Assembly: GCA_051874195.1 (NCBI GenBank)
Contig: JBJEFP010000114.1
Coordinates: 1,760-65,759, forward strand
Direction of reading: 5' to 3'
Length of the DNA: 64,000 nucleotides
Source: Lysinibacillus sp.
GTDB taxonomy: Bacteria > Bacillota > Bacilli > Bacillales_A > Planococcaceae
Positions 1 through 64,000 of the stretch are shown here, one piece after another. The notes below the pieces were generated by a model, which did not search any database, had not been told where the DNA came from, and saw only the letters and a list, made by a program, of their open reading frames with translations. The position numbers and the translations under genes were made by a program. Within the stretch, counting starts at the first letter, position 1. Each line of letters opens with the position of its first letter.

Positions 1-590
1 TCCTTCCCAATCTCCCGCTCAGCGGACATTTCTCTCCGTACCGCAATATGGATTATTATGGATGGATAGAAGTACCATTCTACCTGTGAAAGTATGCCGC
101 TTTGAGGCTTGAAACTGTTGTAGTTGTCACATAGGATGCCGTCATGTCGGGCACTGCATAGTCAATGGGCTTGCTCTTGGTTGTAGCAGCCTCCGACAGA
201 CCATTGCCCCATTACTTTCCTATCTATTGAAATTCATTTTACATTCCAGTCCGGGACGAAAAAAATTTTTCTATGGCCATGTTGCTTTTACTTTATCAAA
301 AAAATATCGCTGCTCTTTTGAAGACCTAAAATCGTCATTTATCGATTTTGATATACAACTTAATTAAAATTAAGCGTCAGATTCGCTCTTTGGCATTTAT
401 TTATGAATATGTCGTATATCATTTCCGCCAAATCACCCTTTCTGCGTCCAAAAACGGTGTCATGCCAAGCGGTACCCGACCATATTTGCAGTAAAATCAT
501 TCTCGCACAGGCATTCAACCGGCGAAATCATACGCTTAATAGGCCGGAATTTGTATGGGATATATTGATTTCCCCTACCGCGCAAAAAGA

Positions 591-615
591 AAAGAGCACC
601 CTCAGCAGGCACTCT
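591..615 (-). terminator. Intrinsic terminator after the membrane protein gene
   Basis: Minus strand AGAGTGCC-tgctgag-GGTGCTCT followed by TTTCTTTTT. Confidence 0.6.
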
Positions 616-1168
616 AGTCATGATAATTTTCGATGAATTTAATGTCATATTCACGGATGATTTGTAAAATCTTCCCCTTTTTCTCCGCCAGCTGCGCATT
701 TTCCACCACTTCAAATGACTCGCCATCCTCCATTCGGAAGATATAGTAGTTCACCTCGTCATCATACGGCTCATACACCTCGTACGTAATATCCTTCATA
801 TCTTCCCAGTAGTAATGCTTCACATTGCCGTATACGAGCATTTCGATACCGCTGTCCTGGAAGGCGATGTAGTTTCGCTGGGATTGGAAGAAAATCAGGA
901 CTGCCCCGACCAGCAGGACGGCACCAAGTATATACGTAATCGCCCTGCGCTTCCATGCCAGCAGCAGCAAGATGATGATGAGGCAAAGAAATCCGGCGCC
1001 AAGCAGGATGAAGTTCTGCTTCGGTATGAGCATTTGCCAGCTTTCCACCTGTACATACACCGTTTCAAAATAGGCGAGCGGCACAAGGAAAATGACAAAT
1101 GGTGCCATAATCAATACTAATAATGCAAATAAGATAAACTTCGTCCTCGGACTGACCCCTACAATCAT
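614..1168 (-). CDS. Membrane protein, three predicted TM helices followed by a small soluble C-terminal domain, function unknown
   Basis: ORF 614..1219; start moved to the ATG at 1168 (MIVGVSP...) behind an AAAGGGGG RBS; three hydrophobic stretches. Confidence 0.8.
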   Translation of the reverse strand: MIVGVSPRTKFILFALLVLIMAPFVIFLVPLAYFETVYVQVESWQMLIPKQNFILLGAGFLCLIIILLLLAWKRRAITYILGAVLLVGAVLIFFQSQRNYIAFQDSGIEMLVYGNVKHYYWEDMKDITYEVYEPYDDEVNYYIFRMEDGESFEVVENAQLAEKKGKILQIIREYDIKFIENYHD

Positions 1169-1220
1169 CGTAATACCCCCTTTACTAGGGTATACGGATA
1201 CAGGAAGAAAAAGTTTCAAA

Positions 1221-1748
1221 TTACATTTTTTTCATGTATAAATCGAGCATTTCTTCATCAACAGCTCCCTCGACCTTCAACTGGATGATGCCGTCCTCAT
1301 CCAGCAAATAGGTGCTTGGAATATTGATGACCTTATATGCAGTTGAGACATCGCCCGTTTGATCAAGTGGTATAGGGAACGTCAAGCTGTACTCATCGAC
1401 AAAGGACGAAATCTTCTCGGGCTTTCCATCCTTGTTCGTCATATTGACCGCCAGCACGACGACGTCCTCATGTGCAGCATCATAGGCTTCGAATACAGGC
1501 ATTTCCTCCCTGCATGGGTCACACCATGTCGCCCAGAAATTCAGGATGACCTTCTTCCCTCTTACGTCCTCGAGACTGATGGGTTCCCCGTCAAGTGTTT
1601 CAAGCGTAAATTGGGGTGGCGTGTCTCCTTTATCGAGTCCCGTCCCCTCGTCCGTTATACCGAATTCTGAAGCGGGCTCCTTCATGCCGTTCCATAATGC
1701 TATACCAATCAATAGCGCGATGACTGCCACGCCTATCCATTTCTTCAA
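1221..1748 (-). CDS. TlpA/ResA-family membrane-anchored thiol-disulfide oxidoreductase
   Basis: N-terminal TM anchor, NFWATWCDPC active site, IPSTYLLD cis-Pro loop; TTG start at 1748 behind GGGGAGGTG. Confidence 0.9.
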   Translation of the reverse strand: MKKWIGVAVIALLIGIALWNGMKEPASEFGITDEGTGLDKGDTPPQFTLETLDGEPISLEDVRGKKVILNFWATWCDPCREEMPVFEAYDAAHEDVVVLAVNMTNKDGKPEKISSFVDEYSLTFPIPLDQTGDVSTAYKVINIPSTYLLDEDGIIQLKVEGAVDEEMLDLYMKKM

Positions 1749-1755
1749 TAGTAAA

Positions 1756-1790
1756 CACCTCCCCCATAAGCATAGCATGTGGGGGAGGTG
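1756..1790 (-). promoter_or_regulatory. Perfect 11-bp hairpin containing the Shine-Dalgarno of the TlpA gene; possible terminator or translational control element
   Basis: cacctccccca (1756-1766) and tgggggaggtg (1780-1790) are exact reverse complements. Confidence 0.6.
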
Positions 1791-1813
1791 CAGTTGTGAA
1801 GTTTACGTGAACA

Positions 1814-3061
1814 CTATTTCAATGCCTGTACGGCACAGCAGATGGCATATTTTACGTGCTCATATGTCAAGCCGCCCTGGATGAATGCCGTGTACGGTGG
1901 GCGGATTGGGCCGTCAGCCGTCAGCTCGATGCTGGAGCCCTGGACGAATGTGCCCGCCGCCATGATGACGTCATCCGCATAGCCCGGCATGTAGGCAGGC
2001 TCGGGGGCGAAATGTGCATTGATCGGGGAGGCCGCCTGGATCTGTCTGCAGAATGCCACCATCTGTTCCGCCGTCTGGAACGATACGGATTGAATCAGGT
2101 CGGTACGCTGATCTGTATAGTGGGGGGCGGTCTTCATTCCTGCTTCCTCCAGCATGGCCGATGTGAAAATGGCACCCTTCAAGGCTTGCGCCACTGTATG
2201 CGGCGCCATGAAGAAGCCCTGGTAGAAGTCGGCCAGCGCATTCAATGACGCACCCGCTTCCGCCCCGATGCCAGGCGAGGTCATGCGGTAGGCGCATTTC
2301 TCAACGAGTGCAGCCCGTCCTGCGATGTATCCGCCGATTTTCGCCAGCCCGCCGCCCGGATTCTTGATGAGGGAGCCCGCCATTAAGTCGGCGCCCACCT
2401 CTGTCGGCTCCATTGCTTCTACAAATTCGCCATAGCAGTTGTCGACGAAGATGACGGCCTGGGGAGCGATTTCCCGGATGCGCTCCACCATGCCGGCAAT
2501 TTGTTCCACCGTGAATGACGGGCGCGTCGCATAGCCCTTCGAACGCTGGATTGCCACCATTTTCGTCTGTGCATCCACCGCCTGTTTGACGCCTTCCCAA
2601 TCGATTTCTTTATTCTCCAGTAAGTCGACATGGCTGTAGCGGATGCCGAAATCCTTCAGCGAGCCCGTATCCTTGTCCCCGCCGTCTACAATCGACTGCA
2701 ACGTATCGTACGGCTTGCCTGTAATGTAGACGAGCCCGTCTCCCGGCCGCAGCACGCCGAACAGGCTGAGGGTGATGGCGTGCGTGCCTGAAATGATTTG
2801 CGGGCGGACGATTGCCGCCTCGGCACCGAACACTTCGGCATACACCCGTTCCAGATTGTCACGCCCCTCATCGTCATAGCCGTAGCCGCTCGATGGATGC
2901 AGATGGTAGTCGCTCACCTGGTGCTTGCGGAAAGCTGAGAGCACCTTCTGCTGATTGAAGAACGCCATATCATCCGCCTTCTTATGCTGCGGACGGACAA
3001 GCGCCTCCACTTTTTCCGCCAGTGCCAATGTATCGTTTGTTAATATGGTCTGAAATGCCAT
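1814..3061 (-). CDS. ynbB: Methionine gamma-lyase / cystathionine beta-lyase family PLP enzyme (aluminium resistance protein family)
   Basis: 415 aa with GYGYDDEGRD, PQIISGTHA, DNCYGEF and GSLIKNPGGG motifs. Confidence 0.9.
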   Translation of the reverse strand: MAFQTILTNDTLALAEKVEALVRPQHKKADDMAFFNQQKVLSAFRKHQVSDYHLHPSSGYGYDDEGRDNLERVYAEVFGAEAAIVRPQIISGTHAITLSLFGVLRPGDGLVYITGKPYDTLQSIVDGGDKDTGSLKDFGIRYSHVDLLENKEIDWEGVKQAVDAQTKMVAIQRSKGYATRPSFTVEQIAGMVERIREIAPQAVIFVDNCYGEFVEAMEPTEVGADLMAGSLIKNPGGGLAKIGGYIAGRAALVEKCAYRMTSPGIGAEAGASLNALADFYQGFFMAPHTVAQALKGAIFTSAMLEEAGMKTAPHYTDQRTDLIQSVSFQTAEQMVAFCRQIQAASPINAHFAPEPAYMPGYADDVIMAAGTFVQGSSIELTADGPIRPPYTAFIQGGLTYEHVKYAICCAVQALK

Positions 3062-3193
3062 GATGATTCTCCTATCTATTCATACTCCTCTACCATCTTA
3101 TCAATTCAGGGAGATGCGTCAACCATTTCATATTGCTGGGATGGATAAAACCTGCTATTCTCAAAGTTCAGAGATATTTTAGGAGGATGCTTT

Positions 3194-3802
3194 GTGGCTT
3201 GGACTTTTTTTAGTGTCATCGGGACGATCGCCTTTGCCTTGTCGGGTGCCATTGTTGCGATGGAAGAGGAATACGATCTATTCGGTGTCTATATATTGGG
3301 GATTGTGACCGCCTTTGGTGGAGGGGCAATCCGAAACTTATTGATCGGCCTGCCTGTTTCTACGTTATGGAACCAGGAGATGCTGTTCCAGATTACTCTG
3401 GTGGCCATCCTGCTGTTCTTCCTGATGCCCCATCATCTGATCAAGCATTGGAACCGCTGGGGCAACTTCACGGATGCGATTGGCCTTGCCGCCTTCTCCA
3501 TCCAGGGGGCGATGCATGCGGTCAGATTGGAGATGCCGCTCAGTGCGGTCATCACGGCGGCCGTACTGACCGGCTGCGGCGGCGGAATTCTCCGCGACCT
3601 GCTTGCCGGCAGGAAGCCGATTGTACTGCGGGACGAAATCTATGCCTTATGGGCATCCATTGCCGGGCTGGTCATCGGATTGCAGCTGATGACCAGCGAC
3701 TGGCTGTTGTATGTACTGTTTGCATTCGTGATCTTCTTCCGCTACATGTCCTATTCACGGAAGTGGCAGCTGCCTCGTAAAAAGCTGTATATAGAGAAGT
3801 AG
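3194..3802 (+). CDS. Trimeric intracellular cation channel (TRIC / UPF0126) family membrane protein
   Basis: Duplicated GTIAFALSG...TAFGGGAIRNLL / DAIGLAAF...TGCGGGILRDLL motifs; GGAGG RBS. Confidence 0.9.
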   Translation: MAWTFFSVIGTIAFALSGAIVAMEEEYDLFGVYILGIVTAFGGGAIRNLLIGLPVSTLWNQEMLFQITLVAILLFFLMPHHLIKHWNRWGNFTDAIGLAAFSIQGAMHAVRLEMPLSAVITAAVLTGCGGGILRDLLAGRKPIVLRDEIYALWASIAGLVIGLQLMTSDWLLYVLFAFVIFFRYMSYSRKWQLPRKKLYIEK

Positions 3803-3926
3803 GAAAAGCAACCGCCCCTTTACGAGAAGGAGGCACAAAAGGCCGTCCAGAAAGCAGAACCTTTCTGAACAGCCCGTTTTTCCTGATGATCATCCGCTCG
3901 GAAGCAGCGCTCCAGCGGGAATCGCG

Positions 3927-3964
3927 AAGAGGGCGCCCCTAACGCTATGCCGGGGCGCCCTCTT
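3927..3964. terminator. Hairpin between convergent TRIC and rhodanese genes, probably a bidirectional terminator
   Basis: 13-bp perfect inverted repeat aagagggcgcccc / ggggcgccctctt. Confidence 0.75.
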
Positions 3965-3969
3965 GTTTG

Positions 3970-4272
3970 TTATTTGAATTCCAATTCCCCGTCGTACGCC
4001 GTCATGCCGCCCTCCAGGTTCGTCACATCGAATCCCTGCTCTTCCAAGTATTCACATGCATTGGCACTGCGTACGCCGCCCTTGCATACAAGGATATATG
4101 CCTTCGATTTATCGAGCTCATCAGCGCGCGCCGGAATGTCGCCAAGCGGAATATGCTTCGCGCCGGGGATTACCCCCTGCTCCACCTCGAAGTCTTCCCG
4201 CACATCGATTACATTCAAATCTTCATTTGCATCCAATAAGTTTAATAATTCATCTGTTGTCATTGATTTCAT
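3970..4272 (-). CDS. Single-domain rhodanese-like protein
   Basis: IDVRE...GVIPGAKHIP...VCKGGVRS...NLEGGM; start moved to MKSMTT behind GAGGAGG. Confidence 0.9.
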   Translation of the reverse strand: MKSMTTDELLNLLDANEDLNVIDVREDFEVEQGVIPGAKHIPLGDIPARADELDKSKAYILVCKGGVRSANACEYLEEQGFDVTNLEGGMTAYDGELEFK

Positions 4273-4346
4273 GATTTGGCCTCCTCTATCAGTATTCCTT
4301 GTCATTATAAGGGATACAAAGGGAGGTTGCTAGTCTTGCGATGAAT

Positions 4347-4574
4347 TTACTCCTCTTCTGCATTCAACACCACTTGCTTCGCAGGGGCAAATGTGGAGAT
4401 GGCATGCTTGTAGATGAGGTTCTGCTTGCCCTCCGATTCCAACAGCACAGTAAAGTTATCATATGATTTAATGAGGCCTTTAAGCTGGAAGCCATTCAAA
4501 AGGAAAACTGTTACGAAAACATTGTTTTTTCTCAAATGATTTAAAAATGTGTCCTGTAAGTTAATTGATTTCAC
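4347..4574 (-). CDS. hfq: RNA chaperone Hfq
   Basis: NLQDTFLN...[11 protein letters not shown]...IYKHAISTF; directly downstream of miaA. Confidence 0.97.
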
Positions 4575-4657
4575 GTGAGCTCCCCCTGATCATTTCTGTT
4601 TCTATAACCTGTACTATTCGGCATCCAGATAGATATTCCTTCATTTTCAAGTAAAAA

Positions 4658-5557
4658 TTAGAAATATTTTTTCACTTCCTGGATATCGCCTGTCACCCAC
4701 TGGACATCCATCTTATTTCTGAAGTATGTCAATTGCCGCTTCGCGTAGCGTCTGGAATTCTGCTTGATGGCCTCCACCGCATCCGCCAGGTCGCATCTTC
4801 CTTCGAAGTAGGCGAACAGCTCCTTGTAGCCGATCGCCTTCACCGCCTGGGTATCGCGGATGCCTTCATCGTAGAGCGCCTTCGCCTCCTCAAGCAGCCC
4901 CTTTTCCATCATGATGTCCACGCGCAGGTTGATGCGCTCGTACAGCTTCTCCCGGTCTATATCCAGACCGAGGATCAAATGGTTGTACAGCGGAACATCG
5001 CCGCGGTTGTGCTCTTCATTCGCCTTCGATGTGCCGCTCAGCTCGACCATCTCCAAGGCCCGGATGACACGGCGCGTATTGTTCGGATGAATCGTTTCCG
5101 CCGTTTTCGGGTCAAGGGCATGGAGCCGTGCATGCATCGCTTCCGGCCCTATCTTCTCCAGCTCTTCATAATAGGCCTTTCTTGCCTCTTCATCTATTTC
5201 TTCCTGCGTAAAATGGAAGTCGTAAAGGACCGACTGGACATAGAGCCCTGTACCACCGACGATGATAGGCATTTTACCGCGCGCCTTTATTTCCTCGATT
5301 TTGGCGCGGACGAGCTGCTGGTACTCGGCTACGGAAAAATTGTCCGTCGGCTCCTTTATATCCAGCAGATGATGGGGGATGCCCTGCATTTCCGGCTCGG
5401 TGATCTTTGCCGTTCCGATGTCGAGCCGCTTATACACCTGCATGGCATCCCCGTTGATGATTTCCCCGTCCAGCCAAGACGCCAGCTCGATGCTCAAAGC
5501 CGTCTTGCCGGACGCTGTAGGGCCGATGATGGCTACTACGTCATATTGTCTGTTCAT
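4658..5557 (-). CDS. miaA: tRNA dimethylallyltransferase
   Basis: [41 protein letters not shown]. Confidence 0.97.
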
Positions 5558-6470
5558 ATTTTAACCACCGTTTGATTACATCGTATACTTGTTCTTTGTT
5601 CGTTTCGTTCAGAATTTCATGGCGCAGACCCTCGAATATATGGACACATACATTTTCCACCCCGGCTTCCCGAAGCTGCTCGGCCACCTTGAATACCCCT
5701 TTCCCGTAGTTGCCTACAGGATCTGCACTGCCGCTGATCAGGAGGATGGGCAAATCGTGGCGTATGCGGGCGTTTTCCGCTCTTTTCCCAATTAGATGCA
5801 TGCCGTATGTCAGGTCGGCAAAAAACTGGTGCGTCGCAATAAAGCCGCATTTCGGGTCCTCGATATAAGTTCGGACGGCATTTGGATCACGGGTCATCCA
5901 GTCGAACGCTGTATTGGGGTTCAGGATGGATTTGTTGAAGCTGCCGAAGCTCATGTCCATCATGAATTCACTCGGCACCGTCTTCCCCTGCGTCAACGCC
6001 AGCATATTGGACACCTTGTTGCCGATTGCGTGCATGTGTGTAGCGGTACCCGTTCCGCATAGGATGAGCGCCTTCATCGTCAAGCTGAAAAGCTGTGCAT
6101 ACCGCCGGGCGATGAACGACCCCATCGAATGGCCGAATAGAACCATCGGCGGCAGGCTACGGCCCTTGCGAACGAGCTGCGTGACTTCAAATACATCCCT
6201 CACGACACGCTCAAAGCCCTTGTGCTCGGCAAAAAAGCCGAGCTGACCGCCCCTGTCGACCGTTTTCCCATGGCCGCGGTGGTCATGCATGGAGACGAAG
6301 TAGCCGTTTTCCGCCAGCGCCTCTGCATATGCACCATAACGTCCGCAGTGCTCGGCCATGCCGTGCAGAATATGCACATGCCCGCGCGCCGGTGTGCACT
6401 CCGGCTCATATACCGCAACAAACACTTCCTGTCCGTCGCTCATTTTGAAAAATTCCTCATGTCTTTCCAT
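5541..6470 (-). CDS. Alpha/beta hydrolase (lysophospholipase / monoacylglycerol lipase-like)
   Basis: HGMAEH, DHRGHG, GHSMG nucleophile motif, RHEILNE. Confidence 0.9.
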
Positions 6471-6482
6471 TCACGTCCTCCT

Positions 6483-8345
6483 CTACATGACACGCTTAAA
6501 CATTTTTTCCACTTCATACGTTGAGAAATGGACAAGCACAGGACGTCCATGCGGGCAGGTGAACGGGTTCTCCGCCGCACGCAGGTCGTCCAATAGCCGG
6601 ACCATCTGCTCCTTCGTCAAATAATAGTTCGCCTTGATGGACTTTTTACAGCTCATCATGATGGCGGCCTCTTCCCGGAGCTTCTTCACATCCGCTTTTT
6701 TCGTCGTCAGTACCTGTTCAATCAATTCTTCAATAATTTCCTGTTCAAATCCTTTCGGAAACCAGGCAGGGTGTTCCCGTACGATAAAGGAGCCGTAACC
6801 GAACTCCTCCAAAAATACGCCGATCTGCTCCAAAGCTTCCGCATGCTCCTTGAGGATCAACGCTTCATCCGCCGAATAGTGGAAGGTCAGCGGCAGCAGC
6901 AGCGCCTGGCGTTCGTTCGGATCCACATCCCCCACTTTTTCCCGGAAGTATTCATACTTGATGCGTTCCTGGGCGGCGTGCTGGTCGATCAGATAAAAGC
7001 CGTCCTCCATCTGCGCGACAATATATGTGCCGTGAATCTGTCCTACCACCTCCAGCTGCGGGAACGGCTCCTTCTTCGGTGCTGGCTGTGCAGCAGATAC
7101 CGAAGGAAGGGCGGTCTCTTCCTCTGGGAATGGCGGGGCTGTGTCAACCGGCTCCTCCACAGCAATGGGCGGTTCATAGGATGGAACCGGCTCTGCAGGC
7201 ACTTCATATGCCGTCTCCCGCACCAGGCCCTTGTCTTCATTCAATCGATGGACGAGTTCATCCATTTTCTTCGTATCGAATGAAGGTTGCTTCCATATAT
7301 TCATCTGCTCGGACGGCAGCTTGACGGGCTTTTCCTTCCGCTCTACCTGCGGGACGTGGATTCCTCCTCGTATGGCATCTTTTAACGCGTCTTCTATCAG
7401 GCGCAGCAGCTCCGGCTCCTTGCTCAGTCTTACCTGATGCTTTGCCGGATGGACATTGACATCGGTGAGCTGCGGGTCCCCTTCGATATAGAGGACGACG
7501 ATTGGATAGCGTCCGATTGGCAGATACGTGTGATAGGCATCGACAATGGCCTTTTGCACGAGGTAATGCTTCACCCAGCGTCCATTCACAAAGAGGGACA
7601 TGTAGTTTTTCGAAGCGCGCGTCACCTCGGGGAGCGTGGCATATCCGTATACCCGATAGTCATTCGACTGCCCCTCAAAGGCCATCATCTTTTTCGCGTT
7701 GTGCGCCCCGTAGATGGCCGCCAGCACCTGCTGGACATTGCCGCGCCCGTTCGTATGGAGCAGCGTCTGACCATTATGCACAAGCTTGAAGGAAATCGAC
7801 GGATAGCCGAGCGCCAGCCTATTGATCAGATCAATTGTATGCCCAAGCTCCGTCTGAATCGTCTTCAAATATTTCAAGCGGGCTGGGGTATTGTAGAAGA
7901 GCTGCGCTACCGTCATGTCCGTTCCTTTGCGAAACGCGGTAGGCTTGTGCTCCCTGACATGACCTCCCTCCAAATACAGCTCGATTCCGCTGTTTGTCCC
8001 ATCGGACGTCTTCAGTGTCACCTTGGAGACGGAGGCGATGGACGCCAGCGCCTCCCCACGGAAACCGAGCGTACGGATGCGGAACAGGTCCTGCTCCTTT
8101 TCGATTTTGGATGTCGCATGGCGGGAGAAGGATTTCAGTGCATCCTCCTCATCCATGCCACTTCCATTATCGACAACTTGAATGCTCGTCAGACCGGCTT
8201 CTTCCAAAAACACCTCAATGATGGTGCTGCCTGCGTCGATGGCATTCTCTACAAGCTCCTTCACGACCGAGGCAGGGCGTTCCACCACTTCCCCGGCCGC
8301 GATTTTATTCGATAATACTTCATCCATGATCTGGATTGTACCCAT
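6483..8345 (-). CDS. mutL: DNA mismatch repair endonuclease MutL
   Basis: IAAGEVVERP, ELVENAIDAG, LGFRGEAL, DQHAAQERIKYE endonuclease motif, CPHGRP. Confidence 0.98.
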   Translation of the reverse strand: MGTIQIMDEVLSNKIAAGEVVERPASVVKELVENAIDAGSTIIEVFLEEAGLTSIQVVDNGSGMDEEDALKSFSRHATSKIEKEQDLFRIRTLGFRGEALASIASVSKVTLKTSDGTNSGIELYLEGGHVREHKPTAFRKGTDMTVAQLFYNTPARLKYLKTIQTELGHTIDLINRLALGYPSISFKLVHNGQTLLHTNGRGNVQQVLAAIYGAHNAKKMMAFEGQSNDYRVYGYATLPEVTRASKNYMSLFVNGRWVKHYLVQKAIVDAYHTYLPIGRYPIVVLYIEGDPQLTDVNVHPAKHQVRLSKEPELLRLIEDALKDAIRGGIHVPQVERKEKPVKLPSEQMNIWKQPSFDTKKMDELVHRLNEDKGLVRETAYEVPAEPVPSYEPPIAVEEPVDTAPPFPEEETALPSVSAAQPAPKKEPFPQLEVVGQIHGTYIVAQMEDGFYLIDQHAAQERIKYEYFREKVGDVDPNERQALLLPLTFHYSADEALILKEHAEALEQIGVFLEEFGYGSFIVREHPAWFPKGFEQEIIEELIEQVLTTKKADVKKLREEAAIMMSCKKSIKANYYLTKEQMVRLLDDLRAAENPFTCPHGRPVLVHFSTYEVEKMFKRVM

Positions 8346-8357
8346 GCGAACATCTCC

Positions 8358-11000
8358 CTATTTTTTGCTAACTAATTTCTGTTGCAGCTCATACAGCAGA
8401 GTCATCGCCTGCAACGGCGTCGTCCCCATGACATTGCACTTCTCAAGCGCTTCAAGCACTTCCTTTTCCTCTGCTGAAATCTCCTCGACCGGTGCAAACA
8501 GGGACAATTGCAGATTCTCTTCCTGTGGTGCCTGCTGTTTTGCAGGCTCTATGTTCACAGCCGATGCCGAAGTCGGCACGCCTGCGGATGCTGGTGATGC
8601 GGACGCTTCTGCAGTAGCCAGTGCAGATGGCTTGTCCTGTGCCTCGAACTGCTCGAGCAGGGTCCGGGCACGTTCAATGATTGGTGCGGGCATTTCTGCC
8701 AATTCCGCCACATGGACACCGTAGCTCTTGTCCGCCGCCCCGTCCTTCACCTTATGCAGGAACACGACACGCCCGTTCTGCTCCGTCGCCGACACATGGA
8801 CGTTCTTCAGGCGCTCGAGCTGCTGCTCCAGCTCCGTCAATTCGTGATAGTGCGTGGAAAACAGCGTATTCGCCCCAATCTCGGTATGGATATATTCCAT
8901 CATCGCCTGGGCAAGGCTCATGCCGTCATAGGTCGATGTCCCGCGCCCGATTTCATCAAACAGCAGCAGGCTGTTCTTCGTTGCATGTGTAATGGCGTGC
9001 TGCGATTCCATCATTTCCACCATGAATGTCGATTGTCCGGCAGCCAGGTCATCCGCCGCCCCGATGCGTGTGAAAATCTGGTCGGTAATCGGCAGCTCTG
9101 CCTCCGCTGCCGGTACATAGCATCCCATCTGTGCAAGGATGACAATCAGTGCGACCTGGCGCATATACGTACTCTTACCAGACATGTTCGGTCCTGTAAT
9201 GAGCATCATGTTCTTCTCTTCCGTCAGGATGCAGTCGTTCGGCACATACATCTGCTTACCCAGCATCTTTTCCACGACCGGATGCCGTCCGTCCACGATT
9301 TTCAAAGCACGCCCCTCATGGAAGACAGGCCGTGTGAAGCGGTATTTCTCCGTGACGGCGGCAAAGCTCATGAAGACGTCCAGCTCGCTGATGGATGATG
9401 CGAGCGCCTGTACACGCGGAATGTACGCCTTCAGCTCTTCCCGCAGCTTCACGAACAATTCATATTCAAGCGCCAGGCTTTCCTCCTCGGCATTCAGAAT
9501 CAGCGCCTCTTTCTCTTTCAGCTCCTCGGTGATGTAGCGCTCGCAGTTGGCAAGCGTCTGCTTCCGTTCATAGCGCGTCAGGTCTGCCTTTGCAATATGT
9601 GATTTTGTTATTTCGATATAATAGCCGAATATCCGGTTGTAGCCGATTTTCAAATTATTGATTCCTGTCAGCTGGCGCTCCTTCTGCTCCAGTTGCATGA
9701 TCCAGTCCTTCCCGTTGCGCGCCGCATAGCGAAGCTCATCCAGCCGTTCGTTATAGCCGTCACGGATGACATCCCCTTCCTTGATGGCAATCGGTGGATG
9801 GTCCGTAATCGCGCTTGCCAGCAGCGCCTCGACATCTTCGCACGTATCGAGCGCCTGACCTAGTCCCACCAGCGTCTCCTTGCCGCTCTCAAGCAGCTGT
9901 GCCTTGATTATCGGCACTTGGCGAAGAGATTCGCGCAGCTGCGCCAAGTCACGTCCCCCTACATTTCCGAAAGCGACACGGCCGGCAAGGCGCTCCAAAT
10001 CGTATACGCTCTTCAACAGTTCGCGCAGCTCCCCACGCAAGAAAAACTCCTCCAGCAAATCCGTCACGATGGCAAGGCGGGCCTCGATTGCACTACGGGT
10101 TGCAAGCGGCTGGTGCAACCATTGCTTCAGCCTGCGTCCCCCCATAGCCGTCACGGTTTCATCGAGCAGCCATAGCAGCGTCCCCTTCTGATCGCCACCA
10201 CGGATGGATTGGATCAGCTCCAGGTTGCGCTTCGAATTTGTATCGATGCGTAAGTACTGCCGCGTTTCCGTATACGTAAACGCCTGCAGATGGGACAGCG
10301 AGCGCATCTGTGTCCGCTCGACGTATTGCAGCAGACGGAGCGCTGCAGGCTTCACCTGTTCCGGTAGATTCATAAGATAGTCAGCAACCTTATGCACGTC
10401 CAGCTCCTGCTGTTCAACCGACAGGACGATGCCTGTCGCGCCGGCAAGCTCGGCCAGTTCAAGATGGAGCGCATCCGTCACGATCACTTCACGAATGGCC
10501 AAACTCTGCAGCTGCTGAATGCATTCCTTCGCACCGCCCTCGATGATCTGTGCATTCGCCTCGCCCGTAGAAACGTCCAGGTACACAAAGGCCAATTCGT
10601 TGTCATCGATTCGTTCTGCACAGGCCAGGAAATGGTTCGTCTTGCTGTCGATCGTCTTTCCTTCTGTAATCGTCCCAGGCGTAATCAGCTGCACGACCTC
10701 GCGCTTGACTACCCCCTTCGCCTGCTTTGGATCTTCCGTCTGCTCGCAGATTGCCACCTTATATCCCTTCGATACAAGCGTTTCGATATAGTTCTTCGCG
10801 GAATGGTGAGGAACGCCGCACATCGGGATACGCTCCTTGCCGCCCGCGTCCCGTCCCGTCAATGTAATCTCTAGTATTTGTGACGCTCTTGTCGCATCAT
10901 CGAAAAACATTTCATAAAAGTCGCCCAGCCGGAAAAACAGAAAGGCGTCCTTGTAATCTTCTTTGATCAATAAATATTGCTGCATCATTGGCGTATACAT
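8358..11000 (-). CDS. mutS: DNA mismatch repair protein MutS
   Basis: TPMMQQY, FFRLGDFYEMF, TGPNMSGKSTYMRQ, DEIGRGT, C-terminal QLSLF clamp-binding motif. Confidence 0.98.
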   Translation of the reverse strand: MYTPMMQQYLLIKEDYKDAFLFFRLGDFYEMFFDDATRASQILEITLTGRDAGGKERIPMCGVPHHSAKNYIETLVSKGYKVAICEQTEDPKQAKGVVKREVVQLITPGTITEGKTIDSKTNHFLACAERIDDNELAFVYLDVSTGEANAQIIEGGAKECIQQLQSLAIREVIVTDALHLELAELAGATGIVLSVEQQELDVHKVADYLMNLPEQVKPAALRLLQYVERTQMRSLSHLQAFTYTETRQYLRIDTNSKRNLELIQSIRGGDQKGTLLWLLDETVTAMGGRRLKQWLHQPLATRSAIEARLAIVTDLLEEFFLRGELRELLKSVYDLERLAGRVAFGNVGGRDLAQLRESLRQVPIIKAQLLESGKETLVGLGQALDTCEDVEALLASAITDHPPIAIKEGDVIRDGYNERLDELRYAARNGKDWIMQLEQKERQLTGINNLKIGYNRIFGYYIEITKSHIAKADLTRYERKQTLANCERYITEELKEKEALILNAEEESLALEYELFVKLREELKAYIPRVQALASSISELDVFMSFAAVTEKYRFTRPVFHEGRALKIVDGRHPVVEKMLGKQMYVPNDCILTEEKNMMLITGPNMSGKSTYMRQVALIVILAQMGCYVPAAEAELPITDQIFTRIGAADDLAAGQSTFMVEMMESQHAITHATKNSLLLFDEIGRGTSTYDGMSLAQAMMEYIHTEIGANTLFSTHYHELTELEQQLERLKNVHVSATEQNGRVVFLHKVKDGAADKSYGVHVAELAEMPAPIIERARTLLEQFEAQDKPSALATAEASASPASAGVPTSASAVNIEPAKQQAPQEENLQLSLFAPVEEISAEEKEVLEALEKCNVMGTTPLQAMTLLYELQQKLVSKK

Positions 11001-11082
11001 ACTCTAACCTCTTTACTTTTAATAGTACCCTTCATTATAACAAGAAAAGGAACTTCCCAAAAGTTTGAGAAGTCCCTTTTTG

Positions 11083-11637
11083 TCAATCGAATGACGATGA
11101 TTCGATCATCGGATTGCTGCTCGAACTGCTCGAGCTGCTGGAGCTTGAGGATGTACTTTCATCATTGAATGTCCATTCTTCCTCGAAATCAAGCGGATGA
11201 ACATGGATGCAAACCTTCGTCTCGCCGACAACCTCTACTAAAAATTCACGCTCCACCAATACTTTGATTTTTTCGCCGTCCGGGGCGATGACCGCTTCAA
11301 TGCAGTTAGGCTGTTGCAGGACGCGTGCATGCACATCGTTTGAATCTCCTACTTCATCATCGCGATAGTGCAGCTTGATGCGGTCGCGGTATGAAACGGT
11401 CTCCGTGTATACCGCCGTTTTCGAATGGTTGTTGTATGCATACCAGACGTTCACATCGAACTTCCCAGATACATCGACAAAATTCCCTACTTTTTTCGCT
11501 TGGTATTGATGGTTGATCACCCAGCAACCTAGTATATTTGTCGGTGTATTAGGAGGCTTCAGAAACTCCTCCTGTTCCGTTCTCTTTTTTCCCTTGGCAA
11601 CGACTGCCTTCGTCACAATTTGACGTAGCCTTTTCAC
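11083..11637 (-). CDS. cotE: Spore coat morphogenetic protein CotE
   Basis: RQIVTKAVVAKG, ILGCWVINH, FDVNVWYAY, LQQPNC motifs; position upstream of mutS. Confidence 0.95.
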   Translation of the reverse strand: MKRLRQIVTKAVVAKGKKRTEQEEFLKPPNTPTNILGCWVINHQYQAKKVGNFVDVSGKFDVNVWYAYNNHSKTAVYTETVSYRDRIKLHYRDDEVGDSNDVHARVLQQPNCIEAVIAPDGEKIKVLVEREFLVEVVGETKVCIHVHPLDFEEEWTFNDESTSSSSSSSSSSSSNPMIESSSFD

Positions 11638-11666
11638 CGACGCCTCTCCCTTCCTGTTTCTCGCCC

Positions 11667-11696
11667 TATCTTATGCGATAAGCGCCTAAAGTGTGA
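11667..11696 (-). promoter_or_regulatory. Mother-cell (sigmaK/sigmaE-type) promoter of cotE
   Basis: Minus strand TCACA-16 bp-CATAAGATA fits the sigmaK consensus (AC...CATANNNTA). Confidence 0.6.
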
Positions 11697-11856
11697 AAAA
11701 GAAAAAGAGGCTCGCCGGGATGCCCTGGCAACTGCATATTTTTTTTATCAATCAGTCCATAGCTGCTGAAAACCTTTTAGCATATGGCATTCTTATCAAG
11801 TTGTTACTACCCCATCACAAAAGGGGCGCCGTCAATGACTTTTCAGGCGCCCCTTT

Positions 11857-14037
11857 TCACTCGTATTGTTCCAGCAGGGTATCCACAACTTCAAGCTTCA
11901 TCGGCTTGTAATAATAGTAGCCCTGTCCGATATTGCAGCCGATTTTCTTCAGCTCCTCATGCTGGGCCTCTGTTTCGACACCTTCTGCCACCGACTTCAT
12001 CTCCAAGTCTGACGCCAGCTGGATGATCATCTTCACGACCGCGTGCATCCGTGGTTCTGCAATGTAGTCGGTAAAGCTCTTGTCAATCTTGATTTCCTCG
12101 AACGGCAGCTCCTGCAGATAGCCGAGCGAGGAATAACCGACGCCGAAATCGTCCATCGATGTGGCGATGCCGATTTTCCGGAGCTCCTCAATATTCCGCT
12201 TGGCATAGATCACGTTCTCAAGCTCGATGCTCTCCGTGATCTCCAGCGTCAAGTACTTCGGCTCCACCCCATAGTCATTTACAAGGTTCTCTATGTTCCT
12301 GACAAAGCCGGGGTAATAGAAGTGGTTCGCTGAAATATTCACCGACACCGGAAACAAGCGCTTGCCCTTCTTTTTACGCTCGCGCTGCCATGCGAGCACC
12401 GACTTTAAAATGGCCCTGTCCACCTTATGGATATTGCCGGTCTTTTCACCGACGGGAATGAACACGGCCGGCGATATGAAGCCGATTTCCGCCGACTCCC
12501 AACGTGCCAGCGCTTCAAACCCGACGATTTCGCTCGTCTGCATATCCACTTTCGGCTGGAGCATCGGGAAGAACTCCCTGTTTTTCAGTGCGCTTGTGAA
12601 GAGCGTCAATACTTCCAGCTCTTTTTCAATCGATTTCACCTCAGATTCGTCGTAGAGGCATATCGCCGTCCCAGGTAATTTGGAGGCCGAGAACAGCGCT
12701 GTATCGGCATGCTGGATAGCATTCGCACCGGCAACCTCCTCTCCGAAGATGGCGGTGCCGACCTTTAAGGTGATCGAGACATTTTTCCCTTCAATCAGAT
12801 AGGGTTCGAAAATCAATTCATTTATATGGTGGCGCAAAATTTCCTGACTCTCGATTTCATAGGGTGTGGCCATGATGAGGGAGGAGCTCGTGTAGCGGGC
12901 AATCATGGCATCCTCGAACACAGGCATGTCGTCTAGCCGGTCTGCAATTTGCTTTAACAGGGCATCGCCGCCCGATCTGCCGTATAGATCGACGATATAT
13001 TGGTATTCCGTCGCCTCGATAATATAGATGACGCCACTGCCCTTGATTTCTCTGAGACGCTCCATTTCCTTTTCAAAGCTCGTAATATTGCGCAGGCCCG
13101 TCTTTTCATCATAAAAGACCAGCTGCAAAATCTCGTTTTTCTGTTTGAAATACTGGAGGGCAAGCGTTACAATGGGCGCCAGTCTATCCAAAAATAGATA
13201 GTCGGCCGGACGCGGCGTCGTCGGCTCTTCAAAATACATGGAGAAAACGCCGACAACCTGTCCTTCATGATTTTTAATCGGCTGGCTCCACGAAGCCACA
13301 ATGTCATATTTTTCTAGGATGGAGCGAAAAACTTTCCAATCCTCTTTCTCCTGTATGTCCGTACCGATTACCGCCTCCCTCAAGAAGCGGGATGTTCGCT
13401 CGTCTGCCAAATATCCGCTGATATCCAGATTGCTCAAGCTGTTTTTGAATTCTTCCGGAATTGAACTCTGCGTCAGCACCTGTAACTTATTATCCTCTAT
13501 AAGAAAAATGCAGCATTTATTCGGTTTATAAAAAGAGGTAGATACATAATCACAAATCCGTTCAAATACATAAGGCAGGTGGTGGCCCTGCTCCAATGAT
13601 GAATATAGCTTCCGTTCCAGCTGCACAAGTGTATCCATATGTACGACATCCGTTTCATCATTCAGAACGAATAGGTAGAAGGACGCCGTCTTTTCATTCG
13701 CGAATAATGGAATGGCCGTAATGCCGCTCCAAAATCCGGTCCTGTCTTTCCTGTATTGAAAGATGCGGGTCTTGACCGTCTCTCCCTTGCGAAGTGTTGC
13801 TGCCAGCTTCTTCATTTCCTGCAGATCCGTCTGCGGACCGTTCAGTACCGTTATTTTTCTTCCAATAATTTCGTCCTTCTTATATTCCGTAATATGAGAG
13901 AAGACGTCATTCACATGCTTCACCGTCAAGTTGGCCGCATCCAAAATGGCGACACCTGAATCCATCCGTTCAGCCAGCCTGTATAGCCAAGAATATAATA
14001 GTTCCCTATTGGGCATCAGAAATTCATGTTCTCTCAT
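11857..14037 (-). CDS. PAS-GAF-(degenerate GGDEF)-EAL protein, probable c-di-GMP phosphodiesterase
   Basis: PAS (FQYRKDRTGFW), GAF, GGDEF position reads YTSSS; EAL domain intact (FEALARW, LEITES, DDFGVGYSSL, IKIDKSF, AEGVET). Confidence 0.88.
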   Translation of the reverse strand: MREHEFLMPNRELLYSWLYRLAERMDSGVAILDAANLTVKHVNDVFSHITEYKKDEIIGRKITVLNGPQTDLQEMKKLAATLRKGETVKTRIFQYRKDRTGFWSGITAIPLFANEKTASFYLFVLNDETDVVHMDTLVQLERKLYSSLEQGHHLPYVFERICDYVSTSFYKPNKCCIFLIEDNKLQVLTQSSIPEEFKNSLSNLDISGYLADERTSRFLREAVIGTDIQEKEDWKVFRSILEKYDIVASWSQPIKNHEGQVVGVFSMYFEEPTTPRPADYLFLDRLAPIVTLALQYFKQKNEILQLVFYDEKTGLRNITSFEKEMERLREIKGSGVIYIIEATEYQYIVDLYGRSGGDALLKQIADRLDDMPVFEDAMIARYTSSSLIMATPYEIESQEILRHHINELIFEPYLIEGKNVSITLKVGTAIFGEEVAGANAIQHADTALFSASKLPGTAICLYDESEVKSIEKELEVLTLFTSALKNREFFPMLQPKVDMQTSEIVGFEALARWESAEIGFISPAVFIPVGEKTGNIHKVDRAILKSVLAWQRERKKKGKRLFPVSVNISANHFYYPGFVRNIENLVNDYGVEPKYLTLEITESIELENVIYAKRNIEELRKIGIATSMDDFGVGYSSLGYLQELPFEEIKIDKSFTDYIAEPRMHAVVKMIIQLASDLEMKSVAEGVETEAQHEELKKIGCNIGQGYYYYKPMKLEVVDTLLEQYE

Positions 14038-14166
14038 CGCTGCCTAACCCTCTCTGTTGTACATTCGTTCCATTAGTATAACAAACCCTTTCCCTTATTT
14101 CGACAATAATATTCCAAATTTTATAATAACAAGAGTGCAGATGCAATGTTTGGATTGTCAGGCCCG

Positions 14167-14206
14167 AAAAGCCGCCACACCATATAGCGCAAATGGGGGG
14201 CGGCTT
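14167..14206 (-). terminator. Intrinsic terminator downstream of the DUF3885 gene
   Basis: aagccgcc...ggcggctt stem with inner ccat/atgg pairing, followed by TTTT on the minus strand. Confidence 0.6.
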
Positions 14207-14362
14207 ATCCAGTAGAATATTCGAATGGTTGAGGAAAGTTATTATAGGGCAACAGGGATAGGCTAATAGCATTTCCGCTCACTTCATAAATAGCCACTTG
14301 CTTGTACCCTTATCATATGGAATACGCGGCAAGCCATTACTTTTCCACGGTAAACTAGGTGC

Positions 14363-15010
14363 TTACGGCCTTGATTGGATTTCTTCCTCTGCGCACAGTT
14401 TCAAAGACCGGATGGCCTGCAGCAAGTTTTCATGCAAGGTTGGATCCGCATTGATGATTTCGCACCCCCGGTCATCGTACAGATGAAAGATGCACCTCGT
14501 CCTTGTGTTGATCAAAAATACATCCGGAGCAAATAGACTATGCTTTTTTCGCAGCCTTGGTCTGAGGGAAGAAAACCCCTCATGAATTAGCGCTTTGCAG
14601 AGCGGTTCCCACTTGATATCCGTAGCTTTACAGAAAAGTTCCATTTGCTGTACCAAAATAATTTCTTCCTCATCCGTCCAATTGAACTCTTGTAAATGAA
14701 TTTCATACTTTTTCTTCTGATTTTTTATATAACGTAAAAAAAGGTACGGATAAACCGTTTGCTTCGTTTCATGAGGAAACGACTGGACCACCACAATGAC
14801 ATCATCTGTTTTTCGAAACAATAACGCGAGAATCTGCGAGACCTGCCTATATGCCTTTTGAAACATCAGCATATTTATATTGCCCTTGTCAGTTAGCTGA
14901 TAATGGCCTCCCCCCAGCTCTACATGGATTCCAAAATCCCACTGATGATAAAAATTCGATACCAATGGCTCATTTCTATAGCTTTCTTTCATGAATTTTT
15001 TTACTCTCAT
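14363..15010 (-). CDS. DUF3885 domain protein
   Basis: FHLYDDRGCEII signature; GGGGGAAGG RBS. Confidence 0.8.
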   Translation of the reverse strand: MRVKKFMKESYRNEPLVSNFYHQWDFGIHVELGGGHYQLTDKGNINMLMFQKAYRQVSQILALLFRKTDDVIVVVQSFPHETKQTVYPYLFLRYIKNQKKKYEIHLQEFNWTDEEEIILVQQMELFCKATDIKWEPLCKALIHEGFSSLRPRLRKKHSLFAPDVFLINTRTRCIFHLYDDRGCEIINADPTLHENLLQAIRSLKLCAEEEIQSRP

Positions 15011-15139
15011 ACCTTCCCCCTTATTTGCCCTTTCAGTTAATGATTCATAATCGGTCCCTCTTTAGCTCAATCAAATGCCTCAAAATGAATAGAATGGCGC
15101 GTCTTCTGCATGGATTCCTTCAAAGGCTCCCTGAACGGC

Positions 15140-15175
15140 AAAACCCCCGCAACCATGGAGGTTGCAGGGGTTTTA
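15140..15175 (-). terminator. Terminator of miaB-ricA
   Basis: aaaacccctgcaacc / ggttgcgggggtttt stem with T tract on the minus strand. Confidence 0.8.
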
Positions 15176-15200
15176 TAAGTAGCCACAATGTGCGGCTGTA

Positions 15201-15635
15201 TTACGAGCAGCTTCCCGGTTGGCTGTTGCGGACTTTGGAGCCCGTTTCGCCGCGCAGCAGGTCGCCGCCTGTCGATTCGATGATTTCGTTCGTTACGTTG
15301 TTGGCGATGGCGTTGGACACCAGCTGCAGCAATTGATTCACTTCTATTTGAGATTGCTTGAACTGCTGAACAACCGGCACTTGATCGATTTCCTCTTCGA
15401 TGGCAGTGATTTTGCCTTCGATCATTTTCAATGCCTTTTCCTTGCCAAGGTGCTGGAAGTTGACGGCTTGCTTTTGCAATGTTTTTAGTGACGCGATTTT
15501 TTCACGCACTTTCTGGTTTTCATTGATTTGCTCCTCCGCCTTTTTGAAGAATTCCACTTCTTCCGTGTTGGCGATCATATGTGCGATTTCTTTTGCTTTT
15601 TCTACGATTTCGTCTTTTGTATATAGCTTTGTCAT
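15201..15635 (-). CDS. ricA: RicAFT complex protein RicA (YmcA)
   Basis: EEVEFFKKAEEQINEN...KTLQKQAVN...PVVQQFKQSQ...TGGDLLRGETG...C; directly after miaB. Confidence 0.92.
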   Translation of the reverse strand: MTKLYTKDEIVEKAKEIAHMIANTEEVEFFKKAEEQINENQKVREKIASLKTLQKQAVNFQHLGKEKALKMIEGKITAIEEEIDQVPVVQQFKQSQIEVNQLLQLVSNAIANNVTNEIIESTGGDLLRGETGSKVRNSQPGSCS

Positions 15636-17167
15636 TATGCATGCACCCCTGTTTGATTGACCACTTCCACGAATTCACCACGTAGGGAATAAGCTTTCGC
15701 TTCCATGATTTTTACTTTTACAATTTGACCAACTAATTCTTTAGGCCCCGCGAAGTTTACGAGCTTGTTGCGGCGGGTATAGCCGGCCAGCACATCGTCG
15801 CGTTTCTTACTGCTTCCTTCCACCAGCACCTCTACCACTTGTCCTTCATATTTCTTCAAGGCATTTGTCGAGAATTCGGCTACGACGGCATTCAGACGTT
15901 GTAGACGCTCTCTTTTCACCTCTTCCGGTACGTTGTCCACCATTTTGGCGGCCGGTGTACCCTCACGCGGAGAGTAGATGTAGGTGAAGGCCATTTCAAA
16001 GCCCACTTCCCGGTATAGATCAAGTGTTTCCTGGAATTGCTCCTCCGTCTCATTTGGGTAGCCCACGATGATATCCGTCGTCAGCGCCACATCAGGCATC
16101 GCTTCTTTGATTTTCCGTACAAGATCCAGGAAATGCTCACGCGTATATTTGCGTGCCATGATTTTCAAGATGTCGTTCGAGCCGGATTGCACCGGCAGAT
16201 GGATATGCTCGACCAGATTTCCCTTCTTCGCCAGTACTTCAATCAAGTGGTCGTCGAAGTCACGCGGATGGGACGTCGTGAAGCGGATGCGTGGAATGTC
16301 GATTTTGCGCAGCTCATCCATCAGGTCTCCAAGGCGATAGTCGATATCCGTAAAGTCCTTACCATAGGCGTTTACGTTCTGGCCTAGCAGCATGATCTCC
16401 TTATACCCTTGTGCAGCCAGTTCCCGTACTTCTTGAATGATTTCCTCCGGACGACGTGAACGCTCTTTCCCCCGTGTGTAGGGAACGATGCAGTATGTGC
16501 AGAACTTGTCGCATCCGTACATGATGTTCACCCATGCCTTGATGGAGCCAAGCCGCTTCTTCGGAAGGTTTTCGATGACATCCCCTTCCTTCGACCAAAC
16601 CTCAACAACCATTTCCTTCGACATGTAGGCTTCTTTCAAAATATGCGGCAGGCGATGGATGTTGTGCGTGCCGAATACCATGTCCACATGCTGATAGGTC
16701 TTCAAAATTTTATTGACGACCGATTCCTCCTGCGACATGCAGCCGCATACACCGATCAGCATCTCTGGGTTCTGGCGTTTATATTTCACTAGAAAGCCAA
16801 GCTCTCCAAACACTTTGTTTTCAGCGTTCTCACGAATAGCACATGTATTCAGCAAGACGACGTCAGCCTCTTGGACTTGCTCGGTAGGCTCATACCCAAG
16901 CTGCATGAAAATACCGGCCATCACTTCCGTATCGTGCTCATTCATCTGGCAACCGTACGTACGGATGTAGAATTTGCGCCCCTGTCCCATTCCCAGAAAC
17001 TGTTCATCGATCGCAAAATCCTTGTGGTACTTCACTTCCTCTTTCCCACGTTTTTTTGCATCCTTTAATGATGGCGCGGTAAACACGCGCTCGAAATATT
17101 TGCTGTAGTCTTTTTCCTGCTTCGGTTGATTTACTTGCTGACTAGCTAGTCGTTGTTCTTCATTCAT
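15635..17167 (-). CDS. miaB: tRNA methylthiotransferase MiaB
   Basis: [26 protein letters not shown] radical SAM motif, C-terminal TRAM domain. Confidence 0.97.
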
Positions 17168-17236
17168 CGACTAAAGCTCCTTTCATTCAAATGCCCATTG
17201 AACTATTATAGCGAATAGTCCTCTTCCCCGACAAGC

Positions 17237-17581
17237 TTAGTGTAGAAATTGTCGATAGCCTTGTGTGTCATTTTTACGTAAAATTGTAAGAAATGTGACA
17301 GCGAGGCGCACGACCTGTCCCCAGTTCATGTGATAGCGCGCTTCAAACTCGAATTTCGGGAGGTGTATGACGTCCCTGAAAAGCTGCTGTGGCTCGATCT
17401 GCTCCTCCTTCAGGTAGGCGAGAAAGGCAAGGAACAGCTTATGATCCTCAACCTGCAGATGCTTCGATTCAATCAGTGCATCCAACCGTTCATCAAGCGA
17501 ATGCGCCTTCTGGAACAGCTTCTGGATATGTGCTTCTTCCTTTTCATTTTTATATTGAAGAAAATGTAGAATGTTTGTCAT
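17237..17581 (-). CDS. Hypothetical helical protein, 114 aa
   Basis: Clean ORF with AAAAAGGGG RBS; no family recognised. Confidence 0.7.
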   Translation of the reverse strand: MTNILHFLQYKNEKEEAHIQKLFQKAHSLDERLDALIESKHLQVEDHKLFLAFLAYLKEEQIEPQQLFRDVIHLPKFEFEARYHMNWGQVVRLAVTFLTILRKNDTQGYRQFLH

Positions 17582-17615
17582 GGAATCCGGCCCCTTTTTA
17601 TGGTTTTACACATCA

Positions 17616-17720
17616 ATTTCGCCAGATGAACGTTGAATTTCGCCAAATTCATTGTTTATTTCGCCAGCTTTTGGAATCATTTCGCCAAATCGCTGCTTAT
17701 TTTCGCCAAACATCTTCCGG
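17616..17720. repeat. Direct-repeat array: five copies of (A/T)TTTCGCCA at an exact 21-bp period with unrelated 12-nt spacers
   Basis: TTTCGCCA starts at 17617, 17638, 17659, 17680 and 17701. Confidence 0.95.
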
Positions 17721-18632
17721 GATGAGATACCGTCTTGATTTCGTATCGCCCTCATAGTGAAATTTTGCCCTCATTAATAATTTATTGGCAACGTCCTTGC
17801 TTGCGATGAAGAAAAAATCCCTCAGCGCTTTGCTTGTAATCCATTCATCGACAAGCAATCTGTAGTCATGCAGCCCTCTACAAAAGGCATCCCGCCCTGC
17901 ATTGCCGCAGCAGCAGACAAACTTTCCACGCCTGTACTGCATCACTTCCCCGCACAAGCACATGGCTCCCCTACGGATCAACAGCTTCCCAAATGGATGC
18001 TGCCATCTCCTTGGCTGATGATGTGCCAAAATTTCACTCTTTACTAACGATACCACACTTTCTGAAACTTGCACCGGATAAGTATTGTTCCATTCTTGCA
18101 GCTTGAACCGCAGCCCTGCCAATTTAAATATATGAAACCTTGCCGGCATATTTTCCAAAATCGAAGAAGAACTTGTGATAATAATGGCAGACAAAACCGG
18201 CAGCTTCACTCCGATGCCATCAAGCAGCCGTTTCACGAATGCCTCATGCCGCTCTGCCTGCGCAAACGGATTTGTCAGGCTCGTCCTCTCCCCATTCCAG
18301 TCACGAAGAAACTGATGCGACCTTTCCTCATAAGAAAGAACGCCTGCAATATTTTTCAGCTCCACAACCAGCACAAAGCGGGCCGTCACAAGGATGGTGT
18401 CGATCTGATGAGTATGTCCCAGGCTGCTTACCGCCTCGAAGCCATGCAGTAAAGCGTGAGGCTCTGTCATATGTAAATCTCCCCAATAAGCATCCGCCCG
18501 CTGCTCTCCCTCGTAGCCCCTTTCAGCCTTCCATAGCAGTTCATCGAGCACCTTTCTCTGCTCATCCGCGAGTATCCCTCGTCTCGCCAGCGCTTCCCCA
18601 ACAACCAATTTGGACGGAGGTCTCCTATCCAT
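17697..18632 (-). CDS. NERD (nuclease-related domain) protein with C-terminal Cys cluster and putative winged-helix
   Basis: GYEGE, HQIDTILVT...VVELKN, NPFAQ motifs; CLC...CCC cluster; start moved to MDRR behind AAAGGGGAG. Confidence 0.88.
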   Translation of the reverse strand: MDRRPPSKLVVGEALARRGILADEQRKVLDELLWKAERGYEGEQRADAYWGDLHMTEPHALLHGFEAVSSLGHTHQIDTILVTARFVLVVELKNIAGVLSYEERSHQFLRDWNGERTSLTNPFAQAERHEAFVKRLLDGIGVKLPVLSAIIITSSSSILENMPARFHIFKLAGLRFKLQEWNNTYPVQVSESVVSLVKSEILAHHQPRRWQHPFGKLLIRRGAMCLCGEVMQYRRGKFVCCCGNAGRDAFCRGLHDYRLLVDEWITSKALRDFFFIASKDVANKLLMRAKFHYEGDTKSRRYLIPEDVWRK

Positions 18633-18725
18633 GTCCATCTCCCCTTTTTGCCCATTGTAAAAAGAGACAGACGGAAACGCTATAGAATAGAAGAAAATTT
18701 TATTTTGGCAATGTTTCAAGATGAT

Positions 18726-18763
18726 AAAAACCCGCCATGCCGATAACCGGCATAGCGGGCTTT
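18726..18763 (-). terminator. Terminator of korAB
   Basis: cccgc-atgccg / cggcat-gcggg stem followed by TTTTT on the minus strand. Confidence 0.8.
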
Positions 18764-18776
18764 AATCGTACCCTTC

Positions 18777-19643
18777 TTACATGAATTCCTTCACCAGCGT
18801 ATCGAATTGTTCTTCGCTTAGTGAAATGTCGATGTCTGTCAATGGAAGCTCGGAATAGCCTACCACTTTTTCCTGGTATGATTTTGTTTCCTGGTCGTGG
18901 TAGACGATGCCTGTCACCAGTCCTTCGTGCTGCATCACTGTCTGCATTGCAAGCTCACGGTTCGTGTGGTCGTAGCCTTCGATATCAGCAAGCTTCGTCA
19001 GGTTTTCCTTGAACCAGTCATATGTGTTCACCTTGTTGTATGTCACACAAGGCGAGAATACGTTGATGAATGAGAAGCCTTTATGGTTGAGACCCGCTTC
19101 AATCAGCGCCGTCAGTTCTTTAATATCCGTCGAGAAGCCCTGCGCCACGAATGTCGCACCTGCAGTAAGCGCCACTTCCAACGGTTTTAATGATGGCTCG
19201 ATCGCCCCGCCTGGTGTTGATTTCGTGATGAAACCAGCAGCAGAACGTGGAGATGTTTGTCCCTTAGTCAAACCGTAGATTTGGTTGTCCATGACGACGT
19301 ACGTAATGTCGATGTTGCGGCGGATGGCATGGATGGTATGTCCCATACCGATCGCAAAGCCGTCACCGTCGCCACCGGAAGCGATGACTTTCAAATCACG
19401 GTTGGCCATTTTCAATCCCTGTGCAATCGGCAATGCACGGCCGTGAATGCCATGGAAGCCATAGGAATTGATGTAGCCGGAGATGCGTCCTGAACAGCCG
19501 ATGCCTGAAATGACGGCCAGCTCATGTGGTTCATAGCCGACATTCGCTGCTGCACGCTGGATTGCCGCCTGTACGGAGAAGTCTCCGCAGCCAGGGCACC
19601 AGTTCGGTTTTACACTGTTTCGGAAATCCTTGAATGTAGCCAT
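18777..19643 (-). CDS. korB: 2-oxoacid:ferredoxin oxidoreductase beta subunit
   Basis: WCPGCGD, SGIGCS, GGDGD ThDP-binding motif, YGLTKGQ. Confidence 0.95.
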   Translation of the reverse strand: MATFKDFRNSVKPNWCPGCGDFSVQAAIQRAAANVGYEPHELAVISGIGCSGRISGYINSYGFHGIHGRALPIAQGLKMANRDLKVIASGGDGDGFAIGMGHTIHAIRRNIDITYVVMDNQIYGLTKGQTSPRSAAGFITKSTPGGAIEPSLKPLEVALTAGATFVAQGFSTDIKELTALIEAGLNHKGFSFINVFSPCVTYNKVNTYDWFKENLTKLADIEGYDHTNRELAMQTVMQHEGLVTGIVYHDQETKSYQEKVVGYSELPLTDIDISLSEEQFDTLVKEFM

Positions 19644-21373
19644 TAGATTTCCTCCTTCACTAGATTTGTTAATTCACGCGGCAGGAATGGTGTTCCGTCG
19701 TATTTCAATACATTGCGGATTTTACCATGTCCGCCGATGGACATTTTCATGATGTTTGCCAATTGGCCCGTTGCGTTGTTTTCCACAACGATGACCTTTT
19801 TCGCTTTATCTACCAATGCGCTCATTTCCTCTGCCGGGAATGGATAAATGAGACGAACTTGCGCATGATTTGTTTTGATGCCTTCTGCGTTCAATGCATC
19901 CTGCACTTCCTCGAGCGCCCCTCGTGTCGAGTTGAAGCCGACAAGCAATACATCTGCCTCTTCATGTGGTGCATTTACATGTACCGGATTGTCGAAGCGA
20001 AGGTGCTGCAGCTTGCGGAAACGCTTATCCATCTGTGTACGACGGTTGCCCGTGGCTTCGGATGGCTTCCCTTGCTCGTCATGCTCTACCCCCGTTACGT
20101 GGTGGATACCACCGAGCTTGCCTGGCAGGACACGTGGCGAAATGCCGTCTTCCGTGTTTTCATAACGCTTGAAGTAGTCCTTCGTTTCTGTATCTTCCGG
20201 CGTGACAATCTTGCCGCGGCGGATTTCAATTTTGCTGTAATCAAACGGATCGACCGATTGCTTGCCAAGAGATAATTGCAGATCTGTTAAGAGAATGACC
20301 GGCAATTGCAGCTCCTCGGCAATATTGAATGCCTGAATTGTATCGTAGAACGCTTCCTCCATCGTAGAAGGCGCGATAATCACTTTCGGAATCTCCCCGT
20401 GTGTACCGTAGACCATCGCCATTAGATCCGACTGCTCCTGCTTCGTCGGCAGACCAGTCGATGGGCCGCCGCGCTGCGTATCGATGATGACAAGCGGCTG
20501 CTCTGTCATACCGGATAGACCGATTGCCTCCATCATGAGTGAAAGGCCAGGACCTGCCGACGCCGTGAAGGCACGGACGCCACCGTAGTTCGAGCCGATT
20601 GCCATTGTTGCCGCTGCGATTTCATCCTCCGTCTGGATGACTGCACCGCCGACAAGTGGAAGCTTTTTAATCATATATTCCATAATTTCCGATGCTGGTG
20701 TAATCGGATATGCCGCCATGAAGCGGGCTCCTGCAGCCAGGGCACCCAATGCAACCGCATCATTGCCGATGATGAACATGCGGCGCTTGCCGTCAGCCGG
20801 CGCCAATTCCCAGGCACCTGCACGGTCACCGATCTGCTCAACAATGGCCATTTGCCCACGCTTGATCGCCTGCATGTTTTTCTCAACGACTTCTTCCCCT
20901 TTACGGCCGAAGATATCCGTTACGACATTTTGGAACACGGATTCATCCAAATTCATCAATGCCGCCGTCGCACCAATCGCCACCATGTTTTTCATCAGCG
21001 ACGTACCAAGCTCGGAAGCAATCTCTGTAAATGGAACTGCATAAAGAGGCGCCTTGCAGTCTTCCGGCTCTTTCGGCTTGAACTTCGCATCCGCCAAAAT
21101 GATGCCGCTTTCTGTCAGCTCTTTGTAGTTGACGTCGATTGTTTCCTGGTCGAATGCAACTAAAATATCTAAATCATCCGCAATGAAGCGTACTTCTTCG
21201 GGACGTACTGTAATCTTGTTATTCGTATGGCCACCTTTAATACGAGAAGAGAAATGACGATAGCCGTATAAATGATATCCCAAACGGTTCATGGCCGTTG
21301 CAAAGATTTCACCCGTCGACTCAATCCCTTCACCTTGCTGCCCACCGACTTTCCACGAAAGCTGATGTAACAT
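19643..21373 (-). CDS. korA: 2-oxoacid:ferredoxin oxidoreductase alpha subunit
   Basis: GGQQGEG, YPITP, QTEDE, QRGGPSTGLPT. Confidence 0.95.
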   Translation of the reverse strand: MLHQLSWKVGGQQGEGIESTGEIFATAMNRLGYHLYGYRHFSSRIKGGHTNNKITVRPEEVRFIADDLDILVAFDQETIDVNYKELTESGIILADAKFKPKEPEDCKAPLYAVPFTEIASELGTSLMKNMVAIGATAALMNLDESVFQNVVTDIFGRKGEEVVEKNMQAIKRGQMAIVEQIGDRAGAWELAPADGKRRMFIIGNDAVALGALAAGARFMAAYPITPASEIMEYMIKKLPLVGGAVIQTEDEIAAATMAIGSNYGGVRAFTASAGPGLSLMMEAIGLSGMTEQPLVIIDTQRGGPSTGLPTKQEQSDLMAMVYGTHGEIPKVIIAPSTMEEAFYDTIQAFNIAEELQLPVILLTDLQLSLGKQSVDPFDYSKIEIRRGKIVTPEDTETKDYFKRYENTEDGISPRVLPGKLGGIHHVTGVEHDEQGKPSEATGNRRTQMDKRFRKLQHLRFDNPVHVNAPHEEADVLLVGFNSTRGALEEVQDALNAEGIKTNHAQVRLIYPFPAEEMSALVDKAKKVIVVENNATGQLANIMKMSIGGHGKIRNVLKYDGTPFLPRELTNLVKEEI

Positions 21374-21747
21374 TTCAACATCTCCTTAAAAAACAATTTA
21401 TATATGAATTTCCTTCATCAGTTTAACATGAACGAGTTAGCTGTACTATTGAAAATATCCGTTTGGACGAAAATTTCAGTCCTAAGTAGGAGGATTGGGA
21501 GCATCATTTCCATTGTGTGAAAAAAGCAGGCAGAATATGTAGTCCGGTATAATATTTCTTTCCTATTTATAATAGTGGCGACAGACGTCCGAAGCAATCA
21601 TCAAAATGAATCCATTCCCACTCTGTCCCTCACGCTTTCAGGGCAAGATAAAACCGGCCCAAAGCTCGGCCAATCCTCTACGCTATGTAATCCGTGCCCA
21701 AAACAAAAAAGCCGACTGCCGAAGCAGCCAGCATAAATCTTCAATTT

Positions 21748-22014
21748 TTATCGGCTTCGTTTTTCAACAACCAATTTCAATGCCGTACGGTCCTCACCTG
21801 CGATAGTAATATCCGCAAATGCCGGAGCACAAATTAAATCCGTTCCACTTGGTGCGACAAATCCGCGTGCTATTGCCACTGCTTTTACTGCTTGGTTTAA
21901 TGCCCCTGCTCCGACTGCCTGCATCTCGACATACCCTTGCTCCCGAATGACAGCAACTAAGGCACCTGCAACCGAATTTGGATTAGAGCGAGACGATACT
22001 TTTAATGAATCCAC
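21748..22014 (-). CDS. spoVS: Stage V sporulation protein S
   Basis: LKVSSRSNPNSVAGA...GAGALNQAVKAVAIARGF; GTG start at 22014 behind GGGGAGG. Confidence 0.96.
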   Translation of the reverse strand: MDSLKVSSRSNPNSVAGALVAVIREQGYVEMQAVGAGALNQAVKAVAIARGFVAPSGTDLICAPAFADITIAGEDRTALKLVVEKRSR

Positions 22015-22136
22015 AACTATTCCTCCCCAATTAGCTTTATATACGGCTAACAAATTTGTTGTCCGATAGCATAATGTATGCGGGGAAAAATCAAAATAGA
22101 CATGCTTTCACGAAAAAAATGGGTTCTTTATCAGCA

Positions 22137-23057
22137 TCATACATTCCACAGCATCAAAAATGCGGCAACGACCGCTGTCGCATACAATCCGAACGCAATC
22201 ATATATTCGACCGCCTTCTTCCAGCCTCCGCCTTCCGGTTTCTTGCCTGGCCCCGTCTGCTCAAGCGGCTCATACTGCCTCTTGAGACCGGATTCCTTGC
22301 GTTCCTTTTTGTCCTTCTTCGGCAATGCATTAAATTCCTTCACATAGCGGGCATACTCCTCCAGGACAGGACCCGCCTCGCCGAACATCCTTGTCTCGCC
22401 GTGTTCAAGCCACAATACCTTGTCACAGAAGTTCCGGACCTGGCTTTCGGAATGGCTGATGAAGAAAATCGTCTTCCCGCTTTCCTTGAATTCATTCATC
22501 TTGTCGATACACTTCTGGTAGAACGTTTTATCCCCGACCGACAGCGCTTCATCGACAATCAAAATATCCGGGTTCGTATGGATGGAAATGGCGAACCCCA
22601 GCCTCGACTTCATTCCGCTCGAGTAGTTTTTCACAGGCTGATTGATGAAATCGCCGATGTCGGCAAATTCGATGATATCAGGGATGAGCTGGCGGATTTC
22701 CTGCTGGGTGAGTCCGTGCATGAGACATTTCATTTTGATATTGTCGATGCCGCTCAATTGGTTATTCAGCCCGATGGCGATTGCAATGAGGGAAGGCTCT
22801 CCGTTAACCGTGATTTTCCCGGCCGTGGGAGGGACGATCTGGGCGATGAGATTGGACAGGGTGGACTTCCCCGCCCCGTTTAGTCCTACAACACCCACTA
22901 CTTCCCCTTCATACACCTCAAAGGAAATGTTCCGGAGGGCATTGAACTGCTTTGCCTTCTTCCTATTAAACAGAAATAACTCTTTTAACTTATCAGACTG
23001 CTTATTATATATTTTATAGGATTTACTTACATCCTCGAACACTACTTTCGGTTCCAT
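22137..23057 (-). CDS. tagH: Teichoic acid / polysaccharide ABC exporter ATPase (TagH/Wzt-like) with C-terminal TM helix
   Basis: [31 protein letters not shown]. Confidence 0.88.
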
Positions 23058-23067
23058 TTCGAACCTC

Positions 23068-23871
23068 CTACATTAAATCAACAAAGTGATTTCTGAATTT
23101 CACATGCAAACGGCTGGCTACCACGAGGATGAACAGCGCTATGCTCCAGAAATAAACCGTATAGGTCATATCCTCGAAAAACCATGTATCGCCGATGACC
23201 GACGCCCTTATCCCCTCGATGATATAGAAGAAGGGGTTCAGCTTCAGGACGACGATGAGGGCTGCATTCAGATTTTCCATGTTCCATAAAATCGGCAGCA
23301 GGAACATCATGAACCTTACGACCGCCTGCACAAGAAGCTGGATATCCCGTGCTACAATGGACAAGGTGGAAGTAAGCAGCGTCACGCCGTAGACGAGCAC
23401 GGCCATGCACACAAGATAATAGGGAAGCTGCAGGATATAGATGCCTGAAAACACACCGCCAGCCATGACCAGTACAATGCCGATCGCCATCATGACGACA
23501 AACGGAACAACATTGTTGAGCATCGCGATGGTCGGCAGCACACTGACCGGGAATTTCATCTTGGAGACGATGCCGATCTTACTGGAAATACTTTTCGTTC
23601 CCTGATTCAATACGGGTGCTATATACAACCAAGGGATAAGGCCTGTAATCAGCCAAAGGAAAAAAGGGACGTCCCCGACCGGAGACCCTCCCCTGATTCC
23701 CAGACCAAATACAAACCAATAGACGCTGATTTGCAATATAGGGTTCAAAAACTGCCACAATCCCCCTAAATAGTGGGATTGATAGCGGCTTTTGATGTCA
23801 TTTGCACTTACCCGAAAAATCAGGCTGAAGTGGCTGATTTGTTCCTTTATGACTGTAGATAAGGAGATCAT
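23068..23871 (-). CDS. tagG: Teichoic acid / polysaccharide ABC exporter permease (TagG/Wzm-like)
   Basis: [30 protein letters not shown]; ABC-2 membrane topology. Confidence 0.88.
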
Positions 23872-25145
23872 TGCATTACTGGTTCCTTCTTAAGCGCCTC
23901 GAATAGATTGCCATAGTTGTAGTATTCAATGCCTTCCTCAACTGAATCCACAATATTTTTTGTATCGAAAATCAGCTTTTCCTTCATCCCTGCCAAGTCC
24001 CCGGCCGTAAACTGCTTGAATTCGTTGTGGTCTGCCAGAACCAGTACCAGATCCGAATCAGCAACTGCCGCCGACAAGTCCTGCTCCACCCATGATTGGT
24101 TGACATGCGGGTCATATGCACGCACCTCAAGCTTCCCTTCAGCGCGCAATAAGTTGTAAATGTCCATTGCCGGACTTTCACGGATGTCGTCCACATTTCC
24201 TTTGTATGTCAGACCGAATACTGTGACCACTTTTCCGCCACGGCTTTCCATCAGCTCATTCACTTTTTCTACGACATAGTCAGGCATCGATACGTTGATT
24301 TCACGTGACAGGTTGATTAATTTCGCCGTTTCCGGTGCCTTTGCCACGATGAAGTACGGATCTACTGCAAGGCAATGTCCACCGACACCCGGACCTGGCG
24401 TATGCAGGTTTACACGCGGATGCTTGTTTGCCATTTCGATGACTTCAAGCGCATTTATTTCCAATTCATTACATACCTTCGCCAGTTCATTCGCCAGAGC
24501 GATGTTCACATCACGGAATGTATTTTCCATCAGCTTGGACATTTCGGCCGTCTTTGCATTCGTCTTGATGATTTCACCCTTCACAAACGTTCCATATACG
24601 CGGGCGCCAGCCTCTGTACAAGCAGGTGTGATACCTCCGACAATACGGTTGTTGTAAATTAATTCATGCAGGATTTGACCAGGCAATACACGCTCCGGAC
24701 AGTGCACAAGGTAGATATCCTGTCCTACGACAAAGCCCGCTTCCTCGACAAGCGGCTTGACGTAGTCATCCATACTCCGTGGCCCGATTGTTGATTCCAC
24801 AATGATCACATTTCCTTTTTCAACAAGCGGCAGCACGCGTCTTACCCCATCAAGTACATATGTGAGGTCACATGATTTATATTGGTCATCATTGTTCGGT
24901 GTCGGTACAGAAATGATGAAGGCATCCGCTTTTTCCGGTTCCATCGATGCCTTGAACTTGCTGCTGGCGATGACTTCCTCCAACGCCTCCTGCAAACCTG
25001 GCTCCTCGATATGGATGCGGCCGCTGTTCAGTGAATCAATTACTGATTGCTTGATATCTACTCCCACTACCTCCACGCCGTGCTTAGCAAACATGATGGA
25101 AGTTGGTAGTCCGATATATCCTAGTCCGATTGTACATAATTTCAT
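23868..25145 (-). CDS. wecC: UDP-N-acetyl-D-mannosamine dehydrogenase (makes UDP-ManNAcA)
   Basis: GLGYIGLPT, CPERVLPG, KLMENTFRDVNIA, PGPGVGGHC, YKGNVDDIRESP. Confidence 0.85.
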   Translation of the reverse strand: MKLCTIGLGYIGLPTSIMFAKHGVEVVGVDIKQSVIDSLNSGRIHIEEPGLQEALEEVIASSKFKASMEPEKADAFIISVPTPNNDDQYKSCDLTYVLDGVRRVLPLVEKGNVIIVESTIGPRSMDDYVKPLVEEAGFVVGQDIYLVHCPERVLPGQILHELIYNNRIVGGITPACTEAGARVYGTFVKGEIIKTNAKTAEMSKLMENTFRDVNIALANELAKVCNELEINALEVIEMANKHPRVNLHTPGPGVGGHCLAVDPYFIVAKAPETAKLINLSREINVSMPDYVVEKVNELMESRGGKVVTVFGLTYKGNVDDIRESPAMDIYNLLRAEGKLEVRAYDPHVNQSWVEQDLSAAVADSDLVLVLADHNEFKQFTAGDLAGMKEKLIFDTKNIVDSVEEGIEYYNYGNLFEALKKEPVMQ

Positions 25146-25158
25146 TGTGAAATCTCTC

Positions 25159-27288
25159 CTATACAGTTACATTTAGTGTGTAATTCTTTTTAAGTTCGCC
25201 TTTTTTTACAAAGACAACGCATTTTGCCGTCTCGATGTCTTCTTTATGCTGTTCCATGGGGAATTGGAATTTCGTGTTGCCGCTGTACCATTCCTTATGG
25301 ATTACTTCGTCGTTGATGATGACATAGTATGCATAGGACGCTTCGGGGAGCGGTCCCTTCACCTCAATGTTCAAATTGTCCTCATTGAGCGTGACGGACG
25401 TATTGGTCTCCAGGCTTTTCAGCAGCTGTGTGAATCTGGCTTCCTCCATCTCGCCGTTCATGAGATGGAACGACTTTTCAAACCGGTTATTAAACCGATC
25501 CCGAAGCTGGATCGTCAGCGTGTAGTCCGATTCATCTGATGGTAATGAAAAGGTCTTTTCAAACGTATCGAGCACCGGGTAGCCCGCCCGGCCGTTATGG
25601 AACACTCGTACGGAAGTCATCCACGCCTCATTGCAGGTGATTTCAAACCGGTTGGCGGCACCCTGCATCGGGATGGTCTCCTGCTCCGTCACATCCTGCC
25701 GATTTACCATCAGGCGAAAGTTCGTGTCTTGGAACTGCGGGTACGCCTCACTGCCTTCCACGTACGATAGCCAGTTGTTCAAAAGCTCCTTCAGCCGCAC
25801 ATCCTCCTCTACAGAAGCAAGCAGCGATAAAACCTCTACATTCAATAGATGGAAGCCTGCACTGTATTCAGGCGGGGTGCCTTCATCCATTACGTGGTGA
25901 AGGTTTTCAGCCGTAATGTCCCCCAAATCATAGAGGGGCAGGACTTTCCGTAACCGGCCTTTCCCTTCTTCATACAGGGACCGGTACCGTTCATCCTGCG
26001 TATAGTGCCAGGCATCCTGCAGGGCGAACAGGGCCATGATGTTCGATGGCAAGTCAAACAGCGGCTCTTTATAGTAAAGCGTCGTATACAACGCTTCGCC
26101 GCCTTCGTAAGGAAGCGTCCTTTGGCACGTTTGGAGCCTTTCCGCCAACTGACGGATCATTCCTTCATGCTGCCGGTTCCCTGCCGTCAAATCATAGCGG
26201 ATGAGGAACGTGATCAGCATCCCTATCAAATAGGAGGAACCGCCGAATATGTCGTTTTCCTGTTCTTCCTCCATGCGGCGGAACAGCTCATCTAAACGTC
26301 TGTCGATTTCCTGCATGTTGGCGGTTTGTCCTTGTTGCACGGCGTCGTTCAATAGGGTGAACAGGCCCTGCAAGAGTGCGTTCGTCCCCTTGAACCCGGC
26401 CATCTCTTCAAAATAGTCGCAGCCGCCTATGTCAGGCTCATGTCCACCGGTGAAGATTCTCCCGGACAATGTTGGCACAGGCTTTCCGTCAGGCTTGATT
26501 CTTGTATTGAAAAACAGCTGCATCGTCCTGCCGTTCACTTGCTTTTCATAGGTCGATGAAGCCCATGTGCCGGTCGCTTCGGAAAGCTTCTGCAGCAGAT
26601 CATGATAGTAGCCGTCTTCAAAATGATAAGGAGCCAGCCCCCATTTATGGGCCGCGCTTGCGTAGTACCGGTCATCCGTCATGTCGATGAAAATGAATTC
26701 AGGGAAGTTCTCCTCCACGAATGCATAATACCCGGCGAGCTCTTCATTCCGCATCTCGATTTCCTCTTTGTTCGGAAACTCCTTCACCGTTCCGTCGACA
26801 TCGAGGAAGTGATGTCTCCATTTCGTTTTATGGATGATGATGTTGTTGCCAAAATGGTCCTTTAATTTCCGGAAGAACAGTAACGCCTTCTTCTTCCACA
26901 ATTCCTGCATATCGCGATCCAGCTTTTTGGCAATCTCATAGCCTGTCAGCTTGTCGAGCACCTTCGACTTCACCAGCTCGTTCGAACGGGTGATGTAGGC
27001 GTCTCCAATCTTCACCAGATTCAGCCGCTCGGAAATGAAGTCAATGGCTATATATTCGCCCTTTTTCTGCTCCAGTTCACTGAAAAAGGTTTTGGAAATG
27101 TCACGTATCACGCATCTTTTTTGGAAGCTTGATGACAAGTCAATCAAGGAATGATCGATGTCTGCAGCAGGTGACATCATGCTGATGATGGACGTACGGG
27201 CGAAATATTCGTTCAGTTCAAAGTTGTTGGGTGCACATTCCAGCACATCTCTCGTTGTACATCCGCCTAATATATTTAAAGTCGTCAT
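25159..27288 (-). CDS. Multidomain protein: DUF6270-like N-terminus, D-glucuronyl C5-epimerase C-terminal-like domain, beta-rich C-terminal domains
   Basis: GGCTTRD...FARTSIIS...IDFISER (DUF6270 pattern); SLYEEG...LPLYDLG...H...W.SY.EG resembles the Glce C-terminal domain. Confidence 0.7.
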   Translation of the reverse strand: MTTLNILGGCTTRDVLECAPNNFELNEYFARTSIISMMSPAADIDHSLIDLSSSFQKRCVIRDISKTFFSELEQKKGEYIAIDFISERLNLVKIGDAYITRSNELVKSKVLDKLTGYEIAKKLDRDMQELWKKKALLFFRKLKDHFGNNIIIHKTKWRHHFLDVDGTVKEFPNKEEIEMRNEELAGYYAFVEENFPEFIFIDMTDDRYYASAAHKWGLAPYHFEDGYYHDLLQKLSEATGTWASSTYEKQVNGRTMQLFFNTRIKPDGKPVPTLSGRIFTGGHEPDIGGCDYFEEMAGFKGTNALLQGLFTLLNDAVQQGQTANMQEIDRRLDELFRRMEEEQENDIFGGSSYLIGMLITFLIRYDLTAGNRQHEGMIRQLAERLQTCQRTLPYEGGEALYTTLYYKEPLFDLPSNIMALFALQDAWHYTQDERYRSLYEEGKGRLRKVLPLYDLGDITAENLHHVMDEGTPPEYSAGFHLLNVEVLSLLASVEEDVRLKELLNNWLSYVEGSEAYPQFQDTNFRLMVNRQDVTEQETIPMQGAANRFEITCNEAWMTSVRVFHNGRAGYPVLDTFEKTFSLPSDESDYTLTIQLRDRFNNRFEKSFHLMNGEMEEARFTQLLKSLETNTSVTLNEDNLNIEVKGPLPEASYAYYVIINDEVIHKEWYSGNTKFQFPMEQHKEDIETAKCVVFVKKGELKKNYTLNVTV

Positions 27289-27321
27289 TCTTCTTACACA
27301 CCTCCTGCCTTTTCTTCAAAT

Positions 27322-28353
27322 TCATCCATCGATTCCCTGGAATGTTCCAGCTGGGATTTTCACTTCATGTTCTGCAGATTTTTGATAGACGATTCTATTG
27401 TCGGCGTCTTTAATGAATGCTACAAAATGATAGCATCCGGATTCCACCGCTATGAAACGTAATGTGTGGCTATCCGTATAAGGGAAGGTCTTCACCTTCT
27501 CCTTGTCCTTGAAAATGTACCAGGCATATCTAACTTCCTGATTCCCTGCTACGCTCAACAGGAATTCATGACCGTCCTGCTCCACCGTAAATGACGTAAT
27601 CTCCAGCGGTTCCTGTACGTTGGGTACGATTTCCATCAACTGCGATACGAGCAGCTTCTGGTAGAGGCTTACGTCCCCGTGGTTCGCAAATTCACCGACA
27701 TCCAGCTCACATGTAAAGCCATGCTGCTGCAGATGGTCGATGAAGGGAAGGACATGCCCTTTATAATGATGATCACCACGTCCGACATGGATGACCATTT
27801 GCGGCACCTTCTCTGCTTTTCTTACTAGCTCGAACAAAAGCTCATTGCAAAATGCAATATCTTCCTGTGATGTGCCTCCTGCTATGTACTGTAGCGTCGG
27901 ATATTCGCCAGCATTGTATAAATATCTTCCAAGGTACGTCTGCGGAGCGCCGACGATGGTATGACCGAAGCCGTATTTAATGGAGTAGTACAGGGCAGCG
28001 TAGCCCCCCTTGCTCGAACCGCAGCAAATAATGTTTTCATCCTTGATGGCATTTTCAGACGAGATGTGCCGGATTAATGAAATGACCGACTCCTCCACAT
28101 CAAACACCCTGTTTTCCCCAAGGTAGTAGCAGCCCCTGCCGCCGTAGTCATCCAGGATATACAGCTTGTTGACATCTACTTGCTGCAATGTCCGGATGTA
28201 GTTGTAGGCTGGCGGTGCCCCTACAGGATTGAACCCGGAAAACATGACGACCAAATGCTCGCTTTCCTGCTGGGCAGGAATGAATAAGTATTTGATTTTT
28301 CGTTTCCCGTTAAATATTTGTTCATTTTTGAGTAATGTTTTCATGTTTTTCAC
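27322..28353 (-). CDS. Asp2-like alpha/beta hydrolase-fold protein (probable O-acyl transferase/esterase) with C-terminal beta domain
   Basis: LVVMFSGF, YNYIRTL, GSSKGGYAALYY nucleophile elbow, DHHY. Confidence 0.7.
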   Translation of the reverse strand: MKNMKTLLKNEQIFNGKRKIKYLFIPAQQESEHLVVMFSGFNPVGAPPAYNYIRTLQQVDVNKLYILDDYGGRGCYYLGENRVFDVEESVISLIRHISSENAIKDENIICCGSSKGGYAALYYSIKYGFGHTIVGAPQTYLGRYLYNAGEYPTLQYIAGGTSQEDIAFCNELLFELVRKAEKVPQMVIHVGRGDHHYKGHVLPFIDHLQQHGFTCELDVGEFANHGDVSLYQKLLVSQLMEIVPNVQEPLEITSFTVEQDGHEFLLSVAGNQEVRYAWYIFKDKEKVKTFPYTDSHTLRFIAVESGCYHFVAFIKDADNRIVYQKSAEHEVKIPAGTFQGIDG

Positions 28354-29338
28354 CCACTACTGTCTTCGGATTTTCATCGTAGAGCAATGCTTCCAGTTCC
28401 TTGCATACGACTGACAGGTCATAATTCGACGACACAAAGCCCTTCAGCATCCCCACATCGACCAATTGATCTTGCAGGATATACTCCACCGCCTCGTCAT
28501 GCGACTCGAAGATGAATTGCTGCGGGAAGATCGTATTCACGCCTTCTCTTCTCAGCACGATTGGAACAGCTCCTGAAGCCATTCCTTCAATCGGGGCCAT
28601 ATGGAAGCTTTCGTAATCACTGACAGAAAGGACATAGCCAATGTTCTGCAGCCAGTCCGCTACATCGCCCCATCCTTCAAAGACGACGTTCTTTTTGTAC
28701 TCTGACTTCTCAATCCGCTCAAAAATCGCTTCATAGTGCTCCCGCTGCTCGGCATTATCCCATACCCAGCCGAAGTCCTTCGGGTGCTTGCCCTTGATGA
28801 ACAGCTTGTAGCGGTTATCCTTTGCATAGAGCTTTTCAAAAATATCAACGGCCCGGTCCAGGCGCTTGAGCTTCGGCACATAGCCGATGATGCCCAGGTT
28901 GAAGTTTGTCTTTGCCTTTTTCGGCTTGTCGAAGCGCTTTGTATCGATGGCATTGAAGATGACCTTCATCTTTTCCCTCGGCACTTTCGCTACTCTATAA
29001 AACTCTTCATAGATATAAGGGGAGATGGCGATGCACATATCAATCTTCGCATAGTCGAACATCTTGACATACTTCGTATCCATCTCGAAGCGGTGCAGGC
29101 GTACAATCAATTTCTGATGTTCCTTTTTGCGCTCCTGATACCAGATGACATTGCCGAGGCCCCACTCGCAGAAGAAGATGTCCGCCCATTCCGCGATTTC
29201 CATACTCCTCGCTTCATTATGGGCTTCATGGCCCTGCCATTCGTCGGTCTTCACCTCATACCCATCATGGTTTTTGAAAAACTCGATAATATGATTGATA
29301 AATTTTAAATCATGTCCTATAAAAGCTATTTTTTTCAT
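28322..29338 (-). CDS. Glycosyltransferase family 4
   Basis: GYVPKLKRLD, SVSDYESFHMAPIEGMASG (EX7E-type motif). Confidence 0.85.
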   Translation of the reverse strand: MKKIAFIGHDLKFINHIIEFFKNHDGYEVKTDEWQGHEAHNEARSMEIAEWADIFFCEWGLGNVIWYQERKKEHQKLIVRLHRFEMDTKYVKMFDYAKIDMCIAISPYIYEEFYRVAKVPREKMKVIFNAIDTKRFDKPKKAKTNFNLGIIGYVPKLKRLDRAVDIFEKLYAKDNRYKLFIKGKHPKDFGWVWDNAEQREHYEAIFERIEKSEYKKNVVFEGWGDVADWLQNIGYVLSVSDYESFHMAPIEGMASGAVPIVLRREGVNTIFPQQFIFESHDEAVEYILQDQLVDVGMLKGFVSSNYDLSVVCKELEALLYDENPKTVVGEKHENITQK

Positions 29339-29345
29339 AATTCAC

Positions 29346-31451
29346 CTATACCATCTTATATTGAATTTCGGCTTCGATATTCTCAACAGCTTGATAGTTT
29401 TCAATGAAGTTAAAACCATCGATGTTGAAGAATTGAGAGCCGTTTGTAAACCATTTGCTGATTTCACAGTCCTGCGCCAGGCATTCCATGAGCTCGTTCG
29501 GATTCTTCGTAAACAGGTTTTCCACCTTCAGGATCCCCTTGTCCAGAGAGCCGCGAGTGGAGAATCTGTACTGCTCTCCGTCAGCCTTCATGACGTGGGC
29601 ATCCGGCACGTATTTCGTCGCCAGCATCAAATCCGTCAGGTAGTTCTCTCCGTAGTAATGCGCCTGATTGAAGAACGCGATATATTTCACGCCAACCATC
29701 TGTTCGACGGAATTGTAATGGTGCATGTAATCCAATAGGAATGTGCTGATATTCTCTTTATTGTGTGTATTGAAGATGTCAAGATACCCTGGGAAGATGT
29801 CCAGCAGAATAATGCATTTTTTATGGGCATATTCCTGTCTCTCATACTGGGCCATCAGGCTTTCATAATCTTCCATGGACCTTACGATGCCTACCACCGC
29901 CACATCCGCTGCCGCCTGCTTGTATTCGACCTTCATGAAGTCCAGCATCTGTACGATGCGCTCCTCATACGTATGCTCCTGCAATACCTTGCGCAGGCCA
30001 AGTAATTTTGCCTTCTCGTAATACTCCTTATCCTCGAAGTAGTTCGAAATGCGCTCCTGCAGCTTGTTGAAGTCGTTCGATGCGACGACCAGATCCCCAA
30101 ACATATTTTCGATACCGAGCGATTTGGAGCTGACGACCGGTGTGTTGGATGCCAGGATTTCAAATACCCGTCTTGCGAACATCGTGGGTGAATCGACGAT
30201 ACTGTTAACGTTCAAGGCAATTTTATAGCCTTTGTATGCATAGTCGATCTCATCCCCGCGCAGCGTCCCGACGATATAGTCCTTGAAACGTTCAGGGAAC
30301 TGGTTCGGCGATTCCGGATTGTTGTAGTTCCGGTCAAAGATTTCAAGACCGTATTTCCCGGAAATATCAATCATATTATTCATGACCTCTGTACGTTCAG
30401 GGAATTTATCACCGTAATACGCCCCGGCGAATACAACCTTTTCTTTGCGTTCGTATTTCTCAATCGGATTGTGGTGCTTCGGCTGCGCTGCAAACGGGAA
30501 GACATCCACATTTTCGCACCCGTCCTTTTGATAGTGCTCGATGGACGTGGAGTCCGTCGTGAACACGTAATCAAAGTGCTTGGCCGTTTCAATGAATACA
30601 TCGTAATGGAACGGGTCTTCCTTGTTCCAGAAGATGGTCGGGATGTCATGGTTTTTGCACCATCTCACCAGCTCCAGCAAGTGCGTGTTGTTGCGCGGCC
30701 CCTTCGTACCGACCATGTTCGTCCAGTGGCCGTCATTGCCGACCCATGCCGACTCGCAGAAGAACAGGTCGATGTTGTTCGGGTTCAATTCCCCCTTCCA
30801 CTTGTACGGCTGTACTTTCAGGAGGTTGAACTCGGGCTCGAAGCTTCTTGTCGTGAATTCATCGCCGATAAAGATGACATTGAACTGCTTGATTTCCTTG
30901 TCAATACGCTTCACCTTATTGACATTCGAATCACGGCTGACTGTATACATGAACGGATTTTGTACGTACACGTAGCCTTTTCCGCTCGTTCGGATGCCGA
31001 ACTTGATGCCAGTCAATTTTTCCTTATTCGTCACCTTCAAATAGTTGAAGTTGTCCTGCAGCAGGCGATAGCTTTTCCGGTCCCCATCTTCATATAAAAG
31101 AATGAGATGGATTTCCGGGTTCGTCTGCTCCTCTTGATACAGCTTGAATTTGATTGCTACCTCCTCATGCTCCTTCAATACATTTTTAATTTGTTCAAGC
31201 ATGTCCATGTCTACAAAATAGGAGTAGCCGAATGCCTTTTCTTCGTAGTCGCATTTAATCGCTATGCCGTTATCTTCATTCGTAATTTGCACATGCTCGT
31301 TTCTGCTGAACTTATCGGCAGCGAACTGGAAATCCAGCACGCCAGACAGCTTGCAACCGTCAAAGCTTGGATTAATAGTGTATAGCTGTTCAACTAATTT
31401 CTTTCTCAGCTCTTGAAATTCTTGTTTTTTGTCTTCAATTAATTGCATCAC
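29346..31451 (-). CDS. Large glycosyltransferase (CgeB / Glyco_trans_1_2-like central domain)
   Basis: FFCESAWVGN, IFWNKEDP, FAAQP..HNP, ARRVFEILAS motifs. Confidence 0.8.
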   Translation of the reverse strand: MMQLIEDKKQEFQELRKKLVEQLYTINPSFDGCKLSGVLDFQFAADKFSRNEHVQITNEDNGIAIKCDYEEKAFGYSYFVDMDMLEQIKNVLKEHEEVAIKFKLYQEEQTNPEIHLILLYEDGDRKSYRLLQDNFNYLKVTNKEKLTGIKFGIRTSGKGYVYVQNPFMYTVSRDSNVNKVKRIDKEIKQFNVIFIGDEFTTRSFEPEFNLLKVQPYKWKGELNPNNIDLFFCESAWVGNDGHWTNMVGTKGPRNNTHLLELVRWCKNHDIPTIFWNKEDPFHYDVFIETAKHFDYVFTTDSTSIEHYQKDGCENVDVFPFAAQPKHHNPIEKYERKEKVVFAGAYYGDKFPERTEVMNNMIDISGKYGLEIFDRNYNNPESPNQFPERFKDYIVGTLRGDEIDYAYKGYKIALNVNSIVDSPTMFARRVFEILASNTPVVSSKSLGIENMFGDLVVASNDFNKLQERISNYFEDKEYYEKAKLLGLRKVLQEHTYEERIVQMLDFMKVEYKQAAADVAVVGIVRSMEDYESLMAQYERQEYAHKKCIILLDIFPGYLDIFNTHNKENISTFLLDYMHHYNSVEQMVGVKYIAFFNQAHYYGENYLTDLMLATKYVPDAHVMKADGEQYRFSTRGSLDKGILKVENLFTKNPNELMECLAQDCEISKWFTNGSQFFNIDGFNFIENYQAVENIEAEIQYKMV

Positions 31452-31453
31452 TA

Positions 31454-32530
31454 TTAACTCCTTTTCTTTTTAAATCCCCAATATTTTAAAGTCAGCTTGC
31501 CTAGCTTCGAATTTTTCAGCGCGTCGTACCTGCTTTCCAATAAGAGGTACCTTTCCTGCAGATCATTGAACTTGCCGGTCATTTCTTCATACTTGTTTTT
31601 GAAATACTTGTTCTCATTCACGAGCAATGTCGTTTCATTGATATAGATATCCATTTCATCAACGATGCGCAGCTTGTCCACAATCTGCTGTTCGACTTGT
31701 GCCTTCAGCTCTGTATGGTCGGCCGCCGCCTTCAAATATTTCGCCTCAAGCTGTTTGTTTTGCTCTTTCAGCGCCTTTTCCAGCTCCGTCTTCTTCTTCA
31801 ATTGCTCCTGCAATTGGTGAATCTGCTGTGTCAGATTCACCTTCTCCTGCTGCAAGGAATCGATTTGCTCGGGGATGGACTGGATGAGCATGTTCGTATC
31901 GCTCGTCTTCTGGACCAGCTCGCCTTTTAGTGAATGAAGCTCCTTATGCAGTGTCGAAATCTCCTTCAACACTTCCAGTTCAATTACCTTCGACTCGAAT
32001 TTTTGAGCTGGTGCCTCCTCGGGCTTGGGTTCAGGAGCGGTAACACCACTTAACCGTAAAAACAGTTCGTCCTGATCCGCCTCGGTATAGAAGGATGGGT
32101 AATACACTGTCTCATCCAGCAGCTCCTCCTTATATTCATAGAAGTTATTCACGCGGAGGATGCTCAGCAGATCTTCATTTGTCGCTGCCGTCACAATCGG
32201 TCTTTGGAAAGGGATGAGCTTGTTGATGATTTTCATTAAATTCTTTCTATTATTGATATATAGATAGATAACATCCGGATTCTCCAAGTTCTTCTCATCG
32301 ATAATGCCCTGAATCGTAAAGCTGCCTGAGATGAAAGGAATCGATATTTGCTCACTGCACTTGAAATTGTGGAGGACGCCCCCATTCCCGATTTTGAACA
32401 AATAGATTAATTCGTCTACATCGGCCCTTTCTGCACTCGACTTGATGTCCATATCACTGAAGATATATTTGACGAGGGATTTTTTTTCGCTTTCTTTATA
32501 GACTTGTTTATCGATGGTTAACTGATACAT
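31454..32530 (-). CDS. Hypothetical protein with long C-terminal coiled coil and basic amphipathic tail
   Basis: Heptad-rich E/K/Q/L region over about 160 aa; ends in NSKLGKLTLKYWGFKKKRS. Confidence 0.8.
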   Translation of the reverse strand: MYQLTIDKQVYKESEKKSLVKYIFSDMDIKSSAERADVDELIYLFKIGNGGVLHNFKCSEQISIPFISGSFTIQGIIDEKNLENPDVIYLYINNRKNLMKIINKLIPFQRPIVTAATNEDLLSILRVNNFYEYKEELLDETVYYPSFYTEADQDELFLRLSGVTAPEPKPEEAPAQKFESKVIELEVLKEISTLHKELHSLKGELVQKTSDTNMLIQSIPEQIDSLQQEKVNLTQQIHQLQEQLKKKTELEKALKEQNKQLEAKYLKAAADHTELKAQVEQQIVDKLRIVDEMDIYINETTLLVNENKYFKNKYEEMTGKFNDLQERYLLLESRYDALKNSKLGKLTLKYWGFKKKRS

Positions 32531-33824
32531 TCCTGTTTGCCTCCTCTAACTTTTCATAAAGTTCGACCAATACTTCTTTTTCTAGCTCCCAGTTGTAATT
32601 GTGCCTTGCCGATAAGGCATTCTCACTAAAGGCATTTCTTTTTTCACGGTTTTGCGTCAGCTCGTTCACTGCCCAAGCAATTTCGGCTGGGTTATGGGAA
32701 TCGATGCACAATCCAATCTCCTCCCCTTCTACCACCTTCCTGATTTCCGGAAAGCTGCAGGCAACGACAGGGACCCCGGCCATCATGTACTCGAACAGCT
32801 TATTAGACGATGCCGAATAATGATTGAAGCATACATTGTTCAAGATCTGGAACCCTAAATAGGCGTTGGCCGTATAGGCGGGCAGGTCCTGCAACGGTAC
32901 TTTCGGCAGGAATTTCACCCGCTCTTCCAATTGCATGTCACGTACCTTCTGCATGAGCTCTCCCTTGATCTTGCCATCTCCTATCAGCACGACGACCCCT
33001 TCTTTAAACAACGGAACGGCCTCAATCAATTTGTCCAAGCCGCGGCCGGTTTGTATGCCTCCCTGATAGAGCAATATTTTCTCTTTTTCTTGTATGCCTA
33101 ATAAATCATGTAAATTTACTACGTTTTGGGTTTGCACATTAGCAGTAAACGGGTAATTATGAACGACATGGGGATAAAAGCCGTATAATTCCTCGTTATA
33201 CGCGGCGCGGGTATGATTTTCAACAATCATGACATCCGCCTTCTTGACGAAATAGCTTTCCAACATCCCATGGATACGGCCATAGCCTGTACGACTCGTT
33301 TGCACCTCATGCGAATCATAGACGAGCTTTTTAGGAAGAAATCTAAGCTTTGCGCACATATATCCTTGCGGCAGTGTATTCAAATCATTCGAATGGTAGA
33401 TGTCATACCGCTTTTGCCTGCCCCTCCAAATCATCCGGCCGATGATGCAAAGGTTGATCACTACCTTTTTCACCTTTGTCTTGAGCAGGGCGAAGATCAG
33501 GATGGAAAGGACGACCGTCATGAGCGGCCATGCCCACAGTGAGATGAGCCAGCCTGCTACAAGCGCGGCAGCCAGCGCCTTATTTTCTTTCACCGCACGG
33601 ATGAGCCCCTGCATCCACACAAGGAGCACCGGATAACGACGCACCCTCTGTACGGTGAAGCGTTCATTCAGCTTCTCCTCAAAAGGCATCGTCCTGTCAT
33701 TCGGGTCATGGATGCATATCAAATCGACATGGTACCCTTCCTCGGATAATGCGGTGCACTCTCGCATGACACGCGCATCATTTGTAAAGTGGTTCCATAC
33801 GAACATACATATTTTCTTTTCCAT
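32508..33824 (-). CDS. Glycosyltransferase family 4
   Basis: NDARV.RE, YDSHE, YQGGI..GRG, SNKLFEYMMAGVPVV. Confidence 0.88.
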   Translation of the reverse strand: MEKKICMFVWNHFTNDARVMRECTALSEEGYHVDLICIHDPNDRTMPFEEKLNERFTVQRVRRYPVLLVWMQGLIRAVKENKALAAALVAGWLISLWAWPLMTVVLSILIFALLKTKVKKVVINLCIIGRMIWRGRQKRYDIYHSNDLNTLPQGYMCAKLRFLPKKLVYDSHEVQTSRTGYGRIHGMLESYFVKKADVMIVENHTRAAYNEELYGFYPHVVHNYPFTANVQTQNVVNLHDLLGIQEKEKILLYQGGIQTGRGLDKLIEAVPLFKEGVVVLIGDGKIKGELMQKVRDMQLEERVKFLPKVPLQDLPAYTANAYLGFQILNNVCFNHYSASSNKLFEYMMAGVPVVACSFPEIRKVVEGEEIGLCIDSHNPAEIAWAVNELTQNREKRNAFSENALSARHNYNWELEKEVLVELYEKLEEANRNVSVNHR

Positions 33825-33825
33825 T

Positions 33826-35088
33826 TCAGTTAACCTTGCTGTCCATATTCATCATTTCTTTTTTTGGTTCCAGCTTGCAGACGTTCTGCACAGCATCTTC
33901 ATTTTCGATTGCATCAATCAGTGTTTGGATATTCGACTCCCACAGGAAATCCTGTTGAATGACTTTTTGGTTATTCAGGGCAATTTCTTCCGCAACATCT
34001 TGTTGGTTCTTCAGGTGGATGATGAAACGGACAATTTCATCCACATTTCGAGTTTCCGATACATAGCCGATTCCTTTTTCTTCAATCAGCGACTTGATAT
34101 AGCCAGACGCCCCAGCCGCAATCGGCAGCCCGCATGCAATATAGTCGATCAGCTTACCGGGCAAGACCGTTTCAAATACCTCCTCATCCTTTAAACAGAG
34201 GACGCCGACATGATTCTGCTTAATCAGTTCTAGGCACCCTTTTCTCGTCATCGCCCGTATGAAATGCACGTTATTGAGATGGCGCTCCTTTACAAACCGC
34301 TGCAGCTCGACCTTTTTCAATCCGAAGCCCACTACATTCAAGCGAATGCCCTCCTCGTGAAGGGCTATTGAAAGCCCCTTGAGAAATTCCACATCCTGTG
34401 CAAGTCCGATATTGCCGGAATACACAACTGCAAATTCCCCCTTTTCCTGCCGTTTGAAGACCAATTCCTCTTTACGGATAGAATTCGGGATGAAATAGAT
34501 GGGCTTTTCTTTCTTCAAGCGCGACTTGATGTGACTGTGAAACCCCCTGCTATTGATGACAATGGAATCGGCCCTGTTGTATAAATACTTTTCCATCAAT
34601 TTGAATAACGAAATAATCCATTTATAATTAAAAACACCTACACCTCTTAAAGAATCCGGCCACAAATCCCGAACATCCAAAATCAATTTTGCTTTAAATC
34701 GAAATTTTGCCAATACGCCAACCACACCAAGAAAAATCGGGGGGCTGGTGACAAGCACTGCATCATATCTGCTTTTAGAAAATAAAATCATCCAAATCAT
34801 CCGACACATCATTTCCAAATAATAAAGCAGTCGATTGAACATGTTTCTCGTATATTTCCGGTTCGCCACCTTCACACGATGAATCTGTTCATCTTCATTG
34901 AGCTCCCTGTCATGCCAAAATTGCTTTTCTACATATAATTTTTTGTTCGGATAAGAAGCCTCCGTTGTCAGGACGTGGACTTCATATTGCTTATTTAAAA
35001 GCTGATAAATATTTTTAATACGGTTCCCTGCACTTCCTATTTCAGGATAAAAATTCTGACTTATTACCAATAGACGTTTTTTGGACAT
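33826..35088 (-). CDS. Glycosyltransferase family 4 (WbuB-like)
   Basis: QNFYPEIGS, TSPP, DVRDLWPD, YSGNIGLAQ, PGKLIDYIACG. Confidence 0.88.
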   Translation of the reverse strand: MSKKRLLVISQNFYPEIGSAGNRIKNIYQLLNKQYEVHVLTTEASYPNKKLYVEKQFWHDRELNEDEQIHRVKVANRKYTRNMFNRLLYYLEMMCRMIWMILFSKSRYDAVLVTSPPIFLGVVGVLAKFRFKAKLILDVRDLWPDSLRGVGVFNYKWIISLFKLMEKYLYNRADSIVINSRGFHSHIKSRLKKEKPIYFIPNSIRKEELVFKRQEKGEFAVVYSGNIGLAQDVEFLKGLSIALHEEGIRLNVVGFGLKKVELQRFVKERHLNNVHFIRAMTRKGCLELIKQNHVGVLCLKDEEVFETVLPGKLIDYIACGLPIAAGASGYIKSLIEEKGIGYVSETRNVDEIVRFIIHLKNQQDVAEEIALNNQKVIQQDFLWESNIQTLIDAIENEDAVQNVCKLEPKKEMMNMDSKVN

Positions 35089-35341
35089 TTTTTAGCCCCT
35101 TTACCTCTGCAAATGTTGTCGAACACTGATGCAAGTTCTCTCACCTACTTCGTCCACCCCCTGCCGGCTCAGCCTTCTTACCTAGGAAACTTCTAGTAGT
35201 GATCAATCATTTATCTTTTTTACTCCATGTAATCATCCTGTCCACCCTTGCTTCAGGAGACCCTTTTCGAATGGCTGCCGCCATTTGCTCCATCATCATG
35301 CAGCATGGATTGTTAACAACGAAATACAACAGCTACCAGCC

Positions 35342-35371
35342 TTCTTGCAAAGGCCTTCCTGCTTGCAAGAA
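35342..35371 (-). terminator. Hairpin downstream of the 278-aa membrane-anchored protein gene
   Basis: ttcttgcaa / ttgcaagaa inverted repeat; no strong T tract. Confidence 0.45.
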
Positions 35372-35421
35372 ATGAGGTGGTGGTATTTCCACTAGATTCA
35401 TGGTGATCTACCTAAATTTTC

Positions 35422-36258
35422 TTATTTGATTTCCTCCAAAGCCTTTTTCATGAGCGCGGAACGCCGTTGTTCTTTCGCCTGTTCATATTCAGTACGGAAG
35501 CTTTTGGACTCTGATTTGTTGAACCCGTTGGCTACAAGGTCAGCCTCGACTACCTTCATCAGATTTTCAAAGGCTGCGTCCGTTGATTCTTCCAGAGCAC
35601 TGGAGGAATTCATATACTTCGTGTAGAAGTACCCGGCACTGACTTTTTCGCCATTTGCTTTTTTCTGTGTATATTCCTTTTTCGCAGCAGCTACTAAATT
35701 GTTGACGCGTGCCTCCGCTTGTTCCTCTAGCGAAACAAATGTACCGCGGTATTTTTCCCTTATGGATTCCGCTGTTACGGGAGCCGGCTTGGCAGCAGGA
35801 GGGTTGTTACTAGGCTGCGGATTTGCCGGTTTGGCTGGCGCCGCCTCTTTTTTCACAGGCTCCTCCTCTTTTACAACCGTTTCCGTTTGCTCTTCTTTAG
35901 CCGGAGGGACTGTATTTGCAGGACTTGTTGTCGATTCCTTTGGAGCGGCATTCGCTACAGGTACATTATTTTCGTCCTTTTTCTCCGTCTCAGCTTTCGC
36001 CACTGCTTCAACTTCGGCTTCCTCTGCTTTAGCAGTTGCCTCATTGTTTTCTTCTATGATTTTTCCATCTTTCCCAATCTTCATCGTAGTGCCATCAGGT
36101 AGCTCGATTTCATACCCTTCTTCTACAATGCCATCCACTTCTTCATCCGCTATGTCATACGTTTTGAATTTGAATTCATAAAGAACATAGCTGCCACCGA
36201 GTAAAATGACGACTCCAAGAGATAGTAATAACCATTTGAGTATTCTCATTTTTGACAA
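35422..36258 (-). CDS. Membrane-anchored extracellular hypothetical protein (TM, Ala/Glu/Pro-rich linker, helical C-terminal domain)
   Basis: N-terminal hydrophobic helix, low-complexity linker, 278-aa clean ORF. Confidence 0.8.
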   Translation of the reverse strand: MSKMRILKWLLLSLGVVILLGGSYVLYEFKFKTYDIADEEVDGIVEEGYEIELPDGTTMKIGKDGKIIEENNEATAKAEEAEVEAVAKAETEKKDENNVPVANAAPKESTTSPANTVPPAKEEQTETVVKEEEPVKKEAAPAKPANPQPSNNPPAAKPAPVTAESIREKYRGTFVSLEEQAEARVNNLVAAAKKEYTQKKANGEKVSAGYFYTKYMNSSSALEESTDAAFENLMKVVEADLVANGFNKSESKSFRTEYEQAKEQRRSALMKKALEEIK

Positions 36259-36337
36259 TTTCGCCTTCTTCCTGTTGTGTAAGGTGAGGTCCTTGAATGA
36301 ACTCCCTAAAGCATTTCTGCTTTAGGGAGAAAAATCA

Positions 36338-37618
36338 TTATTCAAATTCAACCGTATATGTTACACCTGCAACTGTAATCGTGATGCCGTTATTATATTT
36401 CTCTCGAAGCTCCCCTACAGTCCTCACAAGCCCGTTTTCACGATGGGCTTCATCGATAAAACGGTCCGTATTTTCAATGACAGCATTACGATTGATGTCG
36501 AATGTCGTATCATCAAAGTAATCAGCACGCTGGAATTCTTGAGAATGGTCACCCGCTCTTACTGTTATAGTTTCTAGCGAATCAAATAGTAGAGCAGCAG
36601 AAGGTGCAGGAATTTCTTCAATTAAATCGAAGAAATTCATTCCTTCCTGTACCTCTCGTAAAATGTGGCGAATTTCGACAAGCTCTAAATCATCTGAAAT
36701 GAATGAAACGCGAACCGTATTGTCATCTTCTAATTCAAGAGTGGCGACCGATGCCGCTTCATCTCCAAAGGCTTCTATCAAGTTTTCAATAGCGGCATCC
36801 AGTGCCTCTTTAATCGGTGCAGGTTGAGGACTAGGTGTGCCTCCCTCACCCGGGTCTGTCGGCGGTGTTGGCGGCGTTGGTGTATCTCCTCCGCCCGGTT
36901 CCGTTGGCGGTGTTGGTGTATCTCCTGGATCAGGATTGATACCGACATCCGGATCTACCCCCGTATCCGGGTTCTCACCTTCACCCGGGTTCGGTTTGCC
37001 TACTACTTTTTCAGCGCGGACGACAAGTGAAGCAAATTGTCCTCTCTTAATCGGGGCCAATGGGCTGTATGTATGTGCAGTAGTCCCCGTTGTCACACCA
37101 TTGGCATAAAGAATTCCGATATAATTGATGAAACTCTCGGCTCCTTTTAAATCTTTGAAAGGCGTTTCCAGATAGCCTGTCAGGTCGAATGCCTCGACGA
37201 TGACTTTCGCCATCTGACCGCGCGTAATGGCATCATGCTGTCCATAAGTGCCGTCAGGGCGGCCCGAAATGATTCCTTCAGCTTTTAATGCAGCGATTGC
37301 TCCGTAATATTCATCCGTTTTCTTCACATCCGAAAACCCTGGGTCGGCAACATTTTCCGTATCCAATTCCAGAACATTCGCGATAATTTTCGCCGCCTGG
37401 CCGCGTGTCAATGCAGCCGCCCATCTGAAGGTGCCATCTGAATAACCCTTTATTACTCCTCGTTCCGCCAATTCCGAAATGGCCCATGCATGACTGTTTG
37501 TGCTGTCTACATCCTTGAACGTTATTGCTGCCTCTGATTGAGTTGGCACGACGGCAACCACTCCCGCTGAAGCCACTGCTGAAGCCAATGCAATATTAAA
37601 TGCTTTTTTATGTTTCAT
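36338..37618 (-). CDS. Secreted SLH-domain cell-surface protein with Pro/Gly/Thr linker and unrecognised C-terminal domain
   Basis: Signal peptide; three SLH repeats (LTRGQ, ITRGQ, IKRGQ); PTPPT repeats. Confidence 0.88.
   Translation of the reverse strand: MKHKKAFNIALASAVASAGVVAVVPTQSEAAITFKDVDSTNSHAWAISELAERGVIKGYSDGTFRWAAALTRGQAAKIIANVLELDTENVADPGFSDVKKTDEYYGAIAALKAEGIISGRPDGTYGQHDAITRGQMAKVIVEAFDLTGYLETPFKDLKGAESFINYIGILYANGVTTGTTAHTYSPLAPIKRGQFASLVVRAEKVVGKPNPGEGENPDTGVDPDVGINPDPGDTPTPPTEPGGGDTPTPPTPPTDPGEGGTPSPQPAPIKEALDAAIENLIEAFGDEAASVATLELEDDNTVRVSFISDDLELVEIRHILREVQEGMNFFDLIEEIPAPSAALLFDSLETITVRAGDHSQEFQRADYFDDTTFDINRNAVIENTDRFIDEAHRENGLVRTVGELREKYNNGITITVAGVTYTVEFE
36868..36926. 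repeat. Internal 23-bp duplication (36-bp period) in the Pro-rich linker of the SLH protein
   Basis: ttggcggcgttggtgtatctcct (36868) and ttggcggtgttggtgtatctcct (36904). Confidence 0.85.
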
Positions 37619-37853
37619 ACTTGTTAGCTCCCTCCCTTTAAAATTTATAAATACATGCTTGAGTATAGCATTATAAAACTGGAAAGTTTAGCGTATTTTT
37701 GTTAAAAAACCATTACAATCATTACGTTGGGCTCAAATATTTTTTATTTAACCCTTTTTCCCTACTCTAAAAATAGTCTATATTACTCACCTTACTATTC
37801 TATAAAAATATAAACCGGTGAATTCTACCCAACTTTTCCGCTCGACAAATAAG

Positions 37854-37886
37854 AAAAACGAGCCCATTTTTCGTGGGCTCGTTTTT
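37854..37886. terminator. Terminator of ymdB
   Basis: aaaaacgagccca / tgggctcgttttt inverted repeat with A and T tracts on both sides. Confidence 0.85.
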
Positions 37887-37892
37887 TTCTTT

Positions 37893-38714
37893 TTACCCTT
37901 CAAAAGGGTAATCTTCGTTGATGTAAATTCTTTCCTGACGCCGTGCTTTCCCGGTTTTATCATCTATTTCGACAAAAAAACCACTTAGGACATCTCGCCC
38001 TTTTTTCGGAACTTCGAAACGTGCCGGCATATTTGTCTGAAATTTATAGATGACACTTTCCTTTGTCATACCCAGGATTTCATCGTATGGTCCTGTCATC
38101 CCGACATCGGTAATATAGGCAGTCCCGCCAGGATAAATACGGGCATCCGCTGTTTGTACATGGGTATGCGTTCCGACGACAGCAGACGCTCGCCCGTCCA
38201 GATGCCAGCCAAGTGCAATCTTTTCACTCGTGGCCTCCGCATGGAAGTCAACAAAGACAAGGGGGGATACCTTCTTAGCCTCCGCCACCAATTCGTCTGC
38301 CATTGCAAACGGATCTTCATGTGGAGGCAGGAATACACGCCCATGCAGATTGATGACACTGAGTGTCACACCGTTCTTCTCGATTTGCAGCATTCCTTTA
38401 CCCGGGGCGTCCTTCGAAAAGTTCGCCGGACGGATAAGGTAGTCCGCATCATCGATGAAATCGAAAATATCCTTGTTGTCCCACGTATGGTTGCCCATCG
38501 TGATGACGTCGACCCCCATCTGCAATAGGTCATTATAAATGCTACGGGTAATTCCGCGGCCTGCCGCTGCATTCTCTCCATTTGCAATGACTACGTCCAC
38601 CGCATACTTCCTCTTCAGGCGGGGCAAATATTTTGCAACTGCATCTCGGCCAATCGAACCTACGATATCGCCAATAAATAATACTTTCATTTTTCCGACC
38701 ACACTTTCTTTCAA
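37893..38714 (-). CDS. ymdB: YmdB-family metallophosphoesterase
   Basis: IGDIVG, NGENAA, MGNHTWD, DFHAEATSEK, GTHTHV, TDVGMTG. Confidence 0.96.
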   Translation of the reverse strand: MKESVVGKMKVLFIGDIVGSIGRDAVAKYLPRLKRKYAVDVVIANGENAAAGRGITRSIYNDLLQMGVDVITMGNHTWDNKDIFDFIDDADYLIRPANFSKDAPGKGMLQIEKNGVTLSVINLHGRVFLPPHEDPFAMADELVAEAKKVSPLVFVDFHAEATSEKIALGWHLDGRASAVVGTHTHVQTADARIYPGGTAYITDVGMTGPYDEILGMTKESVIYKFQTNMPARFEVPKKGRDVLSGFFVEIDDKTGKARRQERIYINEDYPFEG

Positions 38715-39279
38715 ATACCCTTTATTTTAGCACTGTCTTGATTTAGAAGGCAAATGCCAGTTAACTATCTAGATGTGATACGAATGATGATAGCAGCAAA
38801 AAATACGCCCCCCAGCTTTCCCTTTACATGTCCAAATGTTTCTGCAGGCATGTACCGCTCCATTTTCTTTCTTCACATGATGGGGAGGGCGCAATCATTT
38901 CCATAATATCTTCTCGTGTGGCGGGAGCTGCCATTAGTGGTGCAACTTCTACAGTACAGGGCCCCTTCTGCCTGTCGCAATAATGGCTATGTAAATTAAT
39001 CATGCAAGCAAATTACGCTAGCGCTTCTTCTTATGCATACTAATTTTCCTGTACATTTACTAATGAAGAAACGCTGTTATGATGCCCTACCAATCCTTTC
39101 TTAACACAGCTTTCTACCGTGAATCCCCCTTACCCATCTTCTGATATGTGGACTATCCAACACGTTCTTTAGCCTTTGAATGAACTTGCTGTCCAACCCG
39201 ATACTGCGTACACTCCCACAAAATGTATCCATTTATTATCATGTCCAACGCATATCGATTAAACTTTTTCTTCATAGTC

Positions 39280-39324
39280 AAAACCCCGCACCAGTACACC
39301 TTTTAAAGTGTCCTTTATGCGGGG
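39280..39324 (-). terminator. Terminator of the SLH-only gene
   Basis: ccccgca / tgcgggg stem followed by TTTT on the minus strand. Confidence 0.6.
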
Positions 39325-39342
39325 CTATGGCCTCTTTGACGA

Positions 39343-39990
39343 TTATCTTTTATAGATTTCCTCACAGCGCAGCACGAAGGATGCCAGCTGGCCGCGTGTG
39401 ACCGGGTCGTTCGGGCTGAATGTCGAGCGGGATGTCCCTTTTGTGATGCCAAGCTCGTACAAGGTAATGATGAAATCGATATACTCGGAGCTGTTCACAT
39501 CGATGAATGGTGTATCTGCATTGCCTGTCTGTTGGAATTGGAAAGCCTTCACGAGAATTTTTGCCATCTGGGCACGTGTCAGTGGGGCGTTCGGACGGAA
39601 TGTGCCATCTCCATAGCCATTGATGATGCCTGCCTCTACCAATGCTGCAATGCCTCGATAGTGGGAGTTGTCCGGTGTTACATCAAGGAAGCCCGGGTCT
39701 GGAACATTTGCCGTATTAAGATCCAGGACATTGGCGATGATGCTCGCAACCTGACCACGTGTCACCTGCTGGTTCGGACGGAATGTACCATCCTTATAGC
39801 CTTTGATAACTTGTCGGTCCGCCAGCTTATAAATACTGGCATGGTGACTGTGTCTGTCATTCACATCTTTAAATTTGTGACCGCCTTGCTTTTTCCCTCC
39901 CATATGGGCATCTGCGCTTATCGGCACGACGATGGAAGCTGTCATGAGAGAGGCTGTAGTGGCTAATGCAATAATTTTTTTCTGATTCAT
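39343..39990 (-). CDS. Secreted protein made of a signal peptide and three SLH repeats only
   Basis: VTRGQ, LTRAQ, VTRGQ SLH motifs; protein ends about 10 aa after the third repeat. Confidence 0.88.
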   Translation of the reverse strand: MNQKKIIALATTASLMTASIVVPISADAHMGGKKQGGHKFKDVNDRHSHHASIYKLADRQVIKGYKDGTFRPNQQVTRGQVASIIANVLDLNTANVPDPGFLDVTPDNSHYRGIAALVEAGIINGYGDGTFRPNAPLTRAQMAKILVKAFQFQQTGNADTPFIDVNSSEYIDFIITLYELGITKGTSRSTFSPNDPVTRGQLASFVLRCEEIYKR

Positions 39991-40173
39991 TGGTATATCC
40001 CTCCATAATCCAAAAGATATTACTACAATACCCTATTCTTCCGTCCGTAAGATGCCAATCACTTAACAATTATATTTCAAAAAGGAAAATTTGTAATATT
40101 CCCTTAATTACAATATCAATTTGTTTATATAACTATTTTTATATCATTGTTTCTGTTACAAAAATAACTTTCA

Positions 40174-42792
40174 TTACTTGCCGTCTGCCTTTCTTCTTCT
40201 CCATGCATAAAAGATTACCGACAGAAGTGTAAGAATAGAAATGACAACGCCCTCTTTGAAGAATGGTGAAATATAGGTCATCTCAATATTATGATCCCCT
40301 GGTGAAATCGGGAAGCCGATGAATGCATGGTTCACCTCATAAATGTCCTGCTTCTGCCCGTCCACTTTGACCGTCCAGCCTCTACTGTAAGGGATGGACA
40401 GGAAGAAGATGCCGTCCTCACGAATCGTGACGTTTCCAGAAAGCTGATTGCGGCTGTATGATACATTTTCGAGCCCTTGCTGCGCCAGCATTTCCGTCCG
40501 TTCCTTGAGCGGTTCATAGCTGTTCCGATACACCCGTACATCACCGATTTCATACGTGCCAGGCGTAAGGTTGATTTGAATCGTTGGCTTTTCATATTGC
40601 CAGCCGAGGTTTATTGTAAAGGTTTCCTTCGGGTAGGACCATGTCCACTTATCTGCATACTGCAGCATGGCCTTATCCTGAATCGAAATGGTGAAATCCT
40701 TATCCGTGGTCGGCTTTATGTCCAGCTCCACGATAAGCTCTCCCGTGGTACCTGTTTTTCTGTACGGGATTTCAATATAGCCCTCTTCTTCCACGACATA
40801 GGTCTGTCCATCTAGCTGCTCCATATTTACAAGGCGGGCTTTATCCATTCCCATGAATAACGTCTCGACCTCCAGCTGATTACGGTCAAATGTGGACGGT
40901 GTTTGCTGCAGTTCCCCGTCCTTCACCGTCACCGCCGATAGGATTGCTTGGTCCTTTTCAGGTGTAGATAGCGATTCGAATGTCTCTTCTGACATCCATG
41001 CGTCTGCTGGGTAGGCAAATCCGACCGGCAGCTTGTTTTCATTACGCCGCACATGCCAGTTGGTCGTCGTATAGACCGACTCGTATCCATATGGCTCATA
41101 CCACGTCTTCGCCTCGCTCACATAGAACTCATTGCCTAGCGCCGTCTCGAGGTAGAGTCGGTTGTCATAGTTGTGGTACAGGCTCACAGTGCTCGTCTGA
41201 CGAACGTTGTACTTTTCCTTATACAGCTGGTGAATATTACGCGGAATAAGGCTGTGGTACGCACTATGCGTCTTCAGGCCATAGTACATGCCGGAATTGT
41301 ACTGCATTCTTGGTGAATCCCAAATGGTCCGTCCAAATTCCTCCTCCAGCTGTTTGATTTTATTCGATACTTGCAAACCTTCATAGTGGCCGTAACCGAC
41401 TGTATCGAAGAAGTCATGGAACTGCTGCTGCCCTTCCGTCACATCCTCGTTCATCTTTGAATAATACGCATAATACTGGACAGACCCCGTCCAAACGAGA
41501 CTGACGATGATGAGCGCACTCGCAAGCGGCCGCCATTTTTTCTGTGCGAGCGCATAGATAATAATGCCTGCTACGCCTACCGTCCCTAACAGCAACAGTT
41601 GTCGGTCAAAATCAACCGAAGCTTCAGGACGATGCGGCCAGCGCCAGAGCATGTATCCTGTAAGGGCAACAAGGGATAATATGGCTGGAATCCATATCTT
41701 CTTCCTTTCCACAACCTCATCGAAGAAATACCCTGCCATGAAGCTGCATGTAAAGGCAATCAAATAATACCAGCGATTTTGCATCGCCGATAACCCGTTG
41801 AACAGCGAGTACATGAACGGGATGAGATAAAAGCACATGACAATCAGGACAAATATCTTCTTTGGCAGCAATTCCTTGTTCCGCAGGCTCCATCCACACA
41901 CTAGGAGTACGAACGTCAGCACCGCCATTCCAATCGTATATGTACTATCGTAGGACATGAAAAAAAGCTGCGGCACCTTTTCATAGAAGGTTTCTGCAAA
42001 GGCGAGCGGTATATCATAGTCCTTTGCCAGACGGTCGCTGCTTAAAAACTGGTACACAGCCGGAAGGAAGCTGAATGCCGCAATCCCGATGCTTGCCGTA
42101 TAGCATGCCGCCAGCCGCAATGTGTACACACCGAAATGCCGGATGCTTTTCGGTTCATGGAGCTCCGTATATTTATAGACGGCATAAATCATGAAGTAGA
42201 CAGTCGCAATAAAGGCAAAATAAAAATTCGACGCCACAATGAAAGCGAATGTCAAAATGAAGAACAGCGGCCTTTTCGTCTTCAGATAATGATGGAACGA
42301 CAAGATGAGCAATGGGAGCCATACAAACGCATCTACCATAAAGTCGAAGATAAAATTATAAATTGCGAATGTCGCCGCCCCTCCGTAAAGCAGCCCGCCG
42401 ATCATCGACGCTGTAAAGCTACGCTTCTCATATTGAAGAAGCAAGAACATGAAGAACATCGCAAAAAGCACTTTTGCAATCGACAGCGGCAGATTGAGTG
42501 CCACCACATCTTCAATCGTCCCTACATCAAACAGCGTCGAGAATAGAAAGAAGATAGAAGCTGAATAATAGTAATTGAATTGTGCAAATAAATCTCCTCC
42601 GAGTCCATACGACCAGGACCAGAAGAAGTTCAAATCACGATATTCATCCGTCAATAAATAGCGATAAAACAACATTTGCGTCGTTGCATCTGTTCCGCGT
42701 GGTGTGAGCGGTAATTTTGTCACCAGAAAATAGATATGTAAGCAAATGGAGCTTATAAATAGTGTTGTAAAACCAAGAATAGTTTTTCTCAT
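40174..42792 (-). CDS. yfhO: YfhO-family multi-TM GT-C glycosyltransferase
   Basis: WSWSYGLGGD, YYSASIF, WLPLLIL, SNFYF, LSIPYSRGW...NHAFIG...Y.SP.F..G. Confidence 0.88.
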   Translation of the reverse strand: MRKTILGFTTLFISSICLHIYFLVTKLPLTPRGTDATTQMLFYRYLLTDEYRDLNFFWSWSYGLGGDLFAQFNYYYSASIFFLFSTLFDVGTIEDVVALNLPLSIAKVLFAMFFMFLLLQYEKRSFTASMIGGLLYGGAATFAIYNFIFDFMVDAFVWLPLLILSFHHYLKTKRPLFFILTFAFIVASNFYFAFIATVYFMIYAVYKYTELHEPKSIRHFGVYTLRLAACYTASIGIAAFSFLPAVYQFLSSDRLAKDYDIPLAFAETFYEKVPQLFFMSYDSTYTIGMAVLTFVLLVCGWSLRNKELLPKKIFVLIVMCFYLIPFMYSLFNGLSAMQNRWYYLIAFTCSFMAGYFFDEVVERKKIWIPAILSLVALTGYMLWRWPHRPEASVDFDRQLLLLGTVGVAGIIIYALAQKKWRPLASALIIVSLVWTGSVQYYAYYSKMNEDVTEGQQQFHDFFDTVGYGHYEGLQVSNKIKQLEEEFGRTIWDSPRMQYNSGMYYGLKTHSAYHSLIPRNIHQLYKEKYNVRQTSTVSLYHNYDNRLYLETALGNEFYVSEAKTWYEPYGYESVYTTTNWHVRRNENKLPVGFAYPADAWMSEETFESLSTPEKDQAILSAVTVKDGELQQTPSTFDRNQLEVETLFMGMDKARLVNMEQLDGQTYVVEEEGYIEIPYRKTGTTGELIVELDIKPTTDKDFTISIQDKAMLQYADKWTWSYPKETFTINLGWQYEKPTIQINLTPGTYEIGDVRVYRNSYEPLKERTEMLAQQGLENVSYSRNQLSGNVTIREDGIFFLSIPYSRGWTVKVDGQKQDIYEVNHAFIGFPISPGDHNIEMTYISPFFKEGVVISILTLLSVIFYAWRRRKADGK

Positions 42793-42893
42793 GATGCACC
42801 TCCTTCTCTATTATAGCGGTTGATTTGCATTATTTCCTCAAAGCGATAAAATAGAATGTGAAGAAAATAATAAAAATATACTGCAGGTGTAAT

Positions 42894-43844
42894 ATGAAAT
42901 TATCTATAGTCGTACCTTGTTATAACGAAGAATCAGTTTTACCTAAGTTCTATGAAGCCATCAAGGCTACGATGGCGCAATTGAACATCTCTTATGAAGT
43001 AGTCTTCATTAATGATGGGAGCAGGGACGGGACCCAGAAAATCTTGGAACAGTTTGCAGGACAAGATGAGCTGATACGCTTCGTATCGTTCAGTAAGAAT
43101 TTCGGAAAAGAGTCGGCCATGCTGGCAGGCCTTTCCTATGCTACCGGGGACTATGTCCTAATCATGGATGCAGACCTTCAACACCCCCCATCACTCATCC
43201 CTTTGATGCTAGATAAGGCTAAGGAAGGCTACGACCAGGTGATTGCGAAGCGGAACCGCATGGGTGAAAAACGCACTCGATCCTTGGTGACAAAATTTTA
43301 TTATAAGCTCATCAATTCCCTTGTCGATGTCCAGTTGGAAAACGGTGTTGGGGATTTTCGCATGTTGAGCAGGCAGGCAGTCGATGCACTTCTCTCCTTA
43401 AAAGAGTATAACCGCTTTTCAAAGGGCCTGTTTTCCTGGATTGGCTTTAATGAGACGGTCATTGAATATGACAACATCATCCGAGAAGAAGGAGACAGTA
43501 GGTGGTCCTTTGCGAGCTTGCTGAACTACGGCATCGACGGCGTCATTTCCTTTAATAACAAACCGTTGCGTATCGCCATTTACCTCGGGCTGACAGTGAC
43601 GATTCTCGATATTCTGTATGTACTGTTCATACTCGTACAGATTACCGTCAGAGGCATCGATGTTCCAGGCTATTTCACGACCATTGCAGCCATTCTGCTC
43701 ATTGGCGGTCTGCAGCTGTTCTTTATGGGAATCATCGGCGAGTATATCGGCCGAATCTATTACGAAGTGAAGAGAAGGCCACACTATATCGTCGCAAAGA
43801 CGGCCAATTTCGAAAAGGAGAAACATTGTGAAAAGGTTTATTAA
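42894..43844 (+). CDS. GT2 undecaprenyl-phosphate glycosyltransferase (GtrB / CsbB / YkcC-like)
   Basis: SIVVPCYNEE, INDGSRD, FSKNFGKESA, MDADLQHPP, two C-terminal TM helices; start moved to MKLSIVV. Confidence 0.9.
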   Translation: MKLSIVVPCYNEESVLPKFYEAIKATMAQLNISYEVVFINDGSRDGTQKILEQFAGQDELIRFVSFSKNFGKESAMLAGLSYATGDYVLIMDADLQHPPSLIPLMLDKAKEGYDQVIAKRNRMGEKRTRSLVTKFYYKLINSLVDVQLENGVGDFRMLSRQAVDALLSLKEYNRFSKGLFSWIGFNETVIEYDNIIREEGDSRWSFASLLNYGIDGVISFNNKPLRIAIYLGLTVTILDILYVLFILVQITVRGIDVPGYFTTIAAILLIGGLQLFFMGIIGEYIGRIYYEVKRRPHYIVAKTANFEKEKHCEKVY

Positions 43845-44217
43845 CGGCGAGGTGCTTCGCTTCGTTCTTGTCGGTTTCATGAATACCGGCAACTATTATA
43901 TTCTGTACCTGTTGTTCCTACATATTTTCGGGTGGAATTATATGATTTCCCACATCGTTGCTTTTTTGATTAGCATGGTCGGTTCCTTTTTCCTGAATTC
44001 GTATTTCACATACAAAACAAAACCTACCTGGAAGAAGTTTATACAGTTCCCGCTGACCTATGTAGTAAATATTTCTGTGACGACTGCAAGCATCTATCTA
44101 TTGGTCGATATCTTTGGATTGAACGAGACGATTTCCCCACTGCTTGCATCAGTCATCGCTATTCCGTTCACCTTCCTCATTTCAAAAAAGATTCTGAAAA
44201 GCGGAACGGCTCATTGA
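43828..44217 (+). CDS. gtrA: GtrA-family flippase
   Basis: RFVLVGFMNT...YLLFL...SFFLNSYFTY; four TM helices; overlaps the GT2 gene. Confidence 0.9.
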   Translation: MKRFINGEVLRFVLVGFMNTGNYYILYLLFLHIFGWNYMISHIVAFLISMVGSFFLNSYFTYKTKPTWKKFIQFPLTYVVNISVTTASIYLLVDIFGLNETISPLLASVIAIPFTFLISKKILKSGTAH

Positions 44218-44337
44218 GGACCTAAGCTCTTTGAAGATTCTTCTCAATGAGATACGTATGGGAGAGAAGGCAAGCAAATTCCTCACGGAGGCGACACCTT
44301 CTCTCTATATATTTTAGAATACCCTCATGATCCATGT

Positions 44338-44371
44338 AAAAAAGCGGCACCCCGAAGGATGCCGCTTTTTT
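44338..44371. terminator. Terminator of rny
   Basis: aaaaaagcggca / tgccgctttttt inverted repeat. Confidence 0.85.
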
Positions 44372-45927
44372 TATTTCGCGTACTCTACAGCACGTGTTTC
44401 ACGGATGACCGTAACCTTTATATGTCCTGGATAATCAAGTTCCTCTTCAATCCGTTTACGAATGTCCCTCGCTAGACGGTGAGAGGCAAGGTCGTCGATT
44501 TTATCCGGTTGGACGATGATGCGTATTTCACGGCCTGCCTGGATGGCATATGATTTCTCTACACCGTCATAGCTCTCGGAGATTTCCTCAAGCTTTTCTA
44601 GACGACGGATATAGTTTTCAAGCGTTTCACTGCGTGCGCCTGGTCGGGCTGCCGATAAAGCGTCTGCCGCCGCCACCAATATGGCAATAACGGAAGTAGG
44701 CTCCGTGTCCCCGTGATGGGAAGCGATACTGTTGATGACAACAGGATGCTCCTTGTATTTTGTCGCAAGCTCCACACCGATTTCGACGTGGCTTCCTTCC
44801 ACCTCATGGTCAATCGCCTTACCGATATCATGGAGTAGACCGGCACGTTTCGCCAACGTTACATCCTCGCCAAGTTCGGCTGCCAGAAGACCGGCTAAAT
44901 GCGCCACTTCTACAGAGTGCTTCAGTACATTTTGGCCATAGCTTGTACGATACTTCATACGGCCTAAAATTTTCATTAAATCTGGATGCAGATTGTGGAT
45001 GCCGACTTCAAATGTCGTCTGTTCACCCGTTTCACGGATTTGCTCGTCCACTTCACGGCGTGATTTCTCCACCATTTCTTCGATACGAGCCGGGTGGATT
45101 CGTCCATCCTGCACCAGTTTTTCCAATGCAAGTCGCGCCGTTTCACGACGGATAGGGTCGAAGCCGGAAAGAATGACCGCTTCCGGTGTATCATCGATGA
45201 TTAAGTCGATGCCCGTAAGCGTTTCAAGCGTACGGATGTTGCGTCCTTCACGGCCGATAATGCGGCCCTTCATTTCATCGTTCGGTAAATTCACGACCGA
45301 TACAGTCGTCTCGGCTACATGGTCTGCAGCAAAGCGCTGTAGTGCAAGTGATAAAATTTCACGTGCCTTTTTGTCGGAGTCCTCTTTCGCACGTGTTTCC
45401 GCCTCTTTTGTCATGACGGCAATATCCGTCGAAAGTTCATTCTCTACTTCCTTCAGAATGAAGCCTTTCGCCTCTTCACGTGTTAATGCGGCAATCCGTT
45501 CAAGTTCCGACTTTTGAGCCGCAACAAGTTCTTCCACTTTGCTTTCCATCTGTTCAATATGCTGTTGTCTGTCGGCCAGAGCTTCTTCTTTACGCTCCAG
45601 GCCTGTTTCTCTTTTGTTCAGAGCATCATCCTTGCGATCAAGATTCTCTTCTCTTTGCAATAAACGGTTCTCTTGTTTCTGAAGTTCCAAGCGACGTTCA
45701 CGAATGTCATTTTCAGCTTCAGTACGAAATTTGTGAGTTTCATCTTTTGCTTCAAGCAGTGCTTCCTTTTTCAGTGCATCAGCTTCGCGCTTTGCCTCGT
45801 CGACAATGGCAGCGGCCTGATGTTTTGCACCAGTCACTTTTGATTCATTCACTTGTTTCATGTAGAAATAGATAACAGCGACACCGACAGCGAATCCAAG
45901 CAAAGCAGGGATAATCATTTCCATCAT
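44371..45927 (-). CDS. rny: Ribonuclease Y
   Basis: N-terminal TM, coiled coil, KH domain ([13 protein letters not shown]), HD domain (LLHDIGKA). Confidence 0.98.
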
Positions 45928-46035
45928 GTAACCCCTCCTACTTGCTCATTACGTCTGATGTTCCAGTCGGCGAATATTAGAAGATTCTAATAATGGCCTC
46001 TTTCATTTCAAAATGTAAGAAATTATACATGATTA

Positions 46036-46064
46036 ATTGTAAAGCTCCATACTAGGTCTGTCAA
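46036..46064 (-). promoter_or_regulatory. sigmaA promoter of rny
   Basis: Minus strand TTGACA-17 bp-TACAAT. Confidence 0.75.
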
Positions 46065-46164
46065 GGATTCCCGCTATCCATGGCCGTGTTTGTCCCATAT
46101 AGAGATAGTAAATTCTCCTATAGCAGCCGTCGTAGAGGGTGGTCCCACCTCTCCATTATATGGC

Positions 46165-46202
46165 AAAAAACCATTGGGGCAAGATATTTTCCCAATGGTT
46201 TT
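46165..46202 (-). terminator. Terminator of recA
   Basis: aaaaccattggg / cccaatggtttt inverted repeat with T tract. Confidence 0.8.
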
Positions 46203-46233
46203 GAAGCAAATTAATGCGTATTTGCCAACCTTC

Positions 46234-47301
46234 TTATTCTTCACCAAGATCGAGCAATAGTGCCTCGTCCATTTCTTCCTCTTCATCCTGGGGATCGATT
46301 ATATGTGCGGCACCCTTACCGATACCATAGGCGTCACGAATCTTCTCGGCAATTTCATCACGGACAGCAGGATTTTCCTTCAGGAACTGCTTCGCATTTT
46401 CCCGTCCTTGTCCAATTCTTTCATCACCGTAAGAATACCAAGAACCTGATTTCTGAACGATATCCAGCTCTGCCCCTATATCGACGATTTCCCCTTCTTT
46501 GGAAATCCCTTCGCCATACATGATATCGACTTCCGCTGTACGGAATGGCGGTGCCACCTTGTTTTTCACGATTTTAATTTTTGTTTTGTTACCGATGATG
46601 TCAGTACCTTGCTTGATTGCTTCAGCTCTCCGGACTTCCAGACGAACAGACGAGTAGAATTTAAGCGCACGTCCACCCGGTGTTGTCTCTGGGTTACCAA
46701 ACATGACGCCGATTTTTTCACGTACCTGGTTGATGAAGATAGCCAATGTTTTGGATTTATTGATAGCACCGGACAGCTTCCGCAATGCCTGGGACATCAA
46801 ACGTGCTTGAAGACCCATATGCGAGTCACCCATCTCGCCCTCGATCTCCGCTTTCGGCACTAATGCTGCTACAGAGTCGATGATCAGGATATCGACGGCG
46901 CCGCTTCGTACTAATGCTTCCGCGATTTCCAGCGCCTGCTCCCCTGTATCCGGCTGTGAAAGTAGTAATTCATCGATGTTAACGCCTAATTTTTGGGCGT
47001 ATACAGGGTCTAGCGCGTGCTCCGCATCGATGAAGGCGGCTTGTCCACCCTTTGCCTGTATTTCTGCAATGGCATGAAGTGCTACAGTCGTTTTACCTGA
47101 AGACTCAGGTCCATAGATTTCGATAATACGGCCGCGTGGGTACCCACCTACCCCTAGTGCTGCATCAAGGGCTAATGAACCACTTGAAGATGTTTCGATT
47201 TTACGGTCCGTCGTCTCTCCAAGCTTCATAATGGAGCCTTTACCGAATTGCTTTTCAATTTGTTTTAATGCCATATCTAATGCGGCTTTACGATCACTCA
47301 C
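46234..47301 (-). CDS. recA: Recombinase RecA
   Basis: [37 protein letters not shown]; GTG start at 47301 behind AAAGGAGG. Confidence 0.98.
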
Positions 47302-47346
47302 GTATGTTTTCCTCCTTTGAATACGAACTCTTTTCGTTATGTCTCT

Positions 47347-47397
47347 ATTATACTTGTTGTTGAGACAAACCACAAGAAAAAAGCGAACATATTTTCG
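47347..47397 (-). promoter_or_regulatory. recA sigmaA promoter with upstream LexA (SOS) box
   Basis: TTGTGG-17 bp-TATAAT (47375-47347); CGAACATATTTTCG at 47384-47397 is one mismatch from CGAACRNRYGTTCG. Confidence 0.8.
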
Positions 47398-47455
47398 TTT
47401 TTTAGCGAAAATAAAAATTTGGGTATAATTACTATACCCAAATTTTTCATTTAAC

Positions 47456-48709
47456 CTATTGTTTATAGCCTCTTTCAATCAGGTTGCGCATGAGATAACT
47501 GCACGTAAACTTCACGGTTCGCATGCGGTTCATATTACGTGAGCCCAACAGCTGCAGACGATATGTCAGCGGCGGCTCCTGCCCGATGCTGATGCCGATC
47601 CAGACAGTGCCGGCTGGTTCATTACCGTGAGCATCCGGTCCGGCAGCCCCTGTCAATCCTATGCCGATTTCCGTGCCGAATTTTTCGCGTACATTGAAGG
47701 CCATATCCGCAGCGCATTCACTGCTCACCACACTATGTTCCTTGATGATATCGACGGATATGCCAAGTTGTTCGATTTTCGCCTGTTCCGTATAAGTGAC
47801 GATTCCACCGGCAAGAGCAGCGCCTACCCCCGGAATTTCAGCCAGCTCCGCCTGGAACAGACCCGCAGTCAAACTTTCAGCTGCAGCAATCGTTAAATTG
47901 TTTTTCAGCAGCATTTCCACCAGCTTCGATGCCAGCGAATCTTCATCCACACCGTAGCAATATTCACCGACAACCGCCAAAACTTCTTGTTTCTTCTCCT
48001 CGATCATCGCCCATGCCGCTTCTTCTGTATCTGCCTTGGCAGTGATGCGCAGCGTCACTTCCCCGTCTGCAGCTAGCGGCGCAATGGTAGGGTTTGTCTG
48101 CCGGTCGAGAATGTCCTGTAGACGGACTTCAAGCTCCGCCTCTCCTATGCCATAAAAACGCAGGACATGGGAAATGATTTTCGAGCCTTTCGCCATTTTT
48201 TTGGCCAGATACGGCTTTGCTTCATGCTGAAACATCGGCTCCAGCTCTTTTGGAGGTCCCGGAAGCAGGATATATGTATGCTCCCCACGTTCAAAAAGCA
48301 TACCGGGCGCCATTCCGCTATTGTTGGCCAATACATGGCTTCCCTTAAAAACCAATGCCTGCTTGCGGTTATTCTCCGTCATTTCACGTCCATGTTTGGC
48401 AAAGTACTCTTCCACAAAAGAAAGCGCCTTGTCATCGAAAACCAACTCTACCCCTAAGTACTGTGCAATCGTTTCCTTCGTCAAGTCATCCTTTGTCGGT
48501 CCTAACCCTCCAGAAAAGATGAGGCAGTCCGCCCGTTCTTCTGCTATACGAATCGCCTCTTCCAGACGCAGGGCATTATCCCCCACCACTGTATGGTAGT
48601 AGACATCAATGCCCAGCTCGGAAAGCTGACGTGAAATGAATTTGGCATTTGTATTAGCGATCTGCCCTAAAAGTAATTCTGAACCTACTGCAATAATCTC
48701 TGCCTTCAT
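47456..48709 (-). CDS. cinA: Competence/damage-inducible protein CinA (NMN deamidase domain)
   Basis: [35 protein letters not shown]. Confidence 0.96.
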
Positions 48710-48722
48710 AAATCAACCTCAC

Positions 48723-49301
48723 TTATCTGGAGTCTAATAATACGCGGCGATTTAAATAGAAATAATCCCAACCAGACCAAATGGTGAAGAACAGCGCTAC
48801 ATAAAGCGCAATATCATCAAATGGAATGCCCATCATTGTAAAGATGGTATTGTGTAGAAACAATGCCGAAATTGCAACAATTTGGGCCCAAGTCTTGATT
48901 TTCCCTAGTTGGTTTGCTGCCACTACTTCACCTTCTCCCGCCAAGATCAGGCGAAGACCCGTTACAGCAAATTCCCGGGAAATAATAATAATTACAATCC
49001 AGGCAGGCGCCAGGCCGATTTCCACCAGCAAAATGAGTGCCGCAGACACAAGCAGCTTGTCCGCCAACGGATCCAGGAACTTCCCTAGATTTGTAACGAG
49101 ATTGTATTTCCGAGCATAATAGCCGTCCACCCAGTCGGTTACAGATGCGATGATAAAAATCAAGGCACCGACGAAATGGTTGACGGGCATCTCTGCTCCG
49201 AACAGCTCCATCTCCCCCCAGCCAAAATCGAACATAATTACAATCACGAAAAATGGGATTAAACAAATACGAGAGACTGTAATCTTATTTGGAATATTCA
49301 T
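48723..49301 (-). CDS. pgsA: Phosphatidylglycerophosphate synthase
   Basis: NIPNKIT, DWVDGYYARKYN...GKFLDPLADK. Confidence 0.96.
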   Translation of the reverse strand: MNIPNKITVSRICLIPFFVIVIMFDFGWGEMELFGAEMPVNHFVGALIFIIASVTDWVDGYYARKYNLVTNLGKFLDPLADKLLVSAALILLVEIGLAPAWIVIIIISREFAVTGLRLILAGEGEVVAANQLGKIKTWAQIVAISALFLHNTIFTMMGIPFDDIALYVALFFTIWSGWDYFYLNRRVLLDSR

Positions 49302-49347
49302 TAGCTAACACCTTTCATTTGAAACAAAGTAGCCATCTAAAAGATGA

Positions 49348-50247
49348 CTACTGAGCTTGTTGTTCTTGAACTAATCGAATGATGAAGTTTTGCGTTACGC
49401 CATTCGATGGAGAAGTCACCTCTTCGTCATTCACGAAGACCTTTGCGCTGACCGCGCTGCCTAAACGGATACGCACATATCCATCAGCAGTAGCATCATA
49501 TTCGACCGTTTCTCCAGGATTGTACATCTTCCCAAGGTTATCTACACCCTGCGTATTACGGAAGGCGACCCAGCTCGCACTGTTTACAATTTCAACACGG
49601 ACCTTCAATTCATCCGCACCAGAAACTTCGAAGTTCACATCTTCACCGTTTACAGCACCTGCAGAGATAGACTGTGTTTTGACAGGTTCCTCATTTTCCA
49701 CCTGCTCATCTTCCCCGACAGACTCTTCCGCATCTTCACCAGAAGCACCGTCTGGAGAGCCTTCCTGACTATCATCCTTTGTAGGTTTTACATACTCTAC
49801 AGCTGGTGATTCCTCTTCGCCAATAGGAGGGGTTTCTTTCGTTTTTGCCCAATATAAAATCGAAATAACGGCGATAATCACGATGATGAATAAGGCCACA
49901 ATGATTTTCGGCATCGCTTCCATCGTTTTGTTGGAAGACCGGCTCGCAAGCTTCCGGCGGCTCGGGCTCTGCTTGTATGATTCCACTACCTCTTCTTTCT
50001 GTGTCCCAGGTACATCTTTCTTAAACTGGTCGAGCAGTTCCTCCGGATCCAGACCCACAGCCTCTGCATACTGCTTGATGAACGCCCGTACATAGAAGGA
50101 TCCGGGCATGATTGAATAGTTTCCCTCTTCAATTCCCACCAAATAGCGTTTCTGAATCTTGGTGATTTCTTGTAAATCTTCTAAGCTATATCCTTTCGCT
50201 AATCTCGCTTCCTTTAAGCGAGCTCCTAACTCTGTCAACACTAACAC
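49348..50247 (-). CDS. rodZ: Cell shape protein RodZ
   Basis: HTH (LKEAR...TKIQKRYL..IEEG), YVRAFIKQYA, single TM, DUF4115-like C-terminus. Confidence 0.92.
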   Translation of the reverse strand: MLVLTELGARLKEARLAKGYSLEDLQEITKIQKRYLVGIEEGNYSIMPGSFYVRAFIKQYAEAVGLDPEELLDQFKKDVPGTQKEEVVESYKQSPSRRKLASRSSNKTMEAMPKIIVALFIIVIIAVISILYWAKTKETPPIGEEESPAVEYVKPTKDDSQEGSPDGASGEDAEESVGEDEQVENEEPVKTQSISAGAVNGEDVNFEVSGADELKVRVEIVNSASWVAFRNTQGVDNLGKMYNPGETVEYDATADGYVRIRLGSAVSAKVFVNDEEVTSPSNGVTQNFIIRLVQEQQAQ

Positions 50248-50258
50248 CTACTTTTTAT

Positions 50259-51056
50259 TTAAAAATTGAATCCGCCAAAGCCTCCGAAATCATTCACTGA
50301 AGACATCCTATCATTTTTCTCGATCAGTTCATACGTAATTACCTCATCCGCATGATTACGCAGCTCTATAATATAATCGAAGTCCTCTATTTTATATTCG
50401 GAATGTTGTACGAAAATATCTGGATGTTCAATTACTTTAATTGTATCCATATGCATCATCTCACGCACCAGCTGTTGATGGCGCTCATCATTCGACCGCC
50501 GCGTTACAGCGCCGTCCAAAATGAAGATGTTATTCCCATTGAACTCGTCACCAATCAGTGAGCTGCGGACCGTCTGCTTGATCATCGTAGAGGACAGGAA
50601 TATCCATCTTTTATTGGCACAGACGCTTGCCGCCACAACTGACTCCGTCTTCCCGACGCGCGGCATACCCCGTATGCCAATCAGCTTATTGCCATCTTTT
50701 TTGAAAAGCTCCGCCATGAAGTCGACCAAAATCCCGAGCTCATTACGTACGAAACGGAATGTATTTTTCTCATCCGCATCTTTAGGGATATAGCGGCCAT
50801 GCCGAACGGCCAGTCGATCGCGCAGCTTCGGCTCCCGAAACTTCGTGACGTTGATATGTTCCATCGTCTCGACGATGGAAATGAAACGCTCGATTGATTC
50901 ATCCTTTTCAGCCTTGACGAGCATGCCCCGCCTGACTTCATCGACGCCATTAATCGTTACGATATTTACGCGCAGCATCCCCAGCAGGGAAGCGATATCA
51001 CCTAGCAGTCCCGGTCGATTTACCTGAATCTCATATTCGAAATACCATTCGCCCAT
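50259..51056 (-). CDS. ymfK: YmfK / DUF3388 family ACT-domain protein
   Basis: NRPGLLGDIASLLGML, GIRGMPRVGKTES; conserved position upstream of rodZ. Confidence 0.9.
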   Translation of the reverse strand: MGEWYFEYEIQVNRPGLLGDIASLLGMLRVNIVTINGVDEVRRGMLVKAEKDESIERFISIVETMEHINVTKFREPKLRDRLAVRHGRYIPKDADEKNTFRFVRNELGILVDFMAELFKKDGNKLIGIRGMPRVGKTESVVAASVCANKRWIFLSSTMIKQTVRSSLIGDEFNGNNIFILDGAVTRRSNDERHQQLVREMMHMDTIKVIEHPDIFVQHSEYKIEDFDYIIELRNHADEVITYELIEKNDRMSSVNDFGGFGGFNF

Positions 51057-51265
51057 GAATGTATCCGTCCCCTCTATTTAGAAACGCCCAAAACGTCTAT
51101 AAGTTCCATGATAGCGGATTTTATATGTAATGAAAAGTTCGAAACCATTGTTTTTTACTACAATAATAAAAAATAGGCTAACGAAATGTAATCCTCCCTA
51201 CTTATTCACCAGAAAATCAAAAGGGAAACCTAAAAAGGCTCCCTTTTCAATACTTTTTATAGCAC

Positions 51266-51520
51266 TTACGAAACTTTATGTTCCACTAATTTAACAACGC
51301 AGCTTGCAAGTGCTTTCTTTTCATCCGGCGACGCTACTGACCATAAGTCGGCCAAGACACGCTCTTGTTCATTTTGAGGTTCAACATTTTTCGCTAAATA
51401 TTCCCCGATTTGAAGAGCTGCTTGGTCGATCATTTTTGATGAAACGCCACTCTCTTTCGCATCTTCCACTTTTTCGCCTAAAAAGTGCGTCCATTGCTTC
51501 CAGCTTTCAAGTAAACCCAT
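51266..51520 (-). CDS. ymfJ: DUF3243 family protein (YmfJ)
   Basis: W..FLG..V...IGEYLA..VEP.N.QERVLADLW. Confidence 0.88.
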   Translation of the reverse strand: MGLLESWKQWTHFLGEKVEDAKESGVSSKMIDQAALQIGEYLAKNVEPQNEQERVLADLWSVASPDEKKALASCVVKLVEHKVS

Positions 51521-51562
51521 GTTCTCGCCTCCTCTCGACGATAGTATGTCCGAGGTAAACGA

Positions 51563-52291
51563 TTATATGTACCAGCCACCATTAACATGGAGGATCTGCC
51601 CTGTAACATAATCGGCAGCGCCGCTCAAATAAAAGCACGTCAGCTTTGAGACGTCCTCTACAGTCCCTAGCTGCCGCAATGGTATTTCTTGTATGATGTC
51701 CTGCTTTTCCTCTTCACTCAGATGGCCATTCATCTGCGTATTGATAAAGCCCGGTGCGATGGCGTTGACACGAATGCCATTATAGGCAACTTCCTGCGCA
51801 TACGCTTTTACAAAAGCATGCTGCGCTCCTTTAACAGAAGAGTAAACCACCTCTCCCGCTGCACCTACAGCACCCCAAATCGAACCAATAAAAAGTACAT
51901 AGCTTTTTTGGTTCGATCGAAGCTTCTGCGACACACAGGCAAGCAGTCTCATCGGGTTTTGTACATGGACCCGCCAAAGCTTTTCCATCTCTTCACACGG
52001 TGTGTCCTCAAGCAGCTGTGTATAGGCATGTCCATTCGCAAAGACAACGGCATGCAGCGAAAAAATCTGTCCAGCCAGCAGGTCTGCCCCGTTCGTATGG
52101 GCAAAATCCGCCTGCACGGGAATGAACTCCTGGGACGGGTAGGCGTCTGTATAAGACGCCGCCATCTTCAGAGCGCGCTCTTCCCCAAGATTATAATGAA
52201 GATAAAGCGACCAGCCATCTGCAGCCAATTCATCGCATATCGCTCGGCCGATTGCACCGGAAGCCCCGCATATTAATGCAAATTTCTTCAT
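51563..52291 (-). CDS. ymfI: SDR oxidoreductase YmfI (EF-P 5-aminopentanone reductase, FabG-like)
   Basis: GASGAIG, SIWG, YSSVKG, NAIAPG; synteny with ymfH. Confidence 0.88.
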   Translation of the reverse strand: MKKFALICGASGAIGRAICDELAADGWSLYLHYNLGEERALKMAASYTDAYPSQEFIPVQADFAHTNGADLLAGQIFSLHAVVFANGHAYTQLLEDTPCEEMEKLWRVHVQNPMRLLACVSQKLRSNQKSYVLFIGSIWGAVGAAGEVVYSSVKGAQHAFVKAYAQEVAYNGIRVNAIAPGFINTQMNGHLSEEEKQDIIQEIPLRQLGTVEDVSKLTCFYLSGAADYVTGQILHVNGGWYI

Positions 52292-53589
52292 TTTTGTCGC
52301 TCATTCACAGGCATGATCTTGAATACAGTTTGCTGCTCCTCACCTTGAAGCGATTTGAAAGCTTCCTTCACATCTTCAATCGTCAGCTTTTCAATTGTCG
52401 GTACTGCATCGAACAAATTCATGTCGTTAAATTTATAGCGCGTAAATTGGTTTGCGATAAATTCCAGGGAGTTCAATACACGCAGGAAGTAGCCGATCTT
52501 CTTACGCTTGATGCGCTCCACATCTTCTTGTTTGAAGATGGATTCATCCTCCGCTTCAGCCAATCGTCCTTTAATCGCCTGTACAAGCTCATCCGGTTTT
52601 GACGTGTCCGAACCAATCAGTGAAAAGCCGTAGCCTTTCTCCAATGTAAAGTCAAATGCATACGATTCATCAATCAAGCCATTTTCATATAGGTTCGTAT
52701 AGAAATCAGAAGCACGGCCAAACAGGCATTCAAGCGCAATAGACATCGCCAATTCATGCTTCATCATGGCATCACCTGACAAGTTCACATCTTTCGCCTT
52801 CAGACCCATATATACTTTCGGCTGCTGCACATCCATCTTCATTTCCCGCTCTTTGACCGCCACTTCCGTCGGCTCGTCTTCAAAGATACGCGTTATTGGT
52901 GTCGGCTCTGGGAACTCTTTTTTATTTTGATGATCCTCAATGAAAGCCATCATCTCCGTCGGATCGACTGCCCCGATGACAAACAGTAGCATGTTGGAAG
53001 GGTGATAAAATGTATTGTAGCATGTATAGAGGTGCTCTGCTGTAATTTTATCAATGGATTCAATTGTACCAGCAATGTCGATTTTTACCGGATGATTGTG
53101 GTACATGTTTTCAATGGCTCCAAAGTACATGCGCCAGTCAGGCTGATCATCATACATCCTAATCTCCTGGCCGATGATGCCCTTTTCCTTATTCACCGTC
53201 TCTTCTGTAAAGTAGGGCTGCTGTACAAAATCCAGCAGTGTCTCCGTACTTTTGTAGATGTGGTTTGTTGCAGAGAACAGATAGGCAGTACGTGTAAAGG
53301 ATGTGAAGGCATTTGCCTGCGCCCCCACCTCGCTGAACTTTTGGAAGACATCCCCTTCTTCTTTTTCGAACATTTTATGCTCTAAAAAGTGGGCAATCCC
53401 GTCCGGTACTGTGATTGGTTCTTCTTCACCGATCGGCACAAATGTACGGTCGATGGAGCCGTACTTCGTCGTGAACGTTACAAATGTTTTGGAAAACCCT
53501 TTTTTCGGCAGGATATAAACATCCAGTCCATTTTCCAGCTGTTTATAGTATAATGTTTCACCTAGCTGTTGAAATTCAATTGTCTGCAA
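52288..53589 (-). CDS. ymfH: M16 zinc peptidase YmfH
   Basis: HFLEHKMF inverted zinc motif, NAFTS, EKGIIGQEI. Confidence 0.93.
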   Translation of the reverse strand: MQTIEFQQLGETLYYKQLENGLDVYILPKKGFSKTFVTFTTKYGSIDRTFVPIGEEEPITVPDGIAHFLEHKMFEKEEGDVFQKFSEVGAQANAFTSFTRTAYLFSATNHIYKSTETLLDFVQQPYFTEETVNKEKGIIGQEIRMYDDQPDWRMYFGAIENMYHNHPVKIDIAGTIESIDKITAEHLYTCYNTFYHPSNMLLFVIGAVDPTEMMAFIEDHQNKKEFPEPTPITRIFEDEPTEVAVKEREMKMDVQQPKVYMGLKAKDVNLSGDAMMKHELAMSIALECLFGRASDFYTNLYENGLIDESYAFDFTLEKGYGFSLIGSDTSKPDELVQAIKGRLAEAEDESIFKQEDVERIKRKKIGYFLRVLNSLEFIANQFTRYKFNDMNLFDAVPTIEKLTIEDVKEAFKSLQGEEQQTVFKIMPVNERQK

Positions 53590-53591
53590 AA

Positions 53592-54854
53592 TTAGTCCTC
53601 CTTACCACTTAAGAAATAAACCGCTTCCTGATTGACTTGCTGCGCCATCTTTTGCACATCTTCCTTTGTCACGTCCTGCCAGCGTGCCGCCCATGTGTCA
53701 ACCGTGAATGCTTCGTTTAAATCTTTGTATTGGTCATAAATTTCAATCTGGCCTCGCGCAGAATCCAACGCCTCCTTCAACTGGTTCGTCAGCATTGCCT
53801 TCGTCTGCGTTAATTCCTTTTCTGAAATCTCACCGTTCTGCATTGCTTTCAGCTGCTCATTGATTACATCAATGGCCTTTTTCTCATTGGAAGGCTCGAT
53901 GCCCGAAACGACATACACAAGGCCGTACTGGGAAGCGTAGGAGCTTGATGCATAATAAGCGAGACTTTCGCGCTCGCGCACATTCATGAACAGCTTCGAA
54001 TGTGCATAGCCCCCGAATATGCCATTGAAGATTTGCATTTTCGCAAAATCTTCATGTCCGAAATAAACAGGTGTCGAAAAGCCGATATGCAGTTTGCCTT
54101 GTTTTGTATCCTGACGCTCTCTTGTATAAGGCTCCGGTTTCGTATCGACCTCGACCGGCGCCTGCTTTTCATGCAATTCGCGGTCCCCGAATGGGAGCGC
54201 TTCGCTCAGTTTTTTCTTCATTTCTTCTACATCGATATCCCCTACAACATAGATGTCGATCGTATCGTTCTCCAGCATCGAGTCATATGCCTGCTTCAGG
54301 GACTCAGGTGTCACCGCCTCCACCTCTTCTATCGTGCCGTTTGCGGAAATAGAGGCAGGATGGTTCGGGCGAAGGATTTGCAGGAGACGGTACTGGGCAT
54401 AGCGCGACTTGTCATCAAAAATGGACTGGATGCGCTGCTTTACCATGGCCTTCTCACGCTCGACAATGGCTGGTACAAATGCGCCGTTTTCCAGGTTTGG
54501 TTTGAAGATGGCTGTATGAAGCAGTTCAAGGACCTCATTCAGCACATTCGAATCTGCTAAATAATTGTCATTGACCGTTTCCACATTCATCAAAACCGTA
54601 TGTTCATTCCCGCGCTTGGCTGTATCGAAATATAAAATCGTGCCAAATAGGTCATCCAAATAGCTACGGAATGCTGCCGATGTTTTAAACCTTTCATTCG
54701 AATGCTGTAGCACATTCGTTAATACCGTTCGCTCTGCTGCATCTTTCTCTGTAAGCGGGCGTCTCCATTTAATCGAGAAATTGACCGTTTTGAACTGGGT
54801 CGTTTGTCGAATATGCAGCGAAACGCCTTTCGCTAATTGTGTCGTTGAAAACAA
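53592..54854 (-). CDS. ymfF: M16 peptidase-like non-catalytic subunit YmfF
   Basis: TQFKT, GGYAHSKLFMNVRERESLAYY; no HXXEH motif. Confidence 0.92.
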   Translation of the reverse strand: MFSTTQLAKGVSLHIRQTTQFKTVNFSIKWRRPLTEKDAAERTVLTNVLQHSNERFKTSAAFRSYLDDLFGTILYFDTAKRGNEHTVLMNVETVNDNYLADSNVLNEVLELLHTAIFKPNLENGAFVPAIVEREKAMVKQRIQSIFDDKSRYAQYRLLQILRPNHPASISANGTIEEVEAVTPESLKQAYDSMLENDTIDIYVVGDIDVEEMKKKLSEALPFGDRELHEKQAPVEVDTKPEPYTRERQDTKQGKLHIGFSTPVYFGHEDFAKMQIFNGIFGGYAHSKLFMNVRERESLAYYASSSYASQYGLVYVVSGIEPSNEKKAIDVINEQLKAMQNGEISEKELTQTKAMLTNQLKEALDSARGQIEIYDQYKDLNEAFTVDTWAARWQDVTKEDVQKMAQQVNQEAVYFLSGKED

Positions 54855-55061
54855 AAGAACTCCTCCTGACTACCTATTAAATACAGTTCTATTCCCTATT
54901 ACTATACAGGTGAATATGTGCATAATGCAAAGTTATTATACGACTTTCTGGAAAACGCTGCCGGCATAGAAAAAGGCCGCCTCAAAACGAAGCGGCCTTC
55001 CTCATATACACAGGTTGTTTCATGCGTTTCGCCATAGTGGGATACGAGGAAACGAAAGAAA

Positions 55062-56024
55062 TCAACGCTTCCCTTTAATATAAGGCACACCTGAAGCCTT
55101 TGGAGCTGTCGCCTTACCAATGAACCCGGCTAACGCTAAAATTGTTAGTACATAAGGCAGGATTGTTAAGATTACCGATGGAATATTTTCGATAAGCGGA
55201 ATACTTCCACCTGCAATCGCCAACGCTTGCGCTAAACCGAAGAACAGCGCTGCTCCCATCGCACCTACTGGATGCCATTTACCAAAAATCATCGCCGCAA
55301 TCGCCATGAACCCTTGTCCATTAATCGTCGCATGGCCAAAATCGTTGGTAATAGTCTGGGCATAAATCGCACCGCCGATTCCTGCCATGGCTCCTGAAAT
55401 CATGACGGCAATATAGCGCATTTTTGTTACATTGATCCCCATTGTATCCGCCGCCATCGGATGCTCCCCAACTGCACGCAGGCGAAGGCCGAATGGTGTT
55501 TTGTAAATGACAAACCAAGCGGCAAAAGCAAGGGCGATCGCTAAAATGGAAGTTCCATATACATCCTGGAACAACAGCGGTCCTAAGAATGGAATATCCG
55601 ATAATAACGGAATGTCAAAACGAGCAAATCGTTCAGTGATAAAGTCTGTTTGGCCTTTTCCGTCAAAAATCAATTTCACCAAGAACAACGCAACGGCAAT
55701 GCCTAATAGATTAAGTGCTACCCCTGTCACCGTCTGATCGGCACGGAAGGAAACGGCCGCTACAGCAAGGAACAACGAGAATATCGCACCTACTGCCATC
55801 GCAGCAACTAATGCTACCCAAGGTGTGTAGTCGCCAAGCATATCTGCTGTAAATAGGTTGAATACAATCCCTACGAAGGCACCAATAACCATGATCCCTT
55901 CTATCCCGATGTTTACTACACCTGAACGCTCAGAGAATACGCCGCCGATTGCGCCGAAAATCAATGGAGCTGCGTAGAAAATAGCAGAAGGGACGATGAA
56001 ATATAATACTTCTAAAAAGCTCAT
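55062..56024 (-). CDS. nupQ: Nucleoside/sugar ABC transporter permease (NupQ/YufQ-like)
   Basis: SERSGVVNIGIEG, GLRLRAVGEHP, GFMAIAAMIFG. Confidence 0.85.
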   Translation of the reverse strand: MSFLEVLYFIVPSAIFYAAPLIFGAIGGVFSERSGVVNIGIEGIMVIGAFVGIVFNLFTADMLGDYTPWVALVAAMAVGAIFSLFLAVAAVSFRADQTVTGVALNLLGIAVALFLVKLIFDGKGQTDFITERFARFDIPLLSDIPFLGPLLFQDVYGTSILAIALAFAAWFVIYKTPFGLRLRAVGEHPMAADTMGINVTKMRYIAVMISGAMAGIGGAIYAQTITNDFGHATINGQGFMAIAAMIFGKWHPVGAMGAALFFGLAQALAIAGGSIPLIENIPSVILTILPYVLTILALAGFIGKATAPKASGVPYIKGKR

Positions 56025-56025
56025 A

Positions 56026-57075
56026 TTATTTGCCCTCCTTTTTGCTACCGAACTTTTCGAGTAATACGCGAATCACGTAGCCACATGCTACGAAGAAGAT
56101 GATTAATGCAATGATGATTTCTACAAGCTCAACTGGAATGCCAGCCTCATTCGGCATGTTTAACGCACCAAATTTCAGGGAACCGAATAGTGATGCACCG
56201 AATACAACCCCCAGTGGTGTGTTCGCACCGAGCAGGGCTACGGCAATTCCGTCAAAGCCGATTCCTGTGAACCCGCCTTTAATGGATGCATACCCGAATG
56301 TACCCAGCGCTTCCATAGCACCGGCAAGACCGGCAAATACGCCTGAAATCGTCATCGCTAAAATAATATTCTTTTTCACATTCATTCCTGAATACTCGGC
56401 AGCGTGCTGATTGAACCCTACCGCTTTCAACTCGAAGCCCCGTGTTGTACGTTCCAAAATGAACCACATCACAACTACCATAATCAATGCTACGATGACA
56501 CCCCAGTGGAGGCGGGAGTATTCCGTCATTTGCTCCAACCAAGGCGAACGGAGCGATGCAGTATCCTGAATCTTTTCCGTCCGGTCGCCGCCATCTGACA
56601 AATAGCGGATAAATGCATTCGTCACATGGAGGGCTATATAGTTCAGCATAATCGTCGCAATTACTTCATGGACGCTGAAGCGCGCCTTCAGTACACCAGC
56701 GATGAATGCCCAGAATGCCCCTGCGGCCGCCGCTGCAAGTAATGTTAGTGGCAAGTGGATGAATTTCGGCAACCCTTCGATTGCGAAGCCGACATACGTC
56801 GCGGCCACCCAGCCCATGATCAGCTGGCCTTCAACCCCGATATTGAATAGACCTGTGCGGAAGGCGAATGCTACCGCAAGACCCGCTAAAATGTATGGTG
56901 TAATTTGTCGGATTGTTTCACCGATTGTATAGACATCTCCAAAAATACCGTTCCACAAGGCAATATAGCCGTCAACCGGACTATAACCGGAAGCGAGCAT
57001 GACAATCGCTCCGACAATCAAGCCTAGAATAACTGAAATGACAGGAACGAGAATGTTGATGACACGATTTGACAT
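56026..57075 (-). CDS. nupP: Nucleoside/sugar ABC transporter permease (NupP/YufP-like)
   Basis: GLFNIGVEGQ, EVIATIMLNY, GFDGIAVALLG. Confidence 0.85.
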   Translation of the reverse strand: MSNRVINILVPVISVILGLIVGAIVMLASGYSPVDGYIALWNGIFGDVYTIGETIRQITPYILAGLAVAFAFRTGLFNIGVEGQLIMGWVAATYVGFAIEGLPKFIHLPLTLLAAAAAGAFWAFIAGVLKARFSVHEVIATIMLNYIALHVTNAFIRYLSDGGDRTEKIQDTASLRSPWLEQMTEYSRLHWGVIVALIMVVVMWFILERTTRGFELKAVGFNQHAAEYSGMNVKKNIILAMTISGVFAGLAGAMEALGTFGYASIKGGFTGIGFDGIAVALLGANTPLGVVFGASLFGSLKFGALNMPNEAGIPVELVEIIIALIIFFVACGYVIRVLLEKFGSKKEGK

Positions 57076-57078
57076 AGA

Positions 57079-58611
57079 TTATTCGTCCCCTTTCTGCGCT
57101 CGACGAGATTGCCCTGCCATTAGCAGTCCAAGCTCCTGTTCTGTCGTTTCGCGTGGATCCAATGTATCGACGATTTGTCCATCATAAATAACGGCAATCC
57201 GGTCAGACACATTCATTACTTCATCCAATTCGAACGAAATTAGCAATACGGCCTTTCCGTTATCACGCTGCTCAATCAGGCGGCGGTGAATGAATTCGAT
57301 TGCTCCTACATCAAGGCCACGAGTTGGCAATGCTGCAATGAGCAAGTCCGGGTTACGGTCCACTTCACGGCCTATAATCGCTTTCTGCTGGTTCCCCCCT
57401 GAAAGGGCGCGTGCCGGAGTTGATTCACCATGTCCTGTCCGAACATCGAATTCCTCAATGATTTGATTTGCTTTTTTCGAGATTTTCTTATAGTCAATGA
57501 CCCCGAATTTTGAAAATTCATTTGTATAATAAGTCTGCAGCGCCATATTGTGACCGATTGTGAAATCCAATACCAGCCCGTGCTTATGACGGTCCTGCGG
57601 AATATGGCCAAGGCCCGTTTCCGTAATTTCACGCGGCTTTTTGTTTGTGACATCCACACCATTCATCATGACATGTCCGCTCTTTACCTTGCGGAGACCT
57701 GTAATCGCTTCGATGAGCTCGGATTGCCCGTTTCCATCGATTCCTGCAATCCCTACGATTTCCCCTTTTCGTACGGAAAGGTTCAATCCCTTTACCTTAT
57801 CTATCCCTCGATAATCAACAACTACTAAATCGCGTACGTTTAAGACTTCCTCTGTAGGATTTGCAGCGCCTTTTTCTGTTTTGAAAGTCACTTGACGTCC
57901 GACCATTAATTCGGCAAGCTGGTCTGGATTCGTTTCCTCTGTTACTACCGTACCGATTCCTTCACCCTTACGGATAATTGTCACGCGATCGGATACTTCC
58001 ATGATTTCCTTTAATTTGTGTGTAATGAGGATGATGGATTTCCCTTCCGCAATGAGCCGCTTCATAATCTGGATTAATTCAGTAATTTCCTGTGGCGTCA
58101 GTGAAGCTGTCGGTTCATCGAAAATGAGGATTTCCGCGCCGCGATACAATGTTTTTAAAATTTCAACGCGCTGTTGCATCCCTACTGAGATATCTTCGAT
58201 TTTTGCATACGGATCCACGTCCAAGCCATATTTTTCAGACAAAGCAGCAATGTCCTTTGCCGCATCCTTGATATTAACGACACCTACTTTTGTAGGCTCG
58301 CTTCCTAGAATAATATTTTCAGTGACAGTGAAATTTTCTACCAACATAAAGTGTTGGTGGACCATTCCAATCCCTAAATCATTTGCCACATTCGGGTCCG
58401 TAATCTTCACCGATTTCCCACGTACCTTTATTTCACCAGCTTCCGGCTGGTAAAGACCGAAAAGTACGTTCATTAAAGTCGATTTACCCGCACCATTTTC
58501 CCCAAGCAGTGCATGTATTTCGCCTTTTTTAAGCTGGAGCGTGATATTATTATTTGCTACGAAACCGCCAAATTCTTTACGGATGCCGAGCATTTCGATC
58601 ACATATTCCAC
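57079..58611 (-). CDS. nupO: Nucleoside/sugar ABC transporter ATPase, duplicated NBD (NupO/YufO-like)
   Basis: [25 protein letters not shown]; GTG start at 58611 behind AAAGGAG. Confidence 0.88.
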   Translation of the reverse strand: MEYVIEMLGIRKEFGGFVANNNITLQLKKGEIHALLGENGAGKSTLMNVLFGLYQPEAGEIKVRGKSVKITDPNVANDLGIGMVHQHFMLVENFTVTENIILGSEPTKVGVVNIKDAAKDIAALSEKYGLDVDPYAKIEDISVGMQQRVEILKTLYRGAEILIFDEPTASLTPQEITELIQIMKRLIAEGKSIILITHKLKEIMEVSDRVTIIRKGEGIGTVVTEETNPDQLAELMVGRQVTFKTEKGAANPTEEVLNVRDLVVVDYRGIDKVKGLNLSVRKGEIVGIAGIDGNGQSELIEAITGLRKVKSGHVMMNGVDVTNKKPREITETGLGHIPQDRHKHGLVLDFTIGHNMALQTYYTNEFSKFGVIDYKKISKKANQIIEEFDVRTGHGESTPARALSGGNQQKAIIGREVDRNPDLLIAALPTRGLDVGAIEFIHRRLIEQRDNGKAVLLISFELDEVMNVSDRIAVIYDGQIVDTLDPRETTEQELGLLMAGQSRRAQKGDE

Positions 58612-58828
58612 TTGATTCACTCCTTTAGGCACATTTATATAAAAATATAAAAATTAATACAAGAAAGAACAGAAAAGGATATGTGCCATCATCCGGCATA
58701 TATGCCTAGGTAACCTATTGTCTCTAGCTATAAGCGACCTTCTACTCTTTCATCTATTAATTTAAACAATAATAGAACGCTTACATTTTGAATTAACGAA
58801 ATTTTAAAAACGAATCTCTTTACCTTAA

Positions 58829-58866
58829 AATCATCATAGAGATTACGCAGAATCTCTATGATGATT
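58829..58866. terminator. Perfect 16-bp hairpin after the BMP lipoprotein gene (terminator or mRNA-stabilising stem)
   Basis: aatcatcatagagatt / aatctctatgatgatt. Confidence 0.75.
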
Positions 58867-58874
58867 CAAATCAA

Positions 58875-59966
58875 TTACTTTTCTACTTCTTCTGGAACTG
58901 TAATTTCGCCAGAAACGATTTTTGCTTTATATTCTTCTACTACATCCATTACCTCTTGAGGGATTGCACCGCGGGAGTCAGCTAGGCCGACGCCATCTTC
59001 TGCTAAACCATAAGTGATTGTTTCGCCGCCTGGGAACTTGCCTGCTTTTGCACGGTCAGCAATATCGATTACCGCATTCCCTACACCTTTTAGCATAGAA
59101 GTTAGCGTTACGTTATGCTCGCCGACTTTGCCTTCCTCGTATTGGTCAGCATCCACACCGATTACCCATACGTTTGCATTTGGATCTTTTTCTTTACGCT
59201 CTTTTGCTTCTGTGAATACACCGTTACCAGTACCGCCTGCAGCATGGAAGATGATGTCCACACCTGAAGAGTACATACGGTTAGCAGCTGTTTTTCCTAA
59301 TTCCGCTTTATCGAATGCTTCTGCATAGTATACATCGATTTCGATATCAGGGTTTACTGCCTTTGCACCAGCTACATAGCCTGCATGGAAGCGCGTAATT
59401 ACAGGGATGGATTGTCCACCGACGAAGCCGATTTTTCCTGTTTCAGACATTGTCGCTGCTACGACACCCGCAAGGAACGCACCTTCCTGCTCTTTGAATA
59501 GGATTGAAGCTACATTTGGTGCATCTACTGAAGAATCAATGATTGCCAGCATTTTATCTGGTTGCTGTTTAGCAATTTCAAGAATTGCATCGTTCATTAA
59601 GTACCCTACACCGAATACTAGGTCGAAATCACGACGTAATAATGCATTCAAGTTAGTGTTGTAGTCTGCATCCGACGCGGATTGCAGGTAGTCATATCCA
59701 CCGTTGCCTTTTTCTAATCCATTGTCAGCGCCCCACTTTTGTACGCCTTCCCAAGCAGATTGGTTGAATGATTTATCATCTACACCGCCAACATCTGTTA
59801 CCATGGCAATCGATAAGTCTCCGCCAGCAGCTTCCTCTTCTTTACCATTATCACCAGTTGTATCGTTGTTTGAAGTATCCTTTTCGTCATCACTGCCGCA
59901 CGCTGCCAAGATAGCACCTGCTGCTACTACAGATGAGATTAATAGACCAAATTTACGTTTTTTCAT
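58875..59966 (-). CDS. nupN: BMP-family nucleoside-binding lipoprotein (NupN/YufN-like)
   Basis: Lipobox [36 protein letters not shown]. Confidence 0.88.
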
Positions 59967-60018
59967 TAGTGAGTCCCCCCAAAGAAAATGTTTTAATTAG
60001 CAGGAAAGATGATTTGTT

Positions 60019-60747
60019 CTACACCCGTTTTCGAACTACATGGAAACTGAATTTATCAGCTCGGAAATAGTTCTTTGAATACAGTACTACTCGGTCATTG
60101 TCATCATAGTGAAGTTGCTTCAGCACGAGCAATGCCGTTTCAGGTCCACATTTTAAGATAGGTGAGACCGTTTCATGATAGCCTATCGGATCGATATATG
60201 TTATTGCATACGCCACCCGGAGGTTGCCCGATTTTTCAAGGGCCGAGAAGATCGATAAATCTTCATTCTTCAAAAATTGCTGCGGCAGATAGCTTGACGG
60301 CACTTTATCGATGCAATAGACAACCGGTTCGCCATCTGCCGTTCTTACACGTTCAATTGTGATTATCTTGTCATCAATGTCGGTTTGGAATCGATTCAGG
60401 TCGTCTTCAGTAGGCTCGTCTTCCTTTGCACTCATGAAGATTGTTCCAGGCTCCATGCCGGCTTTTTCAATCATGGAGGAGACACTCGAAAGGTGCTCGA
60501 TGCCCGATGTAAAAACTGGCTTTGGATTTACGAACGTACCTACCCCATGACGGCGCACAATCACGTTTTCCTCTTCCAATAGCCTTAGCGCCTCACGCAG
60601 AGTCGCCCGGCTTACTCCAAGTGATTTAGATAGCTCGAACTCGGATGGGAGCTTTTCATTTTCCTGATAAACCCCTTTTTCAATATCCGACTTCAAACGG
60701 TCAATCACCTGCAAGTATAGATGACGATGATCAGTTTTAATTGTCAC
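60019..60747 (-). CDS. ymfC: GntR/HutC-family transcriptional regulator with UTRA domain
   Basis: LPSEFEL...[10 protein letters not shown]...RRHGVGTF; UTRA C-terminus; position after ftsK. Confidence 0.88.
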
Positions 60748-60770
60748 TTACACCACCACCAAAATTAGAG

Positions 60771-60841
60771 ATCAGACATCTGATGTACAACAATCCCTAC
60801 TAATTCGTTGATTAATATAACACTTTTATTTCATTATGCAA
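60771..60841 (-). promoter_or_regulatory. sigmaA-like promoter and downstream 14-bp palindrome (candidate GntR operator)
   Basis: TTGCAT-16 bp-TATATT (60841-60814); ATCAGACATCTGAT at 60771-60784. Confidence 0.55.
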
Positions 60842-60943
60842 ACATATTTTCAAAAAAAAATTATATGGAACATCCTACTTTTCTTCTAACCGGCCAAAAT
60901 CCGACACAATTAAATCATACTACTTTTTCTAACTATTTTGTGA

Positions 60944-63217
60944 TTATTCTATCATTGATTTAGTTACAAGGACTTGTCTTGGCCTGCTGCCATCAGGTGG
61001 ACTGACAACCCCCCTCATCTCCATTTGGTCCATGATTCGGGCCGCCCTGGCATAGCCGACGCGAAACTTCCGCTGCAGCATCGAAACGGATGCGCTTTGC
61101 ATCTCGATGACAAGCTGTACCGCCTCGTCATACAGCTCATCCTTATCATCCGATACTTCCTGCAGGGGCTCGTCCGTCGGAATCATCGCCTCCTCGTACT
61201 GCGCCTTTTGCTGCGCAATCACATAGTCGACAACAGTCTGCACTTCCGCATCAGATAAGAATGCGCCCTGTACACGTGTCGGTTTGGAAGCTCCGGCAGG
61301 AAGGAAGAGCATGTCCCCGCGACCAAGCAGCCGCTCCGCCCCACCCATATCAAGAATGGTACGGGAGTCGATAGCGCTTGATACGGCAAATGCAATCCGC
61401 GAGGGAATATTGGCTTTGATGATTCCCGTGATGACATCCACTGATGGACGCTGTGTCGCCAAAATCAAATGAATGCCAGCAGCCCGCGCCATCTGGGCCA
61501 GACGAGTGATGGCATCCTCCACTTCTCCAGGTGCCACCATCATCAAATCAGCAAGCTCATCCACGATGACGACAATGTAGGGAAGCTTCGGCTGCTTATC
61601 TTCATTTTCCTGGTTATGAAGGTCGACATGCTCATTATAGCCTTCTATATTCCTTGTGCCCGTATGGGAGAACAGGTCATAGCGGCGTTCCATTTCCGAC
61701 ACTACCTTCTGCAGGGCCTGCGCCGCCTTCCGCGGGTCCGTCACAACCGGGGCAAGAAGATGTGGAATGCCGTTATAGACATTCAATTCCACCATTTTCG
61801 GGTCAATCATCATCATCTTCACTTCATGCGGCGCCGCCCGCATCAAAAGTGACACAATAATCCCATTGATACATACGGATTTCCCACTGCCTGTCGAACC
61901 AGCGACAAGCAAGTGCGGCATTTTGTTAAGTTCGGCTAATTTGGCTTGTCCTGTAATATCACGGCCAAAGCCGATTAGAAGCTTGGCATCAGGCCGGTTA
62001 TTTTCCTTTGCCTCCAGCACTTCACGCAAGGTAACGATGGCCACTTCACTATTCGGCACTTCAATTCCAATAGCCGATTTACCCGGGATGGGCGCCTCGA
62101 TTCGGATATCCTTTGCAGCTAGTGCCAAGGCCAAATCATCCTGCAGTCCGACAATCTTACTCACTTTCACTCCTACATCAGGAAGGATTTCATATTTTGT
62201 GACGGCAGGGCCAAGGTGCACCTGCATCACCCGCGCCTTGACGCCAAAGCTATGGAATGTCTGTTCAAGCTTCTTGGCATTTGCCTGGATGACGCTGTAT
62301 TCCCCACTTTGGTCATGCTCGGGGGGAGAATTTAAAATATGCAATGGAGGCAGCGTATAAAGGGTATTTTCAGTACTGCTTTCCATCGCAACAACCATAT
62401 CCCCTGTCATTTCCTCATCGACCTGCGGCTTGCTCTCCTTCTCGCTACGCGGTGCGACATTTTCCGTAAAGGCGGAAATAACAGGTTCATAATGTTCCGC
62501 CCTTTCTTCCTCTACCGTCGCGGCCGTCTCCTCCGGTTCTCGCCGGGCTCTTGCTCTTGTTTGTTTGGGGCGTGCGGTGGGTTTTTTCCCTTTACGCCGC
62601 TTCAGCTTGAACTGCATGCTTGGGCCCTTTTCGATTAATAAGGGGACGAGCGCCTTGCCGGAAATCAGGATGGCCCCGATCAGCAAGAGGACGAGCGCAG
62701 CGATTTTAGCACCTGTTGCATCAAATAGAACATGGAACATACTGAACAGAAGCGCACCGACCATCCCCCCTCCCAATGAGCTTCCTCGATTCGCAATCCC
62801 TTCCGACTCGATCAGCATGCGCCATGTTTCACGGAGTACAGAATCGGTCAACAAGAGATTCGCCGTATGCATCTGTTCAAAAAGAATGGAATGGCTGAAC
62901 ACCGTGAAGCTCGCCACTATGCACAGCAGGCCGATCACCATACGGTTCGTCAGCCGGACACCGCGCCTTCTCACCATCAGCATGCCTGCAACAAAGACAC
63001 AAAGAAATGGTACAAAGAAATGCAAATTCCCAAGGAAGAACATGGAGATTGTCTGTACAGTCCTGCCTACGACGCCCATCTCGAAAAACGAAATCATGGC
63101 GAATGCAATCAGCAGGATGCCGATGATTTCATATGCCAGCGGATGCAGCTCCTTGCTCCCTTTGTTCTTTGCCTTCGTTTGTCCTTTTTCTCTCTTTTTA
63201 TTCTTCTTCTCAGCCAC
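60944..63217 (-). CDS. spoIIIE: DNA translocase FtsK/SpoIIIE
   Basis: N-terminal TM domain, [33 protein letters not shown], gamma domain ([19 protein letters not shown]). Confidence 0.96.
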
Positions 63218-63694
63218 TCAAAACACCTGCTTTCTTTTGGTAAGGGACGTATATTTTCCTAATGAAATTTAATATCCCACTCATCATCCGAAATAAAGGA
63301 TGATAAATTCCACTTAATAAAGTTATGGAACAGAAGAGATGTATGTAAAACATCCATCCTTTCGGCAATCCCTTGAAACAATCGGTCGGAGCCGTGCCCC
63401 AGGAAAGTGTGAGCCACAATGAAAGCTTCCGTCTCATTACAGTGAAAAACTATCTCTCCACTAAAATCCAATAACTTCCTCACACCTCTTTCCGGTAACG
63501 CGAGGTGAAATTCAAGCCATTTCTTGTCGATGCCTTCCATCAATCCAGCTTCAATTCATCCCGCAGGAGCCGCCGCTCTCCATTCATATCGTTTTTGCCT
63601 CATTCAAAAATCAATCCCAGGCAGTGGCGGGGTGCCAAACCAATTAAAAAAGGACCTTCTTTCAGCTACGCGAGCGAAAGAAAATCCTTTAGTC

Positions 63695-64000
63695 CTAATA
63701 TTCCATGATAATTGGGATGATCATTGGGCGGCGTTTCGTTTTTTGGAATAAGTAAGTATTTAACTCGTCACGTATTTCTTGTTTAATATTTGTCCATTCA
63801 AACGTGTCTTTATTTACATACTTTTCAATAACGGTACGCGCGATGTCCGCTGCCTCAACCATAAGCTCTTCCGATTCACGCACATAAACGAATCCGCGGG
63901 ATAAAATTTCAGGACCAGATGCAATTTTCTTCTGTGCACGATTCAACGTGACCACCACAATGAAGATGCCGTCCTGCGATAGAAGCTTCCGGTCGCGGAG
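63695..64000 (-). CDS. rnjB: Ribonuclease J, 3' part only (truncated by the window edge)
   Basis: [11 protein letters not shown]...[16 protein letters not shown]...TKRRPMIIP; position upstream of spoIIIE matches rnjB. Confidence 0.88.

Follow-up and report, generated by a model that had tools for sequence, protein, structure and literature searches.

Phased DNA sites for a winged-helix protein encoded beside them are already known from plasmid origins and from centromeres. At the iteron origins (P1 RepA, F RepE, R6K pi, RK2 TrfA and pPS10 RepA), a conserved core recurs in two to seven or more direct repeats at intervals of about two helical turns, and the winged-helix domains of the adjacently encoded protein read it. 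Both P1 repA and F repE are flanked by groups of iterons. The centromere-like arrays of TubR-tubC, ParR-parC and AspA are likewise phased direct repeats beside the gene of their binder, and are coated by many copies of the protein. In REPtrons, the cognate short repeats of a single gene lie on either side of it, and their sequence is particular to each lineage of RAYT genes; the REPs themselves are palindromic, occur in hundreds of dispersed copies and are read by a tyrosine HUH transposase.

The locus analyzed here, part of a 64,000-nucleotide stretch of Lysinibacillus sp. DNA (the window), has the direct repeats, the conserved core and the roughly two-turn spacing of an iteron array, and a putative reader of the NERD family is encoded next to it. 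In the literature searched, we found no account of repeat arrays associated with NERD proteins. As far as could be checked, the new elements are the NERD partner, the existence of chromosomal paralogous modules, and the lineage-private cores that are kept at a fixed period.

The array occupies positions 17616-17720 on the minus strand and consists of five 21-bp units, each combining the core TGGCGAAA(T), as read on the coding strand, with a unique spacer of ∼13 nt (core 8-9 bp, spacer 12-13 nt). Copy 1 (TGGCGAAAA, 17700-17708) is followed by four copies of TGGCGAAAT at 17679-17687, 17658-17666, 17637-17645 and 17616-17624, all on the minus strand. Read on the forward strand, the 8-mer TTTCGCCA starts at 17617, 17638, 17659, 17680 and 17701, with a period of 21 bp throughout and the cores spanning 17617-17708. 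The 9-mer ATTTCGCCA is common to four of the five copies, and the remaining copy is TTTTCGCCA. These five exact cores confirm what the first-pass annotation had described, an invariant 8-9 bp repeat at an exact 21-bp period with unlike spacers.

The arrangement stands out from its surroundings. The 64-kb window holds 14 copies of TTTCGCCA, five of them in the array, compared with 4.07 +/- 2.15 in shuffled sequences, and a repeat search of the window returned one family, with spacings of 21, 21 and 21. A periodic-array detector, which accepts any 6-mer with at least four occurrences at an exact period anywhere between 12 and 33 bp, gave the NERD-adjacent array as its sole result over the whole window. 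A simple calculation puts the chance expectation for five 8-mers at a fixed spacing at ∼1e-14 per 64-kb window. Tandem Repeats Finder made no call at the array because the units are only ∼58% alike, nearly all of this identity being contributed by the core. A slippage-type minisatellite, from which the array had been distinguished at the outset, was rejected on this null call, on the core-borne unit identity of 0.58 and on the copy number of five in four species.

All genes around the array are encoded on the minus strand, in the order 2-oxoacid:ferredoxin oxidoreductase alpha and beta subunits, a hairpin, the NERD gene, the array, a 114-aa ORF, miaB and ymcA/ricA. The hairpin (18726-18763, minus strand), read from the sequence, is terminator-like, carries a T-run and lies 3' of the oxidoreductase beta gene. 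Because it precedes the NERD gene's own promoter region, the NERD gene (17697-18638, minus strand) looks like a transcription unit of its own. Its start is ATG 18638 or, likelier, 18632, and its stop is the TAA at 17699-17697. The array is therefore partly coding: copy 1 overlaps the 3' end of the NERD ORF and encodes its last residues, W-R-K. From there, the array takes up the entire gap to the ribosome-binding site of the 114-aa gene (17237-17581, minus strand), the ATG of which lies 35 nt beyond copy 5. On the coding strand, a promoter/terminator scan detected no intrinsic terminator that would part the NERD gene from the array, which makes transcription of the array probable. The same scan gave only weak consensus matches to promoters at the locus, and the promoter of the 114-aa gene was not placed. 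Among public sequencing runs of any kind, none holds more than 17% of the words of the locus. The 114-aa gene, the first past the array, is conserved and has no known domain. Its homologues in L005 and L006 exist without a NERD gene and without an array, and this distribution indicates that it is a neighbour and not a partner.

Pfam NERD (PF08378) is the only Pfam domain found in the protein (56.1 bits against a cut-off of 22.1; E=6e-15). Structural modelling predicts three parts: a PD-(D/E)xK nuclease core, then a zinc ribbon, then a winged helix. The full-length AlphaFold (AF2) model has a pLDDT of 94.5, and its fold matches, all with weak E-values, are PD-(D/E)xK nucleases only, among them the R2 restriction-like endonuclease, Can2, Bax1, Nt.BspD6I and Holliday-junction resolvases. 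Across 65 sequences, three of the proposed catalytic residues (E44, D79 and K94) never vary and the fourth, E92, is conserved in at least 90%, a pattern that makes an active enzyme probable. The C-terminal 91 aa (17700-17972, minus strand), modelled with a pLDDT of 93.9, are predicted to form a four-cysteine ribbon and a winged helix-turn-helix of three helices and two strands. This is the domain that had been put forward as a possible binder, and the model is in keeping with that role; the proposed recognition helix of this candidate reader is SKDVANKLLMRA. Its best fold matches include the DNA-bound winged helices RbkR, BusR, MarR, IclR, BrxR, AspA, TubR and F93, at weak scores (E of at least 0.13, TM ∼0.5) that are generic for winged helices.

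The family comprises 916 clusters at 50% identity (E <= 1e-30) of proteins of ∼310 aa, named only 'nuclease-related domain-containing protein' in databases, and is found in Metabacillus, Halobacillus, Rossellomorea, Tuberibacillus and others. Several paralogues may share one chromosome, as P0136 and P0182 do. Against defense-system libraries, the NERD domain gave only sub-threshold matches to the N-termini of PglW, MkoA and MAD6, which does not amount to membership.

To define what is conserved in the array, the orthologous Lysinibacillus loci (the window, L001, L002 and L003) were compared. Each has five copies at 21 bp, and the core TGGCGA is identical in 20/20 copies. The spacers differ by substitutions only, with zero indels and an unchanged order of units. 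In the only open frame, spacer divergence at codon positions 1, 2 and 3 is 0.42, 0.34 and 0.47, compared with 0.12, 0.05 and 0.31 for the 114-aa gene and with 0.17, 0.09 and 0.39 for the C-terminus of the NERD protein; the spacers thus drift at least as fast as neighbouring third codon positions. Within the same frame, the base preceding GGC is always T, though the codon to which it belongs varies (TTT, GCT, TCT, GTT, ATT). The alignment indicates that the constraint is on an 8-9 nt nucleotide motif and its spacing, and neither on a peptide nor on the sequence of the spacers.

This comparison also separates the two readings offered at the outset, a protein-binding array and a compact guide or memory array. 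Spacers that are orthologous across four species, that differ by point substitutions only and that show neither turnover nor polarised addition at one end remove the memory-array reading, and no RNA structure or RNA family was found that would speak for guides. The protein-binding reading is the one favoured by the comparative evidence. A CRISPR array had already been set aside as too short and lacking cas genes, correctly so: the layout of invariant repeats and unique spacers is a superficial likeness. The repeat measures 8-9 bp where roughly 23-55 bp is expected, the spacers measure 12-13 bp where a similar length would be expected, and the neighbours are oxidoreductase subunits, NERD, the 114-aa ORF, MiaB and YmcA, with no cas genes.

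Arrays with a period of 21 adjoin NERD relatives in at least six other genomic contexts, with the lineage-specific cores GGCGGAA, TGTCGGGA, TTTGACAGT, TCGATAAA, GGATAGA and TTGACTATTAT. L162, where the gene order is that of the window, has five copies of GGCGGAA. L163 has four of TGGCGA(A/G)AC, and L169 has five degenerate copies of TGTCGGGA. At L164 (Mqo / NERD / adh_short), four copies of TTTGACAGT are followed by three of TTGACA(A/G)GAA. The core TCGATAAA is found at L165, where polysaccharide genes precede the NERD gene (four copies upstream and five downstream), and on either side of the gene at L167, L170 and L171 (ABC transporter / NERD / threonine dehydratase). At L168 (FecCD / NERD / MarR), GGATAGA occurs five times upstream and four times downstream, and some spacers are common to both sides. 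At L172 and L173 (SecG / NERD / enolase), TTG(A/G)C(T/C)ATTAT recurs ∼14 times, the copies being organized as a 103-bp higher-order repeat whose unit spacings are 21, 21, 21 and 40. Arrays on both sides of the gene are therefore present at four loci (L165, L167, L168 and L170/L171), and the upstream arrays of these four lie 5' of the NERD promoter, directly after the terminator of the preceding gene. At L170, the upstream array reaches into the NERD gene's -10 region and ribosome-binding site. In the window clade, the periodic-array detector found no array upstream of the NERD gene. Copy number does change in the arrays of NERD relatives, unlike in the four orthologous loci with five copies each.

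Over the 176 kb scanned (k=6, at least four copies), all arrays found had a period of 21 and adjoined a NERD-family ORF; the degenerate or composite arrays of L169 and L172/L173 fall below the k=6 threshold and were found by reading and by relaxed or pattern searches. Within this sample of ∼10 loci, several of them orthologous and all from Lysinibacillus, Ureibacillus and relatives, in a protein family that spans the Bacillales, the comparison of gene contexts indicates that the array follows the NERD family and not the downstream gene. The synteny of the locus is stable across several species. Outside these chromosomes, plasmid and phage searches with the gene and two arrays, and a search of viral contigs with the family profile, returned only a NERD homologue of 26% identity from a B. 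thuringiensis plasmid, a distant one beside which an array is absent. A permissive pattern, three copies of TGGCGAA at 21 bp, matched in metagenome and viral contigs only 7-mer microsatellites and 21-bp tandem repeats with alike spacers, and none of these matches adjoins a NERD homologue.

An alignment of the C-terminal domains shows that the third helix of the helix-turn-helix, the putative recognition helix, changes between lineages in step with the core. The helix SKDVANKLL accompanies TGGCGAAA in the window, SADVANKIL accompanies GGCGGAA in L162, NEGLVNKIL accompanies TGTCGGGA in L169, and SAHAANKIL accompanies TTTGACAGT in L164. The helices SEKVVYYNL, SDKAAYYLL and SEKAVYYLL (L165, L167 and L170, respectively) all go with TCGATAAA, SPNVAYRIL goes with GGATAGA in L168, and SMYAASKIL goes with TTGACTATTAT in L172. 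L165 and L167 thus share helix type and core in different genomic contexts. For P0163, the core TCGATAAA was predicted from the helix and then found, a weak test because this locus is orthologous to L167. The helices of L162 and L164 are similar and their cores very different, which suggests that the helix alone may not set specificity.

The state of the array can also be compared with the damage suffered by the gene. In L003, an in-frame deletion has removed the nuclease core and left a 156-aa zinc-ribbon/winged-helix ORF, and the array is intact (5/5). On top of this same deletion, L004 carries a frameshift and a stop, and only two array copies survive there, of which one is mutated (TGGAGAAAT). 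L005 has lost the gene together with three units, and the two leftover cores are degenerate. L163 is a counter-example, with a premature stop within the winged helix and yet four intact cores; this stop could be a recent mutation or a sequencing error. With the exception of L163, these loci indicate that the array is intact where the DNA-binding part is intact, even without the nuclease core, and decayed where the gene is broken or lost.

We consider it likely that the five cores are phased DNA sites for the product of the gene directly upstream. The first-pass annotation had suggested such an iteron-like array with the NERD C-terminal domain as its binder, and the suggestion gains from the comparison of loci, in which selection on core and spacing, linkage of the arrays to the NERD family and differences in core between lineages are demonstrated at the sequence level. 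We infer from these patterns that the winged helix would be the reader, that its binding would be cooperative and that the resulting complex would act on the locus. Each winged helix would read one 8-9 bp core (TGGCGAAA). As 21 bp corresponds to two helical turns, bound copies would lie on one face of the DNA, where mutual contact is possible, and the protein could coat the 105-bp stretch that separates the NERD gene from the 114-aa/miaB/ricA genes. Plasmid initiators no longer bind iterons cooperatively once two sites have been displaced by half a turn (PMC4980987), which by analogy offers a precedent for keeping an exact phasing.

As to what such a complex would do, our best guess is cis control of the module itself. 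An upstream array may repress the NERD gene's own promoter, and a downstream array may stop transcription from running on past the gene or may hold the nuclease at that place. The reach of the L170 upstream array into the -10 region and the ribosome-binding site suggests autorepression at that locus. Promoter autorepression cannot be the role in the window clade, which has no upstream array. In the window, with no terminator after the NERD gene either, the bound array would lie across the only path into the 114-aa/miaB/ricA genes and could gate transcription that reads through from NERD.

Several other explanations of the array were weighed against this binding-site reading. The cores could be boxes for Spo0A, the five-site cluster then controlling the 114-aa/miaB/ricA genes: the coding-strand TGGCGAA of all five copies fits the published 7-bp box, 5'-TGNCGAA-3' (PMC7643835), at 7/7 positions. 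The host also forms spores. RicA (YmcA; Pfam Com_YlbF), which feeds the Spo0A phosphorelay, is encoded downstream. However, although the window core fits the consensus in 5/5 copies, orthologous and paralogous arrays do not; the core of the syntenic sister-clade L162, GGCGGAA, departs from the box at one of its fixed positions, and the cores TCGATAAA, GGATAGA and TTGACTATTAT of homologous arrays are unlike it. Several homologous arrays face convergent genes and hence cannot be promoter elements of a downstream gene, and the array decays upon loss of the NERD gene even though the 114-aa and miaB genes, and presumably Spo0A, persist. We regard control by Spo0A as very unlikely. A peptide-coding array is harder still to credit. 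A mechanically called 49-aa ORF (17606-17755, minus strand), or a shorter version from ATG 17713, would encode an xGEIxxx heptad, 21 bp being equal to seven codons; the frame is open through the array in the window, L001 and L003, and gene callers place ORFs over homologous arrays in L162 (54 aa), L171 (77 and 71 aa) and L173 (50 aa). Against coding, the spacer codons vary about equally at their three positions and as fast as neighbouring synonymous sites, and third positions are invariant (the T before GGC and the C of GGC, 20/20) while the residue before the glycine varies. L002 has no ATG and an in-frame TAA after copy 1, stop-free frames are equally common in antisense and sense across 16 arrays, and neither start codon nor ribosome-binding site is consistent. 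The drift pattern, the invariant third positions, the L002 stop and the open antisense frames together point to a constraint at the nucleotide level rather than on a peptide, and the 49-aa ORF was judged a non-gene.

An element acting as RNA, in which the UGGCGAAA motifs, lying in a NERD 3' UTR that doubles as the 114-aa gene's leader, would be recognized by an RNA-binding protein or serve as short guides, is compatible with the probable transcription of the array, with no intrinsic terminator after NERD, and with the single orientation of the copies relative to the gene. It is nevertheless highly improbable: folding does not exceed that of shuffled controls (z = +0.69), no credible Rfam match was obtained, and four loci have additional arrays 5' of the NERD promoter, where sense transcripts would not be expected. 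The strict 21-bp spacing better fits helical phasing on duplex DNA, and point-mutational drift in the 12-13 nt spacers is incompatible with a memory of targets. A selfish or mobile cassette would extend the binding-array explanation rather than exclude it, the winged helix targeting the nuclease to the flanking arrays so that cutting or nicking drives duplication, gene conversion or movement. The module does occupy many unrelated intergenic sites, with several paralogues per genome possible, and the catalytic residues are conserved. At L167, L168 and L170, directly oriented flanking arrays have spacers common to both sides; copy number varies between strains with identical protein (6 vs 8 + 7); L171 has a partial tandem duplicate of the gene's 3' end, hairpin and array; and L172 has the 103-bp higher-order repeat. 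On the other hand, no target-site duplications, inverted ends, integrase or transposase were seen, the GC content of the gene (0.49) matches that of the genome (0.47), the locus is stably syntenic over several species, plasmid and phage homologues amount to one distant plasmid match, and tandem repeats recombine without a dedicated enzyme. Mobility of this kind is improbable, if less so than the readings as boxes, peptide or RNA. More generally, the Bacillales NERD/zinc-ribbon/winged-helix proteins might form self-contained chromosomal cassettes in which a nuclease is addressed to private 21-bp arrays through paralogue-specific sites, with a role beyond regulation. Site-directed cutting could, for example, drive duplication or conversion of array and gene, which would make them a new kind of selfish element, or a nuclease store tethered to DNA could be kept for defense. 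This broader proposal is speculative and we hold it to be rather doubtful, though somewhat easier to entertain than outright mobility.

The binding-site reading has consequences beyond this locus. It would place a putative reader fused to a conserved PD-(D/E)xK nuclease in modules amid chromosomal housekeeping genes, and it offers the first testable handle on the widespread NERD family, as the DNA target of each member could be predicted from the flank of its own gene. The matched pairs of protein and site may serve as a natural series for studying how winged-helix specificity evolves. For annotation, small ORFs called over NERD-adjacent arrays are probably spurious.

The comparison with described systems can now be drawn more closely. 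The REPs differ in form, the NERD arrays being direct, strictly phased and confined to gene flanks over the ∼176 kb of DNA scanned. Resemblance to the centromere-like arrays extends to the fold matches of the C-terminal domain, which include TubR and AspA at weak scores that are generic for winged helices. No partition NTPase (ParA, ParM or TubZ) is encoded among the genes neighbouring the array, which sets the NERD locus apart from those systems, as does the fusion of its putative binder to a nuclease. The iterons provide a further parallel, with differences in protein, site and context. Rep proteins have two winged-helix domains, WH1 and WH2, whereas the NERD PD-(D/E)xK nuclease beside the array has a single winged helix and a zinc ribbon; the conserved core spans 8-11 bp in the NERD arrays and 17-22 bp in iterons. 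Iteron origins belong to plasmids, and the NERD array is chromosomal, among housekeeping genes, without plasmid relatives except for one distant gene match. With a threshold of at most one mismatch, no DnaA boxes were found at the window locus and no consistent pattern of them in seven other loci. A plasmid origin was accordingly rejected, there being no Rep, no DnaA boxes and no plasmid context, and the working analogy to iterons was kept. The NERD genes with arrays on both sides (L165, L167, L168 and L170) recall the iteron groups that flank P1 repA and F repE. What marks iterons as a class is repeats in helical phase beside the gene of their own binder; the NERD locus shows the 21-bp phase, the adjacency of array and gene, and the co-variation of the core with the adjacent gene, and the encoded protein is a candidate binder.

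Many members of the NERD family end in (V/I)WR(K/I/…), as seen in an alignment of their C-termini. The W-R codons (TGG CGN) double as the first core copy of the adjacent 21-bp-period array in the window clade (window 17700-17708), in L162, a sister-clade locus with the same gene order, and in L163, which carries a NERD relative. Because the two codons are the first core copy, the protein end and the DNA motif overlap, and in these lineages they would have to evolve together.

An in-frame deletion of the NERD nuclease core is common to two related genomes (L003:1664-2134 and L004:3500-3964). The former retains a 156-aa zinc-ribbon/winged-helix ORF, a natural variant reduced to its predicted DNA-binding function, and the remnant in the latter carries an additional frameshift and stop. 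A different lesion is found in L163 (Lysinibacillus sp. KU-BSD001), where a premature TAA lies in the winged helix of the NERD gene (3001-3945; annotated as 279 aa), between helices 2 and 3. Since both the reading frame beyond this codon and the four cores are intact, the gene is either a recent pseudogene or the product of a sequencing error.

Other features belong to NERD-relative loci in other genomic contexts. A second NERD 3'-end fragment (ending in KKLKFEAIGENKNRKYIIPAKL and a stop) is present at L171:2645-3020, flanked by two downstream arrays and with the same hairpin and array attached; part of the NERD module is duplicated in tandem here. The identical protein of L170 is followed by a single downstream array of 6 copies. 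In L172, and also in L173, the array downstream of the NERD gene (L172:3057-3430 for the array) has a higher-order structure: a 103-bp block comprising four units, with spacings of 21, 21, 21 and 40, is repeated more than three times, giving ∼14 cores in ∼400 bp.

A long conserved hairpin (…GCGAC…ACTATCGGTGCGGTCAGATAGT…GTCGC…) lacking a T-run characterizes the TCGATAAA subfamily, where it is located after the NERD stop and before the downstream array (L165:3925-3965, L167:3470-3500 and L170:2975-3015). In the window, the plus strand, opposite to that of the genes, has a terminator-like hairpin and T-run at the array edge nearest NERD (17718-17737). Since no plus-strand gene ends close by, this match probably arose by chance.

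Public annotations place ORFs of 50-77 aa across several arrays (L162:3926-4090; L171:2422-2655 and 2835-3050; L173:2801-3056). These calls are probably spurious in view of how the substitutions are distributed and because the antisense frames are just as open. Apart from ordinary tandem repeats, the pattern scan matched only two short metagenome contigs, L049 (182-230) and L125, which have in common three TGGCGAAA cores spaced 21 bp apart and separated by dissimilar spacers; neither contig contains a NERD homologue.

The 114-aa protein encoded next to the window array (17237-17581, minus strand) had no match in Pfam, NCBIfam or PADLOC. Across Lysinibacillus, Solibacillus and Caryophanon its gene is conserved in the position immediately before miaB (71 homologues), and some homologues possess N-terminal extensions and a precomputed match to PF08820.

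Follow-up and report, generated by a model that had tools for sequence, protein, structure and literature searches.

The closest described relatives of the protein considered here are the eukaryotic D-glucuronyl C5-epimerases (Glce), for which PMC13308652, citing Debarnot 2019, gives E499, Y500, N510, Y560 and Y578 as the catalytic residues. Among bacteria, RED65_08024 of Bermanella marisrubri is reported as the only Glce homologue with demonstrated activity (Raedts 2013, as cited); a Glce-like mechanism has been reported for it (PMC13308652), and its Pfam family is that of the barrel described below. An enzyme converting ManNAcA to L-GulNAcA is not named in the literature searched, which also makes no mention of DUF6270. 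Here we compare these systems with a protein encoded in a 64,000-nucleotide stretch of Lysinibacillus sp. DNA (the window; contig JBJEFP010000114.1), in which all of the features given below lie on the reverse strand.

The open reading frame (25159..27288), with AGGAGG 5' of its ATG, encodes 709 aa, and Pfam together with an AF2 model (pLDDT 86) resolves it into a DUF6270 domain, a Glce-like barrel and two Ig-like domains. The DUF6270 domain (residues 1-238; 26575..27288) was assigned from Pfam PF19786 and has an SGNH/GDSL-hydrolase-like fold in AF2 and Foldseek. A linker with a beta-hairpin (residues 239-296; 26401..26574), seen in the AF2 secondary structure at a lower pLDDT of 66-83, leads into an alpha-helical barrel of about eight long helices (residues 297-512; 25753..26400; AF2, Foldseek and hhalign), of which the part matched by Pfam C5-epim_C spans residues 408-507 (25768..26067). 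Two Ig-like beta-sandwich domains with a helix between them form the C-terminus (residues 513-709; 25162..25752; AF2 and Foldseek). DUF6270, with its SGNH-like fold, and the Ig-like domains, which are the larger part of the protein, had been overlooked in the initial annotation. No signal peptide or transmembrane helix was detected in the 709-aa protein (maximum 19-residue hydropathy 1.38), and a membrane or secreted location was rejected as there is no hydrophobic segment. No sequencing run contained more than 12% of the 31-mers of the gene.

The initial annotation had proposed a Glce-type domain in residues 400-512 (25753..26091), a stretch whose translation reads exactly as it was quoted there, and the comparisons show the barrel to be genuinely homologous to the catalytic domain of Glce. 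The match to Pfam C5-epim_C (PF06662) reached 47.1 bits (cut-off 23.3; E 2.5e-12), with residues 408-507 falling on profile positions 88-187 of 188, short of coverage of the whole model. A phmmer search of the PDB found human Glce (6i01 and 6hzz, E 4e-10 and 1e-9) and zebrafish 4pw2 (E 4e-5), and hhalign against a profile built from 51 bacterial homologues gave a probability of 99.8% (E 2.5e-28). The structural match to Glce also holds, as the eight best Foldseek matches of the AF2 model were all Glce, aligned over about 182 columns with an rmsd of 4.3 A (E 2e-7 to 5e-6). Chance similarity was rejected on these four lines of evidence. A relationship to the mannuronan C5-epimerases (AlgG/AlgE), which are right-handed beta-helices, was likewise rejected, because the model is an alpha-helical barrel and no such Pfam or Foldseek matches were obtained. 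Over about 180 structurally aligned columns the identity to Glce is about 26%, and the two share the motifs LYxxG, LPLYD.G, L.H,.H and W.SY..G. In place of the beta-hairpin and beta-sandwich N-terminal domains of Glce, however, this protein carries DUF6270; unlike Glce it is bacterial and cytoplasmic, and the neighbouring gene makes ManNAcA rather than GlcA.

Most of the catalytic residues of Glce are not retained in this barrel. P414 (26047..26049) occupies the N510 position in four independent alignments, while E461 (25906..25908), within TAENLHH, and F479 (25852..25854) align with Y560 and Y578, respectively. The readings of ENL for YDL and of GFH for DYH made in the initial annotation agree with the phmmer alignment. 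Its third reading, of PSN for LNG, was right that the motif is substituted but not in the letters, as LNG aligns with L413-P414-S415 in all four alignments and N416 lies two residues downstream of P414. In the Glce substrate complex (6i01) there is an F where wild-type 6hzz has Y578, the same Tyr-to-Phe change as F479. Two further losses were absent from the initial annotation. The YEEYPT motif, which carries E499 and Y500, is missing, and the N-terminal half of the barrel has been deleted or has degenerated, the DGSWP and WxSAxxQG motifs with it; about 70 residues of this half are gone, HMMs do not recognise it, and it could be aligned only by global hhalign, at low confidence. Of the five catalytic positions, three are clearly replaced, and E499/Y500 lack a firm placement, falling on E408 and a gap, on T403/L404 or on L400/Y401 according to the alignment, with Y401, Y405, Y406 and E408 nearby. 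These four residues and E461, H464 and H465 are the candidate acid/base residues at the site of the old motifs.

The same arrangement of DUF6270, C5-epim_C and two Ig-like domains occurs in a 735-aa protein of Ornithinibacillus sp. (locus L009, 10004-12211) and in a metagenomic protein (P0009, 727 aa), both of which, unlike the query, keep FYEEYPT..LNG..AYDLSH..GYHLTH and a full-length barrel. The Ornithinibacillus gene lies directly upstream of wecC (70% identical), in company with homologous GT4, Glyco_trans_1_2 and TagGH genes. In Bacillus pinisoli (L012) the C5-epimerase (9500-10522) and DUF6270 (10550-11275) are separate, adjoining genes with a GT4-like gene upstream and wecC and tagG downstream; the epimerase there is of the canonical type, with a basic pI of 9.5, and Ig-like domains are absent. 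In the window, the adjoining wecC of the initial annotation is indeed a wecC/cap5O-type UDP-ManNAc dehydrogenase gene (23868..25145; Pfam), which begins 13 nt downstream of the open reading frame and whose product has S. aureus Cap5O as its best PDB match (637 bits, E 8e-191). The tagG and tagH genes of a wall-polymer ABC exporter lie at 22137..23871 (Pfam). These loci point to a recurrent, uncharacterised module of DUF6270, C5-epimerase, wecC and tagGH in wall-polymer loci of the Bacillaceae.

Loss of the canonical motifs is confined to one lineage. About 42 distant homologues keep YEEYPT..LNG..YDLxH..YHxxH, and the substitutions are found only in a narrow Lysinibacillus (L. odysseyi-group) clade of seven sequences, the single cluster with this variant among 1.84 billion representatives. 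Single-sequence and profile searches for homologues returned the same six close homologues only, the word index having missed relatives of the P0009 type, and the canonical family came to light through an exhaustive search of the representatives. An HMM of that family scored 351-363 bits on the Ornithinibacillus and B. pinisoli proteins (351 for the former) versus 82-90 bits on the clade (90 for the query), where only its last 109 positions (199-307 of 311) were matched. Neither the window nor the flanking regions of the clade loci yielded a second C5-epimerase.

Evolutionary rates separate the barrel from its surroundings. As dS was saturated between the genomes compared, we relied on dN and on three-taxon protein branch lengths. 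For DUF6270 the latter were equal (0.48, 0.39 and 0.47), whereas the query branch was two to three times longer than the others in the barrel (1.00 versus 0.52 and 0.30; 1.48 versus 0.74 and 0.58); relative to the rest of the protein, the query lineage is accelerated in the barrel only. dN was lowest in DUF6270 (about 0.10 versus 0.16-0.32), and in the barrel it was much lower than the saturated dS, with dN/dS at most about 0.13 wherever the ratio could be estimated. Within the clade, whose members are 68-91% identical overall, conservation of the barrel is highest in the stretches standing in for the catalytic motifs, with invariance of 81% for LYTTLYY.EPLFD.PS, 100% for TAENLHH and 82% for EYSAGFHLLN against a domain background of 35-48%. 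This pattern suggests that something may still work at the location of the old active site, possibly with an altered function.

The reading that we favour, and to which we give an even chance, is of a cytoplasmic tailoring protein for a TagGH-exported wall polymer, which we infer to contain ManNAcA, with a barrel that does not epimerise in the manner of Glce and a catalytic DUF6270 domain. In the ancestor, DUF6270 would have been fused to a canonical uronosyl C5-epimerase of the Glce type and to two Ig-like domains, a form that persists in Ornithinibacillus. In the L. odysseyi-group clade the epimerase domain would then have lost its catalytic tyrosines and asparagine, along with a large part of the N-terminal barrel half. 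The absence of these residues and of most of that half makes it most likely, on sequence grounds, that epimerisation by the Glce mechanism is gone, and purifying selection would keep the barrel as a folded structural module or as one that binds a ligand or partner. The initial annotation had asked whether the domain is a pseudo-enzyme, retained as a uronic-acid polymer-binding module, or a variant enzyme. This was the right question, and the evidence leans towards a loss of catalysis of the Glce type, with a variant enzyme less favoured, because three of the five positions are replaced, one of them by F479, the barrel is truncated and the acceleration is restricted to the barrel. While the homology, the catalytic substitutions and the neighbouring wecC all stand, a uronic-acid polymer-binding module is not supported as written, given a net charge of -15 and a pI of 4.7 in this barrel against +13 and a pI of 9.5 in the canonical barrel of B. 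pinisoli. The same difference in charge weighs against a lectin-like module, devoid of catalysis, that would bind a uronic-acid polymer and present it to DUF6270, as does the disappearance of WxSAxxQG and DGSWP, which line the canonical cleft. Such a module would be consistent with the kept fold and with conservation of the former substrate-cleft motifs, and further binding surface could come from the tandem Ig-like domains, but we consider it improbable.

Alternatively, the barrel may be a variant but active enzyme that epimerises or otherwise transforms uronic acids of the nascent polymer, for example D-ManNAcA into L-GulNAcA, with a rebuilt set of E461, H464/H465, Y401/Y405/Y406 and E408 replacing Y500, Y560 and Y578. 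The invariance of the replaced motifs in an otherwise divergent clade and the low dN of the barrel speak for such an enzyme, wecC adjoins, canonical relatives stand beside wecC in orthologous loci, and catalysis by His and Tyr has been described in other C5-epimerase families (PMC3068255; PMC13308652). Nevertheless, the F at the Y578 position matches that of the 6i01 substrate complex, N510 and the YEEYPT loop are lost together with about 70 residues from the N-terminal half, the acidic surface is ill-suited to a polyanionic substrate, and acceleration of the lineage in the barrel is of the kind that typically follows when constraint relaxes or changes. We regard this alternative as less likely than the favoured reading, and the more specific proposal that the clade has rebuilt the barrel as a new active site for the ManNAcA of a Gram-positive wall polymer, yielding for instance L-GulNAcA, as unlikely.

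The proposed conversion of ManNAcA to L-GulNAcA would fit the canonical, wecC-adjoining proteins of Ornithinibacillus and B. pinisoli better than the query protein. Since canonical relatives lie beside wecC in orthologous loci, the ancestral substrate was plausibly a ManNAcA polymer, and it is plausible that these DUF6270-linked epimerases are the missing polymer-level ManNAcA C5-epimerases. If so, the clade would offer a natural loss-of-function form or a mechanistic variant. The clade barrel is a natural, lineage-restricted Glce-family domain in which the catalytic tyrosines are lost and selection is retained, and it should be useful for separating the catalytic from the binding residues of the fold. 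For annotation, the gene at 25159..27288 should not carry the label of an active glucuronyl C5-epimerase.

In the favoured reading of a tailoring protein with a non-epimerising barrel, DUF6270 would be the working catalytic part, with a site of the Cys10/His214 type. It is the best-conserved part of the protein and matches PF19786 over the full length of the profile (positions 1-222 of 222, E 1.5e-54), keeping all of the family-conserved residues G8, C10, R13, D14, R31, D83, R88, N181 and H214. The domain model, built with 11 sequences, has a pLDDT of 92.8, and its best Foldseek matches were all SGNH proteins, namely acylhydrolases and PatB O-acetyltransferases (E 6e-4 to 1e-2, TM 0.43-0.55); it shares this fold with PatB (7TLV/8TLB) and with AlgX/AlgJ. 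No SGNH Pfam family matched the 709-aa protein at an E of 0.1 or better, and we hold the assignment of an SGNH fold, which comes from the model, with moderate strength. The GDS...DxxH of SGNH proteins may be mirrored by a G-x-C that follows strand 1 and a (D/S)xxH that precedes the last helix, although Cys replaces the Ser nucleophile (76 of 77 DUF6270 sequences have Cys in the G-(S/G)-C pattern), and Asp stands three residues N-terminal of H214 in 35 of the 77. This would provide a first structural hypothesis, an SGNH-like fold with a conserved Cys, for a family found in many phyla. SGNH O-acetyltransferases and esterases are periplasmic, whereas this domain is cytoplasmic, and it would probably add or remove acyl groups on the nascent polymer ahead of export. 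Acyl modification is paired with C5-epimerisation in the tailoring of alginate. The C5-epimerase domain is lacking in 72 of the 76 other DUF6270 loci, and is therefore accessory to DUF6270 function. A different possibility is that DUF6270 and barrel are both inactive and that the entire protein serves, without enzymatic activity, as a scaffold or in assembly of the complex of polymerase and exporter. Its several modules would suit such a role, Ig-like domains often serve protein contacts, and no activity is reported for any DUF6270 protein in the literature searched; we judge it very unlikely, however, as the near-invariant G-x-C...R-D...D..R...N...H across phyla is typical of an active site.

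Finally, the remainder of the operon lies upstream. The immediately adjacent gene (27322..28353) encodes an XcbB/CpsF- and Asp2-like alpha/beta-hydrolase with a Y_Y_Y-like tail, and the glycosyltransferase part of the operon (28322..35088) comprises a GT4-like gene (338 aa), a 701-aa Glyco_trans_1_2 protein, a 358-aa coiled-coil protein and two GT4 genes. Synteny of the locus extends to L. odysseyi and its relatives. By BLASTP, the C-terminal Ig-like region showed no detectable homology to the Y_Y_Y tail of the neighbour, nor did the two Ig-like domains to each other. The Foldseek matches of this region were tandem Ig/FnIII domains, and one relative (P0010) carries a faint match to Y_Y_Y.

The domain under study lies within a single, intact ORF of 709 aa (25159–27288, minus strand), the translation of which is identical over residues 400–512 to the sequence quoted in the initial annotation. 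A relationship of this domain to eukaryotic D-glucuronyl C5-epimerase (Glce) had been proposed there and is borne out, far beyond chance, by Pfam, phmmer and AlphaFold2/Foldseek. The C5-epim_C profile scored 47.1 bits on residues 408–507, well above its cut-off of 23.3 (E 2.5e-12; profile positions 88–187 of 188 only), and phmmer against PDB sequences aligned residues 417–515 with human Glce (6i01 and 6hzz, E 4e-10 and 1e-9) and zebrafish Glce (E 4e-5); the NCBIfam search gave no model for the protein. When an AlphaFold2 model (49-sequence alignment, mean pLDDT 86, pTM 0.73) was compared with the PDB using Foldseek, the best eight matches were all Glce chains (E 2e-7 to 5e-6; ~182 columns, rmsd 4.3 Å, 21–27% identity), and the remainder were tandem Ig/FnIII domains on residues 513–709.

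Glce catalysis is ascribed to E499, Y500, N510, Y560 and Y578 in a passage of PMC13308652 citing Debarnot 2019. The ungapped phmmer alignment places E461 of the target at Y560 and F479 at Y578, and the catalytic motifs are thus substituted, as first noted. In the same output, the position of Tyr578 in wild-type 6hzz is occupied by Phe in 6i01, which the Foldseek hit listing labels a substrate complex and which is presumably the inactive trapping mutant. Around N510 a 3-residue human insertion shifts the register of the human alignment. All four alignments to bacterial homologues of the same spacing (two with MAFFT, one with hhalign and one with a custom HMM) set L413-P414-S415 on L-N-G and a helix starts at these residues in the model, so that P414 is the equivalent of N510, and the earlier reading of LNG as 'PSN' has to be corrected. 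The YEEYPT loop bearing E499 and Y500 has no counterpart, the sequence there being E-A-L-Y-T-T-L-Y-Y-K-E-P; three alignments gave three different equivalences for these two residues (that of hhalign with low confidence), and Y401, Y405, Y406 and E408 lie near the expected region. The N-terminal half of the barrel lacks DGSWP and WxSAxxQG and is ~70 residues shorter than in canonical relatives, the bacterial homologues that keep the Glce motifs.

The substituted form was limited to the query and six homologues of 68–91% identity (the clade), with a genome scan identifying Lysinibacillus sp. MAG, Lysinibacillus sp. 3P01SB, L. odysseyi and a Planococcaceae MAG (partial) as hosts. When query residues 240–525 were run exhaustively with phmmer against 1.84 billion representative proteins, 62 matched; P0004 was the sole close cluster (E 6e-121) and all others aligned over the last ~100 residues only, at ~30% identity. 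Of these, 42 distant homologues were aligned, and nearly all kept (Y/F)EEYPT...LNG...(Y)DLxH...YHxxH. A profile from 51 canonical sequences scored canonical proteins at 351–363 bits versus 82–90 bits for the clade, and detected no further ORF resembling an epimerase, either in the window or within the 10 kb flanking the clade loci. Two of the distant homologues, P0036 (FFWLIH/ASHVMH) and P0059 (LSHLGH/SNHKSA), also lack equivalents of Tyr560 and Tyr578; the C5-epim_C family has therefore lost these tyrosines more than once.

Related loci carry the canonical module. In Ornithinibacillus sp. (L009:10004-13491) a 735-aa protein comprises DUF6270, the barrel and two beta domains with fully canonical motifs, and is followed directly by a wecC homologue; metagenomic P0009 belongs to this type too. 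In Bacillus pinisoli (L012:9500-12655) a canonical 340-aa epimerase adjoins a separate 241-aa DUF6270 gene, the pair lying between a GT4-like gene and wecC-tagG. Both epimerases possess all catalytic motifs, and in each case wecC/cap5O homologues and tagG follow directly downstream. Since homologues of the window WecC (70–73% identity), TagG/H, both GT4s and the 701-aa glycosyltransferase are also common to these loci, the clade form is derived from an ancestral DUF6270, C5-epimerase and wecC module. Three-taxon branch lengths (query, L009, L012) were similar for DUF6270 (0.48, 0.39, 0.47), whereas those of the barrel were longest for the query in both the C-terminal (1.00, 0.52, 0.30) and N-terminal halves (1.48, 0.74, 0.58), indicating that change in the query lineage is confined to this one domain. 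The suggestion that D-ManNAcA is epimerized to L-GulNAcA in the wall polymer is better aimed at the canonical relatives than at the target, the L009 and L012 proteins being candidate polymer-level ManNAcA C5-epimerases. In the VPS papers of 2014–2015, C5 inversion of D-ManNAcA was put forward as a proposal only, with the dedicated epimerase unnamed, and our literature search beyond these papers found nothing further on such an enzyme.

Decay of the barrel was rejected because the locus is syntenic throughout the clade, dN is low and the best-conserved stretches are those at the old catalytic motifs. Values of dN were 0.10 for DUF6270, 0.25–0.32 and 0.16–0.24 for the N- and C-terminal halves of the barrel and 0.14–0.24 for the C-terminus, with dS saturated where estimable (≥1.3). 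Against a barrel background of 35–48% invariant positions in the clade, the replacement stretches reached 81% (YTTLYYKEPLFDLPSN), 7/7 positions (TAENLHH) and 82% (PEYSAGFHLLN). This pattern suggests that function of some kind persists at the former active site, and is the main argument for the barrel being either a variant enzyme or a ligand-binding module. A rebuilt active site would be the interesting outcome, and we consider it rather unlikely. The barrel may instead bind a ligand at the old site, but its acidity (pI 4.7, 19 K+R vs 34 D+E; canonical L012 9.5, L009 6.3) argues against a polyanionic polymer as that ligand. The reading we favour, at roughly even chances, is of a multi-domain cytoplasmic tailoring protein in which the barrel would have lost the Glce-type epimerase role and been retained as a folded, functionally constrained module, with the chemistry carried out by an SGNH-like DUF6270. 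As neither a signal peptide nor a TM segment was found in the target, this protein would act on the cytoplasmic face, ahead of polymer export by TagGH.

DUF6270 (26575–27288, minus strand) matched its Pfam profile over residues 6–223 (E 1.5e-54, full profile covered) and, folded alone (pLDDT 92.8), had SGNH/GDSL acylhydrolases and the peptidoglycan O-acetyltransferase PatB as best PDB matches (E 6e-4 to 1e-2, TM 0.43–0.55). Among 77 DUF6270 sequences spanning many phyla, G8, D14, D83 and R88 were invariant and C10, R13 and R31 (76/77 each) and N181 (72/77) nearly so; H214, also conserved, was part of the search pattern. The query retains all of these residues. The G-x-C that follows strand 1 and the (D/S)xxH preceding the last helix resemble the SGNH blocks GDS and DxxH, and by this analogy Cys10 is likely to be the nucleophile in place of Ser. 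The domain occurs (loci L010–L084) in Firmicutes, Actinobacteria, Proteobacteria, Nitrospira and archaeal MAGs. Of the 76 loci outside the clade, 48 have a homologue of the window 701-aa Glyco_trans_1_2 (CgeB-like) protein within 10 kb (23 within 1.5 kb); a WecC-like dehydrogenase occurs in 33, and an epimerase in L009 and L012 alone. These recurrences make DUF6270 the core partner of such uronic-acid polysaccharide systems and the epimerase an accessory.

The same-strand operon runs through two GT4 genes, a coiled-coil protein, the 701-aa glycosyltransferase, a GT4-like gene, an XcbB/CpsF-Asp2-like alpha/beta hydrolase, the target, wecC, tagG and tagH. Its WecC scores 637 bits against S. aureus Cap5O, a UDP-ManNAc dehydrogenase. 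The 701-aa Glyco_trans_1_2/DUF3880 protein (29346–31451, minus), a likely polymerase, has no PDB relative by sequence, and its core (~residues 185–615) recurs beside DUF6270 in other phyla within far larger ORFs (up to ~2,000 aa). The 358-aa coiled-coil protein (31454–32530, minus; 23-nt overlap with the upstream GT4 gene) was confined to the query clade within the loci examined; one might speculate that it is a chain-length ruler, as in ABC-dependent polysaccharide pathways. The surroundings are ordinary for Bacillales (ftsK...recA-rny-ymdB...spoVS...mutS-mutL). The glycopolymer locus (22137–37618) lies between ymdB (37893–38714) and spoVS (21748–22053), also in L. odysseyi. In B. subtilis these two genes are neighbours, and the locus would accordingly be an insertion. 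SLH-domain proteins flank the operon; two of them are encoded just upstream, together with a YfhO/GT2 (CsbB-like) pair (36338–37618, 39343–39990 and 40174–42792, minus; 42858–43844, plus). The organism therefore has a surface of S-layer type and probably glycosylates a teichoic-type polymer. The 343-aa XcbB/Asp2-like protein (27322–28353, minus; weak XcbB/CpsF, Asp2 and Peptidase_S9 matches, Y_Y_Y-like tail) fills the slot of the stand-alone epimerase in B. pinisoli, and an Asp2-like gene also lies beside P0009 (L087:10582-11391).
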